Below, piece by piece: positions 1 through 64,000 of a stretch of DNA of 64,000 nucleotides. The number at the start of each line of letters is the position of its first letter. Within the stretch, counting starts at the first letter, position 1. Both the position numbers and the translations under genes were made by a program. The DNA is from an uncultured Trueperaceae bacterium (GTDB taxonomy: Bacteria > Deinococcota > Deinococci > Deinococcales > Trueperaceae). The DNA lies in contig CALKAI010000046.1 in NCBI GenBank assembly GCA_937983275.1, positions 1,800-65,799 on the forward strand, given 5' to 3'. The notes under the pieces were generated by a model. It was not told the DNA's origin. It worked only from the letters and a program-made list of their open reading frames with translations, and did not search any database.

Positions 1-813
<813 letters not shown>

Positions 814-1014
814 CAAATGCCTTTCCAGTTATCGCCAGGGTTGACAGTTAGTGCCGGGCTGGTTCAGCCGTGGGCGGCCGCTGGCAGGTGGGAATCATCA
901 TGAAAGTCCCTGCGCGACCGTCGCCAACAGGCGATTCGAACGCAAAATCCCGGGTGCTTCTACATCCCGTCACTCTATCACGCGCCGTGAAACGGCCCCG
1001 TTGCCCTCCCTGCC

Positions 1015-1569
1015 CTATTTTCCGGCCGTGTCCTCACGGTTTTCCGGCGGCAAATCGCTGGCCTCGATGAGCGTGAGCGAGTTCGATCCGTAACGCTTGA
1101 CCCGGGAGGGATGGGGCAGGTCAAGCTGCAGGCTGCTGGGGTGCTGGAAGACGTAGAGGCCTCCGGGCACTGCCGGCCGGGCGGCGAGGATGGCCGTGAA
1201 GAGGGGCTGGAGGTCGAGCGGGTAGGGCGGAGCGGCACACACGACATCGAAGCCGCCCCGCTCCTCCACGAAACGGAGTGCGTCTCCCGTGACTATCTCG
1301 ACGTGGAGGTCAAGGCTGCGGGCATTCCTGGCGATCACGGCGGTGGCCTGCCGGCTCAGGTCGACACAGGTTGCCTGCCAGCCACGGCTGGCGGCCTCGA
1401 GTCCCATGGCGCCGGAGCCGCTGAAGAGGTCGAGAAATGTTCCCTCGCGGAAGGCAAGGATATTGAAGAGCGCTTCGCGCAGGCGGCTGGGCGACGGTCG
1501 GGTGCCCCGTTTCGGCGTCTCCAGGGCCCGCCCCCTGGCGCTTCCTCCGTGAATCCGTGGCCGTGACAT
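1015..1569 (-). CDS. rsmD: 16S rRNA (guanine966-N2)-methyltransferase RsmD
   Basis: ORF 1015..1578. It carries the SAM-binding motif FLDLFSGSGAMGLEAASRG and the N6-MTase-like PPY motif (CAAPPYP). The RIHGGSARGRAL N-terminus is typical of RsmD. The start is either the ATG at 1578 or the ATG at 1569. Confidence 0.85.
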   Translation of the reverse strand: MSRPRIHGGSARGRALETPKRGTRPSPSRLREALFNILAFREGTFLDLFSGSGAMGLEAASRGWQATCVDLSRQATAVIARNARSLDLHVEIVTGDALRFVEERGGFDVVCAAPPYPLDLQPLFTAILAARPAVPGGLYVFQHPSSLQLDLPHPSRVKRYGSNSLTLIEASDLPPENREDTAGK

Positions 1570-1587
1570 CGCGCCCATTCTAGTGCG

Positions 1588-1593
1588 TATAAT
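1588..1593 (+). promoter_or_regulatory. Consensus -10 box TATAAT placed 8 nt upstream of the GTG start at 1602 (candidate leaderless or near-leaderless promoter)
   Basis: The sequence gcgTATAATcgaccaccGTGaacctg was read directly. No Shine-Dalgarno sequence lies between the box and the start codon. Confidence 0.5.
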
Positions 1594-1601
1594 CGACCAC
1601 C

Positions 1602-1949
1602 GTGAACCTGCTGATCCGTTGGCTCCTCAATGCGGTTGCCCTCTACGTGGTTACGGAGCTGCGCTGGGGCGCACACTTCCCGGATCCGAACCTGGGCACG
1701 ATCCTCGTCACGGCCCTGGTGCTGGGCCTGGTCAATCTGGTCGTGCGACCGGTGATGATCCTGCTCACGCTGCCCTTCACGGTGGCCACGTTTGGCCTGT
1801 TCCTGCTCCTCGTCAACGCCCTCGCGCTGGGCATCGTCGCGGCACTGACCCCGCTGGAACTGCACGGCTTCTGGGGAGCGGTCCTCGCCAGCCTGATCCT
1901 CACCCTGCTGAACTGGATAATGGCCCGCCTGCTGAGGAGCGCGCGCTGA
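1602..1949 (+). CDS. Small integral membrane protein, phage-holin-IV/DUF360 (YvlD-like) family
   Basis: The 115-aa ORF has 3-4 hydrophobic helices. The LIRWLLNAVALYVV...LVNLVVRPVMILLTLPFTVATFGLFLLLVNAL pattern is typical of DUF360. Third codon positions are GC-rich. Confidence 0.75.
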   Translation: MNLLIRWLLNAVALYVVTELRWGAHFPDPNLGTILVTALVLGLVNLVVRPVMILLTLPFTVATFGLFLLLVNALALGIVAALTPLELHGFWGAVLASLILTLLNWIMARLLRSAR

Positions 1950-1951
1950 CC

Positions 1952-2479
1952 TCAGTTCAGGTCGGGCAGGTACTTCTTCCAGATCTCGTCGATGTTCGGC
2001 AGCAGGCCGTACGCTGCAGTGAACATGAACCTCGGTGCGCGCGGCCTCGTGGCAAGCACCATCCGGGCCTGTTCGGGCGTGCGGTCCCGCTTCTTCGCGT
2101 TGCAGCGGCGGCAGCAGGCGACGACGTTCTCCCAGGTGGTCGGGCCACCCTTACTGCGCGGTATCACGTGGTCGAGAGTCAGGTCGTTGGCGCGCTCGCC
2201 ACAGTATTGGCAACGGTGATCGTCACGCCGGAAGACGTTCTTGCGATTGAATGCGACCTTTTGCCGGTAGGGCCTGCGGACGTAGTGGCGCAGCCTGATC
2301 ACGCTGGGAACGGGGAAGACCGAACTGGGTGAGCGCAGCACCTTGTCGCTGTCCTCGACCCGCTCGGCAACCTCGTGCATTAGCAGGGACACTGCCCGTT
2401 TCACCGAGCAGACATGGAGGGGTTCGTAGGAAGCGTTGAGGATGAGGACGCGGGCAGCAGTGGGGTTCGCGACGGGCAC
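1952..2479 (-). CDS. HNH endonuclease family protein
   Basis: The HNH/zinc motif RDDHRCQYCGERANDLTLDHVIPRSKGGPTTWENVVACCRRCNAKK is present. The ORF uses a GTG start. Confidence 0.85.
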   Translation of the reverse strand: MPVANPTAARVLILNASYEPLHVCSVKRAVSLLMHEVAERVEDSDKVLRSPSSVFPVPSVIRLRHYVRRPYRQKVAFNRKNVFRRDDHRCQYCGERANDLTLDHVIPRSKGGPTTWENVVACCRRCNAKKRDRTPEQARMVLATRPRAPRFMFTAAYGLLPNIDEIWKKYLPDLN

Positions 2480-2718
2480 TTGGAGATCGAGCGTCTCGTC
2501 ATCCCCGTAAAGGATGTCTCTGGTTCTGTTTTCCAGGTGCTTGCTGGCGGCGCCTACCTCCTTGGACGTGGAAAGTATAACAGGAGCCCGGCTGGCGCCT
2601 GCGACTCCTGCGTATACAGCCGCCGGCGGCGCGGGAACTGTAGCGCAAAGCGTGATTTACAGGTGGTAGGGCTCCCCCGGACTGCAGGCGCAGGCGTGGG
2701 ACGCCGCCGGCCCGGGTG

Positions 2719-3744
2719 TCAGCGCTCCTCGAGGGCAAGCTGTACGAGCGTGCGGACGAGTTCGGGGTACCCGATGCCAACGTGCTCCCACAGCTTCGGG
2801 TACATGGAGGTCTGCGTAAAGCCTGGCATGGTGTTGATCTCGTTGAGAACGACCCGGCCCTCATCCTCCAGGTAGAAGAAGTCCACGCGGGCCAGCCCGG
2901 CTGCGTCGACAGCAAGGAAGGCCTTGCGGGCCAGCCGCCTGCACTCCTGGGCCACCTCGTCGGGTATGGGTGCCGGGATGAGCAGTTCGCTGTGGCCGGC
3001 GGTGTACTTCGTCTCGTAGTCGTAGAAGTCCGAGTCGTAACGGATCTCGCCCACCGGGCTCACCTGCGGGTCGTCGTTGCCCAGCACCGCCGCCTCGATC
3101 TCGCGTGCCCCCACCAGGCCCTGTTCGACGATGACGCGCCGGTCGAAGCGGAAGGCCAGGTCGATGGCGGCCGCAAGCCGGGTGACGTCGCTGACCTTCG
3201 AGATCCCCACGCTGGAGCCCAGGTTAGCCGGCTTGACGAACAGCGGCAGCTTCCAGGAGCTCAGCTCGTCCAGGATGCGGTCACGGCCGGCGGCCCAGGC
3301 CCGGCGGTTTATGCCCCGGTACTCCACCTGGGGCAGGCCGGCCGCGGCGAAGACTCCCTTCATCATCAGCTTGTCCATGCCGACTGCGCTCGCCAGCACG
3401 CCCGAGCCTACGAAGGGGAGGTTCATGAGTCGCAGCAGCCCCTGTACGGTCCCGTCCTCGCCGTTGGGGCCGTGCAGCAGCGGGAAGACCACGTCGAACC
3501 CGGCTGAACCGTTGGCGCCCAGCTGCGCCAGGCTGCCGCTGCCGCTGCCCGCAGGCGCCGTTCCGCTCTGCAGGGCCTTGCCCGAATCCCCCGGCGAGAG
3601 GAGTTTGCCGGCCCGGTCGATGACCAGCGGCGTGACGTTTGCATGATTGGCGAGGGCGTTGATGACCGATCTGGCAGAGGAGATCGACACCTCATGCTCA
3701 TCCGAAGCCCCGCCACACAGCAGGAGGACGTTAGGTTTCGTCAC
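2719..3744 (-). CDS. ddl: D-alanine--D-alanine ligase
   Basis: The N-terminus VLLLCGGASDEHEVSISSARSV and the ATP-grasp body (FPLLHGPNGEDGTVQGLL, LFVKPANLGSSVGISKV, NEINTMPGFT) are present. I prefer the GTG at 3744, which is preceded by GGAAAGGAG. The longest ORF starts at 3762. Confidence 0.93.
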   Translation of the reverse strand: MTKPNVLLLCGGASDEHEVSISSARSVINALANHANVTPLVIDRAGKLLSPGDSGKALQSGTAPAGSGSGSLAQLGANGSAGFDVVFPLLHGPNGEDGTVQGLLRLMNLPFVGSGVLASAVGMDKLMMKGVFAAAGLPQVEYRGINRRAWAAGRDRILDELSSWKLPLFVKPANLGSSVGISKVSDVTRLAAAIDLAFRFDRRVIVEQGLVGAREIEAAVLGNDDPQVSPVGEIRYDSDFYDYETKYTAGHSELLIPAPIPDEVAQECRRLARKAFLAVDAAGLARVDFFYLEDEGRVVLNEINTMPGFTQTSMYPKLWEHVGIGYPELVRTLVQLALEER

Positions 3745-3824
3745 GCTGCTCCTTTCCACCACGGCGCAGTGACCATGTGTAACTTACACATTCTACACAC
3801 AACAGAAGGCCGGCCTTCAAGCGT

Positions 3825-4610
3825 TCAGCCGCCCGAAGCCTTCCACTCCGGCGGGCGCTTCTCCAGGAAGGCGCGCACCCCCTCACGCATGTCCCCGGTC
3901 GTGCGGGCCGCGGCATTCGCTCGCGCGGCCCGATCCAGGGCATCGTCCAGCGGCAGTCCCCAGATATCGATCAGCAGCTCCTTGGTGCGGGCAAGGGACT
4001 CCGGGGAGTTGGCAGCGAGGGCTTCCGCTCTTACCAGCGCCCGCGGCAGCACCGAGCGGGGATCGACAACCTCGTTCACCAGGCCCATCTCCAGGGCCTC
4101 GCCGGCGCTCAGCAGGCGCGCCTCCAGCAGCAGCTCGCGGGCCCGCCGCTCGCCCACGCTGCGGGTAAGGAAAACGCCTACCAGCGCTGCGACGAAGCCG
4201 ATGCGGGACTCCGTGTAGCCGATCCTGGCCTCGCTGCTCATTACGGCCAGGTCGCACACGGAGACCAGGCCGGCCCCGCCGGCCACCGCGTGCCCGTTGA
4301 CCGCCGCAACTACCGGCTTGGGGAAGGTGTAGATGGTCCGGAAAAGCCTGGCGAGTGCCGCCGAGTCCTCCAGATGCTGTGCCTCCGATCTTGCCAGCAG
4401 GCCCTCTAGTTCGCCCAGGTCCATTCCGGAGCAGAAGCTGCTGCCGGTACCTGTAAGCACGACCGCGCGTACCTGCGGGTCGTCGCGCAGCCGCTCCAGT
4501 TCGGCCTGCAACGCGTCGCGCAGCGAGCTGCTCAGGGCGTTGCGCACCTCCGGACGGTTGAGCCGCAGCAGCGCGACCTGACCCCTGTCTTCACGTTCGA
4601 TCTGTGGCAT
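3825..4610 (-). CDS. Enoyl-CoA hydratase/isomerase (crotonase) family protein
   Basis: Crotonase motifs are present: VALLRLNRPEVRNAL, VVLTGTGSSFCSGMDL, PVVAAVNGHAVAGGAGL. I prefer the ATG at 4610 (MPQIERED), 13 nt after the upstream MMPL stop codon. Confidence 0.85.
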   Translation of the reverse strand: MPQIEREDRGQVALLRLNRPEVRNALSSSLRDALQAELERLRDDPQVRAVVLTGTGSSFCSGMDLGELEGLLARSEAQHLEDSAALARLFRTIYTFPKPVVAAVNGHAVAGGAGLVSVCDLAVMSSEARIGYTESRIGFVAALVGVFLTRSVGERRARELLLEARLLSAGEALEMGLVNEVVDPRSVLPRALVRAEALAANSPESLARTKELLIDIWGLPLDDALDRAARANAAARTTGDMREGVRAFLEKRPPEWKASGG

Positions 4611-4623
4611 ACCCGATGCTACT

Positions 4624-6867
4624 TCAGTCGTGGCCGGCCCCTGCACGCCTGGCCCTGCGCGCCACCGGCCGCGGCAGCCACCAGTTCCACCTGCCCGCGA
4701 TGAACATCATCGCCGGCACGAGTGCGAGCCGCACGAGCGTGGCGTCGAGAAGGACGGCGAGGGCCAGCCCCAGGCCCAGCGTCTTGATGAGCACGACGTT
4801 CGAGAAGATGAAGGAGGAGAAGACCACGATCATCACGGCAGCGGCCGAGGTTATTACACTCCCCGTCGAAGTGATCGCCGCCTTCACTGCATCGGCGTCC
4901 GAGAGGCCGTCCCGGTGGGCCTCGTGAATGCGGGCCACCAGGAACACCTCGTAATCCATCGACAGGCCAAAGACGATGGCGAACAGGAAGAGCGGGGCGC
5001 TCGTGTCGATATACCCCAGTCCTCCGGGGACGCCAAACAGCGAACCCAGTACGCCAGCCTGGAATATCAGCGTGATGATTCCGTAGGCCGCCGTGACCGT
5101 GAGGGTGTTCAGCAGTATCGACTTGAGCGGGATGAGGATGGAGCGGAAGGCTAAGCCCAGGACGATGAGGATCCCCAGGTAAACGAGCCCGACGGCGAGG
5201 GGGAAGGAGTCGTAGAGGTAGTTGGCCCACTCTGCCTCGAACAGCAGGGTCCCGCCGGCCAGTACGGTCACACCAAGGCCGCGTGCCACATCGGCGATCT
5301 CCGAACGCAGCTCGGCAACCTGCCCGGGCACGAGATTGCCTAGCGGCAGCAGGGTTACCAGGGCGTAGCGGCCGCTCTCGCTGACAGTCGCGCTCACCAG
5401 TTCGCCCAGCTCGCTGTTCAGCGCGCTCTCCTGGGTGGCGTAATACTGGTAGAGGAAGAGCGGCGGCACCCCGGTGCTGCTGCTCATTGCCGAGACTGCC
5501 TCGCCAACCGACGGCAGCTCCTGGGCCGTCCGGGTGAATTGCGACAGGCGCCTCTGGTTAGAGACGTTATAGAAGCCCTCGTCGCCGAAGTCGACGATGA
5601 GTTCGACCGGCTTTATGAGCCCCTCCAGGCCAAGCCCCTCGAGTGCCTCCACCACCTGCCGGCTGTCGGTCGATGCATTCAGCCCCCTCGCGCCCGGATC
5701 GGCAACCTGCATGCCTGTGGCGGGAGCGCTGAGCAGCAGCAGCACCAGTACGCCACCCGTCGCCCAGGCCCAGGGCCTCGCCAGGACCGTCTGCGCACGC
5801 CTGCGCCAGAAGGTGCGACTGCGCATGCCCGGCTTTCGCCTCGTGATCTTGCCCAGGTTCACCCGCTCCCCCAGCAGCGCCAGCAGGGCTGGCAGGACAG
5901 TGGTGTTGACGAGCACGCTGATAACGAGCACCAGCATGGTGGAGACCCCGATCGAGCGGATGAATGGCAGCGGCGGGATGAGCAGCGAGGCCAGGGCGAT
6001 GAGCACCGTCAGGCCGCTGAACGTGACCGCCTTCCCGGCGGTCCGTGAGGTCACGTAGGCCGCCCGCTCGGGGCTTAACCCGTTGCGCAGCTCCTCGCGG
6101 AAGCGGTTGACCATCAGGAGCGCGTAATCGATCCCGGTGGCCAGGCCAAGCATCGTGACGACCGTCTGGGCGAACACGGCGAAGCTCATGAACTGGCCCA
6201 GCAGGAAGAGCAGGGCAAACGACAGGATTATCGAGACCACCGCCATGAGCAGCGGCAGGGCCGATGCCATCAGGGCGCCGAAGGCCACCGCCAGGACCAG
6301 CAGGGAGAGGGGCAACCCGTAGACCTCTGCCCTCGTTGCATCGCTTACGCTGATCGCCTCGAGCTCCTGGCCGGTAGCGGGACCGCCGGCCAGCCAGAAG
6401 TTGAGCTCGGGCGCCTGCTTGACGGCTGTGCGCATGGCGGCCGCCAGCTGCTGGTTGTGGCGCCGGTCTTCGCTCGAGATCGTGATCAGGGAGACGGTCA
6501 TGTGGCCGTCCTCGCCCACCAGGTCGTAACTGCCGGAGTTGCGGTGGTCGACTACCGTACCCACGCCGGAAATGCCCTGCAGGGCATCGACCGCGCGCTG
6601 GTAGGGAAGGTCGAAGCCCGGCTCGCCCACCCTGTGCTCCTCGCTGCGGGTGAGGAGGATGACGTTCTGCCCGTCTCCGCGATTGAACTCCGACTCCAGC
6701 AGCCTCTGAACCTGCGACGGAACACTTTCGGCCGGAATCGATGGCTGGGCGTCGAGGACCTCTCCGACACGGAGCGCGTAGGGGACCGCGAGCACCACCA
6801 GTGCTGCCCAGATGGACAGAATCAGGCGCGGGCGGGTACTAAGCAGCTTGGCAAGACGGGCGTGCAC
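4624..6867 (-). CDS. MMPL-family (RND superfamily) membrane transporter
   Basis: The 747-aa protein has two blocks of about 6 TM helices separated by soluble loops. The MMPL-type repeat motif is seen at GIDYALLMVNRFREEL and GLSMDYEVFLVARIHEA. Confidence 0.88.
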   Translation of the reverse strand: MHARLAKLLSTRPRLILSIWAALVVLAVPYALRVGEVLDAQPSIPAESVPSQVQRLLESEFNRGDGQNVILLTRSEEHRVGEPGFDLPYQRAVDALQGISGVGTVVDHRNSGSYDLVGEDGHMTVSLITISSEDRRHNQQLAAAMRTAVKQAPELNFWLAGGPATGQELEAISVSDATRAEVYGLPLSLLVLAVAFGALMASALPLLMAVVSIILSFALLFLLGQFMSFAVFAQTVVTMLGLATGIDYALLMVNRFREELRNGLSPERAAYVTSRTAGKAVTFSGLTVLIALASLLIPPLPFIRSIGVSTMLVLVISVLVNTTVLPALLALLGERVNLGKITRRKPGMRSRTFWRRRAQTVLARPWAWATGGVLVLLLLSAPATGMQVADPGARGLNASTDSRQVVEALEGLGLEGLIKPVELIVDFGDEGFYNVSNQRRLSQFTRTAQELPSVGEAVSAMSSSTGVPPLFLYQYYATQESALNSELGELVSATVSESGRYALVTLLPLGNLVPGQVAELRSEIADVARGLGVTVLAGGTLLFEAEWANYLYDSFPLAVGLVYLGILIVLGLAFRSILIPLKSILLNTLTVTAAYGIITLIFQAGVLGSLFGVPGGLGYIDTSAPLFLFAIVFGLSMDYEVFLVARIHEAHRDGLSDADAVKAAITSTGSVITSAAAVMIVVFSSFIFSNVVLIKTLGLGLALAVLLDATLVRLALVPAMMFIAGRWNWWLPRPVARRARRAGAGHD

Positions 6868-6916
6868 CGTACCAACCTACCCGTAGGGAAGCCGAGGCAT
6901 ATGAGAAGCTCTATGA

Positions 6917-7657
6917 TCAGACACCGACGAACCGCTCGATCTCTTCGCGCGCGCCGGGTTCCGAAGCCGTCACGGACCCCGCCCAGCGACCATCGCGCAG
7001 GAACAGGATCCGGTTGGCAGTGAGCGCGGCCTTCAGGTCGTGGGTGACCATCACGACCGTCCAGCCCTGCTCATCCACGCCGCTGCGCAGCAGGTCGAGG
7101 ACCTCCTGGCCCGTTTCGCTGTCCAGATTGCCGGTGGGCTCGTCGGCGAGGATCACGACCGGATCGTTGATGAGCGCCCGCGCTATGGCTACGCGTTGCC
7201 GCTGGCCACCGGAAAGCTGCTTGGGCCGGTGCTGCAGCCGGTTGCTGAGGCCCAGCCGCGCCGCCAGCCTGTCCAGCCGCTCCCTGGCACCCTCCCGGTT
7301 GCCCGCCACCTCGGCAGGCAGCAGGATGTTCTCCAGCGCCGTCAGGTTGGGTATCAGTTCGAAGGTCTGGAACACGAAGCCCAGCTGCTCGCGACGCATG
7401 CGCGTCAGCTCGTCATCGTCTAGGCCTGAGGCCGAGACACCCCCGACGATCACCTCACCCGAATCGGGCACCTCGAGGAGGCCCAGCAGGTGCAGGAGCG
7501 TGCTCTTGCCGGACCCGGAGGCGCCCATTACGCTGACGAACTCGCCCGGTTCGACGGCGATATCGACCGAGTCGAGAGCCACCACCGTCTGTTCGCCCAG
7601 CCTGAACCTCTTGTTCAGATTACGGCCCTCGATCGCGTAGGTTTTCTGTGCACACAT
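6917..7657 (-). CDS. ABC transporter ATP-binding protein, MacB/LolD-like
   Basis: Walker A GASGSGKST, signature LSGGQRQRVAIARAL and Walker B VILADEPTGNLD are present. Confidence 0.92.
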   Translation of the reverse strand: MCAQKTYAIEGRNLNKRFRLGEQTVVALDSVDIAVEPGEFVSVMGASGSGKSTLLHLLGLLEVPDSGEVIVGGVSASGLDDDELTRMRREQLGFVFQTFELIPNLTALENILLPAEVAGNREGARERLDRLAARLGLSNRLQHRPKQLSGGQRQRVAIARALINDPVVILADEPTGNLDSETGQEVLDLLRSGVDEQGWTVVMVTHDLKAALTANRILFLRDGRWAGSVTASEPGAREEIERFVGV

Positions 7658-7666
7658 AAGACTGAT

Positions 7667-10231
7667 CTACTCCGAATTGCCGAGTGCCAGCACGGGAGGC
7701 AGGGAGGCCGCACGTCTGGCGGGAAAGTAGGACGCTGCCAGGCCAATGATGGGCGAGGCGAGGAAGGCGATGAGAATCAGGCCCCACGGGTAGTGTGGCG
7801 AGATGGCGAAGCCTGTGATGGCTGCGGCGCCCGCCGTGATCACGTGGGCAAGCAGCAGGCCGGCTAGCACGCCCAGTACCGTTCCGACCAGCAGGATAAC
7901 CGAGCCCTCGGCGGTGATGACCCTGGCGACACCCGCGCGGGTAAGGCCAAAGGCGCGCAGGACGGCCAGCTCATACTTGCGGCCCGACAGGTTCATGCCC
8001 AGGGTATTGGCTACCCCCAGGGCGGCGATGAACACCGCCAGCGCGAGCAGGGCGTTGGTCGTCACGAAGGTGCGCTGGGTCAGCTCCAGGATCGACGCCC
8101 GGTAGTCCTGATTGAGAGTTACATCCAGGTAGAGGTCGGGGAAGGCGGCCAGCAGGTCTTCGCGCGCCTGCGCCGGATCGACCCCCTCTTCGACCAGCAT
8201 CACGAACAGGTCAGGTGATCCCCCGCCGAACAGCTCCATGTCGTTGATCGACGCCACCGCGGCCTCCCCGCCGCCGGTAAAGTCGACGATCACACCGCCC
8301 ACGGGGAACTCCCGGAAACCCTCGCTGGTGCGCAAGGAGACCGTTTCGCCCTGGTTGACGTTGAACCTGTCGTGGATCGTGTTGGCGACGAGGACGTTCC
8401 CGCCCTCGAGCAGTGCCCGGTAGCCGCTCTCGTCGTCTCCCTGACCGGGGATGTACTGGAAGCGGCCAAAACCGGCCCCGGGCTCGAAGCGCGCCGGATC
8501 CACCAGCACCAGGGCGATGCTGCGCTGCCTGAACTCGCCTTCCGGATCGAACCGCACCACGCGCAAGCCCGCTCCCGAGGCAACGCGTATCCCGGGAACG
8601 GCAGCCGTCACCTGCTCCTCGAAGTCGGCGGGGAAGTGGACGGGGGAGGTCACGAACAGGTCTCCCAGGATCGTGGTGTCCACCCACTCCTCGATCGCCT
8701 GGTTGATGCCCGCCACCATCGCGCCCACGCCTATGGTGAGCCCCAGGCCCACCACGACGGACCCGATCGCCACGCCGTTGCGGGGTGCGTTCCGCTCCGC
8801 GAACGAGGCGCCCAGCCGGCCGGCCGGGCCAAAGACGCGTACCAGGAGTCCGCGCAGCAGGCCCAGGACCGGCTTCAGCAGCCCCGGTGTCGCCAGGGTT
8901 ATGCCGAAGAAGAGCAGGCACATCGCCAGCGCGGCACCCAGCAGCGCCAGACTGCCCTCCCAGGGGAGCAGTGCCACTACCACACCCGTGGCGACGGCCC
9001 CCCAGCCGAGCAGCACCGCTCCCCGCCTGGGTTCGAACTCGTCGGACCGCCGCAGTGCGGTAAGCGGTGGTGTTTGCGACGCTGCCCGCGCGGGGAGGTA
9101 ACCGGCCAGCATGGCCACGCCCACACCTGTCAGTGCGGCGGGCAGCACGCTCTGCAGCGGGAACACGAGCGTCCTGAACTCGATCCCCAACACCAGGGCG
9201 TTGAGCCTCGTGATTACGTAGGCGAGCAGCACACCCAGGAGGAGTCCCGCGATCACGCCCAGCAGGCTCACCACCGCGGCCTCGTAGAGCGCTATGCGCT
9301 GCACCTGGCCGCGCGTCAGGCACAGCGTGCGCAGCAGGGCATACTCCCTCTTGCGCTCCACGACCGCCGCCATGAAGGTGTTGTAGGCCATGAAGCCGCC
9401 CAGCGCCATAAGGGTGATCGCAAGGATCGTCAGGCCCGCCTGAATCGTGTCCACTACCCCGGTGGCGATATTGCCGGCACCGGCCGGGTGAGTGACGGTG
9501 TAGTCGACCCCCAGCTGGTTGGCCAGCCGGTCCTGTACCTGAGCCGTCGGCTGGCGGCCGGTGAGCTGAAGTTCTATGTGGCTGGCCCGGCCCGGGAGCC
9601 TGAGCAGCTCCTGGAGGTCGGGCAAGGGAACGACCGCCACGCGTCCGCCGTTCGTAGATGCGAAGGCGTATCCGTCGTCGAGCAGCCCCGTTATCTGCAG
9701 CTCGAACGAACCGAGCTGGCCCACGAAGGTAACCGTGTCACCAACCTCGATTCCGCGGCCGCGCGCGAAGTCGCCGCCTATCGCCGCGCCGTAGCTGCCG
9801 GGCTGCGGGAGCGCACCCTCGCTGATGCGCACCGGCGGGTTCGCGGCCTCGTCGAGGCGGCGACCGGATATCTGGAAGCCGGAGTCGACTCCGGGGATGA
9901 TGGAACTCTCATGCTCCTGGACTTCCCGCTCCGGTTCGGCCCGCGTGTTCAGCACGGGCACCGCTTGGGCGATGTCGGGATCGCCCTCCAGGCGTCCCAG
10001 GATGTCTTCGATGTCCAGGACTGCCCGCCCCTCGAGGCCCGGCGCGATCAGCAGGTCGGCGCCGCCCGAGGCGGCAGAGAGGGTACTGGCAACGTTCGCT
10101 TCCACGTTGTCGCCGATGGAGAGCGTGGCCAGTACCGCCGCGATGCCTATGGCTACACCTACGACCGTAGCAGCGGTGCGCCACGGGTGGCGCAGCAGGT
10201 TACGTACGGCTAGCCGCAAGAGCATCGGCAC
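7667..10231 (-). CDS. ABC transporter permease with duplicated FtsX/MacB-type domains
   Basis: The 854-aa protein begins LRLAVRNLLRHPWRT. It has two FtsX-like four-helix modules, each followed by a large extracytoplasmic loop. It ends 9 nt upstream of the ATPase gene. An alternative ATG start lies at 10225. Confidence 0.88.
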   Translation of the reverse strand: MPMLLRLAVRNLLRHPWRTAATVVGVAIGIAAVLATLSIGDNVEANVASTLSAASGGADLLIAPGLEGRAVLDIEDILGRLEGDPDIAQAVPVLNTRAEPEREVQEHESSIIPGVDSGFQISGRRLDEAANPPVRISEGALPQPGSYGAAIGGDFARGRGIEVGDTVTFVGQLGSFELQITGLLDDGYAFASTNGGRVAVVPLPDLQELLRLPGRASHIELQLTGRQPTAQVQDRLANQLGVDYTVTHPAGAGNIATGVVDTIQAGLTILAITLMALGGFMAYNTFMAAVVERKREYALLRTLCLTRGQVQRIALYEAAVVSLLGVIAGLLLGVLLAYVITRLNALVLGIEFRTLVFPLQSVLPAALTGVGVAMLAGYLPARAASQTPPLTALRRSDEFEPRRGAVLLGWGAVATGVVVALLPWEGSLALLGAALAMCLLFFGITLATPGLLKPVLGLLRGLLVRVFGPAGRLGASFAERNAPRNGVAIGSVVVGLGLTIGVGAMVAGINQAIEEWVDTTILGDLFVTSPVHFPADFEEQVTAAVPGIRVASGAGLRVVRFDPEGEFRQRSIALVLVDPARFEPGAGFGRFQYIPGQGDDESGYRALLEGGNVLVANTIHDRFNVNQGETVSLRTSEGFREFPVGGVIVDFTGGGEAAVASINDMELFGGGSPDLFVMLVEEGVDPAQAREDLLAAFPDLYLDVTLNQDYRASILELTQRTFVTTNALLALAVFIAALGVANTLGMNLSGRKYELAVLRAFGLTRAGVARVITAEGSVILLVGTVLGVLAGLLLAHVITAGAAAITGFAISPHYPWGLILIAFLASPIIGLAASYFPARRAASLPPVLALGNSE

Positions 10232-10259
10232 CCGACCAGTCTATTACGCAATGCCCCGG

Positions 10260-11261
10260 TTACTCGACGGACCGCTTGTCCACACGCCTGGCGCCCAGAA
10301 GCACGAGACCGCCAACCACGGGACCTATCAGGAGGTAGATGTAGTGCTGGAAGATGCGCCACAGGAGGATCGACATGGAGAGCGAGCTGGAGCTCACGTG
10401 GCCCCGCAACGCCAGGCTCATCACGCCCTCCTGGTAGCCACTGGCGCCCGGGGTGGGCACGAGGAACGCGAACGCATGGAATACCACTTGGCTGGCGTAG
10501 ACGACCACGTGGTTGGCCGACTGCGCCAGCGCGAGTACGACCAGGTTGAGGACCAGGAAGTAGGGCACCCGGGCCAGTGCCGAGAGCACGTGGAAGCCCA
10601 GGTGCCAGTGCCAGGGCCGGGCAGAGTAAACCGCCCCCGCCACCTGCAGATCTGCAAGAAACGAGTCGATCTTCGGCTTGAAGCGGCGCAGCAGGGGGAG
10701 GCTCGACAGCTTCCCGACGAGACGGATTGCAACGGGCAACCGGAACACCAGCAGGTAGCTGAGCCCGATTGCCAGGAGCGAGAGGACCGTTACCAGCAGC
10801 CCCGCCTGCGCGAACGGCAGTGTCACGCCCGCCGCCTTGAGCACGAAGAAGGAGGTTGGCACCGCCCAGGCGAAGAACGCGAGGTCGCCAACCATGCACA
10901 TGACTGCAACCGCCAGGGCCTGGTCGAACGAGAGGCCAAAGCGGTGGAGGATGAGGGTTATGCCGATCGAGTTGCCGCCGCCGGCCGGCGTCGCGGCCGC
11001 GCTGAAGCTGCCCATCACGTGCGTCTGGATCCCCTCCAGGAGGTTTGTACTGCGCCGCGACTGGCGGGTGAGGTAGTTGATCCGCAGGCCGGCCAGCAGC
11101 CAGCCGGCCAGGATGACCGCAACGATGAGGGACAGGGACCTGACGGTGAGGGTGTCGACAGCGCGGATCGCATCGCGGCTGAAGTCGTCGGGGGCGATCA
11201 GGTAGAGCGCCAGCACGCCCAGAAGCAGGGACACCACTACTGCCAGCAGCAGCCTCTTCAC
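10260..11261 (-). CDS. Flippase-like polytopic membrane protein (LPG_synthase_TM / UPF0104-like)
   Basis: The ORF is a polytopic hydrophobic protein. I prefer the GTG at 11261 because it forms a GTGA overlap with the upstream glycosyltransferase stop codon. The longest ORF starts at 11294. Confidence 0.7.
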   Translation of the reverse strand: MKRLLLAVVVSLLLGVLALYLIAPDDFSRDAIRAVDTLTVRSLSLIVAVILAGWLLAGLRINYLTRQSRRSTNLLEGIQTHVMGSFSAAATPAGGGNSIGITLILHRFGLSFDQALAVAVMCMVGDLAFFAWAVPTSFFVLKAAGVTLPFAQAGLLVTVLSLLAIGLSYLLVFRLPVAIRLVGKLSSLPLLRRFKPKIDSFLADLQVAGAVYSARPWHWHLGFHVLSALARVPYFLVLNLVVLALAQSANHVVVYASQVVFHAFAFLVPTPGASGYQEGVMSLALRGHVSSSSLSMSILLWRIFQHYIYLLIGPVVGGLVLLGARRVDKRSVE

Positions 11262-12481
11262 GCCCGATGCAGCGAGCCTACTCCCTCGCCGCAAACCTCC
11301 CTTGCCGGTGTTCTCTCCTGGGCGTAATGGCTTATGTAGCGGGCGATCCTTTCAGCCATTCCCGGGAAGTCCAGCGCGGCCGTCTTCGCCTTTATCTCGT
11401 CCAGCCGCTCGGGGTTCGCCCGCAGTTCGGCCACCACGCCGGGCAGCTGCTCTACGGGCGTGTACCCGCCCAGGTCGTTGCGCTCGAGCATGGCCAGCAG
11501 CTTGTTCTCGGCCATGCCGAAGGTGTTGGGAGCGAAGAGGGGCCTGCCGACGGCGAGAGTCTCGTAGACGGTTGCCGGGCCCGTCTTGCCCACGACGACA
11601 TCGGCGGCGGCCAGGTAGGTGGCGACGTCGTTCACGAAGCCCACCACCCGCAGGTTGGGCCGCTCGCGGGCGAGCTGCTCCAGCTGCTCCTTAAGACGCT
11701 CGTTGCGGCCGGCGATCACCAGCACGACGTTCTCCGGGTCGTCGGTGAGGATCTTCGCGATTTCGAGCGACTCGCCGCCCACGCCCTCGCCTCCGAGGGA
11801 GACGAGGCACACGAAGCCGGGCGGCAGCTGCAACTCCTCGCGCGCGGCGCTCTTGCTGGGCGGGTTGAGGAACTGCTCGCGGACCGGGTAGCCGACCACG
11901 TCTACCCGGTCCGCAGGAAGGCCAAAGCGGATGAGCAGGTCGCGGGAGACGTGCGAGGCGACGATGAAACGCTCGGCCTGCGGGTCGGCCCACAATGCAT
12001 TGGCGTTCATTGTCGAGGTCTCGAAGTTCAGGACCGGCACGCGCAGCCCAAACTCCCGCTGCGCAAGCGTCATTGCGACGGTAAGCCAGCCATGGTTGGC
12101 GACCACGAGGGCGGGATCCTGCTCGTTCAGCACCTGAGCGGCCTTGCGCGCAAACGAGCGCAGCAGGGCCCTGTGAAAACCGATGCTGCCTGCCGGAAAG
12201 GCATCGAGCAGGCGCTGCCCCCACACGATCGTCCAGGGGTTCTCCAGCGCCCGGCGCCAGCCGGCCTTGTGCCGCCTGTCCAGCCGCTCGAAGCCGTACT
12301 CGGGCATCGGCTCGAACACCTTCGGTTCGAACCGGTTCCCCTCGTGCCGGGTCACGGCCTGCGCCATCGCGGTTGCCGTGCTCACGTGCGACCCGCCGGC
12401 TGCGATGGTGGTGAACAGGATGGAGTCGAGCGCCTGGCTCGACCCTTCACCGGATGCGGCTGTAGTAATCACCTGACTCAT
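11258..12481 (-). CDS. Glycosyltransferase, MGDG-synthase/UgtP-like (GT28-type lipid glycosyltransferase)
   Basis: The N-terminus ILFTTIAAGGSHVSTATAMAQAV resembles the MGDG_synth N-domain. The C-terminal GT-B half reads LVSLGGEGVGG...VVGKTGPATVYETLAVGRPL. I prefer the ATG at 12481; the longest ORF starts at 12502. Confidence 0.75.
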   Translation of the reverse strand: MSQVITTAASGEGSSQALDSILFTTIAAGGSHVSTATAMAQAVTRHEGNRFEPKVFEPMPEYGFERLDRRHKAGWRRALENPWTIVWGQRLLDAFPAGSIGFHRALLRSFARKAAQVLNEQDPALVVANHGWLTVAMTLAQREFGLRVPVLNFETSTMNANALWADPQAERFIVASHVSRDLLIRFGLPADRVDVVGYPVREQFLNPPSKSAAREELQLPPGFVCLVSLGGEGVGGESLEIAKILTDDPENVVLVIAGRNERLKEQLEQLARERPNLRVVGFVNDVATYLAAADVVVGKTGPATVYETLAVGRPLFAPNTFGMAENKLLAMLERNDLGGYTPVEQLPGVVAELRANPERLDEIKAKTAALDFPGMAERIARYISHYAQERTPAREVCGEGVGSLHRA

Positions 12482-12529
12482 GCTTTCCTTCTCACTTTCC
12501 ACCCCGACGGATCGACTGTCCGTCTACTG

Positions 12530-13543
12530 TCACTCACTGTCCCGCAGCCAGCGGCTCAGCTGCACATCGTTGCGCAGCGACCATGCCAGCCCTTCGCGCC
12601 AGCCGTAGGCGGGCCTGTACCCCAGCTCCTCGCGGGCGTGGCTTATGTCGAAGTGAACGTCCCTGGCCATGAGGCGGCCCTGGTAAGCGGTTAGCGGCGG
12701 CTGGCTGTCGGTGGCGAAGAACCTGAAGAGGCCCTCGACACCGGCACCCGCTCCACGCGCAAGCCAATCGGGCAGAGAATAACCCACCGCGCCCCCCACC
12801 AGCCCCGCAAGCTCGCCCAGCACCTCGCGCCAGGTGGGTGCCCCCTCGTCGGCGATGACGTAGCTGCGCCCGGCAATCCCCGGAGTAAGCGCGGCAAGCT
12901 CGATCCCCGCTACCAGGTTGAGGACGAACGCAGTGTTCAGGACGGCTTTGCCGCCGTTGACCAGCGGCAGTCTTCCGGTCCGCAACGCAGCGACCACCCG
13001 CGCGAGCTGCGGGTCCCTGCTGCCGAACGGCCACAGCCCCGGGCGAACGATGACGGCCTCGCCTGGGTAGCTCTCCACGAGTTGCTCTGCCCCGATCTTG
13101 GAGAGGGCGTAGGCCGGTGAGGTCGCGTCACGCGGCGTGGTGCGCGGTGAGGCGTTCACGAAGCCGTTGTAGCGGTGTACGGCCACGGAGGAGATGAGCA
13201 CGAAGCGGGGGCGTTCGCCCGCCTGGGCCTCCTCGAGCAGGTTCGCCGTACCCTCCACGTTGGTGCGCAGGAAGGGCGCGAGGGGCCCCCAGTCGCGGGC
13301 CAGGGCAGCGGCGTGCACGACGACGTCCACGCCCTCCGTGACGCCCTGCAGCTGTTCGCCGTCGGCGATGTCCCCCCGGACGATCTCCAGGCGGTCGCTC
13401 TCCAGGACGGCGTTCAGGTTGCCCAGGTCGCCCCAGGGGGAGACCAGGCCCCGCACCCGGTGCCCCTGACGCAACAGATGCTCGACAAGGTGGCTGCCTA
13501 TGAAGCCGTGCGCTCCCGTGACGAGGAAAGTGTGTGCGTTCAT
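12530..13543 (-). CDS. NAD-dependent epimerase/dehydratase family (extended SDR) protein
   Basis: The Rossmann motif VTGAHGFIGSHLVEHL and the catalytic YxxxK (YALSKIGAE) are present. The ATG overlaps the upstream stop codon (ATGA at 13540-13543). Confidence 0.88.
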   Translation of the reverse strand: MNAHTFLVTGAHGFIGSHLVEHLLRQGHRVRGLVSPWGDLGNLNAVLESDRLEIVRGDIADGEQLQGVTEGVDVVVHAAALARDWGPLAPFLRTNVEGTANLLEEAQAGERPRFVLISSVAVHRYNGFVNASPRTTPRDATSPAYALSKIGAEQLVESYPGEAVIVRPGLWPFGSRDPQLARVVAALRTGRLPLVNGGKAVLNTAFVLNLVAGIELAALTPGIAGRSYVIADEGAPTWREVLGELAGLVGGAVGYSLPDWLARGAGAGVEGLFRFFATDSQPPLTAYQGRLMARDVHFDISHAREELGYRPAYGWREGLAWSLRNDVQLSRWLRDSE

Positions 13544-14298
13544 GGGCCGCCGAATGCCAGGTGTCCCGACTGCAACAGCGAAAAGAAGTCGGTTGACACG
13601 CCCAGCGCCAGGTGGATCAGGAACACGTAGAGGACCGACCGGGTGCGCCAGGCGATGACCCCGAAGAGGAGGCCGGCGGGGACGGCGGCGATCGTCTCGG
13701 CCAGCGGCTTGCCCAGGTGCAGCAGGGCCGAAGCGACGGTCTGGAGCCAGAGCGCGCCCCTCCAGCCCATGCTGGGGGCAAGCCCGCGCAGCAGCAGGCC
13801 GCGGTAGAAGAACTCGTAGGCGAGGTAGTAGAGGGCGTAGATCGCGCTCCAGGAGAGGAACGCCAGCCAGCTGCCACCGGCCCAGGCGCCCGCCCAGGGG
13901 TAGGTGAAGCGGATGCCGCTGTCGAAGCTGCCCAGAAATCCGATGAGCACGGCTGCGGGGATGCCGAGGAGCAGGGCCTGCCGCCCCAGGCGGCGGTCAC
14001 CTGCGCTGAGGCCCAGGCTGCGCCCGTCGAGCTCCAGGGGCCTGGCCAGCAGCAGCGGTATGAGGAAGAGCAGCAGGAGCGCCCACAGTACGGAGCGCAG
14101 GCCGGTAAGCGGATCGCGTGGCGTGCCGGGCAGGGGAGCCCCGAAGTACCAGTAGGCGATCTGCAGCAGCAGCGAAAGCGCCAGAATGGCCCAGGTCACG
14201 TTCCGGGAGCTGAATATCGCACTGAAATCCCGGCGCAGCGCAGGCAACAGGTTCAGGCGTTCTTCCTGGTCGTCGTGCTCGTCGTGCTGGCCGTTCAT
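13540..14298 (-). CDS. CPBP-family (CAAX/Abi-like) intramembrane metalloprotease-like protein
   Basis: Starting at MNGQHDEH (ATG 14298) gives a polytopic protein with CPBP-like motifs: YEFFYRGLL (EExxxR-like), ASALLHLGK and FLIHLALG. ATGA overlaps occur at both ends (14295-14298 and 13540-13543). The 401-aa track ORF is an Arg/Pro-rich over-extension. Confidence 0.75.
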   Translation of the reverse strand: MNGQHDEHDDQEERLNLLPALRRDFSAIFSSRNVTWAILALSLLLQIAYWYFGAPLPGTPRDPLTGLRSVLWALLLLFLIPLLLARPLELDGRSLGLSAGDRRLGRQALLLGIPAAVLIGFLGSFDSGIRFTYPWAGAWAGGSWLAFLSWSAIYALYYLAYEFFYRGLLLRGLAPSMGWRGALWLQTVASALLHLGKPLAETIAAVPAGLLFGVIAWRTRSVLYVFLIHLALGVSTDFFSLLQSGHLAFGGP

Positions 14299-15428
14299 AC
14301 CGCTTTCTGGTAGAGCCTGTACCTCTTGTAGAGGGTGGCTCCGGATACCTCGATCCCCCTGTTCATCGCGGTGTTCGTTTCCAGCACCCAGGAGCACTCG
14401 CCCTCCACCCAGCCCAGTTCGCGGGCCCGGCGGGCCGTCTCGTCGATGAGCAGCAGTTCGAAGCCGCGGCCGCGGAACTCCGGCAGCACGCCCAGGATGG
14501 GCATGCGCCCGCGGTTCACGTACCGGCGGCGCTGCAGGAGGCAAAGAATGCCGAACGGCAGCAGCCGGCCGCCTATCCTGCTGAACACCTGGTTGATGTC
14601 TGGAATGGTCACGGAGAGCCCGGCCACCTCGCCGTCGACCTCCACGAAAAGCACCAGGTCGGGCTCGAGGATGAGCTTGAGTTCGCTGATGAGCGCGTCG
14701 AACTCGGCCTCCGTGTACTTGACGAAGCCCCAGTTCTTCTCCCACGCCTCGTTGTAGATGCGCTTGAGTATCGCCGCGTCACGCTCCAGATTCTTCATGT
14801 CCGCGCCGCGAATGGTTACGTCCGGGTGCCGGCGCTTGACCCGCTGGGCGAGGCGGGCCAGCCGTTCGCTGGTGCCTTCGCCGACATCGAACTCCCAGGC
14901 GTAGAGGTCCATGGCCTTCCCGTAGCCGGCCGCCTCGACGTACCTGGGGTACTCGGGCGGGTTTTGCGGCATCATCACGTACGGCCGGGTATCGAACGCC
15001 TCCAGCTGGAAGCCGGAGCCGTCGTTCATGGACGGGTTCGCGGGTCCGCGCACCAGGGTACGGCCCAGCTGCCGGGCCCTGTCCTCCACCGTGCGGAGCA
15101 GGATTCCTGCCACCTCCTCGTCGCACGCTTCGAAGAAGCCGAAGAAGAGGAGGTTGTCGCCGTGCGTTGCATTGTGGTTGTCGTCGTCGATTGCCGCGAT
15201 CCGGCCCACCACCCGGTTCTCCCGCCAGGCCAGGTAGAGGTCCATTCGCGCGTGCTCAAAAAAGGGGTTCTTCCGCGGGTTGAACTTCTCCCATTCGCCT
15301 ATCAGCAGCGGCGGGACCCAATTGGGGTCTCCCCGGTACAGCTGGTAGGGGAACTCGATGAAGCGGCGCAAGCTGCTGCGCCCCTCGACCCGTTCCACCG
15401 TCACGCGGCCCATGGCGACACTCGTCAT
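14295..15428 (-). CDS. Large (377 aa) GNAT-like acyltransferase of unknown specificity
   Basis: The N-terminal block FIEFPYQLYRGDPNWVPPLLIGEWEKFNPRKNPFFEHA...VGRIAAIDD belongs to a widespread uncharacterised GNAT-related family. The C-terminal half looks acyl-CoA N-acyltransferase-like (GVLPEFRGRGFELLLI). Confidence 0.7.
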   Translation of the reverse strand: MTSVAMGRVTVERVEGRSSLRRFIEFPYQLYRGDPNWVPPLLIGEWEKFNPRKNPFFEHARMDLYLAWRENRVVGRIAAIDDDNHNATHGDNLLFFGFFEACDEEVAGILLRTVEDRARQLGRTLVRGPANPSMNDGSGFQLEAFDTRPYVMMPQNPPEYPRYVEAAGYGKAMDLYAWEFDVGEGTSERLARLAQRVKRRHPDVTIRGADMKNLERDAAILKRIYNEAWEKNWGFVKYTEAEFDALISELKLILEPDLVLFVEVDGEVAGLSVTIPDINQVFSRIGGRLLPFGILCLLQRRRYVNRGRMPILGVLPEFRGRGFELLLIDETARRARELGWVEGECSWVLETNTAMNRGIEVSGATLYKRYRLYQKAV

Positions 15429-15515
15429 TGCTACTCCCGCGCCGCCCCCGGCGATCCCCTGTCGATTGCAGAGCGAGGGCGCAGCCGCGGCAGCGGCCGC
15501 GCCGGCTGCACTACC

Positions 15516-16727
15516 CTAGCCGACCATGCCGAAGCGCCTGCCGACAGCCTCGAAGGCAGAGAGAAGGATGTCCAGCTGCTCATCGGTATGGTTCGCATTC
15601 ACGCTCGTCCTGATTATCGATTGCCCCTGCGGCACACCCGGAGGCAGCGCCGGAGTGGTGAACACGCCCTCCTCCCAGAGTGCCTTCCAGAAAAGCATGG
15701 TGAGGTCGTCGGGGCCAATCAGGACGGGAACGATGGGCGTTTGTGAGCCCAGCGTATCGAAGCCCAGGGAGTTTATGCCGTCCCGCAACTTGCGCACGTT
15801 GCGCCACAACTGATCGCGCAGTCCCGGTTCGCTCTGGATGATGTCGAGGGCCTTGAGCGCTGCAGCCATCTGCATCGCGGGGAGCGCTGCCGTGAAGATG
15901 AATGGCCGCGCTACGTGCTTGATGTAGTTGATGACCTCGCGGTCGCCGGCGGCGAAGCCGCCTACGGAGCCGAACGCCTTGGAGAAGGTCCCGACGATGA
16001 GGTCGACCTCGTCCTCGAGTCCGTAGTACTCGGCCGTCCCCCGGCCCCCTTCGCCCAGGATGCCGGTGGCATGAGCGTCATCGACGATGACCCTGGCGTT
16101 GTACTTTCGGGCGACAGCGACGATCTCCGGCAGTTTTGCAATGTGACCGCTCATGGAGAACACCCCATCGGTGACGATGATGCGGCCGCCCGGCCTTTCG
16201 ATGTCGCGCTGCAGGAGCCGCTCCAGCTGACCGATGTCGTTATGGTCGTACTTCCGCAGGGTGCCGAAGCCCAGGCGCGCGCCGTCGTACAGGCAGGCGT
16301 GATTCTCCCGGTCGAAGTAAAGGATGTCGTGCCTGCCGGAGAGCGCACTCAGGACGGACAGGGAGCCCAGGTAGCCTGCGCTGAACGTCAGGACCGACTC
16401 CTTGTTGAGGTACGTGGCGAGGTTCTCTTCCAGGGCCTCGTGAAGGCTCAGGGTGCCGGTCAGGAACCTCGAGCCGGTGCAACTCGTACCGAAGTCGTTG
16501 AGGGCGTCTCTGGCTGCACCCTTAAGGCGGGGGTCCTGGGTAAGTCCCAGGTAGTCGTTCGACCCGGTGATGACCATCTCCTGCCCATCGACGGTCACGG
16601 TGCCGCCATGCTGCGCGGCAATGGGCTTGAAGTACGGGTGCATTCCGGCGGCCTGCGCTTCGTCGGCCCGTTTGAATGCGTAGGCCTTGGCGAAGGCGTC
16701 CGCAGTCTCTTTCACCGGCATTTCCAT
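15516..16727 (-). CDS. PLP-dependent alpha-oxoamine synthase (serine palmitoyltransferase / BioF / Kbl family)
   Basis: Family motifs are present: SNDYLGL, DDAHATGILGEGGRG, the PLP-lysine motif GTFSKAFGSVGGF, and the C-terminus IIRTSVNANHTDEQLD. I prefer the ATG at 16727 (MEMPVKE). The longest ORF (to 16925) adds an implausible N-terminal extension. Confidence 0.9.
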   Translation of the reverse strand: MEMPVKETADAFAKAYAFKRADEAQAAGMHPYFKPIAAQHGGTVTVDGQEMVITGSNDYLGLTQDPRLKGAARDALNDFGTSCTGSRFLTGTLSLHEALEENLATYLNKESVLTFSAGYLGSLSVLSALSGRHDILYFDRENHACLYDGARLGFGTLRKYDHNDIGQLERLLQRDIERPGGRIIVTDGVFSMSGHIAKLPEIVAVARKYNARVIVDDAHATGILGEGGRGTAEYYGLEDEVDLIVGTFSKAFGSVGGFAAGDREVINYIKHVARPFIFTAALPAMQMAAALKALDIIQSEPGLRDQLWRNVRKLRDGINSLGFDTLGSQTPIVPVLIGPDDLTMLFWKALWEEGVFTTPALPPGVPQGQSIIRTSVNANHTDEQLDILLSAFEAVGRRFGMVG

Positions 16728-16938
16728 AACGGCAGAGGATCTCGCGGCAACTCGTTGTTTCTCAGGGGTATTGCTAATTTCAGACAAAAGGGCCTCCGCG
16801 CAGTTAAAGCAAGGCGCAATGTAGCAGTCTAACACGCGACCTGCTGCATGACTTATTCTGAGCAGCACCATTTCTACGGGTCCAATGGCTGTGCACTGAA
16901 TGTGACCGGCCCTTCCAGGGGCCAAACCTGTGCGGCAG

Positions 16939-16944
16939 TATAAT
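16939..16944 (+). promoter_or_regulatory. Consensus -10 box TATAAT 6 nt upstream of an in-frame GTG (16951); candidate leaderless promoter for the GNAT gene
   Basis: The sequence gcagTATAATcattatGTGaac was read directly. The box lies inside the longest-ORF prediction (start 16930), which argues for a downstream start. Confidence 0.45.
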
Positions 16945-16950
16945 CATTAT

Positions 16951-17562
16951 GTGAACACTCAACCTGAAGGGGGTGAGGACGTGCAACTCACGTCCGGGGG
17001 AGTTCTCACCAGGCCGGCCAGCGTTTCGGACGCACCCCTGGTACACGCTCTCTACCATGGCACTCCCAAGTATTTCGACATCATCTCCATCCCGGTGCCG
17101 ACGATTGCCGAGGTGGAGACCGACCTTGAAACTGCGATTCGCGATCACAGGCGGCACGTCGAACTGATCTTTGCCACACCCGACCTCTTCCTGCCCGGCT
17201 GGGAGATCGAAGACTTCCGGACCGGCAGGCAGGTTGTTGGCTACCTTGACTACAAGCTCGATTACCCTGAGGCCGGGGACGCGACCGTCAACCTCCTGCT
17301 GATACACAGCGCCGTCCAGAGCAACGGCATAGGCCGCCGTTGCGTCGAAGACCTGGAGGACCGCCTGCGTTCCCTCGGTGAGGTGAAACGGGTTCTCGCC
17401 AGCATCTTTGGCCAGAACACCAGGGCGCAACGGTTCTGGGAGCGGCTGGGGTACGAGTTCGCCATTGACGCCAAGCCGGTGCTTGACTGGTACGCTAAGG
17501 AGCTTCGCCCCGGCGGCGAGGGATTGAGCAGAAGCGTCGCGCCTGAGCACTCCCTGACCTAG
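16951..17562 (+). CDS. GNAT-family N-acetyltransferase
   Basis: The acetyl-CoA binding region LLLIHSAVQSNGIGRRCVEDLEDRL and the motif RAQRFWERLGYEF are present. The start is uncertain: GTG 16930 (longest), GTG 16951 (leaderless model), or GTG 16981 (preceded by GGGGGTGAGG). Confidence 0.7.
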   Translation: MNTQPEGGEDVQLTSGGVLTRPASVSDAPLVHALYHGTPKYFDIISIPVPTIAEVETDLETAIRDHRRHVELIFATPDLFLPGWEIEDFRTGRQVVGYLDYKLDYPEAGDATVNLLLIHSAVQSNGIGRRCVEDLEDRLRSLGEVKRVLASIFGQNTRAQRFWERLGYEFAIDAKPVLDWYAKELRPGGEGLSRSVAPEHSLT

Positions 17563-17698
17563 GCCGTCCGCGGGCAGTAAACAGGAAGTGCGCCCATGGC
17601 GGCCGTCTGGCCCGGTACGTTATCCTGCGACTGTTGAGACAGGTGCGGTCGCCATTCTGTGCTGGCGCGCGTTTGCATGTCATCGGAGGCAATCAGTA

Positions 17699-18256
17699 AT
17701 GATCAGTGTCACGGACCTACGCAACGGAACCAAGGTCGAGATGGACGGTGGGCTATGGGAGTGTCTGGAGTACCAGCACCAGAAGATTGGCCGCGGCGGC
17801 GCCAAGGTCGTAGCCAAGTTCCGGAACCTCGACAACGGCTCCATCGTTGAACGTACCTTCAACTCCGGTGAGAAGTTGCAGGACATCTTCATCGACTACA
17901 AGACGATGCAGTTCCTGTACGACGATGGGGATACCTACACCTTCATGGATCTAGAGACCTACGAGCAGCCCACCCTGTCGCGTGCGCAGATCGGCGACGC
18001 GGCAAAGTGGCTCAAGGAGAACCTCGAGGTGACCGTCGACTACTACGGCGACCGGCCCCTCAAGGTCACGCTCCCGAACATCATCGAGGTGAAGATCGTC
18101 GAAACCGATCCCGGCGTAAAGGGGGACACCGTGTCCGGTGGTTCCAAGCCGGCAAAGGTCGAGACAGGTGCCACCATCCATGTTCCCCTCTTCGTCGAGC
18201 CTGGCACCGTCGTACGGGTCGATACGCGCTCCGGCGAGTACCTGGGGCGTGTCTGA
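17699..18256 (+). CDS. efp: Translation elongation factor P
   Basis: [44 protein letters not shown]... is canonical EF-P. GGAGG lies 9-10 nt upstream of the ATG. Confidence 0.95.
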
Positions 18257-18732
18257 TGGACGTCAAGGACATCCGCAGACTGCTGGACGCGCTCACCAAG
18301 AGCGATATCGATGAGTTCAGCCTGGAAACCTCCGATTACAAGCTGAGCATTCGCCGCGGGAGCGCCAGCCTTCCCGGCCAGCCGGCGGTGGTTGCGCAGC
18401 AGGCAACCCCGGCGCAGAGTGCTCCTGCAGCAGCGCCGGAGCCCGAGCCCGCCAGTGCGGAGGCGCCCGCGCCGGCCCCGGCGAACGAGCGCCTGGTCGA
18501 GGTCAACGCGCCCATCGTGGGTACCTTCTACGCCGCACCCTCACCAGACTCGGAGCCGTACGTGAAGGTAGGCGACCGGGTGGAGCGCGGCCAGGTCCTG
18601 TGCATCATCGAGGCGATGAAGCTCATGAATGAGATAGAGGCCGAGGTCTCGGGGACGATCGAAGAGATCCTCGTTCGCAACGAGGACCCGGTCGAGTACG
18701 GGCAGGTCCTCTTCCGGATCGACCCGAGCTGA
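18256..18732 (+). CDS. accB: Acetyl-CoA carboxylase biotin carboxyl carrier protein
   Basis: The biotinyl-lysine motif [15 protein letters not shown] follows an Ala/Pro-rich linker. The ATG overlaps the efp stop codon (TGATG). Confidence 0.93.
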
Positions 18733-18740
18733 CAGGCCCA

Positions 18741-20078
18741 ATGTTCAAGAAGATCCTCATCGCTAACAGGGGAGAGATAGCCTTGCGCATCCTCAGGGCC
18801 GCCCGCGAGCTGGGCGTCAAGACGGTGGTCGCCTACTCGGAGGTCGATGAGCCGTCCCTGCCGGTGCTGCTTGCCGACGAATCCATCTGCATTGGCCCCG
18901 GCCCCGCCGGCAAGTCGTACCTGAACGTGCGCAACCTGCTGTCGGCAGCCACCCTGACAGGCGCCGAGGCGATCCATCCCGGCTACGGTTTTCTGGCAGA
19001 GAACGCCGAGTTCGCCCAGAAGTGCGAGGAGCACAACCTGGTCTTCATCGGGCCCACGCCGCAGAGCATCCGCTCGATCGGCGACAAGGCCAGCGCCCGC
19101 AGGCTGGCCCAGGAGGCGAACGTGCCGGTCACACCCGGCTCCGACCCACTTGCCGACCTGCCCGAGGCGATAGGTTTCGCGAAGGAGATCGGCTACCCGG
19201 TGATCCTCAAGGCTTCGGCCGGGGGCGGTGGCCGGGGGATGCGGGTGGTGCACTCTCCCGACGCCCTCGAGCGTGCCTTCATCGCTGCTCAGGAGGAGGC
19301 GCGCGCCGCGTTCGGAAACCCCGAGCTCTACATGGAGAAGTACCTGGAGGAGCCGCGTCACGTCGAGATCCAGGTGTTCGGCGACGGCAAGGGCAACGTC
19401 ATCCACTTCTTCGACCGCGACTGCTCCATCCAGCGGCGCTACCAGAAGGTACTCGAGGAAGCCCCCTCCCTGCTCGATCCGGACCTGCGCGCCCGCATCG
19501 CCGAGTCGGCGGTGCGCCTCGCCCGGCACATCAACTACCGTGGCGCAGGAACCTGCGAATATCTGGTGGACAGGGAAGGCAACTTCTACTTCTCGGAGAT
19601 GAACACCCGGATCCAGGTGGAGCACCCGGTCACCGAGATGGTCACCCGCTTCGACCTCGTGCAGGAGCAGTTGCGCGTGGCCGCCGGCGAGGCGCTGAGC
19701 ATTTCCCAGGAGGATGTTCGCGTTGAGGGCCACTCGATCGAGGTGCGGGTTAACGCCGAGGATCCGGACAACGACTTCCGACCAGCCGCCGGCACCATCA
19801 CTGACCTACACTGGCCCGGGGGGCCCGGCGTACGCGTGGACTCGCATGTTTACGAGGGGTACAAGATTCCCCCGAACTACGACAGTCTCGTCGCCAAGAT
19901 CATCGTCTGGGCGAAGACACGGGAGGAGGCGATCGCACGCATGCAGCGGGCACTGAACGAAACTGTGATCGAAGGGGTGAAGACGACGATCCCGTTCCAC
20001 CTGCGTGTGCTCGACAACGCCTTCTACAAGCGTGGGGCCATCTACACGAACTTCATTGCACGGAGAATGAATGAGTGA
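18741..20078 (+). CDS. accC: Acetyl-CoA carboxylase biotin carboxylase subunit
   Basis: MFKKILIANRGEIALRILRAARELG..., the ATP-grasp body, and EMNTRIQVEHPVTE are canonical. Confidence 0.96.
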   Translation: MFKKILIANRGEIALRILRAARELGVKTVVAYSEVDEPSLPVLLADESICIGPGPAGKSYLNVRNLLSAATLTGAEAIHPGYGFLAENAEFAQKCEEHNLVFIGPTPQSIRSIGDKASARRLAQEANVPVTPGSDPLADLPEAIGFAKEIGYPVILKASAGGGGRGMRVVHSPDALERAFIAAQEEARAAFGNPELYMEKYLEEPRHVEIQVFGDGKGNVIHFFDRDCSIQRRYQKVLEEAPSLLDPDLRARIAESAVRLARHINYRGAGTCEYLVDREGNFYFSEMNTRIQVEHPVTEMVTRFDLVQEQLRVAAGEALSISQEDVRVEGHSIEVRVNAEDPDNDFRPAAGTITDLHWPGGPGVRVDSHVYEGYKIPPNYDSLVAKIIVWAKTREEAIARMQRALNETVIEGVKTTIPFHLRVLDNAFYKRGAIYTNFIARRMNE

Positions 20079-20415
20079 CGACAAGGAACTTGCCATCTCG
20101 CCTGACGTCCTCTACGGGATAGCGCAGCTGGCTCTGGAAGGCGTGGAAGGCCTGACGCCGGCGACTCCCACCCCGCGTGTCGGGGAGATCCTGAGCGGCC
20201 GCCGGGCGAAAGGTATCCGCATCGAGCGGCAGGGCGACAAGGTGCGCATCGCGCTGAACGTGAGCGTCACCTACGGCAAGGCAATCCCTGAGATTGCCTC
20301 CCAGGCCCAGCAGGCCGTCCGGGAGGCCGTCGCCTCGATGACAGGACTCGAGGTCGAAACGGTAAACCTTCAGGTCGACAGCGTCGATGTTCCGGCGGAG
20401 CTGCCCGGTGGCTAG
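20071..20415 (+). CDS. Asp23/Gls24-family envelope stress (alkaline shock) protein
   Basis: The 114-aa protein shows the Asp23 pattern ISPDVLYGIAQLALEGVEGL...VNLQVDSV. It overlaps the end of accC by 8 nt. Confidence 0.85.
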   Translation: MSDDKELAISPDVLYGIAQLALEGVEGLTPATPTPRVGEILSGRRAKGIRIERQGDKVRIALNVSVTYGKAIPEIASQAQQAVREAVASMTGLEVETVNLQVDSVDVPAELPGG

Positions 20416-20866
20416 ACGCAAAGCGAGAGAACTCGCCTTCCGAACACTGTTCGAAGCGGACCGGGGTGGAACCCCGGTCTTAGATGTTTGGAGGCAGGTA
20501 CGCGCGGAACTGGCAGAGTCAGGCGAGGAGGATGAGGTTGACGCCGCCTACGGCGATACCCTCGACCGCGAGGGCATCGAGTTTGCGGAACGGCTCCTGA
20601 CCCTCTTCACCGAGAACCGGGAGGAGATCGACAAGCGGCTTGAGGATTCGCTCACTGGCTGGAGTTTCGGGCAAATGAACCAGAGTGACCTGAACGTCCT
20701 GCGGCTTGCCGCTACCGAACTCCTCTACGAGGAGGGCGTTCCCCCCAAGGTGACGCTGGAGATGGCTGTGCGGATCGCCAAGCGCTTCGGCGGGGAAGAG
20801 TCGGGCAAGTTCGTGAACGGCGTTCTCGCTGCTCTCTATCGCAGCACGGGCGCCAGGGAGCAGTGA
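20408..20866 (+). CDS. nusB: Transcription antitermination factor NusB
   Basis: RRKARELAFRTLFE...LNVLRLAATELLYE...IAKRFGGEESGKFVNGVL is canonical NusB. I prefer the GTG at 20408; the longest ORF starts at 20387. Confidence 0.9.
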   Translation: MARRKARELAFRTLFEADRGGTPVLDVWRQVRAELAESGEEDEVDAAYGDTLDREGIEFAERLLTLFTENREEIDKRLEDSLTGWSFGQMNQSDLNVLRLAATELLYEEGVPPKVTLEMAVRIAKRFGGEESGKFVNGVLAALYRSTGAREQ

Positions 20867-20867
20867 G

Positions 20868-21707
20868 GTGTCGGCTCGCGTCCTTTCGGGCAAGGAGGTA
20901 GCCGCCGGTCTGGTCGAGAGGCTGCGCAAGACGACTGAGTCGCTTCCCTACAGGCTGTCGCTGGTTTTCATAAGGGCGGGCGATGACCCGGCAAGCGCAA
21001 GCTACGTCCGCTCGAAGGCGAGGCTGGCCAGCAAGGCCGGCATCGACTCCCGCACGATCGTGCTGCAGCCCGGGGTAGCGCAACAGGAGCTCCTTGACCT
21101 GATAGGACAGCTGAATGCCGATGAGCAGATCGATGGGATCCTGCTGCAACTGCCCCTGTACGGTCACCTGGACAGCAGGCCGCTGCTCGAGGCCATCTCG
21201 CCCGCTAAAGATGTTGACGGCCTGCATCCGGTGAACGTTGGCCGCCTGTGGTCCGGTGAGGACGGCCTGTTTCCGGCCACCCCTGTGGGCCTGATCGAAA
21301 TCCTTGATCATTTCGATATTCCCATTTCCGGCAAGCGGGTCGTGATAGTCGGGCGCTCAAACCTCGTCGGGAAGCCGGCCGCCGGTCTGTTCCTGCGGCG
21401 CGATGCCACCGTTACGGTCGCCCACTCGCGTACGGTGGGGCTCGCAGATGTGACAAGGGAAGCCGATATTCTCGTCGCCGCGGTAGGACGCGCCGGCTTC
21501 ATAGAGCCGCACATGGTGAAGCCCGGAGCGACGGTGCTCGACGTGGGGCAATCCAGCAGCGGGGAGGGTGGGCTCAGGGGAGACGTATCTCCAGAGGTAG
21601 CTGCGGTTGCCGGTGCGGTGACTCCCACCCCGGGTGGTACGGGCCCCATGACTGTGGCCAGCGTGATCGCCAACACGGTCAAGGCTGGGGTGGCCAGGCG
21701 AGGTTGA
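20868..21707 (+). CDS. folD: Bifunctional methylenetetrahydrofolate dehydrogenase/cyclohydrolase
   Basis: SYVRSKARLA, DGILLQLPL, VVIVGRSNLVGKP and TPTPGGTGPMTVA are canonical FolD motifs. Confidence 0.95.
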   Translation: MSARVLSGKEVAAGLVERLRKTTESLPYRLSLVFIRAGDDPASASYVRSKARLASKAGIDSRTIVLQPGVAQQELLDLIGQLNADEQIDGILLQLPLYGHLDSRPLLEAISPAKDVDGLHPVNVGRLWSGEDGLFPATPVGLIEILDHFDIPISGKRVVIVGRSNLVGKPAAGLFLRRDATVTVAHSRTVGLADVTREADILVAAVGRAGFIEPHMVKPGATVLDVGQSSSGEGGLRGDVSPEVAAVAGAVTPTPGGTGPMTVASVIANTVKAGVARRG

Positions 21708-22156
21708 ACGTGGATTCCGTATTTCAGAACGTACCCCTGATTGCCGCCGTCGTTGCAACGATTGCAGCGCAGGCGTTGAAGGTACTCATTGTCATGATCG
21801 CAGAACGTCGGCTCGTGCTGGCGCGCCTGCTCGAGACGGGAGGAATGCCCTCCTCCCACTCGGCTGCAGTAGCTGCGGTGGCCACCAGTCTTGGTCTCAT
21901 TTACGGCTGGGGCAGCCCGCAGTTCGCCATCGCAGCGGTCTTCGGATCGATTGTCATGTACGACGCGACCGGCATCCGGCGGGCCGCAGGAATGCAGGCC
22001 GAACTCATCAACGACCTCGTGGGTGAACTTGCCCACCTCTTCGACGAGGGGTTCCAGCCCCAGGCCCTGAAGACCCTGCTGGGTCACACCTACCCCCAGG
22101 TCCTGGTCGGCGCACTGCTGGGCATCGGCTGCGGACTTGCCATAACCTGGAATTAA
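21704..22156 (+). CDS. Divergent PAP2 / DUF212 (acid phosphatase-vanadium haloperoxidase related) membrane protein
   Basis: The GGMPSSHSAAVAAV...MYDATGIRRAAG pattern is typical of DUF212. The start codon overlaps the folD stop codon. Confidence 0.8.
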   Translation: MNVDSVFQNVPLIAAVVATIAAQALKVLIVMIAERRLVLARLLETGGMPSSHSAAVAAVATSLGLIYGWGSPQFAIAAVFGSIVMYDATGIRRAAGMQAELINDLVGELAHLFDEGFQPQALKTLLGHTYPQVLVGALLGIGCGLAITWN

Positions 22157-22167
22157 TGGGGCGCCCC

Positions 22168-22830
22168 TCAGGCACGGTTGCCGTCCTTCCCGTCATCCCC
22201 CTGCCCGGCCATCAGCGCGAGTGGCGACCGCTTGGGGGCAAGTGCGACCACAGCCAGCAGCACCTTGCTTGCGCCAATGCTGACGAGGGCGTCCCGGCAT
22301 GCGCTTGCGGTTGCGCCCGTGGTGTAGACGTCGTCGATGAGCAGCACCCGAGCGGGCGCGTACGCGCGGGCAGGCGCATAGCTCTGATAGGCATTGGCAA
22401 TGCGCTGCAGCGGATCGAGACGACTTTGCTTGCTGCCCGATTCTTTCCTGTTCAGCAGATGGAGCAGTGGCTTGCCCAGCTCACGCCTTACCACCTCAGC
22501 AAGTTCGCGGGCCTGATCAAAGCCACGTTCGCGGCGTCCCCGTCGGGAGACAGGCACGTAGGCGACACAGTCAATCTTCCAGCCGGCGGCCGCGACCTGC
22601 GCTGCGACCGCCCTGCCCAGCGGGCGGGCCAGACGCCTGTTACCTGCGAACTTGAACGCCCGCACCGTTCGCCGCAAATTACCTCGGTAGTAGCCGAGTG
22701 CGATGAGCCCGGGCAGTTCGATCGGCGTGAACAGCCGGACCCTGCAGTCGGCGCACAATCCGTCCTCTTCGGGCCAGTCTGCTTCGCACGAGGGGCACGT
22801 GCCGGTCAATGCCGGGAGCAGCCTGAACAT
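22168..22830 (-). CDS. comF: ComF-family phosphoribosyltransferase-domain protein
   Basis: The N-terminus has a Cys4 zinc-finger pattern (CPSCEADW...CADCRVRL). The C-terminal PRTase motif is VLLIDDVYTTGATA. Confidence 0.8.
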   Translation of the reverse strand: MFRLLPALTGTCPSCEADWPEEDGLCADCRVRLFTPIELPGLIALGYYRGNLRRTVRAFKFAGNRRLARPLGRAVAAQVAAAGWKIDCVAYVPVSRRGRRERGFDQARELAEVVRRELGKPLLHLLNRKESGSKQSRLDPLQRIANAYQSYAPARAYAPARVLLIDDVYTTGATASACRDALVSIGASKVLLAVVALAPKRSPLALMAGQGDDGKDGNRA

Positions 22831-22941
22831 GCTTCAGGATAGGCGAACCCCGTGACCGGTTATTGAGGTGCCGGGAGAATTGCCGTCCAGAACCGGGCGT
22901 TTACTTATATGCAGCGTAGAGCGGCACAGGCACGCACGGTC

Positions 22942-23970
22942 TCAGCTGGTGCGCTTCGCCATGGTCTCCAGGAGGACGCGCAACTGCTCCTGCGCACCGC
23001 GCCCAGGGAGCTGCTGTGACGCTTCCTGGAACAGTTCGAGGCCCTCGTCGGCATAACCCGCCGCAACCTCCTGCGCGTACTCGAGCGAGCGGTAGTGGCG
23101 AATCAGCTGGAGGAGCCGTTCCACATCATTGGCCGTTCGTTCCCGGCGGGGGCGCGACAATCTCTCCATCGCTTCGTCGCGGTGACCTGCACTCGCGTGG
23201 GAAAGCAGGTGGGCCAGGATGAGCGTACGCTTGCCCTCGTACAGGTCGCCGGCGAACTCCTTGCCGTACTCCTCGCCGCCCAGCAGGTTAAGGACATCGT
23301 CACGGATCTGGAACGCCACGCCCAGCTTCTCGCCCGCTGCTGCCAGCTGGTCGCCGGGCTGCACGCCCGCGCAAATTGCACCAAGCCGCAGGGGAGTCAC
23401 CACCGTATAGAGAGCCGTCTTCAGGCGCACCATTTCGAGGTACTCGTCTTCGGTTATGTCCAGTCGTCCATCCAGTACCCAGCTGAGGTCGAGATGCTGG
23501 CCCTCGGCCGTCCGATGGATGGTGTGCACGAACTCGGCGAGAACTGCCCGGGGCAAGTCCTTGTCGCGCAGCAAGAGGTCCCACATGTAGACGTGGAGAC
23601 CGTCGCCCACATTTATTGCGACGGGCACTCCGACAAGCTTGTGCAGCGCAGGTGAACCGCGCCGCTCATCCGAGTCGTCCTCGATGTCGTCGTGGATGAG
23701 TACCCAGTCCTGGAAGAGTTCGATGGCTGCTGCAGGTGTCGTTACGCTCTCTGGTGTGCCCCCGTGGGCGAGCGCTGACAGCAGCGTGATGCGCGAACGG
23801 ATGCCCTTGCCGGCGCGCGCCGGGTACTCCCTGAGAAGCGCGTAATACTCTGCCAGACTGGGGTTGGCGTGTTCGCTCGGCAGTAGGTCGTTCACCACCT
23901 GCCTGACGCGCTCGTCGAGTCGCGCTACTTGAGTTGCTATTTCGGCGGCGTTGTCAGTCAACTGAGGCAA
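22942..23970 (-). CDS. Polyprenyl diphosphate synthase family protein (GGPP-synthase-like)
   Basis: The first Asp-rich motif is LIHDDIEDDSDERRG and the second is FQIRDDVLNL. The ORF uses a TTG start. Confidence 0.9.
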   Translation of the reverse strand: MPQLTDNAAEIATQVARLDERVRQVVNDLLPSEHANPSLAEYYALLREYPARAGKGIRSRITLLSALAHGGTPESVTTPAAAIELFQDWVLIHDDIEDDSDERRGSPALHKLVGVPVAINVGDGLHVYMWDLLLRDKDLPRAVLAEFVHTIHRTAEGQHLDLSWVLDGRLDITEDEYLEMVRLKTALYTVVTPLRLGAICAGVQPGDQLAAAGEKLGVAFQIRDDVLNLLGGEEYGKEFAGDLYEGKRTLILAHLLSHASAGHRDEAMERLSRPRRERTANDVERLLQLIRHYRSLEYAQEVAAGYADEGLELFQEASQQLPGRGAQEQLRVLLETMAKRTS

Positions 23971-23971
23971 T

Positions 23972-24166
23972 TCAGCGGAAGATCAGCTGGGTGAGCACCC
24001 AGGCCGTGAGGAGCAGCCCCAGTATGAAGATAAGCAGGTAGGGGAGGGAGGTGATGTAGCTGCGCATGATCAGTCGCCAGATATCCCGTTTTCTGAACGG
24101 AGATTGGCGGGATCCATTGTTTACGGAATCCCGCCTCTCCTCGTTCTTGCCCTCCCGTTCAGGCAC
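23972..24166 (-). CDS. Hypothetical small membrane protein (64 aa from GTG, or 31 aa from ATG 24067)
   Basis: The ORF fills the gap between oppF and the polyprenyl synthase gene. It has a single C-terminal TM helix (LPYLLIFILGLLLTAWVLTQLIF). I recognise no homolog. Confidence 0.35.
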   Translation of the reverse strand: MPEREGKNEERRDSVNNGSRQSPFRKRDIWRLIMRSYITSLPYLLIFILGLLLTAWVLTQLIFR

Positions 24167-24171
24167 GGTTA

Positions 24172-25188
24172 TCAGGGCCGGCGAATGCAGGCCTTGAAGT
24201 GTTCCGGGTCGTCACCGACCTGCTCCAGCGGCGGAACTACCTTCGCGCACTCATCAATCGCGATCGGGCAGCGGGTACGGAACACGCAACCGGAGGGCGG
24301 GTTGATGGGGGAGGGGATGTCACCCTGGAGGATGATCCGCTCACGCTTCACGGTCGGGTCCGGGATCGGCACGGCCGAGAGCAATGCCTCGGTGTAGGGG
24401 TGTACCGGGTTGCGGTAAAGCTCCTTGGCCGGCGCGATCTCCATGATGCGGCCAAGGTACATGACGATAACCTTGTCGCTGATGTACTCGACGACCCCCA
24501 GGTCGTGAGCGATGAACAGGAGCGTAAGGCCAAGCTCCTCCTTCAGGTCCTGCAGCAGGTTGACCACCTGGGCCTGAATGGAGACGTCAAGGGCGCTTAC
24601 CGGCTCGTCGGCGACGATGAACGACGGGTCGACCGCAAGTGCGCGGGCGATACCGATGCGCTGCCGCTGACCACCGGAGAACTCGTGCGGGTAGCGGCGC
24701 ATGTGGGACGGTGACATGCCCACGCGTTGCAGCAGATCTGCAACCCGCTCTTCACGGGCCTTGCCGCGGGCCAGCTTATGGATTTCCAGTGCCTCGCCAA
24801 TGATGTCGCCCACCGTCATGCGGGGGTTCAGGCTGGCGAAGGGGTCCTGGAAGATGATCTGCATCTCCTTGCGGTACTCCCGCATCTGGCTCTTGTTCAG
24901 CTTGGTGACGTCAACGCCGTTGAACTTCACCTCGCCGCTGGTGGGTTCGATGAGGCGCAGGATGCTGCGGCCGGCAGTAGTCTTTCCGCTTCCGGATTCC
25001 CCCACCAGGCCTACCACTTCGCCGGGTTTGATGGCGAAGGAGACGTCCTCGACAGCCTTCACGTTGGCGACTACGCGGGAGAAGATACCGCCGCGGATCG
25101 GGAAGTACTTGCGCAGGTTGTTGACTTCGAGGAGGTTCTTGCTCTCGGTCTTGTCCGTGTTGACAGCTTCAGCTGGCTTGGTTGTCAT
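24172..25188 (-). CDS. Oligopeptide/dipeptide ABC transporter ATP-binding protein (OppF/DppF type)
   Basis: Walker [10 protein letters not shown], signature [15 protein letters not shown], Walker [13 protein letters not shown] and the C-terminal oligopeptide-type extension ([11 protein letters not shown]) are present. Confidence 0.93.
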
Positions 25189-26198
25189 GCTGGCACCTCT
25201 TGCCGCAGGTCGATCTCATCCCACCGTACGCAGCGCACCATGTGGCCGTCACCGGTGTCTTCCAGCGGGGGCACCGCTGCCTTGCACTTATCCTGCGCAA
25301 ACTTGCAGCGCGGGTGGAAGGCGCAGCCCTCGGGCAGGTAGAGCGGGTTGGGTACGTTGCCGGGAATGGCTTCGAGCCTCTCCTGATGAATGGCAGCGCG
25401 ATCGACCCGCGGAATCGAGTTCATGAGCCCAACCGTGTATGGCATACGCGGGTTGGCAAATATCTGCTTTACATCGCCCTCTTCGACGGCGCGGCCGGCA
25501 TACATGACGACCACACGGTCAGCAACTTCCGCAACCACACCGAGGTCGTGGGTGATGAAGAGGACCGACATCCCGATCTCACGCTGCAGCTGCTTGATGA
25601 GATCCAGGATCTGGGCCTGAATGGTCACGTCGAGAGCTGTCGTGGGTTCGTCAGCAATAAGGAGCTTCGGGCTGCACGAAAGCGCCATGGCAATCATCAC
25701 GCGCTGCCGCATCCCGCCGGACATCTGGTGGGGGTAGTTCTTGACGCGCTTGGCCGGCTCGGGAATCCCGACGAGGTCGAGCATGTCCGTCGCCAGCTTC
25801 ATTGCCTGGCGCTTCGTCTTGCCCTGGTGGAGCACGATCGCCTCCGCTATCTGATCACCAACGGTGTAGACAGGGTTGAGGCTGGTCATCGGCTCCTGGA
25901 AGATCATGGAAATATCGTTACCGCGAATCCGGCGCATTTCGCGCTCGGACTTCTTCACCAGATCCTGTCCCTCGAAGAGGATCTCACCGCCGGCGATCCG
26001 TCCCGGAGGCGTAGGAATAAGGCGCATGGTGCTCAGGCTCGTCACGCTCTTGCCCGAGCCACTCTCACCCACGACAGCGAGGGTTTCGCCCTTATTGATA
26101 TGGAACGACACGCCATCAACTGCTTTTACCGTTCCCTCATCCGTATCGAAATACGTCCTGAGGTCGTTGACTTCCAGCAAACGGTCGGCTTTAGCCAT
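25185..26198 (-). CDS. Oligopeptide/dipeptide ABC transporter ATP-binding protein (OppD/DppD type)
   Basis: Walker A GESGSGKS, signature [15 protein letters not shown], Walker [12 protein letters not shown] and the C-terminal motif [10 protein letters not shown] are present. It overlaps oppF by 4 nt. Confidence 0.93.
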
Positions 26199-26354
26199 TG
26201 CTGCGAACTCTCCTAACTGGCCCTAGCGTCGCCGAGTAGTGAAGCTTATAAATTCCCTCATCGGCGCAAATGCTACCCCGATTCGGAACAGAATAACCTG
26301 AAACTGCAGCTTTGGCCCAGAGTCTTTCTGGAGCTGGCGTTGCTGCTGACAACC

Positions 26355-27554
26355 TCATCGTCTCTTCTTCGGGTCGAAGGCATCCCGCAGCCCGTCGCCG
26401 ACCAGGTTCCAGCTGAGAACCGCAAGGAAGATGGGAATGCCGGGAATCAGCAGCCAGGGAACGAACTGGATGGATATTCCACGGGCAGTGGCGTCCCTCA
26501 GCATGAGTCCCCAGCTGGAGGTGTCGGTTTCACTTGGACCGAGGCCCAGGAACGACAGGCCGGTCTCACCCAGGATGAATCCCGGAATGGAGAGCGTGAG
26601 CTGCACTATCACGTAGGAGGCAGTGGCAGGAAGCAGGTGACGCCACAGGATTCTCGTCTCACTGGCCCCCAGTGCCTTTGCTGCCGAGGCGTAGTCCATC
26701 TCACGTACCGACAGCACAAGTCCACGGATCACCCTGGCCAATCCACCCCAGCCGACGAAGCCGAGGACGAGGACGATCATCAGGTATGTTTGCCCCGAAG
26801 ACATCTCGAGACCGAAGGCCTGGGCGAGGGGATTTCGGGGGTCACGCAGGAGCGACGCGAGCACGACCAGCAGGAAGAGTTCCGGTATGGCGGCGAACAC
26901 TTCGACAAGTCGCATGACGAAGTTGTCGACCCACCCCCCATAGAACCCTGCCAGCCCGCCCAGCAGCAGCCCCAGCAGCAAGGAGACCCAGACCGCCAGC
27001 AGGCCCACTGTGAGTGAGATCTGTCCCCCGTAGAGGACACGGCTGAACACGTCCTTACCCAGGTTGTTGGTGCCCCACAGGAATATTCTTGCAGGGTCGT
27101 CAACCCCGAACAGGTGCAGGTCGCTTTCGAAGATCCCGAGGATCTTGTAGGTGGCCTGGGGACGCCTTACGAAGAACTTGATCGGGTACTTCTCGGAGGT
27201 GTCCTCGACGTAGACCCGCTGCCTGGTGACGGGGTCGCGCTCGGAGTCCATCGCATAGACGAACGGCCGGGTCAGGTTGCCGGTGTCCGGGTCCACCCAG
27301 TGGATCTTGGTGGGTGGCATGAAGGCGGTCACCGGGAAGGTCCTGTACTCGTTGATCCCGTAGGGGGCGATGAACCCGGCAAAGATCGTAAGCAGGTACA
27401 TGACCAGCAGGATTACCCCGCCGATGAGGGCTGCCTTGTGCTTGCGGAACTGCTCCCAGACTACCTGTGCCTGGCTCTTGCTTTGCGCCGCTGCGATCGG
27501 TCCAGCATCACGGGCGTCAATGTTCTGTGGAAACCTGGTTTGGTCGCTCATCAA
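26355..27554 (-). CDS. Peptide ABC transporter permease (OppC/DppC type)
   Basis: It has a BPD-transporter fold with the EAA-like loop (SAAKALGASETRILWRHLLP) and a long N-terminal periplasmic extension. Confidence 0.9.
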   Translation of the reverse strand: MMSDQTRFPQNIDARDAGPIAAAQSKSQAQVVWEQFRKHKAALIGGVILLVMYLLTIFAGFIAPYGINEYRTFPVTAFMPPTKIHWVDPDTGNLTRPFVYAMDSERDPVTRQRVYVEDTSEKYPIKFFVRRPQATYKILGIFESDLHLFGVDDPARIFLWGTNNLGKDVFSRVLYGGQISLTVGLLAVWVSLLLGLLLGGLAGFYGGWVDNFVMRLVEVFAAIPELFLLVVLASLLRDPRNPLAQAFGLEMSSGQTYLMIVLVLGFVGWGGLARVIRGLVLSVREMDYASAAKALGASETRILWRHLLPATASYVIVQLTLSIPGFILGETGLSFLGLGPSETDTSSWGLMLRDATARGISIQFVPWLLIPGIPIFLAVLSWNLVGDGLRDAFDPKKRR

Positions 27555-27560
27555 CTTTTC

Positions 27561-28562
27561 CTAGTCGTACCGAATCCTGGGGTCTACAGCGGCAAGCAGA
27601 AGGTCGGAAATCAGGTTGCCGATCATCAGGAGGATGGAGGAGACCACCAGCAGGCCCAGAACGACATAGATGTCCTGGCGGTTTAGTGCGTTCAGGAAGG
27701 TGGGCGTGATCCCGGGCCAGGACATGACCACTTCGACGAGTCCCGCACCGCCGATTAGGGTCGGCAGGATGCCGCCAATCCCGGCGATGAAGGGGATCAG
27801 TGCGGGACGCAGGGCGTGCTTGTAGGTGACCTTGCGTTCGCTGAGACCCTTCGCCCTGGCAGTGCGGATGAAGTCGCTGCTCAGGTACTCGAGCATTTGT
27901 CCGCGCAGCACTCGCGTGTAGCCGGCGATGCTGGCGGTTGCCACCACGAAACCGGGGATGATCATGTGCCTGAAGATGTCCCAGCGCTGCTCCCACCAGT
28001 TCATCGAGCTGTGGTCCGAGCTTGTCATGCCTGCAACCGGCAGGATCACCTCGTTGAACCCGAAGGCTTCGCGTGTCCACGAGCGCAGGACGAAGACGAG
28101 CAGAACGATCACCTGGGCAAAGAAGAAGTTGGGGATGGCGAGGCCAAAGTAGGCGAAGGCGCTAACGAGCTGGTCGCCCAGGCTGTACTGGCGAACGGCG
28201 CTGTAGACGCCCAGGGGAATCGAGATGAGCCAGAGCAGGATGATCGAGAAGACCACCAGCACCATGGAGTTCATGATGGGTTCTCCGATAACACGGTTGA
28301 CGGGCTGGTTACCGGAGAAGGAGAGACCCAGGTCACCCTGGAGGATGTTGGCCATCCAGCGGAAGTACTGCACGGTCCAGTGCTGGTCCAGCCCATACAT
28401 TGCGCGAAGCCTGGCGACCGTCTCAGGCCGTACGCCCGGCTCGAGGAGCTTCTGCGTAAAGAAGTCACCCGGTACCAGCTGGCTGATAACAAACGCGAGT
28501 AGCGTGGCTCCCAGGAAAGTCGGGATCAGGTGAAAGAATCGGCGAATTATGTACGAGAGCAA
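27561..28562 (-). CDS. Peptide ABC transporter permease (OppB/DppB type)
   Basis: The canonical N-terminus LSYIIRRFFHLIPTFLGATLLAFV begins at a TTG (28562), 7 nt after AGGAGG. The EAA loop is RTARAKGLSERKVTYKHALRPALIP. The longer track ORF (to 28679) is an over-extension. Confidence 0.9.
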   Translation of the reverse strand: MLSYIIRRFFHLIPTFLGATLLAFVISQLVPGDFFTQKLLEPGVRPETVARLRAMYGLDQHWTVQYFRWMANILQGDLGLSFSGNQPVNRVIGEPIMNSMVLVVFSIILLWLISIPLGVYSAVRQYSLGDQLVSAFAYFGLAIPNFFFAQVIVLLVFVLRSWTREAFGFNEVILPVAGMTSSDHSSMNWWEQRWDIFRHMIIPGFVVATASIAGYTRVLRGQMLEYLSSDFIRTARAKGLSERKVTYKHALRPALIPFIAGIGGILPTLIGGAGLVEVVMSWPGITPTFLNALNRQDIYVVLGLLVVSSILLMIGNLISDLLLAAVDPRIRYD

Positions 28563-28699
28563 GCGGGGGCCTCCTGCGGCATTGATATTTCGTGGCAGGC
28601 AGTAAAGATCATTAGCAGAAAAAAATAAGGTGTGGAAGGGTTCTGAGTAGTGTGGTGGGTGACAAGAGTCACCCACCACCAGTTCTGCGGTTCTTCTAC

Positions 28700-30460
28700 T
28701 TACTGTGCCAGGAAGGTGAGTTCGTATTCACGGGAGCCCAGGAGGTCACTGATCATGTCCTCGGGGTGCTCACCGCGCACGTGGGTCCTCCAGCTGTAGT
28801 GGGCCGAGGGGCTCACGGTGTAGATGACCGGCTGGATGTCAGCGAGGGCGCGCTGGATCTGGTAGCCGATTTCGCGGGCCTCTTCGGTGTCGAGGGTCTG
28901 GCGGCCCTGGTAGTAGAGCTGGCTGGCTTCGGTTTCCTGGGGCGCAATGCACTCACCGGACGGATCCTGGTTCCACATGTGGAGGTTGGTTCCGCAGGGG
29001 ATTACGTTTACGCCGAAGGGCCAGTCACGCGAACCACCGGTAAGACCGATGAGGATCGCTTCGAACGGACGGTCTTCGCCCACGGTGGTGAGCTGCTCGA
29101 CCATCAGGTTGAAGTCGAGGGTCTGGACCTGAACGTTCACGCCAACTTCGCGGGCAGCGTCAGCGAAGATCTGGACGATCTGCTCGCGGGCGGTGGCGCC
29201 GGAGTTGGTGACGAGGCGGAAGCCCAGTTCGTTGCCGTCGGCGTCCACCAGGAAGCCGTTGGAGTTGCGCTGGGTGAAGCCGATGCCGGCGAGGAGCTCA
29301 GCGGCAGCTTCGGGATCGAACGGAAACTTCGGGACTTCCGGGTCAACCCAGTAGTCGAGAACCTGGTAGACGTTCGACCACATGGGCTCGGCAGCACCAC
29401 CGTAGACGAGTTCGACGATCGCTTCGCGGTTCACGAGGTGGCTCATGGCGCGGCGGAAGTCGGCGTTACGGAAGAGGTCCTGCTTCCAGGGGTCGCTGGC
29501 GAGGTTCCAGTTGAAGACGATGAACTGGCTGGATGCAACCGGGCTCATGTTCTCGAGAACGATCGCGTCGATGTCGCCGTTCTGGATGGCAACGTTGATG
29601 ACGCCGATGTCGTCGAGGTTGCGCGGGTTGAACATGTCGATTTCGCCTGCGAGGTAGAGGTTGAGGGCGGCGTCCTGGTCACCCGTGAGTTCGAAGGTGA
29701 TGCGGTCGAGGTAGGGAAGGGCGTTGCCTTCCTCGTCGACGTTCCACTCACCGAAGTACTCGTTCTTCTCGAGGACGAGGCGCTCGTTCGAGGAGAACTC
29801 GGTCGGGACGAACGGAGAGCTCCAGACGGTGTCGGCGACGTTTACGTCGAGACCCCAGGCGGCCTGGAGGGCTTCGGCGCCACCTTCGCGGTAGATCTCG
29901 CCGAGGATGTGGTCGGGAGCCGGGATGTGCGAGCCTACAACCGGGAAGGCGGTGCGGTCAGGGAGAGGGAAGGTGAAGCGCATGCTGCGCTCGCCGGTGA
30001 TCTCCATCTGAATGATTTCGCCTTCGATGAACCAGCTGTCGTAGCCGTTGGAGCCGACATCCGGGTCAGTCTCAGCCTGGTAGCGGAAGTAGTAGTCGTC
30101 CACGGTGATGTCGGTGCCGTCGGACCACTTGAGGCCCTCGCGCAGCGTGACATCCATGACGGTGCCGTCCTCAGACATCTCGACCGACTCGGCGGCGTAC
30201 GGAATCCATACGTCAGAGTCCGGCGGCAGGGTCATGAGGCTTGCGCCCGTCAGCATGATCAGGTCGCGTGAAGTGGTCGACTCGGCGGAAGTGATGGGGT
30301 TGAACGTGCGGACATCGCCGATGTCATACATGCGCAGGTTACCGCCGTAAACGGCCTCACCCGGCTCAGCAGTTGTCCAGGTGCTGGGCCACACGAATGG
30401 TTCGGCGAGGGCCATCGAGCCGAGGGCTACGAAGGCCAGACTGAGTAAAGCTCTCTTCAT
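28700..30460 (-). CDS. ABC transporter substrate-binding protein, family 5 (peptide/nickel type)
   Basis: The 586-aa protein has a signal peptide (MKRALLSLAFVALGSMALA) and lies upstream of the opp-type permease genes on the same strand. Confidence 0.9.
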   Translation of the reverse strand: MKRALLSLAFVALGSMALAEPFVWPSTWTTAEPGEAVYGGNLRMYDIGDVRTFNPITSAESTTSRDLIMLTGASLMTLPPDSDVWIPYAAESVEMSEDGTVMDVTLREGLKWSDGTDITVDDYYFRYQAETDPDVGSNGYDSWFIEGEIIQMEITGERSMRFTFPLPDRTAFPVVGSHIPAPDHILGEIYREGGAEALQAAWGLDVNVADTVWSSPFVPTEFSSNERLVLEKNEYFGEWNVDEEGNALPYLDRITFELTGDQDAALNLYLAGEIDMFNPRNLDDIGVINVAIQNGDIDAIVLENMSPVASSQFIVFNWNLASDPWKQDLFRNADFRRAMSHLVNREAIVELVYGGAAEPMWSNVYQVLDYWVDPEVPKFPFDPEAAAELLAGIGFTQRNSNGFLVDADGNELGFRLVTNSGATAREQIVQIFADAAREVGVNVQVQTLDFNLMVEQLTTVGEDRPFEAILIGLTGGSRDWPFGVNVIPCGTNLHMWNQDPSGECIAPQETEASQLYYQGRQTLDTEEAREIGYQIQRALADIQPVIYTVSPSAHYSWRTHVRGEHPEDMISDLLGSREYELTFLAQ

Positions 30461-30609
30461 GCTACCTCCTGATTGTCGTCGACGAGTCCTCCAGAGGGAG
30501 TCTCCTCATTGGGCTCATCCAACCATACGACGAGGAAAAGAGTACCGTGGAACCCATTCTGGTGCAAGGGTTATTGGCTTTGCGTATTTTCATTAGCAGT
30601 TAACTGCGA

Positions 30610-30633
30610 AGGGCGCCCCAGACGGGACGCCCT
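30610..30633 (-). terminator. Candidate stem-loop terminator downstream of secG
   Basis: In aGGGCGcccCAGACgggaCGCCCt, the arms AGGGCG and CGCCCT pair, with an inner CCC/GGG pair. The T-tract is weak. Confidence 0.35.
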
Positions 30634-30657
30634 GTCAATGTGTACGGAAGTGCGCTG

Positions 30658-30885
30658 TTAGCGGGGTACAACCTGCAGGGCCAGCGCCAGCAGGCCCCAG
30701 ATCACGCCCAGGTAGATGGTTAACCTGTGCAGGCCGCCGGCGGTACCGCCGCGGGTCATGAAGTCCTGCTGCCCGGCGCCGCTGAGCCCCTCGCCAAGGC
30801 CCGACTGCTTCGGCTCCTGCAGCAGCACGATCGCGGTGAGCAGCAGGGATACGATTATGAATGGTACGAGAATCAACCAGAACAT
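30658..30885 (-). CDS. secG: Preprotein translocase subunit SecG
   Basis: The 75-aa protein has two TM helices. IIVSLLLTAIVLLQEPKQSGLG is the SecG signature region. Confidence 0.85.
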   Translation of the reverse strand: MFWLILVPFIIVSLLLTAIVLLQEPKQSGLGEGLSGAGQQDFMTRGGTAGGLHRLTIYLGVIWGLLALALQVVPR

Positions 30886-30966
30886 TACTTATACGCCTCC
30901 GTATTCATTCAGAGTAAAACAGCCGGGAAATCACGAACGACCTGCCGACTCATTCCGTCTCCTGTG

Positions 30967-31051
30967 TGGTGCCGGGAGCGGGACTCGAACCCGCACGCCT
31001 CGCGGCGGTACATTTTGAGTGTACTGCGTCTACCGATTCCGCCATCCCGGC
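30967..31051 (-). tRNA. tRNA-Leu (anticodon CAA)
   Basis: The reverse complement is GCCGGGATGGCGGAATCGGTAGACGCAGTACACTCAAAATGTACCGCCGCGAGGCGTGCGGGTTCGAGTCCCGCTCCCGGCACCA. It has a 7-bp acceptor stem (GCCGGGA/TCCCGGC), an anticodon stem GTACA/TGTAC with loop CTCAAAA, a long variable arm, a T-arm GCGGG-TTCGAGT-CCCGC, and an encoded CCA. Confidence 0.93.
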
Positions 31052-31136
31052 AAGGCAAGACGAGTCGACAGCCTGCCAACAAACGCTCAGCATAATACTC
31101 CAGCCAACCGCCCGGCGACCAGCAAGATACCACGCG

Positions 31137-31937
31137 TCACCTGGCGATGCGGGAACCCGGAGCGGGCTGTCCTGGTGGGCCTGCCAGGTCGTTCCTGAGT
31201 ACAAGTGCCGCGAACTTCAGGAGGCGGGGAAAACGGTGCCAGCGCTTGCGATCCAGGCCCACCCGGTAGGCCCACTCCAGGTTGTAGCGCCTGGTCCACT
31301 CCGGGGTCCGCTCCACCTCCCCCGCAAGCACGTCCAGCGTGCCCCCCACGCCGATCATTACCCTGGCGTTGAGACGATTCCGGTACCTGTCGAGGAACAG
31401 CTCCTGACGCTCGCCAAGGGCAGCAAGCAGCAGGTCGGGACGGCTGGCCGAGATCTGCTCGACCACCTGCTCCTCCTGCTCGCTCCCAAAGTAGCCGTCA
31501 TGCACACCGGCGACCCGTATGCCCCATTGCTCCCGGGCCTGGGCGGCGGCCCGCTGCGCCACGCCGGGCCGCCCGCCCAGGAAGTAGACGTTCAGCGCCC
31601 CTCCCCCGCGCGCGAGCGCCAGCTGGCTAAGCTCGACTCCCGGAACCCTGCCAGGGAGCACCACTCCGGCGCGACGAGCCGCCCAGACTATGCCGATGCC
31701 GTCGGCAACCGTCAGCTGGGCGCGTTTGACGGCCGCGTAGAGCTCTGCATCCTCCCTCGACCTGACGACGATCTCGGGGTTCAGAGTAACGACATGCAGT
31801 GGTCCTGCGTCCTGAGGCGCACCAGCAGCTGCGGTGGCCGCCAGCACCCGCTCCGTGGCCTCTTCTAGGTCCAGCCTGTGGAGAGTGAAACCGAACAGTT
31901 CCAGCGTTCCGGGAGTGTCCTGTTGCTTCGTCTTCAT
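31137..31937 (-). CDS. WecB/TagA/CpsF-family glycosyltransferase (N-acetylmannosaminyltransferase-like)
   Basis: VVTLNPEIVV...LTVADGIGIVWAAR...YFLGGRPGVAQRAA...IGVGGTLDVLAGEVERTPEW is typical of TagA/WecG. Confidence 0.85.
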   Translation of the reverse strand: MKTKQQDTPGTLELFGFTLHRLDLEEATERVLAATAAAGAPQDAGPLHVVTLNPEIVVRSREDAELYAAVKRAQLTVADGIGIVWAARRAGVVLPGRVPGVELSQLALARGGGALNVYFLGGRPGVAQRAAAQAREQWGIRVAGVHDGYFGSEQEEQVVEQISASRPDLLLAALGERQELFLDRYRNRLNARVMIGVGGTLDVLAGEVERTPEWTRRYNLEWAYRVGLDRKRWHRFPRLLKFAALVLRNDLAGPPGQPAPGSRIAR

Positions 31938-32674
31938 TTGTCGGCGGGTGCGCCCAGGCGTTCGAAGCTGTAAAGTCCCGCCTTGCCCAGTTCGCTCCTC
32001 GCAGAGAGGCGCGGTACGACCGGTGACTGGCCTATCTGGCTTGCGATCGCCAGATCGTCCTGCAGGTCTCCGTTGCGCAGCATCTCACCGGCTGCCGAGT
32101 ACCAGAGGCCGTCGAGGGGATCGGGGAATGCCCGCACCAGGCTAAGCCCCAGTCGGGCGGCGCCGTCGAGCTGCGCGGAGTCGCTCAACCGCTGAAGCTG
32201 GCCGGTAATGAAGCCCGCTGCGAGAAGGTCGTCGAGGTCCTCGCGGCCCTGATATCCGGCACACACGAGTGCCACTGACCCGGGCTGCAGCTCCTCGATA
32301 GCGGCGGCGAGCGCCCCTGCGTTGAAGAGGGAGGCGAGCAGGACCTCGCTGGCGCCCAGGAGCCCGGGCAGCAGCGCGCTGGCGTTCTCGCTCACGAGGA
32401 CCGCCCGCGGTGCCTGCAGCTTGCGCTTGAGGAGCATCTGGGGTGATGCCGGGAGGTTGAAGCCCTCGGGCAGCACGCCGGCCCTATCGCCCACGAGTAC
32501 GACGCCGTCGCCGGCTGACTTCCTGGCGGTGCCGAACGAGCCCGTGAGCAGTACTTCAGTTGCACCCATGTCGAAAAGCAGGGGTGCCGTGGTGCCTGCC
32601 CGGAGAACGTCCACGAGCACCACCAACTCTCCGGTGTAGTCGTCACGCGGAGAGAGATCTACGCGAATCCGCAT
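31934..32674 (-). CDS. 2-phosphosulfolactate phosphatase (ComB) family protein
   Basis: VVLVDVLRAGTTAPLLF...VLVGDRAG is a ComB-family pattern. The stop codon overlaps the tagA-like ATG (ATGA at 31934-31937). Confidence 0.8.
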   Translation of the reverse strand: MRIRVDLSPRDDYTGELVVLVDVLRAGTTAPLLFDMGATEVLLTGSFGTARKSAGDGVVLVGDRAGVLPEGFNLPASPQMLLKRKLQAPRAVLVSENASALLPGLLGASEVLLASLFNAGALAAAIEELQPGSVALVCAGYQGREDLDDLLAAGFITGQLQRLSDSAQLDGAARLGLSLVRAFPDPLDGLWYSAAGEMLRNGDLQDDLAIASQIGQSPVVPRLSARSELGKAGLYSFERLGAPADK

Positions 32675-32801
32675 ATTTTGCCAAGCTTCCTGGGGTCAAG
32701 ATCTTCATTACTTCATCCGCGCCTAGCAAGGCGCTGCGGGGGCAATCTGCAAGTCTGAAAACAAGTAGGACCTGCCCAGCGGATTCTATCAGACAGGCAA
32801 C

Positions 32802-34403
32802 TTGTCCTTCACAAACGCCACGGTAAGGTGTGGCGTGCCGCGTCCCCAACCACCATTCGAAGAGCGTTACCTGGCGGGCGAGTTCGCCGGGTTCTTTGAG
32901 CTTGCACCGCATCAGTTCGATGTTGCCCTGGACCGCACGAGGAGTGTGCCGCGGCAGGAACTGGCTGCTGCCCTGAGCGAGGATGCCGGCAGGCTGGGGG
33001 CGCCCGCGGGCACATGGAGATCACTCGAGCGGCTGCGGCATGAGAACAGCAGGGTAGTAGTGACCGGCCAGCAGCCGGGTCTCCTCCTTGGCCCCGCGTA
33101 CACCCTGTCGAAGGCCCTGGCGGCCATAAGCCTCGCCCGCGAATTGGATGAGCCTGACCGTCCGGTCATACCGGTATTCTGGGTCGCTTCCCAGGATCAT
33201 GATGTGGCCGAGATGGACCATACCTACCTGTTTGACCTCGAGGAGCGGCTGCACAGGGTAGGGGTCGACCTGCCCGAGGGGGCGCCGGTGGGCCACGCGC
33301 CGCTGCGCCAGGAGCACCTGAGTGCGTTGTGCCTTGCCATCGAGCAGTGTTCCTTCCCACGGGAGCATAAGCAGGAGGTTTATCGTCTGCTGGACGAAGC
33401 AGGAGAGAAGGCCCGCTCCTATCCGGACCTCTTCAGCGCCATTCTTTACCGCCTGCTGGGGGACGAAGGACTGGTTATCCTCGACCCGCTCCGGCCTGCG
33501 GTTGCACCGCTCTTCCGGGACGTCCTGGCACGCGAGATCGGAGCCCCGTCGGTAACGACCCGCGCGATCAACGATGCGGCGGTGTCATTGCGGCAGGTCG
33601 GGGCACAGCCACAGCTTGGCCGGGGCGTCGACGCCACCAACCTGTTCATAACCGAGGGAAACGATGGGGAATACTCGCGCCAGCTCCTGCGCTTCGACGG
33701 CAAGGCATTTCAGTCGCGCTCGCGGGAGTACGGACGCGAGGAGCTGCTGCGGCTGCTGGACAGTGAACCGTGGCGCATCACGCCGGCCGCCGGCCTGCGG
33801 CCGGTGACCCAGGACAGCGTTCTCCCTACCGCTGCATTTGTGGTCGGGCCTGGTGAGTTGCGCTATATCGCCCAGCTGAGGGGCGTCTACGAGTTTCATG
33901 GCGTGCCGATGCCTGTGGTCTGGCCGCGTGCACAGACCGTCGTGCTCGAACCGCCCACGCGGCGTATCCTCGCCCGCTACGGAATCAGCTACGACGAGTA
34001 CCTGCGGGACCGCGACGACCTGGCCCGCAGGGTGCTCCTGGAGCGCCACGGCAAGAAGGAGCAGTTCGAACGCGCGCTGGCGCGTCTGGAACGGGAGTTC
34101 GCCGAGCTGCTCGATTCTGTCGAAGGGATCGATCCGACGCTGAAGGGGACTGTGATCAAGTCGCAGTCACGCCTGGAGGCGACGGTAGAGGCACTCAGGA
34201 ACAAGACTGCTCAGGCGCTCGCCGCGAACGACAGGACGACCAGCCGCCAGTTCGAGCGGCTGGAAGGACAGCTGTTCCCGTCGGGTGTACCGCAGGAACG
34301 TCAGCTGACAGTCTTCTCCTTCTTCCTGAAATTCGGGGTGGAACCGATGATGCACAGGTACCGGCAGGTTGGCCCGGGCGGCCTGCACATCATCGAACCC
34401 TAG
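32802..34403 (+). CDS. bshC: Bacillithiol biosynthesis cysteine-adding enzyme BshC
   Basis: VVTGQQPGLLLGPAYTLSKALAAISLAREL...PVIPVFWVASQDHDVAEMDH matches the conserved BshC/YllA core, and the roughly 530-aa length fits. The start is either TTG 32802 or GTG 32835. Confidence 0.85.
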   Translation: MSFTNATVRCGVPRPQPPFEERYLAGEFAGFFELAPHQFDVALDRTRSVPRQELAAALSEDAGRLGAPAGTWRSLERLRHENSRVVVTGQQPGLLLGPAYTLSKALAAISLARELDEPDRPVIPVFWVASQDHDVAEMDHTYLFDLEERLHRVGVDLPEGAPVGHAPLRQEHLSALCLAIEQCSFPREHKQEVYRLLDEAGEKARSYPDLFSAILYRLLGDEGLVILDPLRPAVAPLFRDVLAREIGAPSVTTRAINDAAVSLRQVGAQPQLGRGVDATNLFITEGNDGEYSRQLLRFDGKAFQSRSREYGREELLRLLDSEPWRITPAAGLRPVTQDSVLPTAAFVVGPGELRYIAQLRGVYEFHGVPMPVVWPRAQTVVLEPPTRRILARYGISYDEYLRDRDDLARRVLLERHGKKEQFERALARLEREFAELLDSVEGIDPTLKGTVIKSQSRLEATVEALRNKTAQALAANDRTTSRQFERLEGQLFPSGVPQERQLTVFSFFLKFGVEPMMHRYRQVGPGGLHIIEP

Positions 34404-34405
34404 AA

Positions 34406-35908
34406 TCACTTTCCGGAGAGCGCGTAGTTGGGGGCGTCCTTGGTTATCGTCACGTCGTGCGGGTGCGACTCGATGAGGCTTGCCTGCGTGATCGTGACAA
34501 ACTGTGCGGCTTCCTTCATGGTGGCCATGTCGGGAGTTCCGACGTAGCCCATGGCGCTGCGCAGGCCGCCTACCATCTGGAACACCACATCCTCGGCCGG
34601 ACCCTTGTAGGGGACCATCCCCTCGATCCCTTCCGGAACGAGCTTCTTGGCGTCCTCCTGGAAGTAGCGGTCGGCGCTGCCGGTCGACATCGCGCCCAGG
34701 CTGCCCATGCCGCGGTACGCCTTGTAACGCCGGCCGTCCCGCAGGATCTCCTCGCCGGGCGACTCGTTGGTGCCGGCCAGCATCGAACCGATCATTATGC
34801 AATCCGCTCCGGCGGCAATCGCCTTCGGCAGGTCGCCGGTCTGCTTGATCCCCCCGTCGGCGATGAGGGGAATGCCCTCCCCGTGCAAGGCTCCGGCGAT
34901 CTCCATGATGGCGCTCAGCTGCGGTACGCCCACCCCGGTGACAACGCGGGTCGTGCAGATGCTGCCGGGACCGATGCCGATCTTGATGCCGTCGGCGCCT
35001 GCCTGTGCCAGGGCCACGGCCCCCTCGGCAGTTGCTACATTGCCGGCGACGACGTCGACCTGATAGCTCTCCTTCAGGTACCGCAAGGCGTCGATGATGC
35101 CCTGCGAGTGGCCGTGAGCGCTGTCCAGTACGAGGACATCGGCGCCTGCTTCCACCAGGGCGGCGGCCCGCTCCTCCAGATCGCCGCTCACGCCCACTGC
35201 CGCGGCGACGCGCAGGCGGCCCAGCTCGTCTTTCGCAGCGTGGGGGTAGGCGATCTTCTTGGTGATGTCCTTGATGGTGATGAGGCCCTTCAGGCGAAAG
35301 GCGTCATCCACCACCAGCAGCTTCTCGATCCGGTGCCGGTGGAGGTGCTCGGTGGCCTCCTCCAGGGTGGTGCCGACCGGCACCGTAACCAGGTTCTCCC
35401 GGGTCATCAGGTCCTGTACGGACCGGGTCGGGTCTGTCTCGAAACGGAGGTCGCGGTTGGTGAGGATGCCCGCCAGGCGGCCGTCCTCCTCGATGATGGG
35501 CACGCCGCTTATCCGGTAGTCGCGCATGAGCTTCTGCGCATCCCCGACGCTGGCCGTGCGCGGCAGAGTAATCGGGTCGACGATCATGCCGGATTCGGAG
35601 CGTTTGACTTTCCTGATTACCTCTGCCTGATCCACCACGGACATCTTCTTGTGGACCACACCGATGCCGCCCATTCGCGCCATCGCGATCGCCATGCGGG
35701 TCTCCGTGACGGTGTCCATTGCGGCAGAGACAACCGGGATGTTCAGCGAAACGTTCCGCGAGAAGCGGGTCGTCACGTCCACGTCCCGGGGCAGGACCTG
35801 CGAGTAGGCCGGCACGAGAAGCACGTCGTCGTAGGTAAGGGCCTGCCCCCTGATCTTGTCAATGCCGGTTCTGGCTGTCGTCATCGTTCCGCTGCTCATG
35901 TACCTCAC
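34406..35908 (-). CDS. guaB: IMP dehydrogenase
   Basis: [10 protein letters not shown], a CBS pair, the catalytic loop [11 protein letters not shown], and [13 protein letters not shown] are canonical. Confidence 0.96.
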
Positions 35909-35944
35909 CTCAACAGAATGCCCCGAGCCCTCTCGGTGACAGGA

Positions 35945-36370
35945 TTATAGCGTCCCTTTCGGGTCCTCCCCGATCACGGCCTGCAGACGGCCAAACCAGT
36001 CGGAAGGCAACCTCACGGCCCTGCCGCTGCGGTCGGTAGGCACGTGCACCGTGCTACCGAGGGCAACCGGGCGCTCCTCTCCATCCCGGTAGATGGTGTA
36101 GTCGAAGGCGAAGCGGCGGGTGCGCGCTTCGGTCATGGTCGCCTCGATGTGCAGGAGGTCGTCGAAGTGGACTGCGCGCCTGTAGTCGATGCTCACTCTG
36201 CTCACCGCCAGCGAGATGCCCTCCTCCTCCATTTGCCTGTAGGAGATGCCCCGGTCGCGCAACCACTCCACCCTGGCCGCCTCCAGCCACACCACGTAGG
36301 CACTGTGATGGGCGATGCCCATCTGATCGGTCTCCGCAAACCTGACGCGTAACGTCGTTGTCGTTGTCAT
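35945..36370 (-). CDS. Acyl-CoA thioesterase, YbgC/4HBT (hotdog) family
   Basis: LRVRFAETDQMGIAHHSAYVVWLEAARVEWLR is the typical hotdog N-terminus. I prefer the ATG at 36370. Confidence 0.85.
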   Translation of the reverse strand: MTTTTTLRVRFAETDQMGIAHHSAYVVWLEAARVEWLRDRGISYRQMEEEGISLAVSRVSIDYRRAVHFDDLLHIEATMTEARTRRFAFDYTIYRDGEERPVALGSTVHVPTDRSGRAVRLPSDWFGRLQAVIGEDPKGTL

Positions 36371-36460
36371 GGGCTCACCATAAAGCGTAGCCGCCGCTCC
36401 GGCCCACGGCGCCAGCCTGAGTGGGCCCTGGTGCACATCCGGGCGTGCTTAGAATGGCGC

Positions 36461-36925
36461 ATGACCAGGATTCCCCAGCTCCTTTTCGGTCGCGACGCCT
36501 ACTCTCCCGTGCAGAAGATCCTTGAGGGATTGCCGTTCGAAAAGGTTGGCGAAAGACCAGCCGGACTGCCGCACAGCATCTACGAGGAACTCTGGCACCT
36601 GAACGCATGCCAGAAGCTCGTCTTGCAGGAGGCACGCGGGGAGCAGACGCCTCCCTTCGACGAATCGCTGGTCTGGCCGGCCAACCGGAAGCCCAGGGAC
36701 GAACACGAGTGGGAGGAGCTCCTGCACACGTTCTTCCTTGGCCTCGACGAGGCGGCGGGCATGGCAGCGCAGGTGGAGGTGCTGGACCAGCAGCTTCCCG
36801 ACGGAACGTCAGTGCGCGGGGTGCTGGAGGACCTGCTCGCCCACAACTCCTACCACCTGGGCCGTCTCGTGGTACTCCGGCAACTGCTGGGACTCTGGGA
36901 GGGAAGGCAGCTGCGCAGCGAATGA
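36461..36925 (+). CDS. DinB-family (four-helix-bundle, putative metal-dependent) protein
   Basis: The DinB-like His pattern is present (SIYEELWHLNACQ...LLAHNSYHLGRLVVLRQL). I prefer the ATG at 36461. The stop codon overlaps the next gene's ATG (ATGA). Confidence 0.75.
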   Translation: MTRIPQLLFGRDAYSPVQKILEGLPFEKVGERPAGLPHSIYEELWHLNACQKLVLQEARGEQTPPFDESLVWPANRKPRDEHEWEELLHTFFLGLDEAAGMAAQVEVLDQQLPDGTSVRGVLEDLLAHNSYHLGRLVVLRQLLGLWEGRQLRSE

Positions 36926-38124
36926 GCAGGGGAGCCGTGCAAGAGACGGTACCCCTGAGCTGGAGCAGGAGCGACGCGCGCCGCTTCCTGGCCCGCTACC
37001 ACCTGAGCCCGGGCAGCCTGGACCAGATAATCGCCCGGCTGGGCAGCATTCAGTACGACCCGCTGCGCCCTGTGGGCCGCAACCCCGATCTCGTGCTGCA
37101 GTCCCGCGTGCCCGGCTACCGGGTCGACAGCTGGGAGGCAGCGGCCTACGGCGACCGGCTCATGATCGACGCCTGGGACAAGCAGGCCTGCCTGGTGCCG
37201 CCCGGCGACTGGCGCCACCGCTGGGTCTACCACGACCACTTCCGCGAGAGGTGGCGGGAGCGGGTGCTGGACCCGTACGCCGATCAGGTGGAGGCCACCC
37301 TGGCTCAGCTTGCCGAGCGCGGGCCGCTCACCTCGCTCGACTTCGAGAACCAGGAGCGGGTCGAGTCCTGGCAGGGCAGCTGGTACGGCGCGAAGCTCGT
37401 GAAGGTGATACTGCGGGCCCTGTGGGACAGCGGGGAGGTCATCACCCACCACCGGGTGAAGGGCAGGCATGCCTACGCCCTGCCCGGACAGGTGATCCCG
37501 GACGAGGTGCTGAGGGAACGGAGCGACGAGGATGAGGCGCTGCAGTTCCTCATCCGCAGGCGGCACCAGTCGATGGGCCTGCTAAGGGTGAACGCGCAGA
37601 AGGCGTTGTGGAGCGTCCCGGCGAGTCCTGCCAGGCGCCGCGATCTCCTGGCGCAGCTTGTGGCCGCCCAGGAACTCGTCCCGGTCGATATTGAAGGGGA
37701 GCTCTACCACCTGCGCCGTGAGGAGCTGGAGGTCATGGACTGGCCCGAGCCGGAGACGCGGCTCAGGTTCATCGCCCCGCTCGATCCGCTCGTCTGGGAC
37801 CGCGACGCGGTCGCCCGGATCTTCGACTTCAACTACGTGTGGGAGGTCTACAAGCCTGCGGCCCAGCGGCAGTGGGGCTACTACGTTCTGCCCGTCTTCT
37901 ACGGCGACCGGTTCGTCGCCCGCGCCGACCTGCGGAGTAACGGGGATGTGCTCCACGTCCTGGGCTGGTGGTGGGAGAACGGCCACCCAGCGGCGCCACC
38001 CGAAGAGCTTGGGCTGGCGCTGGCCAGGTTCAGGGACTACCTGGGGGTGAGTGAGATGGCCGTCTCCGAGGACCTCCCACAGCGGACCAGGCAACAGCTC
38101 CTGGATGCAGCGCGGTTAGGATGA
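36922..38124 (+). CDS. Winged-helix DNA glycosylase-like protein, YcaQ/AlkZ (DUF1006) family
   Basis: RRFLARYHL...GSIQYDPL...DLVLQSRVPGY...DAWDKQACLVP...FDFNYVWEVYKPAAQRQWGYYVLPVFYGDRFVARADL matches the YcaQ-family layout. The ORF-track N-terminal extension (from 36607) overlaps the DinB gene and is Gly/Arg/Pro-rich. Confidence 0.8.
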   Translation: MSRGAVQETVPLSWSRSDARRFLARYHLSPGSLDQIIARLGSIQYDPLRPVGRNPDLVLQSRVPGYRVDSWEAAAYGDRLMIDAWDKQACLVPPGDWRHRWVYHDHFRERWRERVLDPYADQVEATLAQLAERGPLTSLDFENQERVESWQGSWYGAKLVKVILRALWDSGEVITHHRVKGRHAYALPGQVIPDEVLRERSDEDEALQFLIRRRHQSMGLLRVNAQKALWSVPASPARRRDLLAQLVAAQELVPVDIEGELYHLRREELEVMDWPEPETRLRFIAPLDPLVWDRDAVARIFDFNYVWEVYKPAAQRQWGYYVLPVFYGDRFVARADLRSNGDVLHVLGWWWENGHPAAPPEELGLALARFRDYLGVSEMAVSEDLPQRTRQQLLDAARLG

Positions 38125-38127
38125 GGC

Positions 38128-39309
38128 ATGATAGCTGGCCCTCTCGACACCACACGGATCCTTGAAGTGGACAATCAGCACGGCCCGGGACTCTGGAAGC
38201 CGGATGTAGCCCTGGTACGCGGGGAAGGCGTCCGCGTCTGGGATGCGGACGGCCGCGAGTACCTGGATTGCCTCGCCGGCATTGCCGTCGCGAGTCTCGG
38301 GCACTCCCACCCTCGTCTCGTACGCGCCATCTCGGAGCAGGCCCAGAAACTGATCGTCTTTGGCCAGAACATCGGGAGTGACACGCGCAGCCGGTTCCTG
38401 GAGAAGCTCTTCACCTTCGTGCCGGCCCCGCTCACCAGGGCGTTCATGGCCAGCTCCGGGTCCGAGGTGAACGAAGCGGCGATGAAGTGGGCGCGCGTGG
38501 CCACCGGCAGGCCAAAGTTCGTTGCCGCGAAGAGGGGTTTCTCGGGCCGCACGATGGGCGTGCTGGGGCTCACCTGGGAGCCCGGCTACCGCGAGCCGTT
38601 CGGCCCGCTGGGCATCGAGGTCGAACACATCACCTACAACTCGGTAAGGGAGCTCGAGGCGGCGATCGACGAGCGCACCGCCGCCGTCTTCGTTGAGCCC
38701 ATCCAGGGCGAGGGCGGCATGAACGCGGCCAGTCCGGAGTTCCTGCAGGAGGCCAGACGGCTTACGCGGGAGCGGGGAGCGCTGCTCGTATTCGACGAGA
38801 TCCAGTCCGGTGCGGGACGCACCGGCCGCTTCCTGGCGAGCGAGTGGCACGACGTGCAGCCCGACATGGCGACACTCGCCAAGGGGCTTGCGGGTGGCGT
38901 ACCCATTGGCGCGCTCCTCATGACCGATGAGGTGGCCGGCGCGATGCCAACCGGGGGCCACGGCAGCACCTTTGGTGGCAACCCTCTGGCCAGTGCGGCG
39001 GCGCTCGCCGTCCTCGAGGAGATCGAGGAGAGCGACCTGCTGAGCCACGTTCGCAGGGTCGGTGAGCTGCTCCAGACGGGACTTGCCGGGATTGGCGGTC
39101 CACTGGTCAGAGAGGTGCGCGGTCGCGGCCTGATGGTCGGTGTGGAGCTGGCAGAGAAAGCGGGCCCATACATCACGCGCCTGCGCGAAGCCGGCGTGCT
39201 GACGATCGCCGCCGGTTCCCACGTGATCCGCTTCGTGCCGCCGCTGATCATCAGCGAACGCGAGGTCGAGGAGGTCGTGGAGCGGGCAGCCGGGGTCCTG
39301 AGAGGGTAA
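38128..39309 (+). CDS. Class-III aminotransferase, acetylornithine / [LysW]-aminoadipate-semialdehyde aminotransferase type
   Basis: SGSEVNEAAMKWAR, VFDEIQSGAGRTGRF, the TLAKGLAGGVPIGA PLP-lysine region, and GSTFGGNPLA are present. ArgD and LysJ cannot be distinguished by eye. Confidence 0.9.
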   Translation: MIAGPLDTTRILEVDNQHGPGLWKPDVALVRGEGVRVWDADGREYLDCLAGIAVASLGHSHPRLVRAISEQAQKLIVFGQNIGSDTRSRFLEKLFTFVPAPLTRAFMASSGSEVNEAAMKWARVATGRPKFVAAKRGFSGRTMGVLGLTWEPGYREPFGPLGIEVEHITYNSVRELEAAIDERTAAVFVEPIQGEGGMNAASPEFLQEARRLTRERGALLVFDEIQSGAGRTGRFLASEWHDVQPDMATLAKGLAGGVPIGALLMTDEVAGAMPTGGHGSTFGGNPLASAAALAVLEEIEESDLLSHVRRVGELLQTGLAGIGGPLVREVRGRGLMVGVELAEKAGPYITRLREAGVLTIAAGSHVIRFVPPLIISEREVEEVVERAAGVLRG

Positions 39310-39336
39310 GGAGCGGGCGCAGCACCGCCATGGAAA

Positions 39337-39370
39337 GGGGCCTGGGAGAGCGGACGCTCTCCCAGGCCCC
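39337..39370. terminator. Bidirectional stem-loop between convergent aminotransferase and ferredoxin genes
   Basis: GGGGCCTGGGAGAGC-ggac-GCTCTCCCAGGCCCC forms a perfect 15-bp stem. Confidence 0.6.
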
Positions 39371-39390
39371 TGCCACTGGTCCGGTGGAAA

Positions 39391-39639
39391 CTAGCCGTCG
39401 TACTCGATACCGGACAGGTCGTAGTTCTTCTTGATGTAGGGTGCCCACTGCAGCGGGACGTCCTCTTCCGGGAAGATGGCGCTTACCGGGCAGGCCGGCA
39501 CGCAGGCACCGCAGTCGATGCACTCCTCGGGGTGTATGTACAGCTGGTCATTCGCCTCGTAGATGCACTCGACCGGGCAAACGTCGACGCAGGACCTGTC
39601 CTTGGTGCCGATGCAAGGCTCTGCGATGATGTGTGGCAT
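39391..39639 (-). CDS. Ferredoxin (7Fe-type, 3Fe-4S plus 4Fe-4S pattern)
   Basis: The cluster motifs are CIGTKDRSCVDVCP and CIDCGACVPACP, in an 82-aa protein. Confidence 0.92.
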   Translation of the reverse strand: MPHIIAEPCIGTKDRSCVDVCPVECIYEANDQLYIHPEECIDCGACVPACPVSAIFPEEDVPLQWAPYIKKNYDLSGIEYDG

Positions 39640-39774
39640 TTGTTTCCTCCCAGGCGGCCCGCGTGACCGCCACGATCGTGCTGCTGCCGGACCGGCTGCC
39701 CCAGACCCTGCCGGTCCGTGTTCGGGCCGATGCTACCACGGCCCCCGCCGGGGCAAAGGTAACCTCGGTCAGGA

Positions 39775-40410
39775 TTACGGGGCGCCTTCCTCTGCCTGTT
39801 CCCTGGCCCCCTCGAACACGTAGGCCTCGCGCAGGAGGCGCAGGTCGGCGTCGTCCACCACTCCGTCGCGGTTGATGTCACCGGTGATGTTGATGCCCGT
39901 CTCCCCGTAGTGCCGGGCGAGGAGCGCCAGATCGAGCACATCTACCGTGCCGTCGTTGTTCAGGTCCGCGGGGTTCCCGCCCACCGCGGCCAGCTGCGCC
40001 AGGGTGGCATCGTCCAGCCGGGCCGGCTGCCCGGCAGCGATTGCCTGCGACATTATCCCCTCGTCCCGCGGCCCCAGCCCCAGCAGCAGGCCAAACTCGT
40101 GCAGCAGGGCAACCTGCTGCTGCTCGCTCCCCTCCTTGACGAGGACGTCCAGCTGCCCGCCCTCACGCAGAAGGGTGAGGCTAAGGGTGTCCGGCCCCAT
40201 CTGCTCGTCGGAGACAAGGTCGAAGTTCAGCTGACCGTTGGTCGCTACCTCCTCCAGGTTCACTTCGGGAGCAGCAGCGCTCCACTGTGCTGCAGCCTCG
40301 CGGACAGCCTGCCGGAAGGCCGTGTCGTTCACGTCCGGGTCGAAGGAGTAGGTCTGGGCATGCGCCAGCGCGGGAATGAGAAACGCCAGGAGCGCGAGAA
40401 GTTTCCTCAT
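39775..40410 (-). CDS. Secreted protein with degenerate metzincin-like motif and C-terminal type-I-like dockerin
   Basis: The signal peptide is MRKLLALLAFLIPALAHA. LHEFGLLLGLGP resembles matrixin HEFGHxLGLxH with the 2nd and 3rd His replaced. Two dockerin Ca-loop/helix segments are present: DLNNDGTVDVLDLALLARHY and DINRDGVVDDADLRLLREAY. Confidence 0.7.
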   Translation of the reverse strand: MRKLLALLAFLIPALAHAQTYSFDPDVNDTAFRQAVREAAAQWSAAAPEVNLEEVATNGQLNFDLVSDEQMGPDTLSLTLLREGGQLDVLVKEGSEQQQVALLHEFGLLLGLGPRDEGIMSQAIAAGQPARLDDATLAQLAAVGGNPADLNNDGTVDVLDLALLARHYGETGINITGDINRDGVVDDADLRLLREAYVFEGAREQAEEGAP

Positions 40411-40952
40411 CGGCGCGCCTCCAGTTCGGCGCCAACCAAATCGATGACCGTGTTCGCAGGCGCCTCGAAGCCGCCCAGGCGCAGCGAGCCATCCTCGTCG
40501 ATGCCCAGCAGGGTGCCGTCCTGGGAGAGGACGTTGTCGTCCTGCAGGCGGAACAGTCCCTGGTTGAAACCTACCAGTGGCGAGTAGTAGGCGGCGTCGT
40601 AGGCCAGCACCAGTACCCGCTCCGAGAGTTCGAAGGCCGGCATACCCTGGACATCCACCTCCGCAATGCCGGGACCGCTGCCGCCCAGGAAGGCCAGGCT
40701 GGTGCGCTCCTCGGTCTCACCCTCGAGCGCGCGCTCGACGGCGAACTCGACGATGGTCCAGGGCAGGCCGTCGCGCATCTCCACGTCCAGTCCCCGCACC
40801 GTCCCCACGAATGCAACCTCCGTTGCGTCCAGAATCTCGCTAAGCGAGAGCTGGCGGTAGGTGGTGGCGGCAGCAGCGGGGAGCAGGGCAAGGAGCAACA
40901 CCAGCACGGTCGTGTGCAGCAGTGGCCTGCTGGCCTGGGTTGTGCGGGTCAT
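40407..40952 (-). CDS. Secreted hypothetical protein
   Basis: The 181-aa protein has a signal peptide (LLHTTVLVLLLALLPAAAA). It shares 4-nt overlaps with both neighbours. I recognise no domain. Confidence 0.6.
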   Translation of the reverse strand: MTRTTQASRPLLHTTVLVLLLALLPAAAATTYRQLSLSEILDATEVAFVGTVRGLDVEMRDGLPWTIVEFAVERALEGETEERTSLAFLGGSGPGIAEVDVQGMPAFELSERVLVLAYDAAYYSPLVGFNQGLFRLQDDNVLSQDGTLLGIDEDGSLRLGGFEAPANTVIDLVGAELEARR

Positions 40953-41848
40953 TCTGCCTCCTCCGGGCGGGACTCTTCGGCTTCAGCCTCTGCGGTTTCC
41001 GGGTCCTGGTCGCCTGAACCGGGCTCACCGTCGTTCGCTGGTTCTTCGGCAGGCCCGTCGCCGTCCGGCTCATCTTCGCCGTCGGCGGGAGAACCCGCAG
41101 CTTCACCGGGAGTGTCGCCGTCCATGTGCTCGTTGCCGAGGTCGTCGATGATCCGGGCGGTCAGCTGAGTCCGCAGCCGGGCAGGTTCAGTGGGGACGAG
41201 CGTCACCTGGGCCACGTTGGCCGTACCATTCCAGGCGGCGCCCAGGGACGCGAAGTCCACCTGGAGCACGCCCTCGCCAGCGCGCGAGGTGTCCGTGAAG
41301 ATTGCGGTATTGCCGAGGGCACGCACGGCGTTCTCAGGGGCGAGCGTGAAAGCCGCCGGATCCCAGGTGAGCTGAACGCTCGCAGCCCGAACCCGGTGAG
41401 CATCACGCAAACCCAGGCCTATCGTGACGGGCTCGCGGACCTCGGTCGCCGGTGCGTCGACAACCACCTGTGGTGCCGGCCGTTCGCTCACCTGCAGCGT
41501 GTAATCCTCGAAGGTGCTCGACAGGTTGGCGTCGGAGACCGCCACGGTGAACTCGAACTGACCCGTCTCGGTCGGCGTGCCCCTCACCGATCCCCCCTGG
41601 AGTTCCAGGCCGGCCGGGAGCTGTCCGTCCTCCAGCCGGAAGGTGAAGGGCCGCAGCCCGCCGGTGGCCCTGATCGGCTCGTCGTACGGCTCGCCCACCC
41701 AGGCGGTGGGCAGGTTGCGGTTGCCCTGAAGGCGCAGCGCCTCACCAGGCGTCTGGATCTCGCCGCCGCAGGCCGCCAGCGCCAGGATCAGCGCGGCAAG
41801 CAGCGGCAGCAGACGCCTGCGTTGGCTGGCCGCTCTACTCGTGTTCAC
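40949..41848 (-). CDS. Lipoprotein with putative Ig-like (He_PIG/cadherin-like) module, cohesin-like module and acidic disordered tail
   Basis: The lipobox is LLAALILALAAC-GG. The Ig-like pattern is PFTFRLEDGQLPAGLELQGGSVRGTPTETGQFEFTVAVSD. The cohesin-like pattern is VTIGLGLRDAHRVRAASVQLTWDPAAFTL...GVLQVDFASLG...ANVAQVTLVP. I prefer the GTG at 41848; the ORF-track start at 41962 overlaps treS by 115 nt. Confidence 0.65.
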   Translation of the reverse strand: MNTSRAASQRRRLLPLLAALILALAACGGEIQTPGEALRLQGNRNLPTAWVGEPYDEPIRATGGLRPFTFRLEDGQLPAGLELQGGSVRGTPTETGQFEFTVAVSDANLSSTFEDYTLQVSERPAPQVVVDAPATEVREPVTIGLGLRDAHRVRAASVQLTWDPAAFTLAPENAVRALGNTAIFTDTSRAGEGVLQVDFASLGAAWNGTANVAQVTLVPTEPARLRTQLTARIIDDLGNEHMDGDTPGEAAGSPADGEDEPDGDGPAEEPANDGEPGSGDQDPETAEAEAEESRPEEAE

Positions 41849-43485
41849 TACTGGATCCCCAACCACAGGTACTCGTAAGGTTGCAGCACGATGTTCATAT
41901 GGGGCGTGACGGTTCCGAAGACCTGCTTCGTGAACAGGTCTATGAGCTGACGCCCCTCCCATTCGGCCAGGTCCAGCTCCGTGCGCTCCACCTCGGGCGA
42001 CAGGTTGTGCAGGGCCAGCACGATGTCCTCCTCGTACTGGTTCAGGAAAGGCAGGATCGCCTTGTTCTCGGGCCTCAGCAGCTCGAAGCGCCCCTGGCCC
42101 AGCGCCGGATGCTGCTCGCGCGTCTTGATGAGGTTGCGCATCCAGTTGAGGAGGCTGTCGGGATCCTGCTCCTGGGCGGCGACGTTCACCTCGTGGAAGG
42201 CGTAGTCGCCCTCATCGATGACCGGTGCGTACAGCCGGGCCTTCGCCGCCTCCGAGAAGCCGGCATTCTCGCCGCCGTGCCACTGCATGGGCGTGCGGAC
42301 GCCGTTCCGGTCGGGCAGCTCGATGTTGTCACCCATGCCGATCTCGTCGCCGTAGTAGATGATCGGCGTGCCCGGCAAGGTCATCAGCATCGAGTTCATG
42401 AGCCGGATCTTGCGCATGTCGCCCCCCAGCAGCGGCGCCAGCCGCCGGCGTATCCCCACGTTGATCCGCATGCGCGGCTCCGGCGCGTAGGTTTCGTACA
42501 TGAAGGCCCGCTCCTCCTCGGTCACCATCTCCAGGGTCAGTTCGTCGTGATTGCGCAGGAACACGACCCACTGGCAACTCTCGGGGATGGCAGGGGTGTT
42601 TTCCAGGATCCACTCCACACTCTGCCGGCTGCCTTCGGCCACGGCCATGTAGAGTCGGGGCATGACCGGGAAGTGGAAGAGCAGCGGCATCTCGTCGGTG
42701 CCGTCGCCGAAGTAGGCGATGGTGTCCTCCGGCCACTGGTTCACCTCACCCAGCAGGAACGCGTCGGGCTTGATGGTGTCGATGTAGGCGCGCAGCTCCT
42801 TGAGGTACTCGTGGGTCTCTGCCAGATTCTCGTTGTTGGTGCCCTCCCGCTCGATGAGGTAGGGGATCGCGTCCATGCGGAAGCCGTCGATGCCCAGCTC
42901 GAGCCAGAAGCGCACGATGCGCTTCATCTCCTCCCGCACCTCGGGGTTGTCGTAGTTGAGGTCGGGCTGGTGGCTGAAGAAGCGGTGCCAGTAGTACTGG
43001 CCGCGCACCGGATCGAAGGTCCAGTTGGAGGTTTCGGTGTCGGTGAAGATGATGCGCGTACCCGAGTACTTCTCGGGATCGTCGCTCCACACGTACCAGT
43101 CGGACTTCGGGTTGTCCTTACCCTGCCTGGACTCCTGGAACCAGGGGTGGTCGCTGGAGGTGTGGTTCACGACGAGGTCGGTGATGACCTTCAGACCACG
43201 AGCATGAGCCTCGCGCACGAGCTGCTGGAAGTCGTCCAGGGTCCCGTAATCCTCATGGATGTTATAGAAGTCGGTAACATCGTAGCCGTCGTCACGCAGG
43301 GGAGAGGGGCTTATGGGCAGGAGCCAGATGACGTCAACGCCAAGGCTCCTGATGTAGTCGAGTTTCTGGATGACGCCAGCCAGGTCGCCGTGTCCGTCTT
43401 CGTCGGAATCGCGGTAGGCACGAACATAGAGCTCGTAGAGAACAGCCCTCTTAAACCACGTGGTATCGATGTTGGCCATCTTCAC
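41848..43485 (-). CDS. treS: Trehalose synthase (maltose alpha-D-glucosyltransferase), GH13, short form
   Basis: WFKRAVLYELYVRAYRDSDEDGHGDLAGVIQKLDYIRSLGVDVIWLLPI, DLVVNHTSSDHPWF, GIDGFRMDAIPYL, FLLGEVNQW and FLRNHDELTLE are the four GH13 regions in the TreS context. Confidence 0.92.
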   Translation of the reverse strand: MKMANIDTTWFKRAVLYELYVRAYRDSDEDGHGDLAGVIQKLDYIRSLGVDVIWLLPISPSPLRDDGYDVTDFYNIHEDYGTLDDFQQLVREAHARGLKVITDLVVNHTSSDHPWFQESRQGKDNPKSDWYVWSDDPEKYSGTRIIFTDTETSNWTFDPVRGQYYWHRFFSHQPDLNYDNPEVREEMKRIVRFWLELGIDGFRMDAIPYLIEREGTNNENLAETHEYLKELRAYIDTIKPDAFLLGEVNQWPEDTIAYFGDGTDEMPLLFHFPVMPRLYMAVAEGSRQSVEWILENTPAIPESCQWVVFLRNHDELTLEMVTEEERAFMYETYAPEPRMRINVGIRRRLAPLLGGDMRKIRLMNSMLMTLPGTPIIYYGDEIGMGDNIELPDRNGVRTPMQWHGGENAGFSEAAKARLYAPVIDEGDYAFHEVNVAAQEQDPDSLLNWMRNLIKTREQHPALGQGRFELLRPENKAILPFLNQYEEDIVLALHNLSPEVERTELDLAEWEGRQLIDLFTKQVFGTVTPHMNIVLQPYEYLWLGIQ

Positions 43486-43585
43486 TCCTGATGAACGAGA
43501 TTCTACTGGCTACCAACCTAACCCCCATCTGTGCCTGTCGTAGTGGTTACCATGCGCACCGGTCGGTACAGTCGGAAGGAGCGCG

Positions 43586-46500
43586 ATGAAGATCATCACA
43601 CTGCCATACCGTCTAGCCGGACCCGTCCGGGAGTTCCTGCTCTCCCGCGAGGCCCGCGAGCGCTACGGTGTGCACGAGGATCTACTGTCTCTGCGCGGCA
43701 CGCTTCTCGTCGCCGACATGGACGCCGCCCAGCTCCTTGCGCACCGCGTGAACTCGGTGCGGGACGTGGGCCGCAATCCTCACTCCTCTGTCAGTCCCGG
43801 GGAGATTCTGGCCGCCGGAATCCTCCACGAGCTGCAACACCTGCTGGTGATGCGCCTGCGGGAGGAGGACGGGACCCTGCTCAGGGTGCCGCTCGAGCAG
43901 GTTGCGGCGTCGCTGGGCGAGTCCCGGCTGCAATCGTTCCTGGTCAGGTTCGTGAGCAACTTCCCGCCCCGCGGGGTCACCGGTGACGAGGGCGCCCTCG
44001 CCTACCTCCAGGCGAGCACCGATGGGCTGGAGCACAGCGAGCTCGCTTTCGAGGAGCTGCTCCTCCTGGAGACCGCCCGTCAGAACCCCGCACTCGAACG
44101 TCTGCGCGAGCTGTTCACCGCGACCCCGCTGTTCGAGCCGGAGTCGCGCGAGGTCATGGGCCGGCTGCTGGCCGGCGCACGCGAGCAGGACGCGGGTGGC
44201 GACGAGGAACAGGTGGTGCAGGGGGCCCGGAACCTGATCGAGCTCCTCGAGGCGCCCATGCGGAACAGTCCCACGACGCTCTTCGGGCAGCTGCAGTACG
44301 CCCGTGAGCATTGGCTGCCCCTCCTGGGGGAAGCCGGCGCCCGCCTGCTGGAGCTCGTGCTCTTCGGTCAGGATGTTCTGGCAGAGGAGAACAAGCCCAC
44401 CTTCCTGGGCCCCGCCCCCGCGCTGGAGCCGTTCGAGGAGGACGACCTGGTCCCCTCGGCCGAGCTCGACGAGCGGTTCAGCCAGGACGAGCCGTGGATG
44501 AAGGAGCTGGTGCTCGTCGCCAAGAGCACCTACGTGTGGCTGGATCAGCTCTCCCGCAAGTACGGGCGCGAGATCAGCAGCCTCGACCAGATCCCCGGGG
44601 AGGAGCTGGACGAGTTGCGGGCCCGCGGCTTCAACGGGCTGTGGCTCATAGGCATCTGGGAGCGCAGCGATGCCTCGCGCAAGATCAAGCAGCTGCGCGG
44701 GCAGCCGGAAGCGCTCGCCAGTGCGTACGCGATCAACGATTACCGGATCGCCCCGGAATTGGGGGCCGAGCCGGCGCTGCGCGAGCTGGAGAAGCTCGCC
44801 GCCCAGCGCGGGATGCGGCTGGCGAGCGACATGGTACCCAACCACACCGGCATAGACAGCCGCTGGATAATCGAGCACCCGGACTGGTTCATGCAGCTTT
44901 CCGAGTCGCCCTTCCCCGGCTACAGCTTCGACGGTCCCGACCTGTCCTCGGACCCGCGCGTCGGCATCTACCTGGAGGACCACTACTACGACAGCAGCGA
45001 TGCTGCCGTGGTGTTCAAGCGTGTCGACCACGAGAGCGGCGAGGAGCGCTACATCTATCACGGCAACGACGGCACGGCGATGCCGTGGAACGACACGGCG
45101 CAGCTCGACTACCTCAATCCCCGGGTGCGCGAGGCCGTCATCGACACGATAGTGAGCGTCGCGAAGCGCTTCCCGGTGATCCGCTTCGACGCCGCCATGA
45201 CCCTCGCGCGGCGGCACGTGCGCCGGCTCTGGTACCCGAAGCCGGGTGAGGGCGGCGCAATCCCCTCCCGCGCCCGCTACGGCAGCATGAGCGACTCCCA
45301 GTTCGACCGGGCCATGCCGCGCGAGTTCTGGCGCGAGGTGGTGCAGGCGGTCGAACGCGAGGCGCCGGGAACACTCCTGCTGGCCGAGGCCTTCTGGATG
45401 ATGGAGGCCTACTTCGTGCGCCACCTTGGCCTCCATCGCGTCTACAACAGCGCCTTCATGCACATGATGAAGCGTGAGGCGACGGGCGAGTACCGGACGC
45501 TGCTGAAGCGCATCCTGAAGCTCGAGCCGCGCATCCTGGAGCGGTTCGTCAACTTCATGAACAACCCGGACGAGGACACGGCGGTCCTGCAGTTCGGCAA
45601 GGGCGACAAGTACTTCGGGGTGGCCACGGTCATGGCGACGATGCCCGGCCTGCCGATGTTCGGTCACGGGCAGGTCGAGGGTCTGGCCGAGAAGTACGGA
45701 ATGGAGTTCCGCCGCGCCCGCCGCCGCGAACGGGTTGACGAGGAGCTGGTGGAGCGGCACGAGCGGCAACTTAGCCCGCTGTTGCACAGGCGCGCCCAGT
45801 TCGCGTCGGTCGACGGATTCGAGCTGTTCGACTTCGAGGGGCAGGGCGGCGTCGACGAGGAGGTCCTCGCCTACGGCACGGCGGGGCCGGTCCTGGTCCT
45901 GTTCAACAACCGCTTCGGGGAGACCTCGGGCGTCGTGCGCAACGGGGCGCCCAAACGGCGGCCCGACGGCTCGACAGGCAGCATCGACCTGCGCAGCTTC
46001 CTGGGACCAGCTCTGGAGGCCGCCGGCGGGCGGGACCGCGCCGGCGATTTCATCGTGTGCCGGGACCGGGTAACGGACCGCGAGTACCTCTATACCTGGT
46101 CACAGTTGCAGGACGGCCTGCCGGCACACCTGGGCGCCTACGAGCACCGGGTGCTGGACGATTTCCGGTGGGTTGCTGACGTTGATGAGGAGCTGCTGCG
46201 GGCAGTGCATGCCCGGGTGGGCTCCAGGGGGGTGGCTTCTTTGCAGGGTGAGTTGGAGCGGACCCGGTCCGAGCCGGTTATCTCGGCCTGGGATGATTTT
46301 CTTTCGGTGCCGTTTCTCGACGTGGATGCCAGCGTTGGCGCTTACGGTGACTTCCTTGCGGCAGTACGTGAAACGGAGGGGGAGGATGAGAGCTCCTCCA
46401 GCAGTGGTGCACGGGAGCGCTTCCGGGCACTGGTTCATGCTGCCACGGCCTTCCAGTACGGGCCCGGGCAGGTGCAGGAGGCGTTCGAGCGCTGCGCGCT

Positions 46501-47020
46501 CACGGTCCAGTCGGTCATTGGTCTCTTGCCGCTGGAGGAGGGCACTTTCGAGCGTTTCTACCTGGAGGATGCGCTGCTTAGCGGCGAGCACACCACCGGC
46601 GACTCGTTCGATCCGGATCTGGTCACGAGGGTGATTCCTGCCGTGAATGGCGCCTTGCGGGAGCAGCTGCTGGAGGAGCCGGCTGCGGGCGGCGATCCGG
46701 GGGCGACGGCAGGCGCCGAGTACCGGATTGGCGGGGAGCCGTCGGTGGAGTTCAGCGAGGTGCTGAATTTCCTGCACGAGCTGCTGCAGTCCGAGGAGGG
46801 CACGGAGCTTCTCGGGGTCAACCGCTGGGAAGGGGAGGAGTACTTCGACCGGGATGCCTACCGGCTGCTGGCCAGCTCCTACCTGTTCGCCCTGGCGGCC
46901 ATCCGCGGCTCATCCACCGGTGTGGTTACCGGTCTTGCCGACGTGCTGGAGGAGATCGCCGAATTCGAGGAGGGCAGCCAGTACCGCCTGGAGGCGCTGC
47001 GCGCCGGTCAGCGGCCGTAG
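43586..47020 (+). CDS. Very large (1144 aa) atypical alpha-amylase-family (GH13-like) protein with long N- and C-terminal extensions
   Basis: The central domain reads GFNGLWLIGIWERS. Region I is ASDMVPNHTG. Region II is VIRFDAAMTL. Region III is LLLAEAFWM. Region IV is the variant FMNNPDED. About 330 aa N-terminal and about 400 aa C-terminal carry no motif I recognise. Confidence 0.85.
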   Translation: MKIITLPYRLAGPVREFLLSREARERYGVHEDLLSLRGTLLVADMDAAQLLAHRVNSVRDVGRNPHSSVSPGEILAAGILHELQHLLVMRLREEDGTLLRVPLEQVAASLGESRLQSFLVRFVSNFPPRGVTGDEGALAYLQASTDGLEHSELAFEELLLLETARQNPALERLRELFTATPLFEPESREVMGRLLAGAREQDAGGDEEQVVQGARNLIELLEAPMRNSPTTLFGQLQYAREHWLPLLGEAGARLLELVLFGQDVLAEENKPTFLGPAPALEPFEEDDLVPSAELDERFSQDEPWMKELVLVAKSTYVWLDQLSRKYGREISSLDQIPGEELDELRARGFNGLWLIGIWERSDASRKIKQLRGQPEALASAYAINDYRIAPELGAEPALRELEKLAAQRGMRLASDMVPNHTGIDSRWIIEHPDWFMQLSESPFPGYSFDGPDLSSDPRVGIYLEDHYYDSSDAAVVFKRVDHESGEERYIYHGNDGTAMPWNDTAQLDYLNPRVREAVIDTIVSVAKRFPVIRFDAAMTLARRHVRRLWYPKPGEGGAIPSRARYGSMSDSQFDRAMPREFWREVVQAVEREAPGTLLLAEAFWMMEAYFVRHLGLHRVYNSAFMHMMKREATGEYRTLLKRILKLEPRILERFVNFMNNPDEDTAVLQFGKGDKYFGVATVMATMPGLPMFGHGQVEGLAEKYGMEFRRARRRERVDEELVERHERQLSPLLHRRAQFASVDGFELFDFEGQGGVDEEVLAYGTAGPVLVLFNNRFGETSGVVRNGAPKRRPDGSTGSIDLRSFLGPALEAAGGRDRAGDFIVCRDRVTDREYLYTWSQLQDGLPAHLGAYEHRVLDDFRWVADVDEELLRAVHARVGSRGVASLQGELERTRSEPVISAWDDFLSVPFLDVDASVGAYGDFLAAVRETEGEDESSSSSGARERFRALVHAATAFQYGPGQVQEAFERCALTVQSVIGLLPLEEGTFERFYLEDALLSGEHTTGDSFDPDLVTRVIPAVNGALREQLLEEPAAGGDPGATAGAEYRIGGEPSVEFSEVLNFLHELLQSEEGTELLGVNRWEGEEYFDRDAYRLLASSYLFALAAIRGSSTGVVTGLADVLEEIAEFEEGSQYRLEALRAGQRP

Positions 47021-47538
47021 GAGCCGGACAGGTCCCTGATGCGCCGGGCGCTCAGGTGGGTGAGGGCGAGCGCGAGGGCATCGGCGGTGTGTGAGCTGTC
47101 CGGCGCCGCCGTCAGCTTGAGGATGCCGCGCACCATGAAGGCGACCTGCTCCTTGGACGCCCGGCCGGTACCTACCAGCGTCTGCTTGACCTCCATGGGC
47201 CCGTACTCGAAGACGGGCACTCCCTGGCGTTCGGCCGCCAGCAGCGCGACACCCACGGCCTGGCCCACCTTGAACGAGGTATCCCGTTGCCGGTGGAAGA
47301 ACTGGCCTTCGAGGGCGATGGCGTCGGGCCTGTGGCTGGCGAGGAACTCCTCGACGCCGTCGTAGATGCGTGAGAGCCTGTCGGCGACGCGGGCCCGGCT
47401 GCTCGTGACGACGAGTTGGGCGGCCAGAAAGACCTGCTGGCGCCCCTCCTCCCGGACGGCGCCCAAGCCCAGGTTGGCGAGTCCGGGATCGATGCCTACG
47501 ACAGTAATTGGGGAGTGCTTTGGGGCCGTCACCACCAT
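47008..47538 (-). CDS. ruvC: Crossover junction endodeoxyribonuclease RuvC
   Basis: VVGIDPGLANLG, IALEGQFF and SHTADALALALTH carry the RuvC catalytic acidic residues. Its 3' end overlaps the convergent GH13 gene by 13 nt. Confidence 0.92.
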   Translation of the reverse strand: MVVTAPKHSPITVVGIDPGLANLGLGAVREEGRQQVFLAAQLVVTSSRARVADRLSRIYDGVEEFLASHRPDAIALEGQFFHRQRDTSFKVGQAVGVALLAAERQGVPVFEYGPMEVKQTLVGTGRASKEQVAFMVRGILKLTAAPDSSHTADALALALTHLSARRIRDLSGSYGR

Positions 47539-47587
47539 TTACTCTACCCCCGCGGCGCGGCCCCGGCCACTCCGGCTCCTTCGCCCC

Positions 47588-48928
47588 TCAATACTCCCGC
47601 AGGTACTGATCGAGTTCCCACTGGTGGACGCTTATCCGGTACTCCTCGTACTCGTGCGTCTTCGCGTCGATGAAGCTGTGGAAGGCGTGCTCGCCCAGCG
47701 CCTCGCGCATCGTCCGGCTGCGTGACAGGTTGCCTATCGCCTCCCGCAGGGTAGCCGGCAGGTCGCGAATCTTGTGCCGCTTGCGCTCCCGGGCGCTCAT
47801 TTCGAAGATGTTGCGGCTTATGGCCGGCGGGGGAGTGAGGTCGCGCTGCAGCCCGTCGATGCCGGCGGCGAGCATCGCCGCCAGGGCAAGGTAGGGGTTG
47901 CAGGAAGGGTCGGGCATGCGTAGCTCGCACCTGGTGCCCGCGCCGCGCCGGGCGGGGATGCGTATCATCGCGCTGCGGTTGGAGGCCGACCAGGCGATGT
48001 TTGTTGGCGCCTCATACCCCGGGGTGAGCCTCTTGTAGGAGTTCACCGTAGGATTCGTGAGGGCGACCATCGCCTGGGAGTGTTCGAGCAGCCCGGCTAT
48101 CCACTGGTGGGCGGTGCGGGACAACTCGTGCTCGCCGTCAGGATCGTAGAAGATGTTGTGGCCGTCCCTGAAGAGGGAGAGGTGGGTGTGCATGCCGGAA
48201 CCGGAGATGCCCGTCACCGGCTTGGGCATGAAGGTGGCATGCAGGCCGTGATTCATGGCTATTCGTTTGACGACGGTCCGGAAGGTGACGATGCTGTCGG
48301 CCGTCTGCAACGCGGGGGCGAAGCGGAAGTCGATCTCGTGCTGGCCTGGCGCAACCTCGTGGTGCGCCGCCTCAATCTCGAAGCCCATACCCACGAGGGC
48401 GGCCACCATGTCGCGGCGAGCGTCCTCGCCCCGGTCGATGGGAGCGAGATCGAAGTAGCCGGCCTTGTCGTTCGTGACCGTGGTGGGTGTGCCGTCGGCC
48501 TCCCGCTGGAACAGGAAGAACTCGGGCTCCGAGCCGACGAACATGTCGTCGAAGCCCAGTGCCTGCAGCCGGTCCAGTTGCCGCCTGAGCACGTAGCGCG
48601 GGTCGCCGGGAAAGGGTGAGTCGTCGGGATAGGCGATGTCACAGATCAGGCGCGCGATTCTCGCGCCCTCGCTGCCCTCGATGATCTCGGGAAAGATGAG
48701 GAAGGTCTGGAGGTCGGGCTTGAGGAGCATGTCCGACTCCTCGATGCGCGTGAAGCCCTGGACCGATGAACCGTCGAACATTATCCCGCCGTCCAGCGCC
48801 TTGTCGAACTGGGATTCGGGTACCTCGACGTTCTTCATCTGACCGAGTACGTCAGTGAACTGCAGGCGCAGGTAGCGCACCTTTTCATCACGCAGGATGG
48901 CACGGATATCGTCTGCTGTCTGAGCCAT
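47588..48928 (-). CDS. glnA: Glutamine synthetase type I (alpha-type; no NLYDLP adenylylation Tyr seen)
   Basis: VRYLRLQFTDVLGQMKNVEV, MFDGSSVQGF, the HHEVAPGQHEIDF-type region and GSGMHTHLS are present. The site equivalent to the adenylylation loop reads KIRDLP. Confidence 0.96.
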   Translation of the reverse strand: MAQTADDIRAILRDEKVRYLRLQFTDVLGQMKNVEVPESQFDKALDGGIMFDGSSVQGFTRIEESDMLLKPDLQTFLIFPEIIEGSEGARIARLICDIAYPDDSPFPGDPRYVLRRQLDRLQALGFDDMFVGSEPEFFLFQREADGTPTTVTNDKAGYFDLAPIDRGEDARRDMVAALVGMGFEIEAAHHEVAPGQHEIDFRFAPALQTADSIVTFRTVVKRIAMNHGLHATFMPKPVTGISGSGMHTHLSLFRDGHNIFYDPDGEHELSRTAHQWIAGLLEHSQAMVALTNPTVNSYKRLTPGYEAPTNIAWSASNRSAMIRIPARRGAGTRCELRMPDPSCNPYLALAAMLAAGIDGLQRDLTPPPAISRNIFEMSARERKRHKIRDLPATLREAIGNLSRSRTMREALGEHAFHSFIDAKTHEYEEYRISVHQWELDQYLREY

Positions 48929-49215
48929 GTACTCCTCCGGGCGAGCAGTTGACCAGCTTTGCCGGTGCAGTTGCTCGGGAATGGGCGAAGTCTACACCTA
49001 AACGGCCACGGATGTGAACCAACTGCACTGTCTGTGCGTGCACCGGTGCGCGAGTGGCCCTGTTCTGCCGCCTGATTGCGGGTATGCGAAGCCTGGCGGC
49101 TCCGGCAGTGCACTCTTCAACCGCAACTCCGGTGCAGCTTGCGCACGCCTGTAAGGGTTTGCGTGGAATGCGCATGAAAATCTTCGCGCAGGCGAACCGG
49201 GAGGCTCCCGATTCG

Positions 49216-49244
49216 TTGACAGTTACTGGTGCGCGTTTTATCCT
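49216..49244 (+). promoter_or_regulatory. Sigma-70-type promoter candidate for the Liv-type binding-protein gene
   Basis: TTGACA (49216-49221), a 17-nt spacer, then TATCCT (49239-49244). It lies about 77 nt upstream of the ATG at 49321, which is preceded by AGGAGG. Confidence 0.5.
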
Positions 49245-49320
49245 TGGTGTGCAGCACGTTACTTTTGACCCACACCGGCCGCCCCGCGGTCGCTGTGGGC
49301 ACATATCCTTAGGAGGACCT

Positions 49321-50577
49321 ATGAAGCATATTGTTGCAGCATTGGTTGCGCTCACCCTTACCTTCGCGGTGGCGCAGGATGCTCCGCCCGTAGCAAAGGT
49401 CGGCTTGCTCTTCGACTACACCGGGGCCCTGGCCGAGTTCGGGCCCAGCATGGAGAATGCTGCCGACCTCGCTGCAGAGCAGTTGAACAGCGCCGCACAG
49501 GCAGTGCTGGGCGGGCCCATCATCGAGCTGGTCGTCGAGGACGGTGCCACCAGCCCGTCCGTGGGTGTCGACCGCGCCCGCAAGATGATGGACACCGACC
49601 AGGTGGTCGCTATCGTGGGCGCCCTTTCGAGCGGCGTCACCACCACCGTGGCCGAGTCGGTCACAATCCCGGGCGAACTCATCCTGATGAGCCCGGCGAG
49701 CACCAGCCCCATCCTCTCCGTGCTGGAGGACAACGACTTCGTGTTCCGCACGGTCGCTTCTGACGCCACCCAGGGCATCGTGGGTGCGCAACTGGCGCGC
49801 GGCGAAATCTTCGATGATTACAGCCACGAGACCGCTTCCGTCATCTACGTGAACAACCCGTACGGGCAGGGTCTGGCCGAGTCCTTCCGGGCCGCCTTCG
49901 AAGCCCGCGGCGGCACCGTCCTGGCGATGGCCTCCCACCCGGACGAGCAGCAGCCCACCTACAGCTCACTGCTCGAGACCGTACTGGCCGACAATCCTGA
50001 CTTCGTGGTCGCGATCAGCTACCCTGGCCAGGCCTCCGTCTACATGCCGGAAGCCCGCGACCTCTACGACTTCACCAGCTGGCAGTTCGTTGACGGCACG
50101 AAGTCCGAAGAGCTGATCGAGGTCATGGGCGCCGAAGCCATGGAAGGCCTTTACGGCACCGTGCCCGGCTCGGACCCCGAGTGGGGCGGCGCGGAAGCCT
50201 TCTTTGCCGCCTACGAGGAGTCGTACGGCGAGGCTCCCGGCCTCCCGTTCATCGACACCTCCTACGACGCCGTCTCGGTAATTGGCCTCGCGATCGCCAA
50301 GACGATCATCGATGGTGATGAGCTCACCAGCGCCAACGTCCGCGACAACCTGCGTGAGGTCTCCTCGCCCGGCCCCGAGGTCATCTCGGTCGGCGACTTC
50401 GAGCGTGCCCTCCAGCTCCTCCAGGATGGCGAGAGCATCGACTTCAGCGGTGCCGCCGGCGCCGTCGATTTCGACGAGGTTGGCGACGTGATCACGCCCA
50501 TCGTCATATTCGAGTACACGGGCGGCGAAGTACTGGACATCCACGTCCGGTCCGCCGACGAGATTCCGGCAGAGTAA
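49321..50577 (+). CDS. Branched-chain amino acid (Liv-type, family 4) ABC substrate-binding protein, copy 1
   Basis: The ATG lies 6 nt after AGGAGG. The signal peptide is MKHIVAALVALTLTFAVAQ. KVGLLFDYTGALAEFG...IVGALSSGVT is a LivK-type periplasmic binding fold pattern. Confidence 0.9.
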   Translation: MKHIVAALVALTLTFAVAQDAPPVAKVGLLFDYTGALAEFGPSMENAADLAAEQLNSAAQAVLGGPIIELVVEDGATSPSVGVDRARKMMDTDQVVAIVGALSSGVTTTVAESVTIPGELILMSPASTSPILSVLEDNDFVFRTVASDATQGIVGAQLARGEIFDDYSHETASVIYVNNPYGQGLAESFRAAFEARGGTVLAMASHPDEQQPTYSSLLETVLADNPDFVVAISYPGQASVYMPEARDLYDFTSWQFVDGTKSEELIEVMGAEAMEGLYGTVPGSDPEWGGAEAFFAAYEESYGEAPGLPFIDTSYDAVSVIGLAIAKTIIDGDELTSANVRDNLREVSSPGPEVISVGDFERALQLLQDGESIDFSGAAGAVDFDEVGDVITPIVIFEYTGGEVLDIHVRSADEIPAE

Positions 50578-50585
50578 AGCATTGC

Positions 50586-50622
50586 GCCCGGCGCAGCACC
50601 CGCCAAGCGGGTAGCGCCGGGC
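50586..50622. terminator. GC-rich compound hairpin between convergent genes
   Basis: GCCCGGCGC...(inner CCCGC-caa-GCGGG)...GCGCCGGGC, followed by AAAAAG. Confidence 0.45.
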
Positions 50623-50640
50623 AAAAAGTAACTGCTGTAG

Positions 50641-50681
50641 ATGGGGTTGGGGAGATCGCGATGCGATCTCCCCAACCCCAT
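50641..50681. terminator. Perfect 19-bp inverted repeat hairpin (probable terminator of the + strand binding-protein gene)
   Basis: ATGGGGTTGGGGAGATCGC-gat-GCGATCTCCCCAACCCCAT, followed by ACTTTTGG. Confidence 0.6.
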
Positions 50682-50785
50682 ACTTTTGGCCAGGCAAACC
50701 TGCGCAGGGATCAGAAAGAAGAGTGGCCGGCGTCGTGCCGGCCACTCGTGGTGTTCTATGCCTTTAGGGTCCGTCGTGCGCGGGA

Positions 50786-51976
50786 CTAGCCCGGTTGGGA
50801 CACGTACTTCTCCTCGGGTATGACCCCCTTGGGCCGGTAGAGGAGGATCAGCAGGAGCAGGAGGCCCACCAGCAGGTAGCGCAGGTAGGGGCCGCGCGCG
50901 GGCAGGTCGCTGGAGATGGCCGCCAGGGCCGGACGCGCCAGGTCGATGATGAAGGTCGTTCCGGTCCACACGCCCCAGATGAGGAACGCGCCCAGGATGG
51001 CACCGCGGTTGTTGCCGCTGCCGCCCAGCATGAGCATCACCCACACCAGGAAGGTGGCGTAGAGCGGGTCGAAGTGGCTGTAGTCGATGGAGACCATGTA
51101 GTGGGCGTAGAGCGAGCCGCCCATGCCCATGATGATGGCGCCAAGGATGAACGACTGCATGCGGAACGCGGCGACGTTCTTGCCGCTCATCGCGACGGAG
51201 CTCTCCTCCTCGCGTATCGCCCGCAGCACGCGGCCCCAGGGCGAGCGGATCGCCCGTTCGAGGACGATGTAGACGACCAGCACGACCAGCGAGGCGATGA
51301 AGAGGTAGACGAAGGTGTAGTCGCGGGCGGTAAATCCGTCGAACAGGCCGGCGATGGGGCCGGGCAGCCAGGAGCACACCGGGTTCTCCACGAGGCAGTG
51401 AAGGGGCTGAGGAATGCCGCGCATCGGCTGCGGCCCGTTTGCCAGCCACCGCTCGTTCTGGAAGACGAGCCGCGTGACCTCGGCAATGCCGATGGTGGCG
51501 ATGGCCAGGTAATCCTCGCGCAGGCGCAGTGTGGGGCCGGCGATGAGCAGCGCCAGGAGTCCGGAGACGATCCCGGCGGCGATGAGCCCGACCAGGAAGG
51601 GCGCGCCGAAGCCGAACAGCTGCTGGGAGAAGGCGGCCAGGGCGCCGCTGGGCGGGGCGGTGGTGAAGAGGGCGCTGGTAAAGGCACCGACCGCAAAGAA
51701 GGCTGCGATACCGATGTTGAACAGGCCCGTATAGCCCCACTGCACGTTCAGTCCCAGCGTGAGCACGGCGTAGATGGACGCCATGATCACGAAGGAGACG
51801 AGGTAGGACATGATGCCGGAAGGCACCCAGAGCACCGCCGCCAGGGCGACGCCGAATCCGGCCACTATTCCCAGCAGGATGCGGGGGAGGAGGGGGAGCG
51901 AGCGCAGGAGCTGGGTCGCCAGGAACGCCACCGGGACGGTGAGCAGGAAGGCTTTGACAAGTGTCGTCGTGGTCAT
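50786..51976 (-). CDS. Branched-chain amino acid ABC transporter permease (LivM type)
   Basis: The 396-aa polytopic protein contains LTLGLNVQWGYTGLFNIGIAAFFAVGAF, a LivM hallmark. Confidence 0.9.
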   Translation of the reverse strand: MTTTTLVKAFLLTVPVAFLATQLLRSLPLLPRILLGIVAGFGVALAAVLWVPSGIMSYLVSFVIMASIYAVLTLGLNVQWGYTGLFNIGIAAFFAVGAFTSALFTTAPPSGALAAFSQQLFGFGAPFLVGLIAAGIVSGLLALLIAGPTLRLREDYLAIATIGIAEVTRLVFQNERWLANGPQPMRGIPQPLHCLVENPVCSWLPGPIAGLFDGFTARDYTFVYLFIASLVVLVVYIVLERAIRSPWGRVLRAIREEESSVAMSGKNVAAFRMQSFILGAIIMGMGGSLYAHYMVSIDYSHFDPLYATFLVWVMLMLGGSGNNRGAILGAFLIWGVWTGTTFIIDLARPALAAISSDLPARGPYLRYLLVGLLLLLILLYRPKGVIPEEKYVSQPG

Positions 51977-51980
51977 CCGA

Positions 51981-53045
51981 TCACCGCGGCTTTCCGAAGA
52001 TGCCCTCTGGCCTGAAGAGGAGGACGAGAATCATCACCAGGAATGCGACCCCGGGCCCGTACGCCGGATCGAGGAACGCACTGGACGTTTGCCAGACGAT
52101 GCCTATCACCAGGGCGCCAACCAGGGCGCCGTAAGGATTGCCGATAGTCCCCAGGATCACCGAGGCGAAGAGGGGGAGGAGCAGCAGCCAGCCCATCTCG
52201 GGTCGCAGCTGGGAGTCGAGGCCGTACATGACTCCGCCTGCAGCGGCGAGTGCGCCGCCGATGATCCAGGTCCACATGACCACGCGTTCGGTGTCGATGC
52301 CGGTCACCCTGGCCAGGTCGGGATTGTCGGCGGTGGCGCGCATCGCCTTGCCCATCTTCGTGTGCTCGAGGAGCAGGTAGACGAGGAATATCAGGAACAG
52401 CGCCAGGCCCAGGATGAAGAGCTGGTCGGGACGCACCCGGATCCCCGCGAACAGCTCGATGGAGGGACGCGGCCGGCCCCGGTAGAAGAAGGTGAAGTCC
52501 GCACCCCAGCCCAGGTAGACGAGGCTTCTGATGATCAGGGCGACCCCGATCGAGGACATCGCGAAGATGATGGAGGCGCTCTTGCGGTTTCGCAGACGCG
52601 TGAACACCATCCGGTCGACGAGATAGCCCACTACCCCGACGACAGCCATGGAGCCCACCATCGCTATGAGGAACTCGTAGCCGAACGAGAACGGCCCTAT
52701 GGGGTTGCCCATGGGCATGAAGCCGACGAACAGCAGGCCCAGGTAGGCGCCGCCGGTCATGAGGTCGCCGTGCGCGAAGTTGGGGATGCGCAGGACGCCG
52801 AAGATGAGGGTCAGGCCAATCGCCCCGAGGGAGAGAATGCCGCCCAGCATCACCCCACGCACGGTCAGGGACAGCAGGCGGTTGCCGGTCACGCCCTGGG
52901 CGTTGGCCACCAGTATCAGCGCCAGGATGACCAGCAACAGGATCACGACCCCGGCGGTGCGCGACCCGAGGATCCTCTTGATGCGCTCGCCTGGCCGCAG
53001 CTGAGTTGCGGGTGCAGGCGGAGTATTGCTTACCGACTGGTTCAT
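51981..53045 (-). CDS. Branched-chain amino acid ABC transporter permease (LivH type)
   Basis: LGAIGLTLIFGVLRIPNFAHGDLMTGGAY is a LivH hallmark. The gene overlaps livF by 4 nt. Confidence 0.9.
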   Translation of the reverse strand: MNQSVSNTPPAPATQLRPGERIKRILGSRTAGVVILLLVILALILVANAQGVTGNRLLSLTVRGVMLGGILSLGAIGLTLIFGVLRIPNFAHGDLMTGGAYLGLLFVGFMPMGNPIGPFSFGYEFLIAMVGSMAVVGVVGYLVDRMVFTRLRNRKSASIIFAMSSIGVALIIRSLVYLGWGADFTFFYRGRPRPSIELFAGIRVRPDQLFILGLALFLIFLVYLLLEHTKMGKAMRATADNPDLARVTGIDTERVVMWTWIIGGALAAAGGVMYGLDSQLRPEMGWLLLLPLFASVILGTIGNPYGALVGALVIGIVWQTSSAFLDPAYGPGVAFLVMILVLLFRPEGIFGKPR

Positions 53046-53779
53046 GACGCGGCGCTCACCACCTCACCGCCCAGGTAGAGCCGGGCGACCTCCGGGTCGT
53101 CGAGCAGCTCGGTTCCCGGGCCGTCGACCTGATTCATGCCGCTCGCCAGCACGTAACCCCTGTGGGCGAGCTCCAGCGACTTGCGGGCGTTCTGTTCCAC
53201 CATCAGGATTGCGACTCCACTGTCATTGATCTGTCTGATCACCTCGAAGATCTGGTCGACGATGAGCGGAGCAAGGCCGGCCGAGGGCTCGTCGAGCAGG
53301 ATCATCTTCGGATCGAGCATCAGGGCACGGCCCATCGCGACCATTTGCCGCTCCCCGCCGGACATCTTTCCTGCGCGCTGGCGACGCCGCTCGGCGAGCC
53401 TGGGGAAGATGTCGTAGATCTTCTCCTTGCGCTCCTTCAGCGGGCCGCTCATCACGAACGCGCCCATCTCGAGGTTTTCTTCCACGGTGAGTGTCGGGAA
53501 TACATTATCCACTTGCGGGACAAGACACATCCCTTCGCGCACGATGCGGTCGGGCGAGAAGCCGGAGATGTCGGTGCCATCAAAGGTTATCGAGCCCTGC
53601 CAGGGAGCGAGCAGACCGAAGACCGTCTTCATCACGGTCGACTTGCCGGCACCGTTCGGGCCTATGATCGACACGATCTCATTCTCTGCCACTTCCAGGG
53701 TTACGTCGCGGAGGACCTCCATCTCGCCGTAACCGGTCGTTATCGAATCAACCTTCAGCAGCTGCATACTGCCCTCCAA
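53042..53779 (-). CDS. Branched-chain amino acid ABC transporter ATP-binding protein (LivF type)
   Basis: Walker A GPNGAGKST, signature MSGGERQMVAMGRAL and Walker B ILLDEPSAGLAP are present. The start may instead be the ATG at 53767. Confidence 0.92.
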   Translation of the reverse strand: MEGSMQLLKVDSITTGYGEMEVLRDVTLEVAENEIVSIIGPNGAGKSTVMKTVFGLLAPWQGSITFDGTDISGFSPDRIVREGMCLVPQVDNVFPTLTVEENLEMGAFVMSGPLKERKEKIYDIFPRLAERRRQRAGKMSGGERQMVAMGRALMLDPKMILLDEPSAGLAPLIVDQIFEVIRQINDSGVAILMVEQNARKSLELAHRGYVLASGMNQVDGPGTELLDDPEVARLYLGGEVVSAAS

Positions 53780-54566
53780 GGTAGGCCTCGAGCACCAGCG
53801 GGTTGGTGCGGACCGATTCGGGTGGGCCGTAGGCCAGGCGTGTCCCCTGGTTCATGACGACCACCGGGTTGCACAGGCCCATGACGAGGTTCATGTCGTG
53901 CTCGATGAGCAGGAAGGTGATCCCCATCTCGTCCCTGAGCTGGTCGATCTTCTCGCGGATCTTCCCCATGAGCGTCGGGTTGACCCCGGCGGCGGGCTCG
54001 TCGAGAAGCACCAGCTCGGGCTTTGCCATCAGGGTGCGGGCCAGCTCCAGCAGCTTCTTCTGGCCGCCGGACAGGTTGCCCGCGAACTCCTCGGCCACAT
54101 GCGTGAGGTCAAGAAAATCGAGGACCTCCATCGCCTGCCGCCTGATGTCCCGCTCCTGATTGCGTACCGCCCCAGGCCGCAGCAGCGGGTTCCAGATCCG
54201 TTCGCCCAGCTGGTTCGCAGGTACCAGCATCAGGTTCTCCACGACGGTCATGCTCTTGTGTTCCCTGGGGATCTGAAAGGTCCGTGACAGGCCGTGTCTG
54301 AAGATCACATGCGGCGCCAGACCCGTAATGTCCTTGCCCTTGAAGTAGACGCGGCCCGTGTCCGGACGATGAAATCCGGAGATGAGGCCAAACATGGTCG
54401 TCTTCCCAGCACCGTTGGGACCGATCAGGCCTGTTATGGTTCCGCGCCGGACCTCGAATGAACAATCGTTTACGGCCTTGAGGCCACCGAAGCTCTTGCC
54501 GAGCGACTGCACGCTCAACAACACCTCAGCACCTGGAGCCGTACTGTTAACCGCTTCCAAACCCAT
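53748..54566 (-). CDS. Branched-chain amino acid ABC transporter ATP-binding protein (LivG type)
   Basis: Walker A GPNGAGKTT, signature LSGGQKKLLELARTL and Walker B VLLDEPAAGVNP are present. I prefer the ATG at 54566. Confidence 0.92.
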   Translation of the reverse strand: MGLEAVNSTAPGAEVLLSVQSLGKSFGGLKAVNDCSFEVRRGTITGLIGPNGAGKTTMFGLISGFHRPDTGRVYFKGKDITGLAPHVIFRHGLSRTFQIPREHKSMTVVENLMLVPANQLGERIWNPLLRPGAVRNQERDIRRQAMEVLDFLDLTHVAEEFAGNLSGGQKKLLELARTLMAKPELVLLDEPAAGVNPTLMGKIREKIDQLRDEMGITFLLIEHDMNLVMGLCNPVVVMNQGTRLAYGPPESVRTNPLVLEAYLGGQYAAAEG

Positions 54567-54824
54567 ATGCGCAGCCTTTCCTATCCCTCGCAGGTGGACA
54601 AATATTGGTGCTGGCGCAAATTGTAACACGGTATTTTCGGTGCCCCCCCGCTGCCGGTATGTCTGTACATGAGACTCAGAAAATGGTTATGCTTCCCACA
54701 AACAAAAATTTCAGCTCGCCCTGCGCGTGAGAAAGGGGGATTTGCAGCCTCTCGCTCCGAATAGATACCGATACCGGTACTTGCATGTTCTTCTTCAGCA
54801 GAAACAAGAATGAGGTGTAGAAGT

Positions 54825-56114
54825 ATGCGTCGCAAATCATCCCTGAAATCACTGCTGGGCTCCTTGGCACTCGCGCCGTTGCTGCTCGCAGGCAGCGCGC
54901 TGGCCCAGGACGCTCCCCCTGTCACGACGGTCGGCACCGTGTTCCCCTACACCGGCGGGGGCGCTGAGTGGGGGCAGGTCATGCAGCGCTCTGCCGATCT
55001 CGCGGCGAAGCAGATAAACGAAGCCGCGCAGCAACACCTGGGTGGCCCGGTGCTGGAGCTGGTGCATGAGGATTCAGCCACCTCCCCCAGCGTGGGCGTC
55101 GACCGGGCCCGCAAGCTCATCGACGTCGACGGGGCACCCGTTGTGATCGGGACCTGGTCGAGCGGTGTCGCCACGGCGATCGCCGATGCCGTCACCATGC
55201 CCAACGACATCCTTCACGTCGTTCCGGTGGCCACCTCGCCGCTCATCACCTACCTCCCCTCGGACGTCGACGACATGCTGTTCCGCACTATCGGCGCCGA
55301 CGACCAGCAGGGGATAGTCGCTGCGATGCTCGCCCGCGGCGAGCTAATAGACGGCGTCAGCTACGACACCGCTTCGATCGTCTACGAGAACAGCCCCTAC
55401 GGGCAGGGCCTGATGGACACCTTCGTGAAGTCGTTCGAGGCCCGGGGCGGTACGGTTCTAACAACAGTGGGCATCCCCACCGAGCCGCAGCCCACCTACT
55501 CGGGTGTCATCGAGGAGCTGCTGGCCGGTGACCCCGATGTGGTGCTGCCCATCATCTACCCCAACACGGGCGGCGTGCTGCTGGCCGAGATGCGCGACAA
55601 CTACGGCTACACCAGCTGGCAGTTCGTCGACGCCATGCGCGCCCTCGACGTTGTCGAGGCGCTGGGTGCCGACGTGGTGGAGGGCTCTTACGGCACCACC
55701 CCTGCGGCCGACATGGACAGCGAAGGATACTTGCGCTTCGCCGGGCTGTACGAGGAGGAGTACGGCCACGAGCCGCCCCTCTCCTTCATGGACACCACCT
55801 ACGACGCAGCGGTGATCACCGGTCTCGCCATCGCCAGCGCGGTTGCCGCCGGCGACGAAATCACTCCCCAGAACCTGCGTGACCACCTGCGCATGGTCGC
55901 GGAGCCTCCCGGTGAGGCGGTCTTCGTCGGCGAAATAGGCCGCGCGCTCGAACTGCTCGCCGCCGGTGAGGATATCGATTACTCCGGCGCCGCCAGCGGC
56001 ATCGACTTCGACGAGAACGGACAGGTCATCACGCCCGTCGAGGTCTGGCAGTTCACGGACGGCGGCATCGAAACCGTCGAGATGATGGGCTCCGAGGACA
56101 TCCCCCTGGAGTAG
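54825..56114 (+). CDS. Branched-chain amino acid (Liv-type) ABC substrate-binding protein, copy 2 (paralog of 49321..50577)
   Basis: A signal peptide ends ...LAGSALAQDAPP, as in copy 1. It is collinear with copy 1 (SPSVGVDRARK, SPYGQGL, YTSWQFVD). I prefer the ATG at 54825, which follows GAGGTG; the longest ORF starts at 54810. Confidence 0.9.
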   Translation: MRRKSSLKSLLGSLALAPLLLAGSALAQDAPPVTTVGTVFPYTGGGAEWGQVMQRSADLAAKQINEAAQQHLGGPVLELVHEDSATSPSVGVDRARKLIDVDGAPVVIGTWSSGVATAIADAVTMPNDILHVVPVATSPLITYLPSDVDDMLFRTIGADDQQGIVAAMLARGELIDGVSYDTASIVYENSPYGQGLMDTFVKSFEARGGTVLTTVGIPTEPQPTYSGVIEELLAGDPDVVLPIIYPNTGGVLLAEMRDNYGYTSWQFVDAMRALDVVEALGADVVEGSYGTTPAADMDSEGYLRFAGLYEEEYGHEPPLSFMDTTYDAAVITGLAIASAVAAGDEITPQNLRDHLRMVAEPPGEAVFVGEIGRALELLAAGEDIDYSGAASGIDFDENGQVITPVEVWQFTDGGIETVEMMGSEDIPLE

Positions 56115-56136
56115 TGCCGCAGCCGTAACAACCGGC

Positions 56137-56173
56137 AAAAAAAGTGGGAGCAGGCCTTCAGACCTGCTCCCAC
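56137..56173 (-). terminator. Rho-independent terminator of the ferredoxin-NADP reductase-like gene (may also stop the + strand gene)
   Basis: On the minus strand: GTGGGAGCAGG-tctgaagg-CCTGCTCCCAC followed by TTTTTTT. This is an 11-bp stem plus a 7-T tract. Confidence 0.8.
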
Positions 56174-56197
56174 ACTCTCATTAACCGACCCAGCAGG

Positions 56198-57574
56198 TCA
56201 CTCCTCCTGCTCGACCGGCTGCAGCCTCTCCAGCATCTCCTCAAGCCTCGTGAACTTCACCCGCGGCCGGCCCTGCGGTTCGCCCAGCCGGACCTCCAGT
56301 TCGTCGAGACGGCACCACTCGTCGTAGCTGACTGCCCTCACGCCGCGGCTCTCCAGCAGTGAATCGACAGCTTCCGGCGAGGGCCGGGCCGGCTCGCGCA
56401 ACCGGGCAGAGAGCAGCGTCCTCACCGTCTCCATCGCGTCGGCCTTGTTGGTGCCTATCACGCCCGAGGGGCCGCGCTTGATCCAGCCCGCAACGAACTC
56501 ACCCGTGACGGGCTCGGAGTCGGGTGTCACCACCTGACCCCGCTCATTGGGGATGACCCTTCGTCGCTCATCGAAGGGCACGCCGTCGACGGCCTCCCCC
56601 TGGTAGCCGACGGAGCGCAGCACGAGGTCGACCGGCCACTCATCGATCTCGCCCGTGCCGCGTGCACTGAGCCTGCCGTCCTCACCCGCGACCAGCTCGT
56701 TGCGTTCCAGCCGTATGGCTTCCACGCGGTCGCTGCCGATGATCTCTACGGGGGAGAGGAAGAAGCGCAGGCGCACCCGGCGGGGCTTGCCGGTGGCAGG
56801 TATCTCCCGGAAGCCTTCGATGACCTCTACGTTGCGGCGCAACATCGGTTCATCCTCGAGGCTGGCCCTGCTTGCCGCGTCCAGCTGCAGGTCGCGCGGC
56901 AACACGTCTATGTCGGCGTTCTCGAGCTCGCCAAGTTCGCGCAGCTCCTTGGTGGTGAACCTCGCCTGCGCCGGCCCGCGCCTGCCCACGATGGTTATCT
57001 CCCGGATGTTGCTGCGGCGCAGCGCAGCCAGCGCAGCATCGGTTATGTCTGTTTGCGCCAGCTCCTCCACGGACTTGGCGAGTATGCGGGTCACGTCGAT
57101 CGCCACGTTGCCGACGCCGATCACGACAGCCCGCTCGCCCGAGAGCGGAACATCCAGGTCCTGGTAGTGGGGGTGGCCGTTATACCAGCCAACGAACTCG
57201 GTCGCGGAGAGGTTGCCCGGCAGGTCCTCCCCGGGTATGCCAAGCCGGCGCCCGGTGGGCGATCCCACCGCGTAGACAGTTGCGTGATAGTGGAGCTGCA
57301 GATCGTCATGGTTGAGGTCGCGTCCGTACTGGACATTGCCCAGGAAGCGCACCCTGGGATCGCTGCAGGTTCGGTGGAACATCCGCGTGACCGACTTCAT
57401 CTTCTGATGGTCCGGCGCAACACCGTAGCGCACCAGCCCGAAGGGGGCGGGGAGGCGGTCGATTATGTCGACGAGGACGTCATCCCGCTCCTTTACGAGT
57501 GACTCTGCCGTATAGATCCCCGCGGGCCCCGCGCCTATCACGGCGATGCGGAGTGGGGAGTTGAATGCTTTCAT
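56198..57574 (-). CDS. FAD/NADPH-dependent ferredoxin--NADP(+) reductase, FprA/adrenodoxin-reductase type
   Basis: The FAD motif is RIAVIGAGPAGIYTA. LVRYGVAPDH is present. The second dinucleotide fold is AVVIGVGNVAIDVTRIL. The size of 458 aa fits. Confidence 0.88.
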   Translation of the reverse strand: MKAFNSPLRIAVIGAGPAGIYTAESLVKERDDVLVDIIDRLPAPFGLVRYGVAPDHQKMKSVTRMFHRTCSDPRVRFLGNVQYGRDLNHDDLQLHYHATVYAVGSPTGRRLGIPGEDLPGNLSATEFVGWYNGHPHYQDLDVPLSGERAVVIGVGNVAIDVTRILAKSVEELAQTDITDAALAALRRSNIREITIVGRRGPAQARFTTKELRELGELENADIDVLPRDLQLDAASRASLEDEPMLRRNVEVIEGFREIPATGKPRRVRLRFFLSPVEIIGSDRVEAIRLERNELVAGEDGRLSARGTGEIDEWPVDLVLRSVGYQGEAVDGVPFDERRRVIPNERGQVVTPDSEPVTGEFVAGWIKRGPSGVIGTNKADAMETVRTLLSARLREPARPSPEAVDSLLESRGVRAVSYDEWCRLDELEVRLGEPQGRPRVKFTRLEEMLERLQPVEQEE

Positions 57575-57713
57575 CGTCCCGTTCTATCACGCACTGCCGC
57601 GCGTCCCGAGTCGTCTGGGGCGTTATATTCGGCTTTGTGACCGACGCTCGCCACATACGGGAGGCCGGCCCGCCCCCTCGCGCTGCCGGCGCCCTGCAGG
57701 AAGGGGCGGCCCT

Positions 57714-57986
57714 GTGACGCCAAGCAGTGTGGAGCAGGTGTTCCTCGAACGCAGGGGCGGCTCCACTCAGGTCCTGCTCGTCCTCGAGGACCCCGCCGGC
57801 GCACGTACCCGCGACCGCCTGGTGGTAGCCAGTCCGGACCTCACCGTCGCCGTGAAGCAGGCGGCACGGCTGCTTGCGCACAGGGGCATTGGTCCGGCCG
57901 GGAAGGTGCGGCTGCGGGTGAGCACGAAGCAGGGGCTGGAAGACGACGCCGGGCTGCTGGCGCTCTTCCTGGACGAGCTCGGCTAG
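57714..57986 (+). CDS. Hypothetical 90-aa protein
   Basis: A GTG start follows GGAAGGGG. Third codon positions are strongly G/C throughout. I recognise no motif. The longer track ORF (from 57546) overlaps the fprA-like gene start. Confidence 0.35.
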   Translation: MTPSSVEQVFLERRGGSTQVLLVLEDPAGARTRDRLVVASPDLTVAVKQAARLLAHRGIGPAGKVRLRVSTKQGLEDDAGLLALFLDELG

Positions 57987-57991
57987 GTCCC

Positions 57992-58318
57992 TCAGGCCAG
58001 GCTCTTCACCTTTTCGCGGTCGACAAAACTGACCAGGCGCTGCGCCAGGTTCATGTCCCCGCTTATCTTCACCTTGCCCGTCATGAATGCGCTCATCGGG
58101 TTCAGCTCCCCGCGGAACAGCTTCAGCAGGTTCTCGTCCTTCATCTTTATCGTCAGATCGGCGTTCTGCGCCCAGCCGTCGAATACCTCCAGGCGCCCGT
58201 CACGCAACACCTGGTACGCGGGCTGGGAGATGTCGTACTGGATAACCGCTTCGGTCCCCTGAGCTGCCTGGGGGTCCAGAGCTTCCGGCATCCGTTCGAT
58301 GAGTTCGCGTGCTGTCAT
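57992..58318 (-). CDS. SCP2 sterol-carrier-like domain protein
   Basis: The 108-aa protein from ATG 58318 contains LKLFRGELNPMSAFMTGKVKISGDMNLAQRL, the SCP2 C-terminal signature. Confidence 0.8.
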   Translation of the reverse strand: MTARELIERMPEALDPQAAQGTEAVIQYDISQPAYQVLRDGRLEVFDGWAQNADLTIKMKDENLLKLFRGELNPMSAFMTGKVKISGDMNLAQRLVSFVDREKVKSLA

Positions 58319-58525
58319 GTCTCCTCCGATCGCCGGCCAGAGTGCGGCCCGCGCGCTTCCAGGGTCATCAGGTCCGTGAATGATACCGCCTTGCCGCGCG
58401 GCGTAACCGGGAGGTACCACACCCGGTGGAGATCTTGTTGTACGGCGGTTGAACGCGGCCTTCCCGGGGACCAGGAGTCGCGCGTTGTAGGCTTGGTCCA
58501 TGCCAATACGAAGCCTGGGAGGGCA

Positions 58526-59677
58526 GTGGACCTAGCACTATCTGAAGAGCTCCAGCTCATGCAACGAAGTGTTCGCGAGTTTGCCAGGGACCAAATCTAC
58601 CCGGTGGCGGGCGAACTCGACCGCAATCCCCGCTTTCCCTGGGAGACGCTGGGGCAAATGGGCGAACTGGGCCTGCTGGGCGTGACGACTCCGGAGGAGT
58701 ATGGCGGCGCGGGCCTCGATGTCCTTTCCTACGTCGTCCTCCTTGAAGAGATAGCGGCGGCCGATGCCGCGCACTCCACGATCATGGCGGTCACCAACGG
58801 CCTGCCGCAATCTATGCTGGTCACCTACGGAACCGAGGAGCAGAAGCGCCGCTACCTGCCCAGGCTGGCCAGCGGCGAGTGGATCGGGGCGTTCTGCCTC
58901 TCCGAACCGCACTGCGGCAGCGACGCGGCCGCCATCCGGACGACCGCCCGCAGGACCGCCGACGGCTGGGTGCTCGACGGCAGCAAGGCGTGGATCACGA
59001 GCGGCGGCGAAGCGCAGTTGTACGTCGTCATGGCCAAGACTGACGAGAAGGGTGGTCCCCGCGGAATAAGCTGCTTCCTCGTGGAGAAGGGCACCGCCGG
59101 GATAGAGTTCGGCAAGCCCGAGGAGAAGCTGGGCCAGCACGCCGCCATCACCACCGGCATCAGCTTCGAAGGCTGCGAGCTGCCGGACGACGCCCTGTTG
59201 GGCCCGGAGAATCAGGGGTTCATCCTTTCGATGAGCTCCCTTGACGGCGGCCGCCTGGGCATCGCTGCCCAGTCGGTGGGCATCGCCCGCGCCGCCTTCG
59301 AGGCAGCACTCGACTACGCGTCAGAGCGGGAGTCGTTCGGCGAGCCCATCCGCGAGCACCAGGGCGTGCAGTTCAAACTGGCCGACATGGCGACCCGCAT
59401 CGAGGCGGCCCGCCTCCTCACCTACAAGGCTGCCTGGCTGCGCGACCGCGGCTACCGCGTCACCCGCGAGGCATCGATGGCCAAGCTCTTCGCGAGCGAG
59501 ACGGCCACCTTCGTAACCGACGCGGCGGTGCAGATCTTCGGAGGCTACGGCTACTCCCGCGACTACCCGGTGGAGCGGTACTTCCGCGATGCGCGGGTGA
59601 CCACGATCTACGAAGGCACGAGTGAAATCCAACGGATGGTCATTGGCCGGCAGCTCTACCGCGAGCGGGAGCGCTGA
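58526..59677 (+). CDS. Acyl-CoA dehydrogenase
   Basis: GAFCLSEPHCGSDAAA, WITSGGEA, and FGGYGYSRDYPVERYFRDARVTTIYEGTSEIQ are present. I prefer the GTG at 58526, which follows GGGAGGG. Confidence 0.92.
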   Translation: MDLALSEELQLMQRSVREFARDQIYPVAGELDRNPRFPWETLGQMGELGLLGVTTPEEYGGAGLDVLSYVVLLEEIAAADAAHSTIMAVTNGLPQSMLVTYGTEEQKRRYLPRLASGEWIGAFCLSEPHCGSDAAAIRTTARRTADGWVLDGSKAWITSGGEAQLYVVMAKTDEKGGPRGISCFLVEKGTAGIEFGKPEEKLGQHAAITTGISFEGCELPDDALLGPENQGFILSMSSLDGGRLGIAAQSVGIARAAFEAALDYASERESFGEPIREHQGVQFKLADMATRIEAARLLTYKAAWLRDRGYRVTREASMAKLFASETATFVTDAAVQIFGGYGYSRDYPVERYFRDARVTTIYEGTSEIQRMVIGRQLYRERER

Positions 59678-59695
59678 CCGCCCGGGAGGTAACAG

Positions 59696-60838
59696 TTGAT
59701 CGACTTCACCCTGACCGAAGAGCAGCGGCAAATCCAGAGCCTCTCCCGCCAGTTCGCGCGGGATGTCATCGCCCCGCAGGCGGCCCGGTTCGATCGCGAT
59801 GAGAGCTATCCGGAGGAGATAGTCGCCCGGGCCGCCGGCCTGGGCCTACTCAACGTGGGCATCCCGCAGGCCGTGGGCGGGCTTGGCCTGGGCATGCTCG
59901 ACGAGGTGATCATGGGCGAGGAGCTCGCGTGGGGCTGCATGGGGATCTACAGCGTCCTCATGGCCTCGGAGCTGGGCATAACCCCTGTCCTCCTGGCCGG
60001 CAGCGAGGAGCAGCAGGAACGGTTCCTGGGACCCCTCGTCGGCAAGCCGTCGCTCGCGGCGTTCGCACTGTCCGAACCCGACAACGGTTCCGACGCCGCT
60101 GCGATGAAGACCCGGGCACGCATCGACGGGGACGAGGTCGTCATTACGGGCACCAAGATGTGGATCACCAACGGTGGCCTTGCCGACTTCACCGTCGTTT
60201 TCGCGAACCTGGAGCCGGAGAAGCGCCACAAGGGTGTCGTGGCGGTCGTGGTCGAGAAGGATACGCCGGGACTCAGCTACCAGAAGATCACCGGCAAACT
60301 GGGTCAGCGGGCGGCGCACACTGCAGAGCTCATCTTCGACGAGGTGCGGGTACCCGTCAGCAATATCCTTGGCGAACCCGGGGATGGCTTCCGTATCGCC
60401 ATGCGTACCCTCGACCGCACCAGGATTCCCGTTGCGGCAGGCGCGGTTGGCGTAGCGGGCCGTGCGCTGCACGAGTCCACGAAGTACTCTGCCGAACGGC
60501 AGGCGTTTGGCCAGCCCATCGGCAACTTCCAGGCGATCCAGTTCAAGCTCGCGAACATGAAGATTGGCCTGGAGACCGCCCGCTGGCAAACCTGGTATGC
60601 GGCCTGGCTGGTCGACAGCGGCAAACCTCACACGGAGGCATCGGCGATCGCAAAGGCCTACGCTTCCGAGGTTGCCTTTGACGCCGCCAACGAGGCCGTG
60701 CACGTCTTCGGCGGTTACGGCTACGTGGACGAGTACCCGGTTGCAAAGCTCATGCGCGACGTGAAACTGAACCAGATCTACGAAGGCACCAACGAGATCC
60801 AGCGGGTGGTCATCGCCCGCGGTCTGCAGAAGGCCTGA
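59696..60838 (+). CDS. Acyl-CoA dehydrogenase (tandem paralog)
   Basis: AAFALSEPDNGSDAAA, WITNGGLA, and FGGYGYVDEYPVAKLMRDVKLNQIYEGTNEIQ are present. The TTG start follows GGGAGG. Confidence 0.92.
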   Translation: MIDFTLTEEQRQIQSLSRQFARDVIAPQAARFDRDESYPEEIVARAAGLGLLNVGIPQAVGGLGLGMLDEVIMGEELAWGCMGIYSVLMASELGITPVLLAGSEEQQERFLGPLVGKPSLAAFALSEPDNGSDAAAMKTRARIDGDEVVITGTKMWITNGGLADFTVVFANLEPEKRHKGVVAVVVEKDTPGLSYQKITGKLGQRAAHTAELIFDEVRVPVSNILGEPGDGFRIAMRTLDRTRIPVAAGAVGVAGRALHESTKYSAERQAFGQPIGNFQAIQFKLANMKIGLETARWQTWYAAWLVDSGKPHTEASAIAKAYASEVAFDAANEAVHVFGGYGYVDEYPVAKLMRDVKLNQIYEGTNEIQRVVIARGLQKA

Positions 60839-60880
60839 GTTACACTTCCCGTGAACAGAAGGTAAAGGAGTGAGTTCGTC

Positions 60881-61642
60881 ATGAAGATCGTTGCGATCCT
60901 CAAGCAAGTCCCCGATGCCGAGTCGAGGCTCCGGGCATCCGCAAGCGGTGTCGACCTGGACGGCGTGACCTGGGTAATGGACGGAATGGACGAGTACGGC
61001 GTGGAGGAGGCGTTACGGCTGCGTGAAGGCGGCCTGGATGCCGAAGTCGTTGCAGTGGCGCTGGGCCCCGATCGGTACGAGGAGGCGCTTCGTACCGCCC
61101 TTGCGATGGGAGCCGACCGGGCAATCCACATCGAGAGCGACGAGGACCTCGACCCGATCTCGCAGGCAAAGGTGCTGGCGCGAGTCGTAGAGGATGAGGG
61201 CGCCCAGCTGGTCTTCACCGGCGGCAAGCAGGCCGACTGGGACAGCAGCGCCCTGGGCCCTGCCATTGCGGAATTCCTGGGCTGGCCGCACAGCGACTGG
61301 TCTACCCAGCTGGAGCTGGCCGGCCAGCAGGTGAGGGTGCGCCACGACGCCGAGGTCGGTACTGAGGTGCTCCAGTTTCCCCTGCCGGGCGTGATAACGA
61401 CCCAACAGGGCCTCAACGAGCCGCGCTACCCGACCCTGCCGAACATCATGAAGGCGAAGCGCAAGGAGCTCAAGCGCCTGCCGCTGGGTGAGGTAGAGCA
61501 GGTGGAGGCGCGTACGGAGATCGTCTCGCAAACCCTGGAGGAGCGGGAGCGGCGCGGCCGGATCCTCGAAGGAGAACCGGCCCAGGTTGCCCAGCAGCTC
61601 GTCCAGCTTCTCCGCGATGAAGCCGGAGTCCTCGCCAAGTAA
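60881..61642 (+). CDS. etfB: Electron transfer flavoprotein beta subunit
   Basis: MKIVAILKQVPD...VVAVALGP...LVFTGGKQADWDSSALGPAIAEFLGWP is canonical. Confidence 0.93.
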   Translation: MKIVAILKQVPDAESRLRASASGVDLDGVTWVMDGMDEYGVEEALRLREGGLDAEVVAVALGPDRYEEALRTALAMGADRAIHIESDEDLDPISQAKVLARVVEDEGAQLVFTGGKQADWDSSALGPAIAEFLGWPHSDWSTQLELAGQQVRVRHDAEVGTEVLQFPLPGVITTQQGLNEPRYPTLPNIMKAKRKELKRLPLGEVEQVEARTEIVSQTLEERERRGRILEGEPAQVAQQLVQLLRDEAGVLAK

Positions 61643-61672
61643 CCTGCACGGACCCGAAAGGAACAGATACGA

Positions 61673-62632
61673 ATGGTACTTATCGTTGCAGAGCATGCTG
61701 ATGGTCAGCTGCGCAAGAGCGCCCTGGAGGCCGTTACGGCCGGAACCCGGCTGGCAGGTGAACTGGGAGTCGAACCGGTCGCGCTGATCATGGGGCGCGA
61801 TGTGAGCTCCCTGGCCCAGGAGCTGGCGGGTTACGTGAAAGACGTGCGCGTGGTGGAACACGACGCCCTTGGCGACGTGCGGGCCCAGACCTGGACGGCC
61901 GTCGTCAGCGCGGTCGCGCAGGAGCTGGGGGCGTTGGCGGTGGTGTTCTCTGCCGGACGGGTTGGCCTCTCCGTCGCACCCCGCGTGGCAGTGCGGCTCG
62001 ATGCCCCGCTGCTCGAGGACGTCACCGAACTGCAGGTGGAGGGTGAGCAGGTAGTCGCCACGCGGCTCTCCTACCTGTCCAGGGTCACCGAGAGGGTGAA
62101 GGCCAGAAGGCTCCCCGTGGTGGTGTCCGTGACGCTTAACGTGATGCCCTTGCCCGAGACCGGCGTGTCGGGAAGCGTGCAGCCGATGAGCGTCGACATC
62201 CCCGAAGCCGACCAGGTGGTGAGCGTGGGGGAGAGGAGCCTGCCGGAAGGCGGCCGGGTCCAGCTCGAGGAAGCGAAGGCAGTCGTTGCCGGCGGGCGCG
62301 GCGTAGGCGGTCCCGACGGCTTCAGCAACTACGTCGAGCCGCTGGCCAATGCCCTGGGTGCGGCGGTGGCCAGCACCCGTGCCGTGGTGGACGCCGGCTG
62401 GCGCGAGTACGAGGAGCAGGTGGGCCAGACCGGTAAGTCCGTCTCTCCCGATCTCTACATCGCCCTGGGAATCTCCGGAGCGGTGCAGCACCTCTCGGGG
62501 ATGAACCGCTCGAAGGTGGTCGTGGCGATCAACAAGGATGGCGACGCGCCGATCTTCAAGGCGGCCGACTATGGCGTGGTTTCGGACCTTGGCCAGGTCG
62601 TACCGGAGATCGTGAAGATCCTCAAGAAGTAA
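61673..62632 (+). CDS. etfA: Electron transfer flavoprotein alpha subunit
   Basis: The C-terminal FAD domain is canonical: [10 protein letters not shown]...[29 protein letters not shown]...[13 protein letters not shown]. Confidence 0.93.
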
Positions 62633-62653
62633 GAACCTGAATGAGCAGGAAAG

Positions 62654-62686
62654 CTGGCCGCGTCCCGGGAGCCGGGACGCGGCCAG
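62654..62686. terminator. Bidirectional stem-loop between convergent etfA and pgk
   Basis: CTGGCCGCGTCCCGG-gag-CCGGGACGCGGCCAG forms a perfect 15-bp stem. Confidence 0.6.
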
Positions 62687-62721
62687 TCGACTTTGTCATT
62701 GCCCGGTTTCCGGGACGGAGG

Positions 62722-63906
62722 CTACTCCTGCAGGACGGTCAACCCCGGCAGCTCCTTGCCTTCAATGAATTCGAGGGAGGCGCCGCCGCCGGTCGACACG
62801 TGATCGATGGCGTCCATGAGGCCCGTGGCCGCGAGCGCCGCGACGGAGTCGCCCCCGCCCACCACGGTGTAGGCATCCAGCTCGGCGACCGCCTGCGCGA
62901 TCGCCCTGGTGCCGGTATCAAAGGGCGGCACCTCGAACACGCCCAGCGGTCCGTTCCAGAAGACGGTGCGGGTACCTGCCAGTGCCTCGCGGAAGCTGGC
63001 GACCGCCTCCTTGCCGGCGTCCAGGCCCATCAGACCCGCCGGGATGGCGTCCGAAGGGTGAGTCTCCACCTGGGCTTCAGAGTCGATCTCCCGGGCGCAG
63101 ACGGAATCGGCCGGCAGCAGGAAGCGCACGCCCCGCTCGGCCGCGCGTTGGAGCAGCTCCCGGGCGAGGTCCAGGCGGTCCTCCTCGACCAGCGACTCGC
63201 CCACCTGGCCGCCCTGGGCCCGTATGAACGTATAGGCCATCGCCCCGCCCACGATCATCACGTTCGCGCTGCCCACCAGCCGTTCCAGCACCCCGATCTT
63301 GTCCGAGACCTTGGCGCCGCCGATGATCACGGCGAACGGCTCCTCCGGTTCATCGCGGACCCTGCGCAGCGCTTCCAGCTCTCGCTCCACCAGGTAACCG
63401 GCTGCGCTGGGGAGGAGCCTGGCCACTCCGACGGTGCTGGCGTGGGCCCGGTGCGCGGCGCCGAAGGCGTCATTCACGAAGAAGTCGGCGTACGCGGCCA
63501 GCTTGCGCGCCATCTCCGGATCGTTGTCGGTTTCACCCGGCTCGAAGCGGGTGTTCTCAAGGAGAGTGATGCTGCCCGGCGGGGCCTCTTCCACGAAGCG
63601 CGCCTGTTCGTCGCTGGTCGGGCCGGGGGTGGGCAGGTAGCGGACCTCCGTACCGACCAGGCCGGAGAGGTGCCGGGCGACCGGTTCAAGCCGGTACGCA
63701 TCGTTTGCCTCGCCCTTGGGCCTGCCCAGGTGGCTCATGAGGAAGAGCGTCGCTCCGGCGTCCAGGAGCCTCCTGATGGTTGGCAGAGCATGGCGCATGC
63801 GCGTATCGTCGCCAACCTTCCCGTCCCGGACGGGGACGTTGAAGTCCACCCGGACCAGGACCCTCTTGCCGGCGACCCCCAGGTCGTCCATCCTGCGCAG
63901 GTTCAT
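62722..63906 (-). CDS. pgk: Phosphoglycerate kinase
   Basis: KRVLVRVDFNVP, SHLGRP and STGGGASLEF are present. I prefer the ATG at 63906 (MNLRRMDDL); the longest ORF starts at 63963. Confidence 0.95.
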   Translation of the reverse strand: MNLRRMDDLGVAGKRVLVRVDFNVPVRDGKVGDDTRMRHALPTIRRLLDAGATLFLMSHLGRPKGEANDAYRLEPVARHLSGLVGTEVRYLPTPGPTSDEQARFVEEAPPGSITLLENTRFEPGETDNDPEMARKLAAYADFFVNDAFGAAHRAHASTVGVARLLPSAAGYLVERELEALRRVRDEPEEPFAVIIGGAKVSDKIGVLERLVGSANVMIVGGAMAYTFIRAQGGQVGESLVEEDRLDLARELLQRAAERGVRFLLPADSVCAREIDSEAQVETHPSDAIPAGLMGLDAGKEAVASFREALAGTRTVFWNGPLGVFEVPPFDTGTRAIAQAVAELDAYTVVGGGDSVAALAATGLMDAIDHVSTGGGASLEFIEGKELPGLTVLQE

Positions 63907-63931
63907 CTGAGTCGTGCCGGTGTCCCGAACC

Positions 63932-64000
63932 TCAGTACTCCCTGCCCATGACTTCGAGGACATCGACCATGCGGCTGCTGTAGCCCCACTCGTTGTCGTA
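63932..64000 (-). CDS. gap: Glyceraldehyde-3-phosphate dehydrogenase, C-terminal end (gene continues off the right edge)
   Basis: Reverse translation reads ...YDNEWGYSSRMVDVLEVMGREY followed by a stop (TGA, complement of 63932-63934). This is the conserved GAPDH C-terminus, and its position upstream of pgk is the classic arrangement. Confidence 0.85.
   Translation of the reverse strand, partial: YDNEWGYSSRMVDVLEVMGREY

Follow-up and report, generated by a model that had tools for sequence, protein, structure and literature searches.

The window, meaning the whole 64-kb stretch of DNA analysed here, carries six intact open reading frames without internal stops on the minus strand between positions 10260 and 16727. 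The first gene of this operon encodes a 403-aa Spt-like α-oxoamine synthase (AOS, 15516–16727). It is followed by genes for a 377-aa GNAT-like protein, assigned below as a tandem-GNAT N-acyltransferase of the bCerS family (14295–15428), a 252-aa CPBP/Rce1-like polytopic membrane protein (13540–14298), a 337-aa extended SDR of the OleD/HpnA-like type (12530–13543), a 414-aa GT-B lipid glycosyltransferase of the GT28/MGDG-synthase/UgtP-like type (GT, 11258–12502) and a 333-aa flippase-like UPF0104/LPG_synthase_TM membrane protein (10260–11261). Stop and start codons overlap by 4 nt on both sides of the CPBP gene, with the bCerS gene (ATGA, 14295–14298) and with the SDR gene (ATGA, 13540–13543), and again between the GT and UPF0104 genes (GTGA, 11258–11261), while gaps of 87 nt and 27 nt separate AOS from GNAT and SDR from GT, respectively. 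An earlier note on this DNA had described the six genes in the same order, with the same three overlaps and family labels; coordinates, reading frames and overlap letters were all reproduced, and the profile assignments agreed with its labels.

The boundary drawn in that note, 10260–16727, was too short, as it overlooked the ABC and MMPL transport genes of the same run. Downstream of the UPF0104 gene the strand continues with a duplicated MacB/FtsX-type ABC permease (854 aa, 7667–10231, two MacB_PCD and two FtsX domains), a MacB/LolD-like ABC ATPase (246 aa, 6917–7657, PF00005), an MMPL-family RND lipid transporter (747 aa, 4624–6867) and possibly an enoyl-CoA hydratase (273 aa, 3825–4646, PF00378 with 207 bits). 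The gaps to permease, ATPase and MMPL gene are 28, 9 and 49 nt, so that all intergenic gaps downstream of bCerS measure at most 49 nt. The packed unit thus comprises nine to ten genes, the membership of the tenth, the hydratase gene, being uncertain. Its longest reading frame overlaps the MMPL gene by 23 nt, and the related sequences L082 and L084 end inside MMPL. A terminator-like hairpin at 3818–3805 on the minus strand, just 3′ of the hydratase gene, was the sole non-coding match of its kind in the run (3500–17600 scanned); it is weak evidence, since four terminator-like matches were observed in this range and 7.4 in shuffled sequences. The divergent intergenic region 5′ of the AOS gene (16728–16929), presumed to hold the promoter, yielded neither a sigma-70-type match nor a hit to an Rfam family.

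Spt-like synthase and bCerS-family acyltransferase

The AOS matched PF00155 with 201 bits. Its top NCBIfam model was the CFB-type serine palmitoyltransferase (427 bits, cut-off 640), and it scored below every NCBIfam Spt cut-off. Comparison with solved structures placed Sphingobacterium SPT first (361 bits), followed by Thermus BioF/Kbl (295 bits) and E. coli Kbl (260 bits). The catalytic lysine (TFSK), the histidine (NHA), the DDAH motif and the C-terminal arginine matched SPT in the alignment. A distance tree (neighbour-joining, 300 bootstraps, without SulA/CapB, HemA and CqsA references) placed the AOS inside a clade with the Spt proteins of S. wittichii and S. multivorum and all bCerS-adjacent AOS; this clade separated from the BioF, Kbl and Thermus BioF/Kbl sequences with moderate support (227 of 300 bootstraps, 76%). 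These results support the assignment as an Spt-like enzyme, not BioF or Kbl, as the earlier note had argued. A housekeeping role of the AOS as BioF or Kbl, with unrelated neighbours, is extremely improbable: the scores for the bioF and Kbl models are sizeable (370 and 359 bits), as with any AOS, but fall below their cut-offs and below the Spt models, and neither the tree nor the adjacency to bCerS, which is kept across phyla, fits such an enzyme. Nor do its surroundings, because tblastn with E. coli proteins found no bioB, bioC or tdh in the 64-kb window, in line with the absence of bio and tdh genes noted earlier. The same searches revealed a class-III aminotransferase at 38149–39252 (32% identity), which is not a sign of a bio operon. 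A second AOS was not found by tblastn in the window.

The amino acid substrate of the AOS is most likely L-serine. A different substrate would lead to an N-acylated aminolipid akin, but not identical, to classical ceramide: alanine or glycine would give a 1-deoxy-type base and cysteate a capnine-type sulfonolipid. The position of the AOS under all Spt equivalog cut-offs is compatible with this, as is its identity of 42% to Thermus BioF/Kbl, nearly equal to the 44% to Sphingobacterium Spt; the substrate specificity of the family is not readable from sequence here, and 1-deoxy ceramides have been described within the bacterial ceramide pathway (PMC11334938). Yet the solved cysteate acyltransferases scored far below SPT (257 and 244 bits against 361), the AOS groups with the Spt references in the tree, and the operon GT suits a C1 hydroxyl, which serine alone supplies. 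We therefore consider a non-serine substrate improbable. Nothing favours the aminolipid alternative that the earlier note had listed beside sphingolipids, possible as it is.

The 377-aa GNAT-like protein aligned over its full length with Swit_3908 (33% identity across 379 aa, E 3e-64), a published orthologue of Caulobacter CC_1154/bCerS (PMC11324152, table S2B). An hhalign comparison of the two gave a probability of 100% (E 5.8e-59). The GNAT-like protein also shared 36% identity (E 2e-75) with E. coli YghO, whose gene neighbours are an acyl-AMP ligase, an SDR, an ACP, spt and copies of lptF/lptG in an spt-acp-cerR cluster. The best fold matches of its AlphaFold model (pLDDT 89.7) were tandem-GNAT proteins. 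The profile and fold comparisons identify it as a full-length member of the bCerS family and bear out the relationship to bCerS that had been suggested before. The pairing with the synthase is likewise a conserved unit, as a bCerS-family gene adjoins an AOS of the Spt clade in about 51 of 80 loci from genomes of many phyla.

The SDR and its CPBP neighbour

The SDR carries the GxxGxxG and YxxxK motifs and matched the Pfam families PF01370 (Epimerase), 3Beta_HSD and GDP_Man_Dehyd. The earlier note had compared it with CerR, the reductase of the Caulobacter pathway. Orthology was rejected: the alignment with the CerR orthologue of S. wittichii reached 67 bits over 256 residues, whereas full-length scores of 100–157 bits against CerR were reached by the SDRs that neighbour Spt-bCerS at 41 further loci and in Rubrobacter. 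Against the window SDR these same proteins scored 50–107 bits only. All top homologues with a named source (n = 7) came from Trueperaceae or Truepera, suggesting a subfamily that is so far restricted to Trueperaceae-like genomes. No canonical CerR was detected in the 64-kb window; one could lie outside it.

The window SDR nevertheless occupies the slot that CerR-type SDRs fill in the 41 other loci. Its full-length matches were weak; HpnA led with 129 bits, just ahead of the 2-alkyl-3-oxoalkanoate reductase OleD with 128 bits, and SdmB came next, a ranking with the same top families as that of the CerR orthologue. OleD is a long-chain β-keto reductase. We infer that the SDR is a non-orthologous replacement of CerR. 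It might instead be a nucleotide-sugar epimerase, dehydratase or decarboxylase providing the donor for the GT, with CerR encoded elsewhere or the 3-keto group kept. The Epimerase and GDP_Man_Dehyd matches, the position outside the CerR subfamily and the location directly upstream of GT in the window, L001, L082, L084 and L088 would suit a sugar enzyme. Nearly all of its structural neighbours act on nucleotide sugars, but the fold search with the SDR model (pLDDT 93.5) was non-discriminating, retrieving nucleotide-sugar epimerases and dehydratases alike, and its ranking says little because sugar enzymes predominate among the solved structures. A role in sugar metabolism is at odds with L089, where the SDR accompanies AOS, bCerS and CPBP without a GT, and with the lipid-acting HpnA and OleD outranking sugar enzymes. 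Furthermore, window-type SDR and canonical CerR substitute for each other in related clusters; L002 and Rubrobacter possess a canonical CerR without a window-type SDR in the sequenced stretch. On balance we regard the sugar-enzyme function as unlikely and retain the SDR as candidate 3-keto reductase.

The CPBP protein exceeded the cut-off of PF02517 (40.8 bits) and contains about five hydrophobic segments. Its gene directly follows bCerS in all six aligned Trueperaceae-type clusters that have CPBP (a further homologue in L001 was left out of this alignment), and the motif residues E..R, H and H are largely conserved across them. It lies between bCerS and the SDR gene in the window, L082, L084, L088 and L089; in L002 it directly follows bCerS with no SDR there.

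Glycosyltransferase, transport genes and proposed pathway

The GT exceeded the cut-offs of PF13692 and PF04101, fell short of PF06925 (MGDG_synth, 22.5 bits, cut-off 25) and scored far below the cut-off of the diglucosyl-DAG synthase model (96 bits). Its best solved relatives were the processive DAG β-glucosyltransferase 9wde (UgtP) and Arabidopsis MGD1, both lipid-acceptor enzymes of GT28, which agrees with its previous labelling as a lipid glycosyltransferase. These nearest characterised relatives act on diacylglycerol, not ceramide. The UPF0104 protein, with about seven hydrophobic segments, passed the thresholds of PF03706 (73 bits, cut-off 33.4) and TIGR00374 (53.5 bits, cut-off 43.2), consistent with the flippase-like label given before; it scored far below the cut-off of the GlcN-PG flippase equivalog (59.9 bits, cut-off 320). 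The permease gave weak LolC/E and MacB matches, the ATPase matched MacB (225 bits) and LolD (219 bits) below both cut-offs, and the MMPL protein matched PF03176 (286 bits) and weakly the MmpL3 and HpnN models.

Independent Trueperaceae genomes (L001, L082, L084, L088 and L089) carry these genes again in an unchanged order, which is more than expected by chance and confirms the earlier expectation of a unit conserved within the lineage. One or two GT paralogues occupy the same place in L001, L082, L084 and L088. The clusters of L002, L082, L084 and L088 contain the UPF0104 gene or have it close by; the permease (54–70% identity) and its conserved partner ATPase hold their positions in L001, L082, L083 and L084, and MMPL does so in L082 and L084 and lies near the cluster in L002. 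L089 comprises a four-gene core of AOS, bCerS, CPBP and SDR without GT, UPF0104, ABC or MMPL genes nearby. In L083, AOS and bCerS are followed directly by UPF0104, an FtsX permease and an ABC ATPase, without GT, SDR and CPBP. GT, UPF0104, ABC and MMPL are thus accessory, being missing from some related clusters, and among the 80 loci these genes and CPBP accompany Spt-bCerS only in Trueperaceae-type clusters.

The reading we favour, with a probability of roughly 0.6, is that the operon makes a ceramide-type sphingolipid in this member of the Trueperaceae (Deinococcota), to which a sugar would later be added before export. Synthesis of the ceramide backbone by AOS and bCerS is a well-supported prediction from homology and gene neighbourhood. 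The AOS would condense the amino acid with a long-chain acyl thioester to a 3-keto long-chain base, which the bCerS-family protein would N-acylate with a second acyl chain to 3-keto-dihydroceramide; N-acylation before reduction is the bacterial order proposed for Caulobacter. The OleD/HpnA-like SDR would then reduce the 3-keto group to a hydroxyl, and the always-adjacent CPBP protein may be its membrane partner. At the cytoplasmic face, the GT presumably moves a sugar from a nucleotide sugar onto the ceramide. Most tentatively, the UPF0104 protein might carry the lipid across the inner membrane, and the MacB-type ABC system and MMPL might extract it and hand it on towards the outer membrane. 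Compared with the bacterial ceramide pathway known so far, the locus represents a variant: it has the same kinds of Spt and bCerS as the Caulobacter-type pathway, but its SDR is not CerR, and the transport genes differ as well.

Glycosylation and export of the ceramide have to be weighed against a division of the operon in which AOS and bCerS, perhaps with CPBP and SDR, make ceramide, and GT, UPF0104, ABC and MMPL serve glycerol glycolipids or general envelope lipid export, merely co-located or co-regulated and without a glycosphingolipid being made. Glycerol-based glycolipids are typical of Deinococcota, and the diacylglycerol-glycosylating relatives of the GT, the L089 core, the lack of a GT in L083 and the confinement of the accessory genes to Trueperaceae-type clusters would all agree with such a division. 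Against it stand the tight coupling (the 4-nt overlap of GT and flippase genes, gaps of 27–49 nt), the shared order in L001, L082 and L084, and L083, where flippase-like and ABC genes follow bCerS with no lipid gene between. We consider separate functions unlikely, yet with an appreciable chance of being right. If the favoured pathway holds, it would place a ceramide-type lipid in a relative of Deinococcus, where such lipids are undescribed; our literature search found no link of Deinococcota or Truepera to sphingolipids. The connection to alkylamine lipids of Deinococcus and Thermus raised in the earlier note gained no support in this analysis.

Upstream of the operon, a small single-domain GNAT (210 aa, 16930–17562, plus strand; PF00583, 43.8 bits) is a conserved divergent neighbour whose link to the operon is unproven. 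It occurs at the same position in L001, L002 and L082–L084, and a DJ-1/GATase gene replaces it in L088 and L089.

Extent of the operon

The Spt-like alpha-oxoamine synthase (AOS, 15516-16727), the 377-aa GNAT-like protein (14295-15428), a CPBP/Rce1-like protein (13540-14298), an extended SDR (12530-13543), a glycosyltransferase (GT, 11258-12502) and a UPF0104/LPG_synthase_TM protein (10260-11261) are encoded by six intact open reading frames on the minus strand. The positions and strand given to them in the earlier note were confirmed, as were the stop/start overlaps ATGA, ATGA and GTGA at 14295-14298, 13540-13543 and 11258-11261, and the Pfam and NCBIfam assignments agreed with the label that each of the six genes had received. 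The gap between the AOS gene and the gene for the GNAT-like protein measures 87 nt. The extent of six genes turned out to be incomplete. The same-strand run continues through the genes for a permease of 854 aa that has MacB_PCD and FtsX domains, two of each (7667-10231, 28 nt after the UPF0104 gene), an ABC ATPase (6917-7657, 9 nt after the permease gene) and an MMPL transporter (4624-6867, 49 nt after the ATPase gene), and perhaps through the enoyl-CoA hydratase ORF that comes next (3825-4646). Because this tight run goes past 10260 and the sole non-coding terminator-like hairpin lies at 3818-3805 on the minus strand, just 3' of the enoyl-CoA hydratase ORF, the transcription unit may comprise nine, perhaps ten, genes. 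No Rfam family was found in the operon region, and the scan for sigma-70-type promoters gave no match.

A small gene for a single-domain GNAT (16930-17562, plus strand) is oriented divergently from the AOS gene. Its position is kept in five of the Trueperaceae-type loci used for comparison (L001, L002, L082, L083 and L084) and not in two others (L088 and L089).

Condensation and N-acylation

The bacterial route to sphingolipids through Spt, bCerS and CerR was elucidated only in 2021-2022; what is known of its distribution comes mainly from gene surveys. As far as the text of PMC11334938 presents them, these surveys inferred the pathway for nine phyla; for Spt-like proteins, the number of phyla is as high as 40. 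The main text of that publication does not mention Deinococcota, which its figures or tables may list, and the literature searched contained no report on sphingolipids in Deinococcota or Truepera, only incidental co-mentions. The window cluster would add Deinococcota to the phyla with bacterial sphingolipid synthesis.

The AOS matched PF00155 with 201 bits. Among solved structures, the serine palmitoyltransferase of Sphingobacterium was its best match (361 bits), followed by Thermus BioF/Kbl (295 bits), Sphingomonas SPT (281 bits), Kbl (260 bits), two cysteate acyltransferases (257 and 244 bits) and BioF (205 bits). The catalytic lysine, the PLP-stacking histidine, the Asp/His pair and the carboxylate-binding C-terminal arginine align with SPT, and the TFSK, NHA, DDAH and IRTS stretches of the AOS align with motifs of the Sphingobacterium and S. 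wittichii enzymes. Each NCBIfam Spt model is made for one clade (CFB group, Betaproteobacteria or Alphaproteobacteria), and the S. wittichii enzyme, taken as a control, exceeded the cut-off of the model for its clade. The AOS scored below the cut-offs of the top model, which was the Spt model NF047600 (427 vs. 640 bits), and of the Spt equivalogs NF047599 (388 vs. 500 bits) and NF047603 (307 vs. 670 bits).

A neighbour-joining tree was calculated from 66 sequences, namely the window AOS, 60 AOS from related loci and five references (S. wittichii Spt, S. multivorum Spt, E. coli BioF, E. coli Kbl and Thermus BioF/Kbl); it was drawn without SulA/CapB, HemA and CqsA sequences. The window AOS fell inside a clade with both Spt references and every bCerS-adjacent AOS except that of L012, a gammaproteobacterial MAG locus. 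The split of this Spt clade from BioF/Kbl had moderate bootstrap support (227 of 300), and the subclade of Trueperaceae-type AOS was recovered in all 300 replicates. The earlier view of the AOS as Spt-like held, with no firm placement among BioF or Kbl in the tree. An identity as BioF or Kbl was ruled out by the structure-match scores, the tree and the gene content of the 64-kb window, in which neither bioB, bioC or tdh nor a second AOS gene was found. Condensation by an Spt-like AOS is well supported. Serine would fit as its amino-acid substrate, the GT in the operon being in keeping with a C1 hydroxyl derived from serine.

In L012 (2386-4618), a bCerS-like gene adjoins an AOS gene whose product lies outside the Spt clade, on the BioF/Kbl side; the bCerS-like protein of this locus may be a family member paired with a different amino-ketone. 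A class-III aminotransferase is encoded in the window at 38149-39252, 21 kb from the operon, and has 32% identity to E. coli BioA (130 bits); as the window has no other bio genes, an identity as BioA is improbable.

The kinship of the GNAT-like protein with bCerS, proposed in the earlier note, was borne out by sequence, profile and structure comparisons. In S. wittichii RW1, Swit_3908 is the orthologue of Caulobacter bCerS (CC_1154/CCNA_01212; 45% identity, E = 5e-109) and Swit_3897 the orthologue of CerR (PMC11324152, table S2B). The S. wittichii region (L081) was reached through the PDB sequence of its Spt, and Swit_3908 stood in for the Caulobacter sequence in the bCerS comparison. The GNAT-like protein matched Swit_3908 end-to-end in BLASTP (33% identity over 379 aa, E = 3e-64), and a profile built from 48 of its close homologues aligned with Swit_3908 over 369 columns with an hhalign probability of 100% (E = 5.8e-59). 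The AlphaFold model is a tandem GNAT (pLDDT 89.7), and its nearest solved folds are tandem-GNAT acyltransferases, with 2wpw, 7q3a, 5kf1 and MshD at the top. The sequence search of solved structures returned no match for the protein, nor did any NCBIfam model match it. No hydrophobic segment is present, which fits the bCerS of Caulobacter, a peripheral membrane protein on the cytoplasmic side (PMC11087976). N-acylation by a bCerS-family enzyme is well supported. Members of the bCerS family are very numerous and occur in many phyla, and an Spt-clade AOS gene directly adjoins a bCerS-family gene in about 51 of 80 genome loci. The best named homologues of the window protein, like those of the SDR, all come from Trueperaceae or Truepera. 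This family is part of the Deinococcota, and the Deinococcus-Thermus-like source assumed in the earlier note was correct.

Proposed reductase and CPBP protein

The SDR contains the stretches GAHGFIGSH, ISSVAV and YALSK (Rossmann NAD(P) motif and Ser...YxxxK), and 40 homologues share its residues G10, G13, G16, S118, S119, Y145 and K149 without exception. It matched the CerR orthologue Swit_3897 with 67 bits over 256 aa, and the hhalign comparison of the two (probability 99.6%, 238 columns) gave what is expected for any two extended SDRs. The SDRs encoded beside Spt-bCerS in 41 other loci are of the CerR type and matched Swit_3897 full-length with 100-157 bits, and the window SDR with 50-107 bits. 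On these scores the window SDR does not belong to the CerR subfamily, and the relationship to CerR that had been suspected was not upheld. A canonical CerR gene is absent from the 64-kb window. Canonical CerR is carried by the Trueperaceae locus L002 and the Rubrobacter plasmid; these two SDRs have 31-36% identity to that of the window, and an SDR of the window type is absent from the stretch sequenced in either locus. SDRs of the window type were confined to Trueperaceae-type clusters, and every named sequence among the best 120 database relatives of the window SDR belongs to Trueperaceae or Truepera. The core AOS-bCerS-CPBP-SDR recurs in five of these clusters (L001, L082, L084, L088 and L089). 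We read the SDR as a putative non-orthologous displacement of CerR; another SDR subfamily, together with a CPBP membrane protein, would apparently now serve the reductase step.

The best family models of the SDR were HpnA and OleD, followed by others including SdmB, and the same top families were obtained for the CerR orthologue. OleD, a 2-alkyl-3-oxoalkanoate reductase, reduces a long-chain beta-keto lipid, and its chemistry is that needed at C3 of a keto-ceramide. The window SDR matched OleD and the hopanoid-associated SDR HpnA full-length, at about 128 bits each and far under the equivalog cut-offs of 580 and 368 bits. Unlike in the settings of OleD and HpnA, no ole or hpn genes lie near it. 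The window SDR may instead make a nucleotide sugar; the fold search with the SDR model returned generic extended SDRs and does not discriminate between this alternative and the reduction of a lipid. In the Trueperaceae-type locus L089, the cluster consists of AOS, bCerS, CPBP and SDR genes with no glycosyltransferase; the partner that the SDR keeps is thus the ceramide core and not the GT.

Next to the reductase proposed to displace CerR stands the CPBP gene, which lies directly 3' of the bCerS gene in all six alignable Trueperaceae-type clusters, mostly with 4-nt overlaps. It is placed between the bCerS and SDR genes in the window, L082, L084, L088 and L089, and a homologue occupies the same place in L001. 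In L002 it directly follows bCerS, but no SDR gene comes next. The E..R, H and H residues of the protease motif are largely kept. We know of no sphingolipid pathway with a CPBP/Rce1-like protein; our guess is that it acts as a membrane partner of the SDR.

In locus L087, the 452-aa protein P0325 (4807-6165) joins the C-terminal part of a CPBP protein to an SDR. It was discarded as evidence of a physical link between the two, as the coverage is 5x and the cluster visibly fragmented. The nearby AOS and bCerS region looks broken. P0325 is more likely to be an artefact of assembly or of a frameshift than a natural fusion.

Proposed glycosylation and transport, and related clusters

The GT scored above the cut-offs of PF13692 (36.9 bits) and PF04101 (35.4 bits) and below that of PF06925 (MGDG_synth; 22.5 vs. 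25 bits). Its best solved sequence relatives are the processive diacylglycerol beta-glucosyltransferase UgtP (9wde) and plant MGD1 (4wyi), with which it shares the GT-B fold and both of which take a membrane-lipid acceptor. With 64 and 55 bits, these are weak matches, and the GT stays far under the NCBIfam equivalog cut-offs. This likeness is consistent with the earlier labelling of the protein as a putative lipid glycosyltransferase. Whereas the acceptor of UgtP is diacylglycerol, ceramide is the proposed acceptor of the window GT. One or two GT paralogues are found at the same position in L001, L082, L084 and L088.

The product of the last of the six genes, previously described as flippase-like, exceeded the cut-offs of PF03706 (73 vs. 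33.4 bits) and TIGR00374 (53.5 vs. 43.2 bits), in agreement with a predicted flippase. Like the MprF-type and glucosaminyl-PG flippases (PF03706, TIGR00374, NF053789), it is polytopic and encoded beside the gene of a lipid-modifying enzyme. Unlike MprF, it has no fused synthase domain, and its score against the GlcN-PG flippase equivalog is far below the cut-off (59.9 vs. 320 bits). The cargo proposed for it, a (glyco)sphingolipid, would also set it apart from these flippases. The ABC genes are of the MacB/LolCDE type, with FtsX and MacB periplasmic core domains in the permease and the ATPase gene adjacent; the ATPase matched MacB with 225 bits and LolD with 219 bits, both under the equivalog cut-offs. 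An MMPL gene comes next after the ATPase gene in L082 and L084, as it does in the window; in L002 it is found close to the cluster. The Trueperaceae MAGs L082 and L084 have the cluster in common with the window at 55-78% protein identity, together with the flanking EF-P, AccB and AccC genes. That the transport genes belong together with the ceramide genes is indicated most strongly by the gene order in the Trueperaceae-type locus L083, where AOS, bCerS, flippase-like, FtsX permease and ABC ATPase genes follow one another with nothing in between. In the other phyla sampled, no CPBP, GT, flippase-like, ABC or MMPL genes were found beside Spt-bCerS.

In L088 (13745-15978), part of a 4.0-Mb Trueperaceae-like genome, a UDP-galactopyranose mutase gene adjoins the flippase-like gene; IS elements and a distance of a few kb separate it from the AOS-bCerS-CPBP-SDR-GT block. 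This hints at a galactofuranose head group in L088.

In the proposed route, condensation by the Spt-like AOS would be followed by N-acylation by the bCerS-family enzyme and then by reduction, an order borrowed from the Caulobacter model. Judged by family, position and co-occurrence, the SDR would carry out the reduction, the GT-B enzyme would glycosylate on the cytoplasmic side, and the UPF0104 protein, the MacB-type ABC transporter and the MMPL protein would flip and export the lipid. Trueperaceae are diderm bacteria, and to our knowledge their phylum is generally held to be without classical LPS. Tentatively, and with a probability of about one in four, Trueperaceae may form an outer-membrane glycosphingolipid by a route contained as a whole in one operon, including a CPBP-SDR module that displaces CerR, a flippase, a MacB-type extractor and an MMPL exporter. 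The link to the alkylamine lipids of Deinococcus and Thermus drawn in the earlier note found no support in the literature search or in the gene content.

The Spt/bCerS/CerR pathway is already known, and the core is a further member of this kind. What would set the window cluster apart is a reductase that has displaced CerR, an inserted CPBP gene and the coupling of GT, flippase, ABC and MMPL genes to the core. To a specialist, a further phylum would be unsurprising, and the interest is in the replaced reductase and the transport candidates. For the transport of bacterial sphingolipids, the flippase-like, MacB-type ABC and MMPL genes coupled here to Spt-bCerS offer concrete candidates. According to the Caulobacter work (PMC11087976), the sphingolipid flippase and transporter are still unidentified, and if the proposed route is true, the flippase, MacB-type and MMPL proteins of the operon are candidates for these missing components.

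In Caulobacter crescentus, the pathway consists of Spt (CCNA_01220), bCerS (CCNA_01212/CC_1154) and CerR (CCNA_01222/CC_1164), according to the passages of PMC11087976 and PMC11324152 that cite Olea-Ozuna 2021 and Stankeviciute 2022. The window cluster resembles it in the combination of an Spt-like AOS, a bCerS-family tandem GNAT with full-length homology and an extended SDR. It differs in having no dedicated ACP or acyl-ACP synthetase gene, in a reductase that is not a CerR orthologue, in the CPBP gene between the bCerS and SDR genes and in the arrangement of all genes in one compact operon. In place of LptF2/LptG2/LptC2, the transport candidates of the window are the UPF0104 flippase-like protein, the MacB-type ABC transporter and the MMPL protein.

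The closest cultured relative in the collections searched was plasmid 1 of Rubrobacter radiotolerans RSPS-4 (NZ_CP007515.1, RRADSPS_RS14055-14070). Its AOS and bCerS-like protein are 72% and 63% identical to those of the window and are encoded in the same order. The SDR of this cluster is of the canonical CerR type (53% identity to the CerR-like SDR of L002, 31% to the window SDR), a gene for an LTA-synthase-family protein follows where the window has the GT, and CPBP, flippase-like, ABC and MMPL genes are absent from the cluster. It is located on a 191-kb plasmid (record positions 14230-19822) of a Gram-positive, radiation-resistant actinobacterium. The occurrence of the cluster there suggests horizontal transfer between Rubrobacter and Trueperaceae. 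The same bCerS-like gene was also seen on a Rubrobacter MAG contig (L017).

E. coli YghO, 36% identical (E = 2e-75) to the window protein, is a full-length tandem-GNAT member of the bCerS family. In E. coli 2011C_3361 (L092), yghO stands beside genes for an acyl-AMP ligase, an epimerase-family SDR and an ACP, an annotated spt and extra lptF and lptG genes; by this gene content, the locus is a predicted Caulobacter-type sphingolipid cluster. It differs from the window cluster in its proteobacterial, Caulobacter-like architecture with lptF/lptG copies. As a close relative and a member of the same acyltransferase family, respectively, the plasmid genes of the cultured R. radiotolerans and E. coli YghO are tractable test systems. 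In E. coli K-12, yghO (b2981, L091:7044-8216) is annotated as a putative DNA-binding transcriptional regulator and belongs to the bCerS tandem-GNAT family; the yghO-spt locus of this strain is interrupted by IS5. At a coverage of at least 80%, yghO is present in 4527 of 5426 complete E. coli genomes.

What the first reader, a model, noticed from the sequence alone, without database searches (positions are those of the whole stretch)
39775..41848. Three-gene operon encoding a cohesin-like lipoprotein and a dockerin-bearing secreted protein: a minimal surface-display (cellulosome-like) module in a non-cellulolytic context
Seen in sequence: the last gene ends with two unmistakable dockerin repeats (DLNNDGTVDVLDLALLARHY and DINRDGVVDDADLRLLREAY). 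The first gene has a lipobox (LALAAC). It also carries a PxGLxL...GTPTxxGxFxFTVxVxD Ig-like module. A module follows whose strand pattern (VTIGLGL...ASVQLTWDPAAFTL...GVLQVDFASLG...VAQVTLVP) resembles a cohesin. All three genes overlap by 4 nt (40949-40952 and 40407-40410). Inference: the lipoprotein anchors the dockerin protein, and perhaps the middle protein, at the cell surface. No glycoside hydrolase domain is attached to the dockerin, so the function is unknown.
Basis: partly seen in the sequence, partly recalled or inferred. Interest (0 to 1): 0.7.

Follow-up and report, generated by a model that had tools for sequence, protein, structure and literature searches.

The report
Lipoprotein cohesin tethering a dead metalloprotease
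A three-gene operon conserved across Trueperaceae/Deinococcales encodes a lipid-anchored protein with one divergent cohesin, a secreted TIMP-like barrel protein, and a secreted matrix-metalloprotease-like domain that has lost its zinc-binding residues and ends in a dockerin, so it looks like a minimal non-cellulosomal cohesin-dockerin tether whose cargo is a pseudo-protease rather than a sugar-degrading enzyme.

Summary
Three translationally coupled minus-strand genes (ATGA overlaps) encode the following.

- **A:** a lipoprotein (lipobox LAAC) with a He_PIG Ig domain, a cohesin-like module and an acidic tail.
- **B:** a secreted 181-aa protein.
- **C:** a secreted protein ending in a Pfam-significant dockerin.

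A's second module is a true but divergent cohesin. Its AlphaFold model superposes on C. perfringens cohesins (TM 0.69-0.74). Its family profile finds PF00963 cohesin repeats in register, although the module alone misses Pfam's threshold.

New findings:
- C's cargo is matrixin-like. HEFGLLLGLGP replaces HExxHxxGxxH and the Met-turn is kept. No relative has the zinc triad, so it is predicted non-catalytic.
- B's model weakly but coherently resembles NTR/TIMP OB folds and has a near-invariant free N-terminus (TTY).
- B and C are fused in about half of related genomes.
- A-B-C is intact in 44 of 51 Trueperaceae/Deinococcales loci.

Best reading: A tethers the B·C complex to the cell envelope through a calcium-dependent cohesin-dockerin contact. 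Binding, location and biological role are untested. I rate it a new variant of a known kind, of moderate-high interest.

The parts
40949..41848 (-). Gene A: 299-aa lipoprotein (signal peptide and lipobox, He_PIG Ig domain, single cohesin, acidic tail). Acts as the membrane anchor or 'mini-scaffoldin'.
   Evidence: ORF. The GTG start overlaps the upstream TAG stop. There are 53 full-length homologues, all from Trueperaceae/Deinococcales where named. The alignment shows an invariant Cys27.
41768..41848 (-). Lipoprotein signal peptide: n-region with RRR, hydrophobic core, lipobox LAAC with Cys27.
   Evidence: Read directly from the sequence. Cys27 is invariant and Leu24 is at least 90% conserved in 52 homologues.
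41486..41713 (-). He_PIG (putative Ig) domain, residues 46-121. Probably a stalk or spacer.
   Evidence: Pfam PF05345, E 1.3e-10, 42 bits against a cut-off of 24. It resembles the cadherin-like stalk modules of SraP, 4m02/4m03.
41114..41476 (-). Divergent cohesin module, about residues 125-245.
   Evidence: AlphaFold pLDDT is 92-98 across the module. Foldseek matches cohesins 2vo8 (TMt 0.73, rmsd 2.3 A), 2jh2, 2w1n, 4ums and 3l8q. The family profile hits PF00963-bearing proteins in register. Pfam Cohesin is the only hit for the isolated module but is sub-threshold at 12.9 bits.
40952..41113 (-). Acidic, predicted disordered C-terminal tail of A (residues 246-299; 39% Asp+Glu).
   Evidence: pLDDT is 49-64. 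Composition. Tails of variable length and sequence occur in all homologues.
40407..40952 (-). Gene B: secreted 181-aa protein. It has a Sec signal peptide (residues 1-29, A-x-A|TTY) followed by an OB-fold domain with N- and C-terminal helices (NTR/TIMP-like).
   Evidence: ORF. ATGA overlap and Shine-Dalgarno sequence. No Pfam, NCBIfam or PDB sequence hit. AlphaFold pLDDT 76. Top Foldseek hits are agrin NtA, PCOLCE and meteorin NTR domains, C3/C4 C345C and TIMP-1/2, at E 3.5e-3 to 0.1.
40857..40865 (-). Predicted mature N-terminus of B (Thr30-Thr31-Tyr32). It is T-[T/S]-aromatic in nearly all relatives.
   Evidence: Alignment of 48 B domains. T1 of the mature chain is at least 90% conserved in alignment A6.
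39775..40410 (-). Gene C: secreted 211-aa protein. Signal peptide (residues 1-18, AHA|QTY), degenerate matrixin-like domain, then a dockerin.
   Evidence: ORF. ATGA overlap and Shine-Dalgarno sequence. Homologues, plus 44 locus-derived relatives.
39991..40356 (-). Metzincin (matrixin)-like pseudo-protease domain, about residues 19-140. HEFGLLLGLGP (40069-40101) stands in place of HExxHxxGxxH. The Met-turn GIM lies at 40045-40059.
   Evidence: The family profile against PDB returns metzincins in all 60 hits shown: MMP-2 and stromelysin-3 at E 7e-5, snapalysin at 3e-3 over positions 2-112. Pfam Peptidase_M10 is hit by 7 of 27 members, best E 5.6e-7. The second and third zinc-binding His are absent in every relative.
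39820..39966 (-). Dockerin: two 20-residue repeats, each with an intact D-x-N-x-D-G-x-x-D-x-x-D calcium loop followed by a helix.
   Evidence: Pfam PF00404, 32.7 bits against a cut-off of 22.9. PDB dockerin matches. Coordinates. Two dockerin repeats are present in every C relative.
41848..43485 (-). Context: trehalose synthase TreS gene whose TAG stop overlaps the GTG start of A. Probably co-transcribed in this genome but not a conserved part of the module.
   Evidence: TIGR02456, 838 bits against a cut-off of 678. Overlap shown. TreS lies directly upstream of A in only 9 of 51 related loci.

Best explanation
This is a minimal, non-cellulosomal cohesin-dockerin tether of the cell envelope.

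- **Protein A** is exported, lipid-modified at Cys27 and held in a membrane. An Ig-like He_PIG domain acts as a stalk and presents one divergent cohesin.
- **Protein C** is secreted through Sec. Its C-terminal dockerin has two intact calcium loops and plugs into A's cohesin. This fixes C's cargo to the envelope.
- **C's cargo** is a matrixin-fold domain. It keeps the Met-turn and the helix motif H-E-x-G-x-L-x-G-L but has lost two of the three zinc-binding histidines. It is therefore predicted to bind rather than to cleave.
- **Protein B** is secreted separately, or made as the N-terminal half of a B-C fusion in about half of related genomes. It is an OB-fold domain of NTR/TIMP-like topology. 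Its invariant free N-terminus (T-T/S-aromatic) probably sits in the vestigial active-site cleft of C, the way TIMP or PotA sits on an MMP.

The assembled product is a lipoprotein-anchored, non-catalytic B·C complex. I read it as a fossil protease-inhibitor pair reused as an envelope-bound binding or regulatory module.

**Shown here:** the domain identities, loss of the zinc site, translational coupling, conservation of gene order, and the B-C fusions.

**Inferred:** A-C binding, B-C binding, calcium dependence, the compartment, and the biological ligand.
For: **Dockerin.** Above the Pfam threshold, and both calcium loops are complete.

**Cohesin.**
- Fold match to solved cohesins at TM 0.69-0.74 and rmsd 2.3-3.0 A, from a model with pLDDT above 90 in the module.
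- The profile search reaches PF00963 repeats in register. Examples: P0121 1095-1195 against Pfam 1091-1197; P0131 166-268 against 168-276; P0134 198-299 against 193-299.
- The closest solved relatives of both modules include the non-cellulosomal C. perfringens pair: cohesins 2vo8/2jh2/2w1n and dockerin 2jnk/2ozn.

**Lipobox.** The Cys is invariant in 52 homologues.

**Operon.** ATGA overlaps with Shine-Dalgarno sequences.

**Conservation.** 44 of 51 species-level loci keep A, B and a dockerin-ended C in this order. The 7 exceptions are:
- 3 loci cut by a contig end;
- 1 locus hidden by a masked stretch;
- 3 loci where A stands alone.

**B-C fusion.** B and C lie in one ORF in about 21 loci, joined by an acidic linker.

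**Cargo.** All 60 listed PDB profile hits are metzincins. The HExxH helix and the Met-turn align, and no relative has the full zinc triad.

**B.** 9 of the top 11 Foldseek hits are NTR-superfamily modules. The signal-peptidase site A-x-A followed by T-T/S-aromatic is conserved.

**Distance-matrix comparison.** Dockerin divergence tracks the cohesin (r 0.68) better than it tracks He_PIG, B or the cargo (0.59-0.65). Partial r(cohesin, dockerin | He_PIG) is 0.45, against 0.22 for (He_PIG, dockerin | cohesin). This is weak support only.
Against: - No binding was or could be tested here, and co-folding was not available.
- The window's own cohesin module is below Pfam's gathering score. Its family profile reaches cohesin 2vo8 in PDB only at E 0.17.
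- B's NTR/TIMP assignment rests on one 9-sequence AlphaFold model (pLDDT 76) and Foldseek E-values of only 3.5e-3 and weaker.
- B has no sequence-level link to any family. It also lacks the Cys1/Cys3 disulfides that define TIMPs.
- With the zinc gone, a TIMP-style N-terminal chelation cannot operate as such.
- Three related genomes carry A without B or C next to it. A can therefore exist without an adjacent partner.
- Only 64 kb of this genome is visible, so other dockerins or cohesins elsewhere cannot be excluded.
- The mirror-tree signal could reflect rate differences between modules.
Confidence: 0.55

Rival explanations
1. The cohesin of A and the dockerin of C are both genuine but are not each other's partners. 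Each binds a different dockerin or cohesin protein encoded elsewhere in the genome, or the dockerin binds an S-layer or cell-wall component. The genes are neighbours only because they belong to the same envelope-related operon.
For: Three related genomes have A alone at its locus. Only 64 kb of the genome is visible and it holds just one dockerin. Other cohesin-dockerin proteins exist widely, and some distant hits carry both modules.
Against: There is strict 1:1 co-occurrence and translational coupling in 44 of 51 loci across many species. Dockerin divergence tracks the cohesin better than it tracks any other module.
Confidence: 0.2
2. C is still an active, tethered protease that uses a non-canonical metal or catalytic site. 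B is its co-transcribed inhibitor or chaperone that prevents premature activity, as with PotA-karilysin or AprI-alkaline protease. The system would then be a surface protease for nutrient acquisition.
For: His and Glu of HExxH are kept in most relatives and the Met-turn is conserved. An operon pairing an OB-fold lipoprotein inhibitor with a bacterial MMP is a documented design in Tannerella forsythia (PMC9890683). B has an NTR/TIMP-like fold.
Against: The second and third zinc ligands are missing in all of the roughly 45 relatives. Even the first His or the Glu is replaced in several lineages, which read IAIG, HSLG, HVVG, HALG, YELG or RELG. The only invariant residues of the domain are one Trp and one Gly. 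A permanent fusion of an inhibitor to its enzyme fits a structural pair better than a regulated protease.
Confidence: 0.1
3. The dockerin-like repeats act only as a calcium-binding stabilising module, and A's second domain is a generic beta-sandwich with some other role. There would be no cohesin-dockerin contact, and the three proteins would be independent envelope proteins kept together by synteny.
For: The whole region is syntenic in this family. The flanking alpha-amylase-family gene and the transaminase gene are conserved too, so gene order alone is weak evidence. The cohesin module is below Pfam's threshold on its own.
Against: Overlapping start and stop codons indicate co-translation, not mere synteny. 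The profile and the fold both identify the module specifically as a cohesin, not as a generic Ig fold. B-C fusions show that at least two of the three proteins act together.
Confidence: 0.1
4. The module serves alpha-glucan or trehalose metabolism, because it is coupled to TreS and sits next to a large alpha-amylase-family gene. It might, for example, hold a glucan-binding complex at the envelope.
For: The TreS stop overlaps the start of A. TreS is upstream in 9 related loci and the 1144-aa alpha-amylase-family gene is the divergent neighbour in 39 loci.
Against: No carbohydrate-binding or glycoside hydrolase domain is found in A, B or C. The N-terminal sequences of TreS and the 1144-aa protein, as read, show no obvious signal peptide, whereas A, B and C are exported. 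Most loci lack TreS at this position.
Confidence: 0.05

Closest known systems
Non-cellulosomal cohesin-dockerin complexes of Clostridium perfringens (NagJ/NagH toxin-glycosidase complexes; structures 2ozn, 2jnk, 2vo8, 2jh2, 2w1n)
   Same: They use a cohesin-dockerin contact outside cellulose degradation. They are the best structural matches of A's module and among the best sequence matches of C's dockerin.
   Different: There, the modules sit on large active glycoside hydrolases of a Firmicute and assemble secreted enzymes with one another. Here, one cohesin sits on a small lipoprotein and the dockerin carries a dead metzincin domain, in Deinococcota, and the two are encoded in a single operon.
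Cellulosomal anchoring scaffoldins and the single-cohesin ClcC/ClcD 'minimal cellulosome-like system' of Cellulosilyticum lentocellum (PMC13487519)
   Same: A cell-bound protein with one or a few cohesins holds a dockerin-bearing partner. In ClcC/ClcD there is one cohesin protein and one dockerin protein encoded about 40 bp apart.
   Different: Those systems anchor through SLH, sortase or CBM modules and carry active glycoside hydrolases with CBMs. Here the anchor is a lipobox, there is no CBM and no glycoside hydrolase, and the cargo is non-catalytic.
Potempin A-karilysin of Tannerella forsythia, and TIMP-MMP pairs (PMC9890683)
   Same: A matrixin-fold domain is genetically linked to a small OB-fold protein encoded immediately upstream and co-transcribed, and one partner is a membrane lipoprotein. 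TIMPs use a free N-terminus with Thr or Ser at position 2 (my own knowledge of TIMP structures). B has a conserved free T-T/S-aromatic N-terminus.
   Different: Karilysin and the MMPs are active zinc enzymes, whereas C lacks two zinc ligands. In T. forsythia the inhibitor itself is the lipoprotein. Here a third protein supplies the anchor through a cohesin-dockerin contact. B lacks the TIMP disulfides and has no sequence similarity to TIMP, NTR or potempins.
Degenerate LytM factors NlpD and EnvC (my own knowledge, not tested here)
   Same: They are envelope-tethered metalloprotease-fold domains that have lost their metal ligands. They act as binding or regulatory subunits rather than enzymes, and NlpD is a lipoprotein.
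   Different: They have a different fold (LytM/M23 rather than metzincin), attach directly rather than through cohesin-dockerin, and have a known role as amidase activators. No such role is shown for C.

Membership tests
Dockerin (Pfam PF00404, type I-like) | Score above the curated Pfam threshold | tested here: met
   32.7 bits against a cut-off of 22.9, E 8.8e-8, residues 148-194.
Dockerin (Pfam PF00404, type I-like) | Two tandem repeats of about 22 residues, each an EF-hand-like calcium loop (Asp/Asn at positions 1, 3, 5, 9 and 12) followed by a helix | tested here: met
   DLNNDGTVDVLD and DINRDGVVDDAD both have D1, N3, D5, D9 and D12. They align to solved dockerins 2y3n, 2jnk and 5lxv.
Dockerin (Pfam PF00404, type I-like) | Calcium-dependent binding to a cohesin | not testable with these tools
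   Needs ITC or pull-down, or multimer co-folding.
Cohesin (Pfam PF00963) | Score above the curated Pfam threshold | tested here: not met
   The full-length protein gives no hit at E up to 1. The isolated module scores 12.9 bits against a cut-off of 24.1, E 0.13, although Cohesin is its only hit. 4 of 30 family members hit it, best E 0.0089.
Cohesin (Pfam PF00963) | Homology to recognised cohesins detectable by profile search | tested here: met
   The 30-sequence profile finds multi-repeat proteins at E 1.6e-19 to 6e-8 among 1.84e9 sequences. 9 of the 10 checked carry PF00963, coincident with the matched stretch. The profile against PDB gives only 2vo8 at E 0.17.
Cohesin (Pfam PF00963) | Flattened beta-sandwich (jelly-roll) fold of about 120-150 residues | tested here: met
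   AlphaFold pLDDT is 92-98 across residues 125-245, with nine strands by DSSP. Foldseek gives 2vo8 TMt 0.73 and rmsd 2.3 A over 125 columns, and 2jh2 TMt 0.69-0.74.
Cohesin (Pfam PF00963) | Binds a dockerin | not testable with these tools
   Supported only indirectly, by operon linkage in 44 of 51 loci and a weak mirror-tree signal.
Cellulosome | Scaffoldin with two or more cohesins | tested here: not met
   A has one cohesin module.
Cellulosome | Dockerin fused to a glycoside hydrolase or other carbohydrate-active enzyme, with a CBM on the scaffoldin | tested here: not met
   No glycoside hydrolase or CBM family was found in A, B or C. The cargo is metzincin-like.
Bacterial lipoprotein | Signal peptide ending in the lipobox [LVI][ASTVI][GAS]C | tested here: met
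   The sequence reads RRRLLPLLAALILALAAC. The Cys is invariant and Leu at position -3 is at least 90% conserved in 52 homologues. Lipidation itself was not tested.
Metzincin / matrixin (MEROPS M10, Pfam PF00413) | Zinc-binding motif HExxHxxGxxH | tested here: not met
   The motif is HEFGLLLGLGP in the window. The second and third His are absent in all of the roughly 45 relatives.
Metzincin / matrixin (MEROPS M10, Pfam PF00413) | Met-turn downstream of the motif | tested here: met
   G-I/V-M is conserved and aligns with the MMP Met-turn (ALMAP / ALMSP) in the HMMER alignments.
Metzincin / matrixin (MEROPS M10, Pfam PF00413) | Sequence homology to the catalytic domain | tested here: met
   The family profile against PDB gives 1qib and 1hv5 at E 7e-5 and 1c7k at 3.3e-3 over positions 2-112, and all 60 listed hits are metzincins. 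PF00413 is hit by 7 of 27 members, best E 5.6e-7. The window protein alone is sub-threshold at E 0.01-0.04.
NTR / TIMP module | OB-fold barrel flanked by terminal helices | tested here: inconclusive
   The model has pLDDT 76 from 9 sequences. Foldseek top hits are 1jb3, 3i70, 1uap, 7tlh, 6xzu, 1br9 and 7s7m, but E is only 3.5e-3 to 0.1 and TMt 0.32-0.55.
NTR / TIMP module | N-terminal Cys1 with conserved disulfides, and sequence match to PF00965 or PF01759 | tested here: not met
   Mature B has no cysteine. There are no Pfam or PDB sequence hits for 25 members or for the profile. B therefore cannot be filed as a TIMP. Only its working principle may be similar.

The most novel reading that the evidence does not exclude
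B and C are a prokaryotic counterpart of the TIMP-MMP pair. B would be an NTR-fold module whose invariant free N-terminus occupies the cleft of a matrixin-fold domain. The pair would be frozen into a permanent, non-catalytic heterodimer (often a single chain) and mounted on the membrane by a private one-to-one cohesin-dockerin pair. If so, the NTR-on-metzincin binding mode exists outside animals. Cohesin-dockerin would also be used in Deinococcota as a general envelope-assembly device for a pseudo-enzyme receptor or regulator.
Probability: 0.3. Interest if true: 0.8.

Novelty: new variant of a known kind. Interest (0 to 1): 0.6.

Why it matters
Hundreds of cohesin and dockerin modules occur outside cellulosomes, and for most of them neither the partner nor the purpose is known.

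This operon offers an unusually clean case. It has one cohesin and one dockerin, encoded together with overlapping genes, and it is conserved in more than 40 species of one bacterial lineage. Partner specificity can therefore be tested directly with three small recombinant proteins.

The cargo is also unusual: a matrix-metalloprotease-like domain that has lost its zinc site, accompanied by, and often fused to, a TIMP-like barrel. If the B-C contact is confirmed, it would give a bacterial example of a protease-inhibitor pair turned into a structural or regulatory envelope complex. It would also bear on where the TIMP/NTR way of gripping metzincins came from.

For annotation, it gives domain-level names to three protein families that public sources currently label 'hypothetical' or 'Ig domain-containing'.

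Tried and rejected
1. **Direct family searches on A and B.** Pfam and NCBIfam on full-length A gave no cohesin hit, and on B no hit at all. phmmer of A and B against PDB gave only noise: HisF and Kemp eliminase for A, a dehydrogenase for B.
2. **Cohesin-module profile against PDB sequences.** Only 2vo8 appeared, at E 0.17, alongside an unrelated desuccinylase at E 0.036. This is not significant alone, so I went to the 1.84-billion-sequence profile search instead.
3. **B-family profile against PDB, and Pfam on 25 members.** Nothing was found. B's classification therefore rests on fold comparison only.
5. **Search for an intact metzincin that B might inhibit.** None was found in the window or in the 53 fetched loci.
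6. **Promoter and terminator scan of 39200-43700.** No promoter-like site was found, and terminator-like sites were at the level expected by chance.
7. **Literature.** There is no paper on cohesin or dockerin in Truepera or Deinococcus. Peer et al. 2009 is not held in the library.
8. **Cellulosome reading.** Rejected: there is one cohesin, no glycoside hydrolase and no CBM.
9. **A-B-C fusion.** Long stop-free frames in some loci suggested that A, B and C might be fused. This was rejected on arithmetic from the coordinates, because the frame differs from that of A.

Full report
**1. Checking the observation**

The region holds three minus-strand ORFs:
- A, 40949-41848, 299 aa counted from the GTG at 41848;
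- B, 40407-40952, 181 aa;
- C, 39775-40410, 211 aa.

Direct reading confirms that both junctions are ATGA overlaps, each preceded by a GGAGG-type ribosome-binding site. The genes are therefore translationally coupled.

The GTG start of A overlaps by one base the TAG stop of the upstream gene. That gene is a bona fide trehalose synthase (TIGR02456, 838 bits against a cut-off of 678). In this genome the transcript may therefore begin further upstream.

Composition is uniform at about 65-67% G+C across the area, so nothing suggests a foreign island. Many long ORFs on the opposite strand are the usual high-GC artefacts.

**2. The dockerin**

- Pfam Dockerin_1 scores 32.7 bits against a gathering cut-off of 22.9, E 8.8e-8, at residues 148-194 of C.
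- phmmer against PDB sequences finds 15 dockerins at E below 1. The best are a Cel48 dockerin (2y3n, E 2.5e-5) and the C. perfringens NagH dockerin (2jnk/2ozn, E 4.5e-4).
- Both calcium loops carry Asp/Asn at positions 1, 3, 5, 9 and 12 (read from the sequence).
- A six-frame motif scan finds no other dockerin in the 64-kb window.

**3. The cohesin question**

Full-length A gives only He_PIG in Pfam (E 1.3e-10, residues 46-121) and no cohesin. I collected 53 full-length homologues with the same architecture. Every one that carries a name is from Trueperaceae, Deinococcales or Deinococci. I aligned them. The lipobox Cys is invariant, and the domain after He_PIG is well conserved, with a W-D motif and an L-x-V-D-x-A-x-L-G motif.

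- **Fold.** AlphaFold with this alignment gave pLDDT 85.6 overall and 92-98 over residues 40-245. Foldseek against PDB returned two kinds of match.
  - Long, high-rmsd alignments to tandem Ig-like adhesins such as SraP, PrgB and AgI/II.
  - Compact low-rmsd alignments of about 125 columns, which are all cohesins: 2vo8 (TMt 0.73, rmsd 2.3 A), 2jh2 (0.69-0.74), 2w1n and 4ums. The dyad 3l8q also appears, as a long, high-rmsd (~20 A) alignment.
- **Sequence profile.** A profile of the isolated module (alignment A2) reaches 2vo8 in PDB only at E 0.17. The same profile searched against 1.84 billion representatives finds 138 proteins.
  - Beyond the family itself these are large proteins matched in 2-12 repeated stretches.
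  - Of 10 I scanned, 9 carry PF00963 Cohesin, up to 10 copies each.
  - Pfam coordinates coincide with the matched stretch, for example 1095-1195 against 1091-1197.
- **Pfam on the isolated module.** For the window's own module Pfam Cohesin is the only hit, but it is sub-threshold at 12.9 bits, E 0.13. Four of 30 members hit it.

Conclusion: this is a true but divergent cohesin. It meets the fold criterion and the profile-homology criterion but fails the curated single-sequence threshold.

**4. What the dockerin carries**

C has few database homologues (7). I therefore extracted C from the related loci (see section 6) and aligned 46 sequences. The N-terminal 120-130 residues show three conserved blocks:
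- a motif A-x-x-W;
- Y-G-x-x-x-F-G-P-D-T-L-S-L-T;
- L-L-H-E-x-G-x-L-L-G-L followed by G-V-M-N-P.

A profile of this domain (A4) hits metzincin catalytic domains in all 60 PDB hits shown (64 matched): MMP-2 and stromelysin-3 at E 7e-5, snapalysin at 3e-3 across positions 2-112, and also MMP-1, -9, -12, -14, -16 and myroilysin. The printed alignments place h-e-l-G-l-l-l-G-l on H-E-F-G-H-x-x-G-L and G-v-M-n-p on the Met-turn. Pfam Peptidase_M10 is hit by 7 of 27 members, best E 5.6e-7.

In the window the motif reads HEFGLLLGLGP where a matrixin has HEFGHxxGLxH. The second and third zinc-binding histidines are missing in every relative. In some lineages even the first His or the Glu is replaced. 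The only invariant residues are one Trp and one Gly.

From what is established about metzincin catalysis (three His ligands plus the general-base Glu; my own knowledge), this domain should not bind zinc canonically or cleave peptides. It is a pseudo-protease under purifying selection for its fold.

**5. The middle gene**

B has no hit in Pfam, NCBIfam or PDB sequences, either alone or as a 25-member profile. Alignment of 48 B domains shows a Sec signal peptide ending in A-x-A, followed by an almost invariant T-T/S-aromatic. The predicted mature N-terminus is thus conserved.

AlphaFold with 9 sequences gave pLDDT 76 and pTM 0.71. The model has an N-terminal helix, a long beta-hairpin, further strands and a C-terminal helix.

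Foldseek matches are individually weak (best E 3.5e-3, none at or below 1e-3; TMt 0.32-0.55) but coherent. Nine of the first eleven are NTR-superfamily OB folds:
- agrin NtA, in four entries (described by its depositors as 'structurally related to N-TIMP-1');
- PCOLCE NTR;
- meteorin NTR;
- C3 C345C;
- TIMP-2;
- further down the list, complement C4 and several TIMP-1 to MMP complexes.

B lacks all cysteines, so it is not a TIMP family member. The resemblance is one of fold and possibly of working principle.

**6. Conservation and fusion**

A degenerate-pattern scan of one genome per species returned 51 loci. Those classified in their record titles are Trueperaceae, Deinococcales/Deinococcaceae or Deinococcota MAGs, including a Truepera radiovictrix MAG; 15 records are titled only 'uncultured bacterium'. 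Local HMMs for B and C show the following.

| Locus outcome | Number of loci |
|---|---|
| A immediately followed by B and by a C ending in two dockerin repeats | 44 |
| Cut by a contig end | 3 |
| C position hidden under a masked N run (L003) | 1 |
| A alone, in a low-GC lineage (L018, L034, L038) | 3 |

In about 21 loci B and C lie in one ORF as B, acidic linker, C. An example is the 444-aa protein of GCA_034520945.1. This fusion is strong evidence that B and C act as a unit, and it keeps B's N-terminus free.

The surrounding region is syntenic. A 1144-aa alpha-amylase-family gene is the divergent upstream neighbour in 39 loci, and a LysJ/ArgD-type transaminase lies downstream in 32. TreS sits directly upstream of A in only 9 loci. 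I therefore treat the glucan genes as neighbours, not as parts of the module.

**7. Do the cohesin and dockerin partner each other?**

This could not be tested directly. Indirect evidence:
- one-to-one co-occurrence and translational coupling;
- both modules find their nearest solved relatives among non-cellulosomal C. perfringens modules;
- a distance-matrix comparison over 45 taxa.

In that comparison the dockerin's divergence correlates best with the cohesin's (r 0.68, against 0.59-0.65 for the other modules). Partial r(cohesin, dockerin | He_PIG) is 0.45, against 0.22 for (He_PIG, dockerin | cohesin). The cohesin also tracks C's cargo (r 0.82) more closely than it tracks the He_PIG domain of its own polypeptide (0.71). 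Differences in evolutionary rate could produce the same pattern, so I count this as weak support only.

**8. Mechanism proposed**

A is lipid-anchored and its He_PIG domain acts as a stalk. He_PIG resembles the rigid cadherin-like stalk modules of SraP. Its cohesin captures the dockerin of C in a calcium-dependent way. C's dead matrixin domain is occupied or partnered by the NTR-like B through B's free N-terminus. The result is an envelope-tethered, non-catalytic B·C complex that serves as a binding or regulatory module.

Precedents for the separate ideas:
- Potempin A-karilysin: an OB-fold lipoprotein inhibitor co-transcribed with a bacterial MMP (PMC9890683).
- TIMP-MMP pairs.
- Degenerate LytM factors such as NlpD and EnvC (my own knowledge).

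Whether A faces the periplasm or the outside is unknown for these diderm-like Deinococcota. The acidic disordered tails of A, of the B-C linkers and of C relatives remain unexplained. They may reflect saline habitats or calcium binding.

**9. Comparison with known systems and novelty**

The tether is a known kind. Cohesin-dockerin pairs outside cellulosomes are documented and are mostly on non-catalytic proteins (Peer et al. 2009, as cited in PMC13487519).

It is not a cellulosome: it has one cohesin, no glycoside hydrolase and no CBM.

Several features are new, and none of them turned up in the searchable literature:
- the lipobox-anchored single-cohesin protein;
- the pseudo-matrixin cargo;
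- the NTR-like partner that is often fused to it;
- conservation as an operon throughout a Deinococcota lineage.

Public sources name these proteins only 'hypothetical' or 'Ig domain-containing'.

**Verdict.** It is a new variant of a known kind. Interest is 0.6. It would rise to about 0.8 if the TIMP-like/MMP-like contact is confirmed.

Noticed in passing
window 41846-41850 and 41848-43485 (-): The TAG stop of a trehalose synthase gene (TreS, TIGR02456, 838 bits) overlaps the GTG start of the cohesin lipoprotein gene by one base. An apparently cytoplasmic sugar-metabolism gene and an exported envelope module therefore appear to be co-translated here. The same TreS-then-A order occurs in 9 of 51 related loci.
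   Followed up: partly
window 43586-47020 (+): A 1144-aa protein gives only weak alpha-amylase-family matches (NCBIfam E about 1e-7, far below cut-offs). It is the conserved divergent neighbour of the module in 39 of 51 related loci. It is a large, poorly characterised glucan-enzyme-like family.
   Followed up: partly
window 40952-41113 (-); L001 6921-8255; proteins P0057-P0062: Long acidic, proline- and glycine-rich, predicted disordered segments recur at the C-terminus of A (39% Asp+Glu), between B and C in the fusion proteins, and after the dockerin in C relatives. Their role is unknown. Possibilities include saline-habitat adaptation, calcium buffering or S-layer contact.
   Followed up: no
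L018 5995-6786; L034 and L038, about 5900-6800: A low-GC Trueperaceae sublineage keeps the cohesin lipoprotein but has no B or C gene beside it. Unrelated genes follow instead (alanine racemase-like and others). Whether B and C moved elsewhere or were lost is unknown.
   Followed up: partly
L003, about 7480-7700: A masked or gap stretch (a run of N) lies exactly where gene C is expected. The apparent absence of C in this MAG is therefore an assembly artefact.
   Followed up: yes
window 41735-41767 (-), residues 28-38 of A: Directly after the lipidated Cys there is a strongly conserved stretch, G-E-(L/I)-x-T-P-G-E-A-L-R-(L/I). Gly35, Glu36, Ala37, Leu38 and Arg39 are at least 90% conserved or invariant in 52 homologues. 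That is more conserved than most of the Ig domain. The function is unknown; it may be a strand that docks on the He_PIG domain or a sorting signal.
   Followed up: no
proteins P0131 and P0134 (distant profile hits): Distant relatives of the cohesin module include proteins that combine cohesins, a dockerin and a type IX secretion C-terminal sorting domain (Por_Secre_tail). This points to cohesin-dockerin systems exported by T9SS in another phylum.
   Followed up: no
window 39391-39639 (-): A FdxA-type 4Fe-4S ferredoxin gene lies 135 nt downstream of gene C on the same strand. No terminator-like site was detected in the gap between them. It is present near the module in only 9 related loci, so it is probably unrelated.
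   Followed up: partly

Follow-up and report, generated by a model that had tools for sequence, protein, structure and literature searches.

The window analysed here, a stretch of 64,000 nucleotides from an uncultured Trueperaceae bacterium, carries on its plus strand an open reading frame of 1144 aa (P0001; positions 43586–47020) that starts with ATG and is preceded by a ribosome-binding site, GGAAGGAG, at 43574–43581. No signal peptide is evident at the N-terminus of the encoded protein (MKIITLPYRLAGPVREF...), and the possibility of a secreted amylase was rejected on this ground. Divergently oriented on the minus strand is treS, the gene for maltose alpha-D-glucosyltransferase (41848–43485), which scored 838 bits against TIGR02456 (cutoff 678). 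The treS reading frame comprises 545 aa, its true start is likely the ATG at 43479, and it is not fused to Mak. The two genes share an intergenic gap of 100 bp (43486–43585), in which a scan for the sigma-70 consensus gave no match. Both the reading frame and its divergent pairing with treS had been proposed in an earlier note made from sequence alone, and both were confirmed. The same note had stated that the window contains neither a maltokinase gene (pep2) nor glgB. This agrees with our tblastn searches of the window, in which GlgE, maltokinase, TreZ/GlgB-like, GH57, OtsA, GlgA and MalQ queries revealed no further glucan genes, and treS and the 1144-aa reading frame were the only GH13 genes.

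Pfam assigned a single domain to the protein, PF00128 (residues 339–711, 44.6 bits, cutoff 22). Neither the first 337 nor the last 436 residues had a Pfam match, in line with the earlier observation that the two extensions carry no motif that can be named. Structure prediction of the extensions, which the earlier note had recommended, gave a confident fold for the all-helical, family-specific N-terminal domain (residues 1–300; 43586–44485, plus strand, as are all features described below). Its separate AF2 model, based on 80 sequences with 27–40% identity, reached a pLDDT of 86.7 and a pTM of 0.83. The domain had no Pfam or PDB sequence match and the model had no fold match among solved PDB structures (best E 0.86), and we consider it a candidate for a new fold, as judged from the model. 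The next part of the chain (residues ~305–740; 44498–45805) is a GH13 (beta/alpha)8 barrel whose domain B is long, as indicated by both PF00128 and Foldseek. It is followed by a beta-sandwich domain C (residues ~745–865; 45818–46180), with strands modelled at 746–863, which hhalign aligned with the C-domain of GlgE. The C-terminal helical domain (residues 868–1144; 46187–47017) has a variable middle and a conserved end (N..EG..YF.R.AYR.L ... SGYR...L), and had no Pfam or PDB sequence match. Foldseek searches with the full model retrieved GH13 structures with E values of 1e-11 to 1e-8 (best 1.9e-11). These were generic matches that did not single out any subfamily, and the extra domains retrieved nothing.

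The motifs read in the earlier note (DMVPNH, IRFDAAMTL with a nucleophile Asp and no trailing His, LLAEAFW and NNPDED) are all where it had placed them. Conserved region I (DMVPNH, D415–H420; 44828–44845) includes D415, N419 and H420. Region II (IRFDAAMTL, I532–L540; 45179–45205) contains R533 and the nucleophile D535, and region III (LLAEAFW, L598–W604; 45377–45397) contains the general acid/base E601. In region IV (FVNFMNNPD; 45545–45571), which overlaps NNPDED (N659–D664), D662 corresponds to the transition-state stabiliser and Pro661 takes the place of the usual His. Region V ends in L507–D508, and region VII (PGLPMFGHGQ; 45644–45673) ends in GQ.

Conservation was assessed in 267 family members that are ~42–61% identical to the window protein. 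The triad D535/E601/D662 and about 40 further positions are invariant, including the −1 subsite residues Y381, D415, H420 and R533. The GH13 catalytic set (D535, E601, D662, R533, D415, N419 and H420) is present in all 267 members, as are A536, A537, M538, A600, F603, W604, P661, E663, H694 and Q696. Almost as strictly conserved are G695 (266/267), N660 (Asn in 264 members) and F534, directly before the nucleophile (261/267). Since the key residues are identical in every member at such modest overall identity, the motifs are not a matter of chance. Two typical, if non-universal, GH13 features are missing: the His of NHD, which is N-P-D662 here, and the Lys or His at the end of region II, which reads D535-A-A-M-T-L. 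Region II is followed by a family-specific insert of ~37 residues (541–577; 45206–45316) that is poorly modelled (pLDDT <50) but in which four residues (R547, W549, P551 and R562) are invariant and a fifth, H544, is retained in 264 of 267 members. In the hhalign alignment this insert is missing from GlgE, and the alignment with 3DHU begins only at the MPxEFW stretch just past it. Outside the GH13 canon, the basic residues R360, R547, R562, R612, R618, H492 and H694 are invariant, with H544 near-invariant. Together with the loss of the region IV His and the region II Lys/His, these additional Arg and His residues hint that the substrate might be something other than plain glucan.

The family is huge, comprising at least 8000 clusters at 90% identity and at least 926 clusters at 50% identity. 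In a one-genome-per-species collection it accounts for at least 590 matched stretches in more than 10 phyla; carriers include Deinococcota (Trueperaceae), Chloroflexota, Acidobacteriota, Spirochaetota, KSB1, Chlamydiota and others. Where members have been given a name in their source, it is an unspecific one ("alpha-amylase family glycosyl hydrolase", "glycosidase" or "hypothetical protein"). The description of the enzyme as atypical did not hold for its kind, as it is an ordinary member of its family. In the phylogeny, an analysis that the earlier note had also recommended, the family forms its own clade with support of 99/97. Scores obtained with hhalign were 70 for GlgE, 74 for TreS and 77.5 for cyclomaltodextrinase-like enzymes, and the family is equidistant from these GH13 groups. 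NCBIfam yielded only sub-threshold fragments, with no model reaching its cutoff for the GH13 protein. PDB sequence and profile searches returned only region-I-driven matches, and GlgE was absent from their lists; the best sequence matches, 3DHU and 4GKL (E 1e-7 to 1e-9), covered only about 60–100 residues. In the literature, numbered GH13 subfamilies were found only up to GH13_49, and searches for GH13_50 and above, DUF3536, and GlgE or TreS with an uncharacterised GH13 turned up no paper on the family. The family is a distinct GH13 clade for which we found no characterised member, specific model or CAZy subfamily. Placement in a well-characterised GH13 subfamily, an outcome that the earlier note had set against its own reading, was not seen in the phylogeny, in NCBIfam or with the published GH13_48 signatures. 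Its conclusion, namely that the protein is either a different TreS-linked alpha-glucan enzyme or represents an uncharacterised GH13 subfamily, still stands, the protein also not being GlgE.

We examined gene neighbourhoods in 80 species-representative loci, with some counts made over 89 loci. Only about a quarter of the loci have a glucan or trehalose neighbour. Nonetheless, glgE and treS-mak adjoin the family gene in four phyla, and the operons that combine glgE-treS/mak with the family gene have no glgB in view (L001, L006, L013 and L025). GH57/DUF3536 genes are present in 13 of the 80 loci; for one characterised member of that group, the activity of a 4-alpha-glucanotransferase has been suggested (PMC11206854). 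In two spirochaetes malQ lies immediately upstream of the family gene, and one locus (L018) contains the family gene together with GH57/DUF3536, glgA, glgC and malQ, with no glgB seen there. The link extends to fusions, both with MalQ (P0157) and with GlgA (P0240 and P0243, the former found on two independent assemblies). The family–GlgA fusion also occurs in an operon with a GlgC-like/PGM and a GalT-like gene but no branching enzyme. Three operons (L025, L066 and L006) are tight, with 4-nt overlaps or short gaps. The L006 operon includes treZ, which adjoins the family gene in only one of 89 loci, and at the end of its contig L006 apparently encodes a TreY-like GH13 of its own. At none of 89 loci was a CBM48-type GH13 detected in the surrounding 10 kb by tblastn with a TreZ query, a search that may miss divergent GlgB and does not cover GH57 branching enzymes.

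Within Trueperaceae, the junction upstream of the gene is occupied by treS in the window and three other loci, by glgE-treS/mak in one locus and by otsA-otsB in another. The otsAB adjacency gives no link to maltose, which speaks against a maltose-feeding role. The treS pairing alone is weak evidence, because it sits in a general synteny block (ruvC, glnA, cohesin operon) and in five Trueperaceae relatives the junction is devoid of trehalose genes. The pairing is kept in three relatives. The link put forward earlier proved wider than TreS, taking in glycogen genes (GlgA, MalQ and GH57) as well as further routes to trehalose. Taken together, the neighbours suggest that the family acts in glycogen and trehalose metabolism.

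We consider it very probable that the protein acts on alpha-glucan as an enzyme of glycogen/trehalose metabolism and is distinct from GlgE. It is best read as a cytoplasmic alpha-1,4-glucan-processing enzyme. As such, it would be a catalytically competent retaining enzyme that uses the standard GH13 double displacement on glycogen or maltodextrin, with D535 as nucleophile, E601 as acid/base and D662 as transition-state stabiliser, and it would work as a separate enzyme alongside GlgE, TreS, MalQ, GH57 and GlgA. The data establish the GH13 fold with its intact catalytic residues, the separation from known subfamilies and the links by neighbourhood and fusion; as to the substrate, the reaction and the partner, we infer alpha-1,4-glucan, hydrolysis rather than chain transfer, and coupling to TreS. 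Most likely, stored glycogen or maltodextrin would be converted into maltose or short malto-oligosaccharides, which the divergently encoded TreS would then isomerise to trehalose, providing a glycogen-to-trehalose route. A competent retaining GH13 enzyme that acts on stored glucan and feeds TreS is our best explanation overall, albeit a tentative one, and the specific role of a maltose-feeding hydrolase is possible but somewhat doubtful.

The operon slot, which beside glgE-treS-mak usually belongs to glgB, and the fusions with the synthase GlgA speak against this explanation, in that a biosynthetic transferase fits them better than a degradative amylase does. The protein might be a glucan-chain transferase of a branching, disproportionating or chain-remodelling type, supplying the "fourth activity" of GlgE- or GlgA-type synthesis in the slot usually held by GlgB. 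The glgE-treS/mak operons with no glgB in view, L018 without glgB and the GlgA-fusion operon lacking a branching enzyme are consistent with this, as are the absence of CBM48-type GH13 neighbours, the extremely constrained active site and a region II that, as in branching enzymes, lacks the Lys/His. However, the closest characterised sequence relatives, 3DHU (Lactobacillus plantarum alpha-amylase) and 4GKL (maltogenic amylase AmyB of Thermotoga neapolitana), are hydrolases, CBM48 and GlgB N-domains are missing, and the neighbourhood search has the limits given above; we consider a transferase rather unlikely. A broader version, in which the family is an unrecognised core enzyme of alpha-glucan synthesis, seems less likely still. 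It would either be a new type of branching or chain-transfer enzyme that takes the place of GlgB next to GlgE/TreS-Mak and next to GlgA in many phyla, or depend on phosphate or a sugar phosphate, with the Arg/His loop binding the anion, and the helical domains would bind the glycogen particle or a partner.

Dependence on phosphate or a sugar phosphate as such, whether in a further maltosyltransferase of the GlgE kind that uses maltose-1-phosphate or in a phosphorylase, is improbable. The match of regions III ([AS]EAF) and IV (N-x-P-D) to GlgE, the linkage to treS and treS-mak and the many additional invariant basic residues, several of them in the loop after region II, would suit such an enzyme. 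Yet it has neither the GlgE-specific domains nor GlgE-like regions I and II, and overall TreS and cyclomaltodextrinase-like enzymes are at least as near to it as GlgE is; the window lacks a maltokinase, fused to TreS or otherwise. Furthermore, a second GlgE would be redundant, because true GlgE is encoded alongside the family gene in four phyla. A still smaller probability attaches to an enzyme that forms or uses trehalose, such as a maltooligosyltrehalose synthase of the TreY type that works on glycogen ends, or a trehalose:glucan transferase. DMVPNH and its flank give weak TreY matches (TIGR02401, 3hje, 5zcr and 1iv8), three non-homologous trehalose gene sets occur at the same Trueperaceae junction and treZ is part of the L006 operon, but the TreY model reaches only 22 bits through region I alone, and treZ is adjacent just once, in a locus that apparently has a TreY-like GH13 of its own. 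Least probable of all is a chance arrangement of neighbours around a protein that has no particular connection with TreS, be it a general amylase-like protein of the cytoplasm or a non-catalytic scaffold. About three quarters of the loci without a glucan or trehalose neighbour and the broad synteny around the Trueperaceae pairing would agree with this, but the independent GlgA and MalQ fusions and the tight operons do not, and a pseudo-enzyme would not be expected to keep its catalytic triad invariant.

The family combines great size and an almost frozen active site with no characterised member found, and it is repeatedly tied to both main bacterial routes of glycogen synthesis (GlgC/GlgA and GlgE) as well as to trehalose synthesis. 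In environmental bacteria, Trueperaceae and Chloroflexota among them, glycogen and trehalose are important for storing carbon and for withstanding desiccation and osmotic stress. Once defined, the activity would close a gap in maps of alpha-glucan pathways and warrant a new GH13 subfamily; it might also provide a new starch-modifying enzyme.

Among known systems, GlgE (GH13_3; Streptomyces coelicolor GlgEI, 4u2z, and Mycobacterium tuberculosis GlgE, 4u33) shares with the window protein the GH13 barrel, [AS]EAF in region III, N-x-P-D with Pro for the usual His in region IV, HPxWF after region I, an alignable domain C and operons with treS-mak. The motif likeness is real, because genuine GlgEs encoded next to family genes read FL[AS]EAFTRP and NFWPNTPDIL. 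Moreover, a tblastn search of the window with GlgE matched this reading frame over regions III–IV (E 2e-5) and, more weakly, over the region I stretch (E 8e-4). The resemblance of AEAF and N-x-PD to GlgE noted earlier was thus borne out and did not disappear on alignment. In contrast, the GlgE N/S (PF11896) and GLGE_C (PF21702) domains, present in the neighbouring true GlgEs of L001, L006, L013 and L025, are missing from the window protein (none at E <= 0.1). GlgE has D.A.QCS.DH in region I and FRVDNPHTK in region II, compared with DMVPNH and IRFDAAMTL here, and the window protein adds the 37-residue insert and helical domains of 300 aa (N-terminal) and 280 aa (C-terminal). GlgE structures ranked 38–48 in the Foldseek search with the full model. 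Considering also the hhalign scores and the separate clade of a family that co-occurs with genuine GlgE, identity with GlgE was rejected.

GH13_48 AmyB (4GKL) and 3DHU resemble the window protein in their cytoplasmic type, HP[DE]WF after region I, the MPxEFW helix before region III, a region V ending in L-D and a region VII ending in GQ. Reported signatures of GH13_48 are a Cys directly before the nucleophile in 81% of members, a region VII ending in GQ (also reported for GH13_49 and GH13_38), a region V ending in L-[DN], a region II starting with G-x-R, a region IV ending in NHD and a plain A-B-C architecture (Marecek et al. 2024, PMC11239784). The window protein has G695-Q696 and L507-D508 at the ends of regions VII and V, but Phe (F534) instead of Cys, V-I-R instead of G-x-R and N-P-D instead of NHD. 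It is also more than twice as long, with two extra helical domains, and GH13_48 was rejected on these signatures. TreS (GH13_16) is likewise a GH13 enzyme with an R-x-D-A type region II, and TreS structures 4lxf and 5gtw were among the top Foldseek matches. Its regions III and IV, however, read GEV and NHD rather than AEAF and NPD, and it belongs to a separate clade; TreS was rejected at 28.4 bits against TIGR02456 (cutoff 678). TreY was rejected at 22.1 bits against TIGR02401 (cutoff 499), the likeness being confined to region I. With GlgB (GH13_8/9) the window protein has no detectable specific similarity and shares neither CBM48 nor the N-domains. Still, the family gene takes the operon slot that glgB usually has beside glgE-treS-pep2, it is likewise fused to or adjoining glgA, and region II of GlgB (R-V-D-A-V-A-S-M) lacks a terminal Lys/His, like R-F-D-A-A-M of the family.

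The GH13 gene lies at positions 43586–47020 on the plus strand, begins with ATG, encodes 1144 residues and was judged to be real. Its GC3 is 0.88, a strong bias, and a ribosome-binding site (GGAAGGAG) is located 4 nt 5′ of the start. The four motifs quoted in the earlier note are all present in this reading frame: DMVPNH (region I, D415–H420), IRFDAAMTL (region II, I532–L540), LLAEAFW (region III, L598–W604) and NNPDED (region IV, N659–D664). The sole Pfam match is PF00128 at residues 339–711 (44.6 bits); the N-terminal 337 and the C-terminal 436 residues have none, in line with the note's remark that both extensions lack a recognizable motif. The N-terminus shows no signal-peptide character and so, judged from its sequence, the enzyme should be cytoplasmic. 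At the stop codon region (47008–47020), 13 nt are shared with the 3′ end of ruvC, a convergent gene (47008–47538, minus strand), and the overlap is longer in relatives, for example 53 nt in locus L081.

The window protein is unexceptional within a widely distributed GH13 clade, referred to here as the family. A word-indexed search returned at least 7999 relatives among 8000 scored candidates, mostly 1100–1300 aa long and bearing, where named at source, generic labels ("alpha-amylase family glycosyl hydrolase", "glycosidase", "hypothetical protein"). When 50%-identity representatives were searched exhaustively, 926 clusters matched at E ≤ 1e-30, and a collection with one genome per species contained at least 590 relatives, 590 of the 600 pattern matches listed encoding one. 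Hosts among the matches listed are Trueperaceae/Deinococcales, Chloroflexota, Acidobacteriota, KSB1, Caldithrix, Spirochaetota, Verrucomicrobia, Aminicenantes, Thermodesulfobacteriota, Chlamydiota and Actinomycetota. The best named relatives belong to Trueperaceae (48–52% identity), and Trueperaceae MAGs also match the window in flanking synteny.

The protein has a GH13 fold with a complete retaining-mechanism triad, D535/E601/D662, which is invariant in 267 family members. Likewise invariant are Y381, D415, N419, H420 and R533, along with about 35 other positions, including R360, H492-G-N-D-G496, W501, D503, Q506, R547, W549, R562, E607, R612, R618, H694 and Q696. Since the triad and some 40 further positions do not vary among these members, the window protein is under strong constraint and presumably an active enzyme, not a pseudo-enzyme.

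In a full-length AlphaFold2 model (30 sequences, pLDDT 77), a helical N-domain (residues 1–300) is followed by a (β/α)8 barrel with a domain B of roughly 110 residues (about 305–740), a β-sandwich domain C (745–865) and a helical C-domain (868–1140). Region II is followed by an insert specific to the family (about 37 residues, 541–577), which holds the invariant R547, W549 and R562 and a nearly invariant H544 and was modeled poorly. PDB sequence searches with the N-domain and with the C-domain gave zero matches. The N-domain alone yielded a confident model from 80 sequences (pLDDT 86.7, pTM 0.83), and a PDB fold search with it found no match (best E 0.86, TM below 0.2).

The resemblance to GlgE in the AEAF and N-x-PD variants, pointed out in the earlier note, was borne out by comparison with genuine GlgE proteins, for which we used proteins with both PF11896 and PF21702 that are encoded beside family members. 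Their regions III and IV read FL[AS]EAFTRP and NFWPNTPDIL, and a tblastn search of the window with GlgE hits the GH13 frame over regions III–IV (E 2e-5), with a weaker match over its region-I stretch. Regions I and II, by contrast, differ from those of GlgE. Identity with GlgE was rejected, as the window protein lacks both GlgE-specific domains. Profile–profile scores are similar, at 70 with GlgE, 74 with TreS and 77.5 with a cyclomaltodextrinase-like group, and Foldseek ranks GlgE structures only 38–48, behind GTA, TVAII, TreS and NPDE. In a maximum-likelihood tree, the family forms one clade (support 99/97), which long branches set apart from sequences of GlgE, TreS, TreZ and the cyclomaltodextrinase-like group, and none of the NCBIfam models comes near its cutoff. 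These results support the suggestion that this is either a different TreS-linked α-glucan enzyme or an uncharacterized GH13 subfamily.

The divergent neighbor (41848–43485, minus strand) is, as first described, a clear TreS (TIGR02456, 838 bits); it is separated from the GH13 gene by 100 bp. As listed, its frame starts with GTG at 43485 (VKMANID...), but the ATG at 43479, two codons in, is the more likely start. An operon for a He_PIG lipoprotein, a 181-aa protein and a dockerin protein (39775–41962) comes after treS on the same strand, with coordinates that abut or overlap; treS is likewise followed by the He_PIG gene in L081–L083, with a 4-nt overlap in L081. No further glucan gene was found in the 64-kb window by tblastn with GlgE, maltokinase, TreZ/GlgB-like, GH57, OtsA, GlgA and MalQ queries, which bears out the claim that pep2 and glgB are absent from it. 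The largest remaining frames, among them MMPL, FtsX, SBP and BshC, are unrelated.

In 11 Trueperaceae relatives the same backbone is kept: the He_PIG lipoprotein, 181-aa and dockerin genes (minus), the GH13 gene (plus), then ruvC and glnA (minus). This cohesin/dockerin operon, ruvC and glnA are fixed, whereas the junction just 5′ of the GH13 gene varies. Five loci have no additional gene there. The window and three relatives have treS at this point, one locus has glgE and a treS–maltokinase fusion (treS-mak; L001:4283–9647, minus) and another has otsA with otsB (L087:5492–7554, minus). Because the synteny is shared, the pairing with treS is by itself weaker evidence. Three non-homologous trehalose gene sets occupy one spot, which speaks for a link, functional or regulatory, of the GH13 gene to trehalose.

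Clustering of neighbors in 80 species-representative loci, together with targeted tblastn, revealed repeated linkage of the family to glycogen and trehalose enzymes. A gene for glucan or trehalose metabolism is close by in at least 21 of the 80 loci, and since short contigs are common the true figure may be higher. True glgE and treS-mak directly adjoin the family gene in Trueperaceae (L001), KSB1 (L006), Alkalispirochaeta (L013) and Limnocylindrales (L025), mostly as compact operons on one strand, and the family gene overlaps glgE by 4 nt in L025. The KSB1 operon (L006:3378–18385) comprises six same-strand genes in the order family gene, glgE, treS-mak, treZ, GH57/DUF3536 (819 aa) and a GH13 gene, possibly treY, cut by the contig end. 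In the Alkalispirochaeta MAG, a sigma-54 enhancer-binding activator (L013:2739–4523) is encoded directly 5′ of the operon. A GH57/DUF3536 gene occurs within 10 kb in 13 loci, mostly convergent and just 3′ of the family gene; for one characterized member a 4-α-glucanotransferase role has been suggested (PMC11206854). GH77 malQ is immediately 5′ of the family gene in two spirochaetes (L066, L079), L018 also carries glgA, glgC and malQ, and a cyclomaltodextrinase-like GH13 occurs in three loci. A TreZ query detected a CBM48-type GH13 (GlgB/GlgX) within 10 kb in none of 89 loci, a weak negative.

Fusions extend this linkage. P0157 (L086) joins GH77 MalQ to a family protein, and P0240 and P0243 join family proteins to GT5 GlgA. 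P0240 was found on two independent metagenome assemblies (L084:2312–10860 and L085:94–6006), 3′ of a GlgC-like nucleotidyltransferase–phosphoglucomutase fusion and a GalT-like gene (PF01087), with no branching enzyme in view. P0233, a family representative of 1164 aa, carries an N-terminal MerR-type HTH domain ahead of a GH13 part that is cut off at a contig end or otherwise partial; this arrangement could reflect a true fusion or an error in gene calling.

What might the enzyme do? We infer an α-1,4-glucan or maltodextrin substrate. Our best explanation, a tentative one, is that the enzyme would cleave glycogen or maltodextrin to maltose or short dextrins, which TreS would convert to trehalose and which elsewhere MalQ or GH57 would recycle. 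The closest characterized relatives are hydrolases, one a maltogenic amylase; the window TreS stands alone, without a maltokinase fusion; and 4-α-glucanotransferases are common neighbors, all of which point to such cleavage. The main rival, a chain transferase or branching-type enzyme, seems somewhat unlikely, and is suggested by the family gene filling the usual glgB slot of glgE–treS-mak operons and by the fusions to GlgA.

Activity dependent on phosphate or maltose-1-phosphate would fit the GlgE-like regions III and IV and a surplus of invariant Arg and His residues, but true GlgE co-occurs with the family, and we regard this dependence as improbable. A TreY-like activity, to which region I is the one pointer, is more improbable still. 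Cleavage feeding maltose to TreS is the reading we favor, and family size, a frozen active site and a position in glycogen/trehalose clusters make the protein a good target for biochemistry.

A literature search found neither a paper on the family nor a GH13 subfamily above 49, and we found no characterized member or CAZy subfamily for this clade. The best PDB sequence matches are 3DHU and 4GKL (AmyB), over about 60–100 residues around region I. Compared with the published GH13_48/49 signatures (PMC11239784), the window protein likewise has a region VII ending in GQ and a region V ending in L-D; unlike them, it has Phe instead of Cys before the nucleophile, a region II without the G-x-R start, and NPD in place of NHD in region IV. 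The window GH13 is a variant of a well-known kind of enzyme, not a new kind of system.
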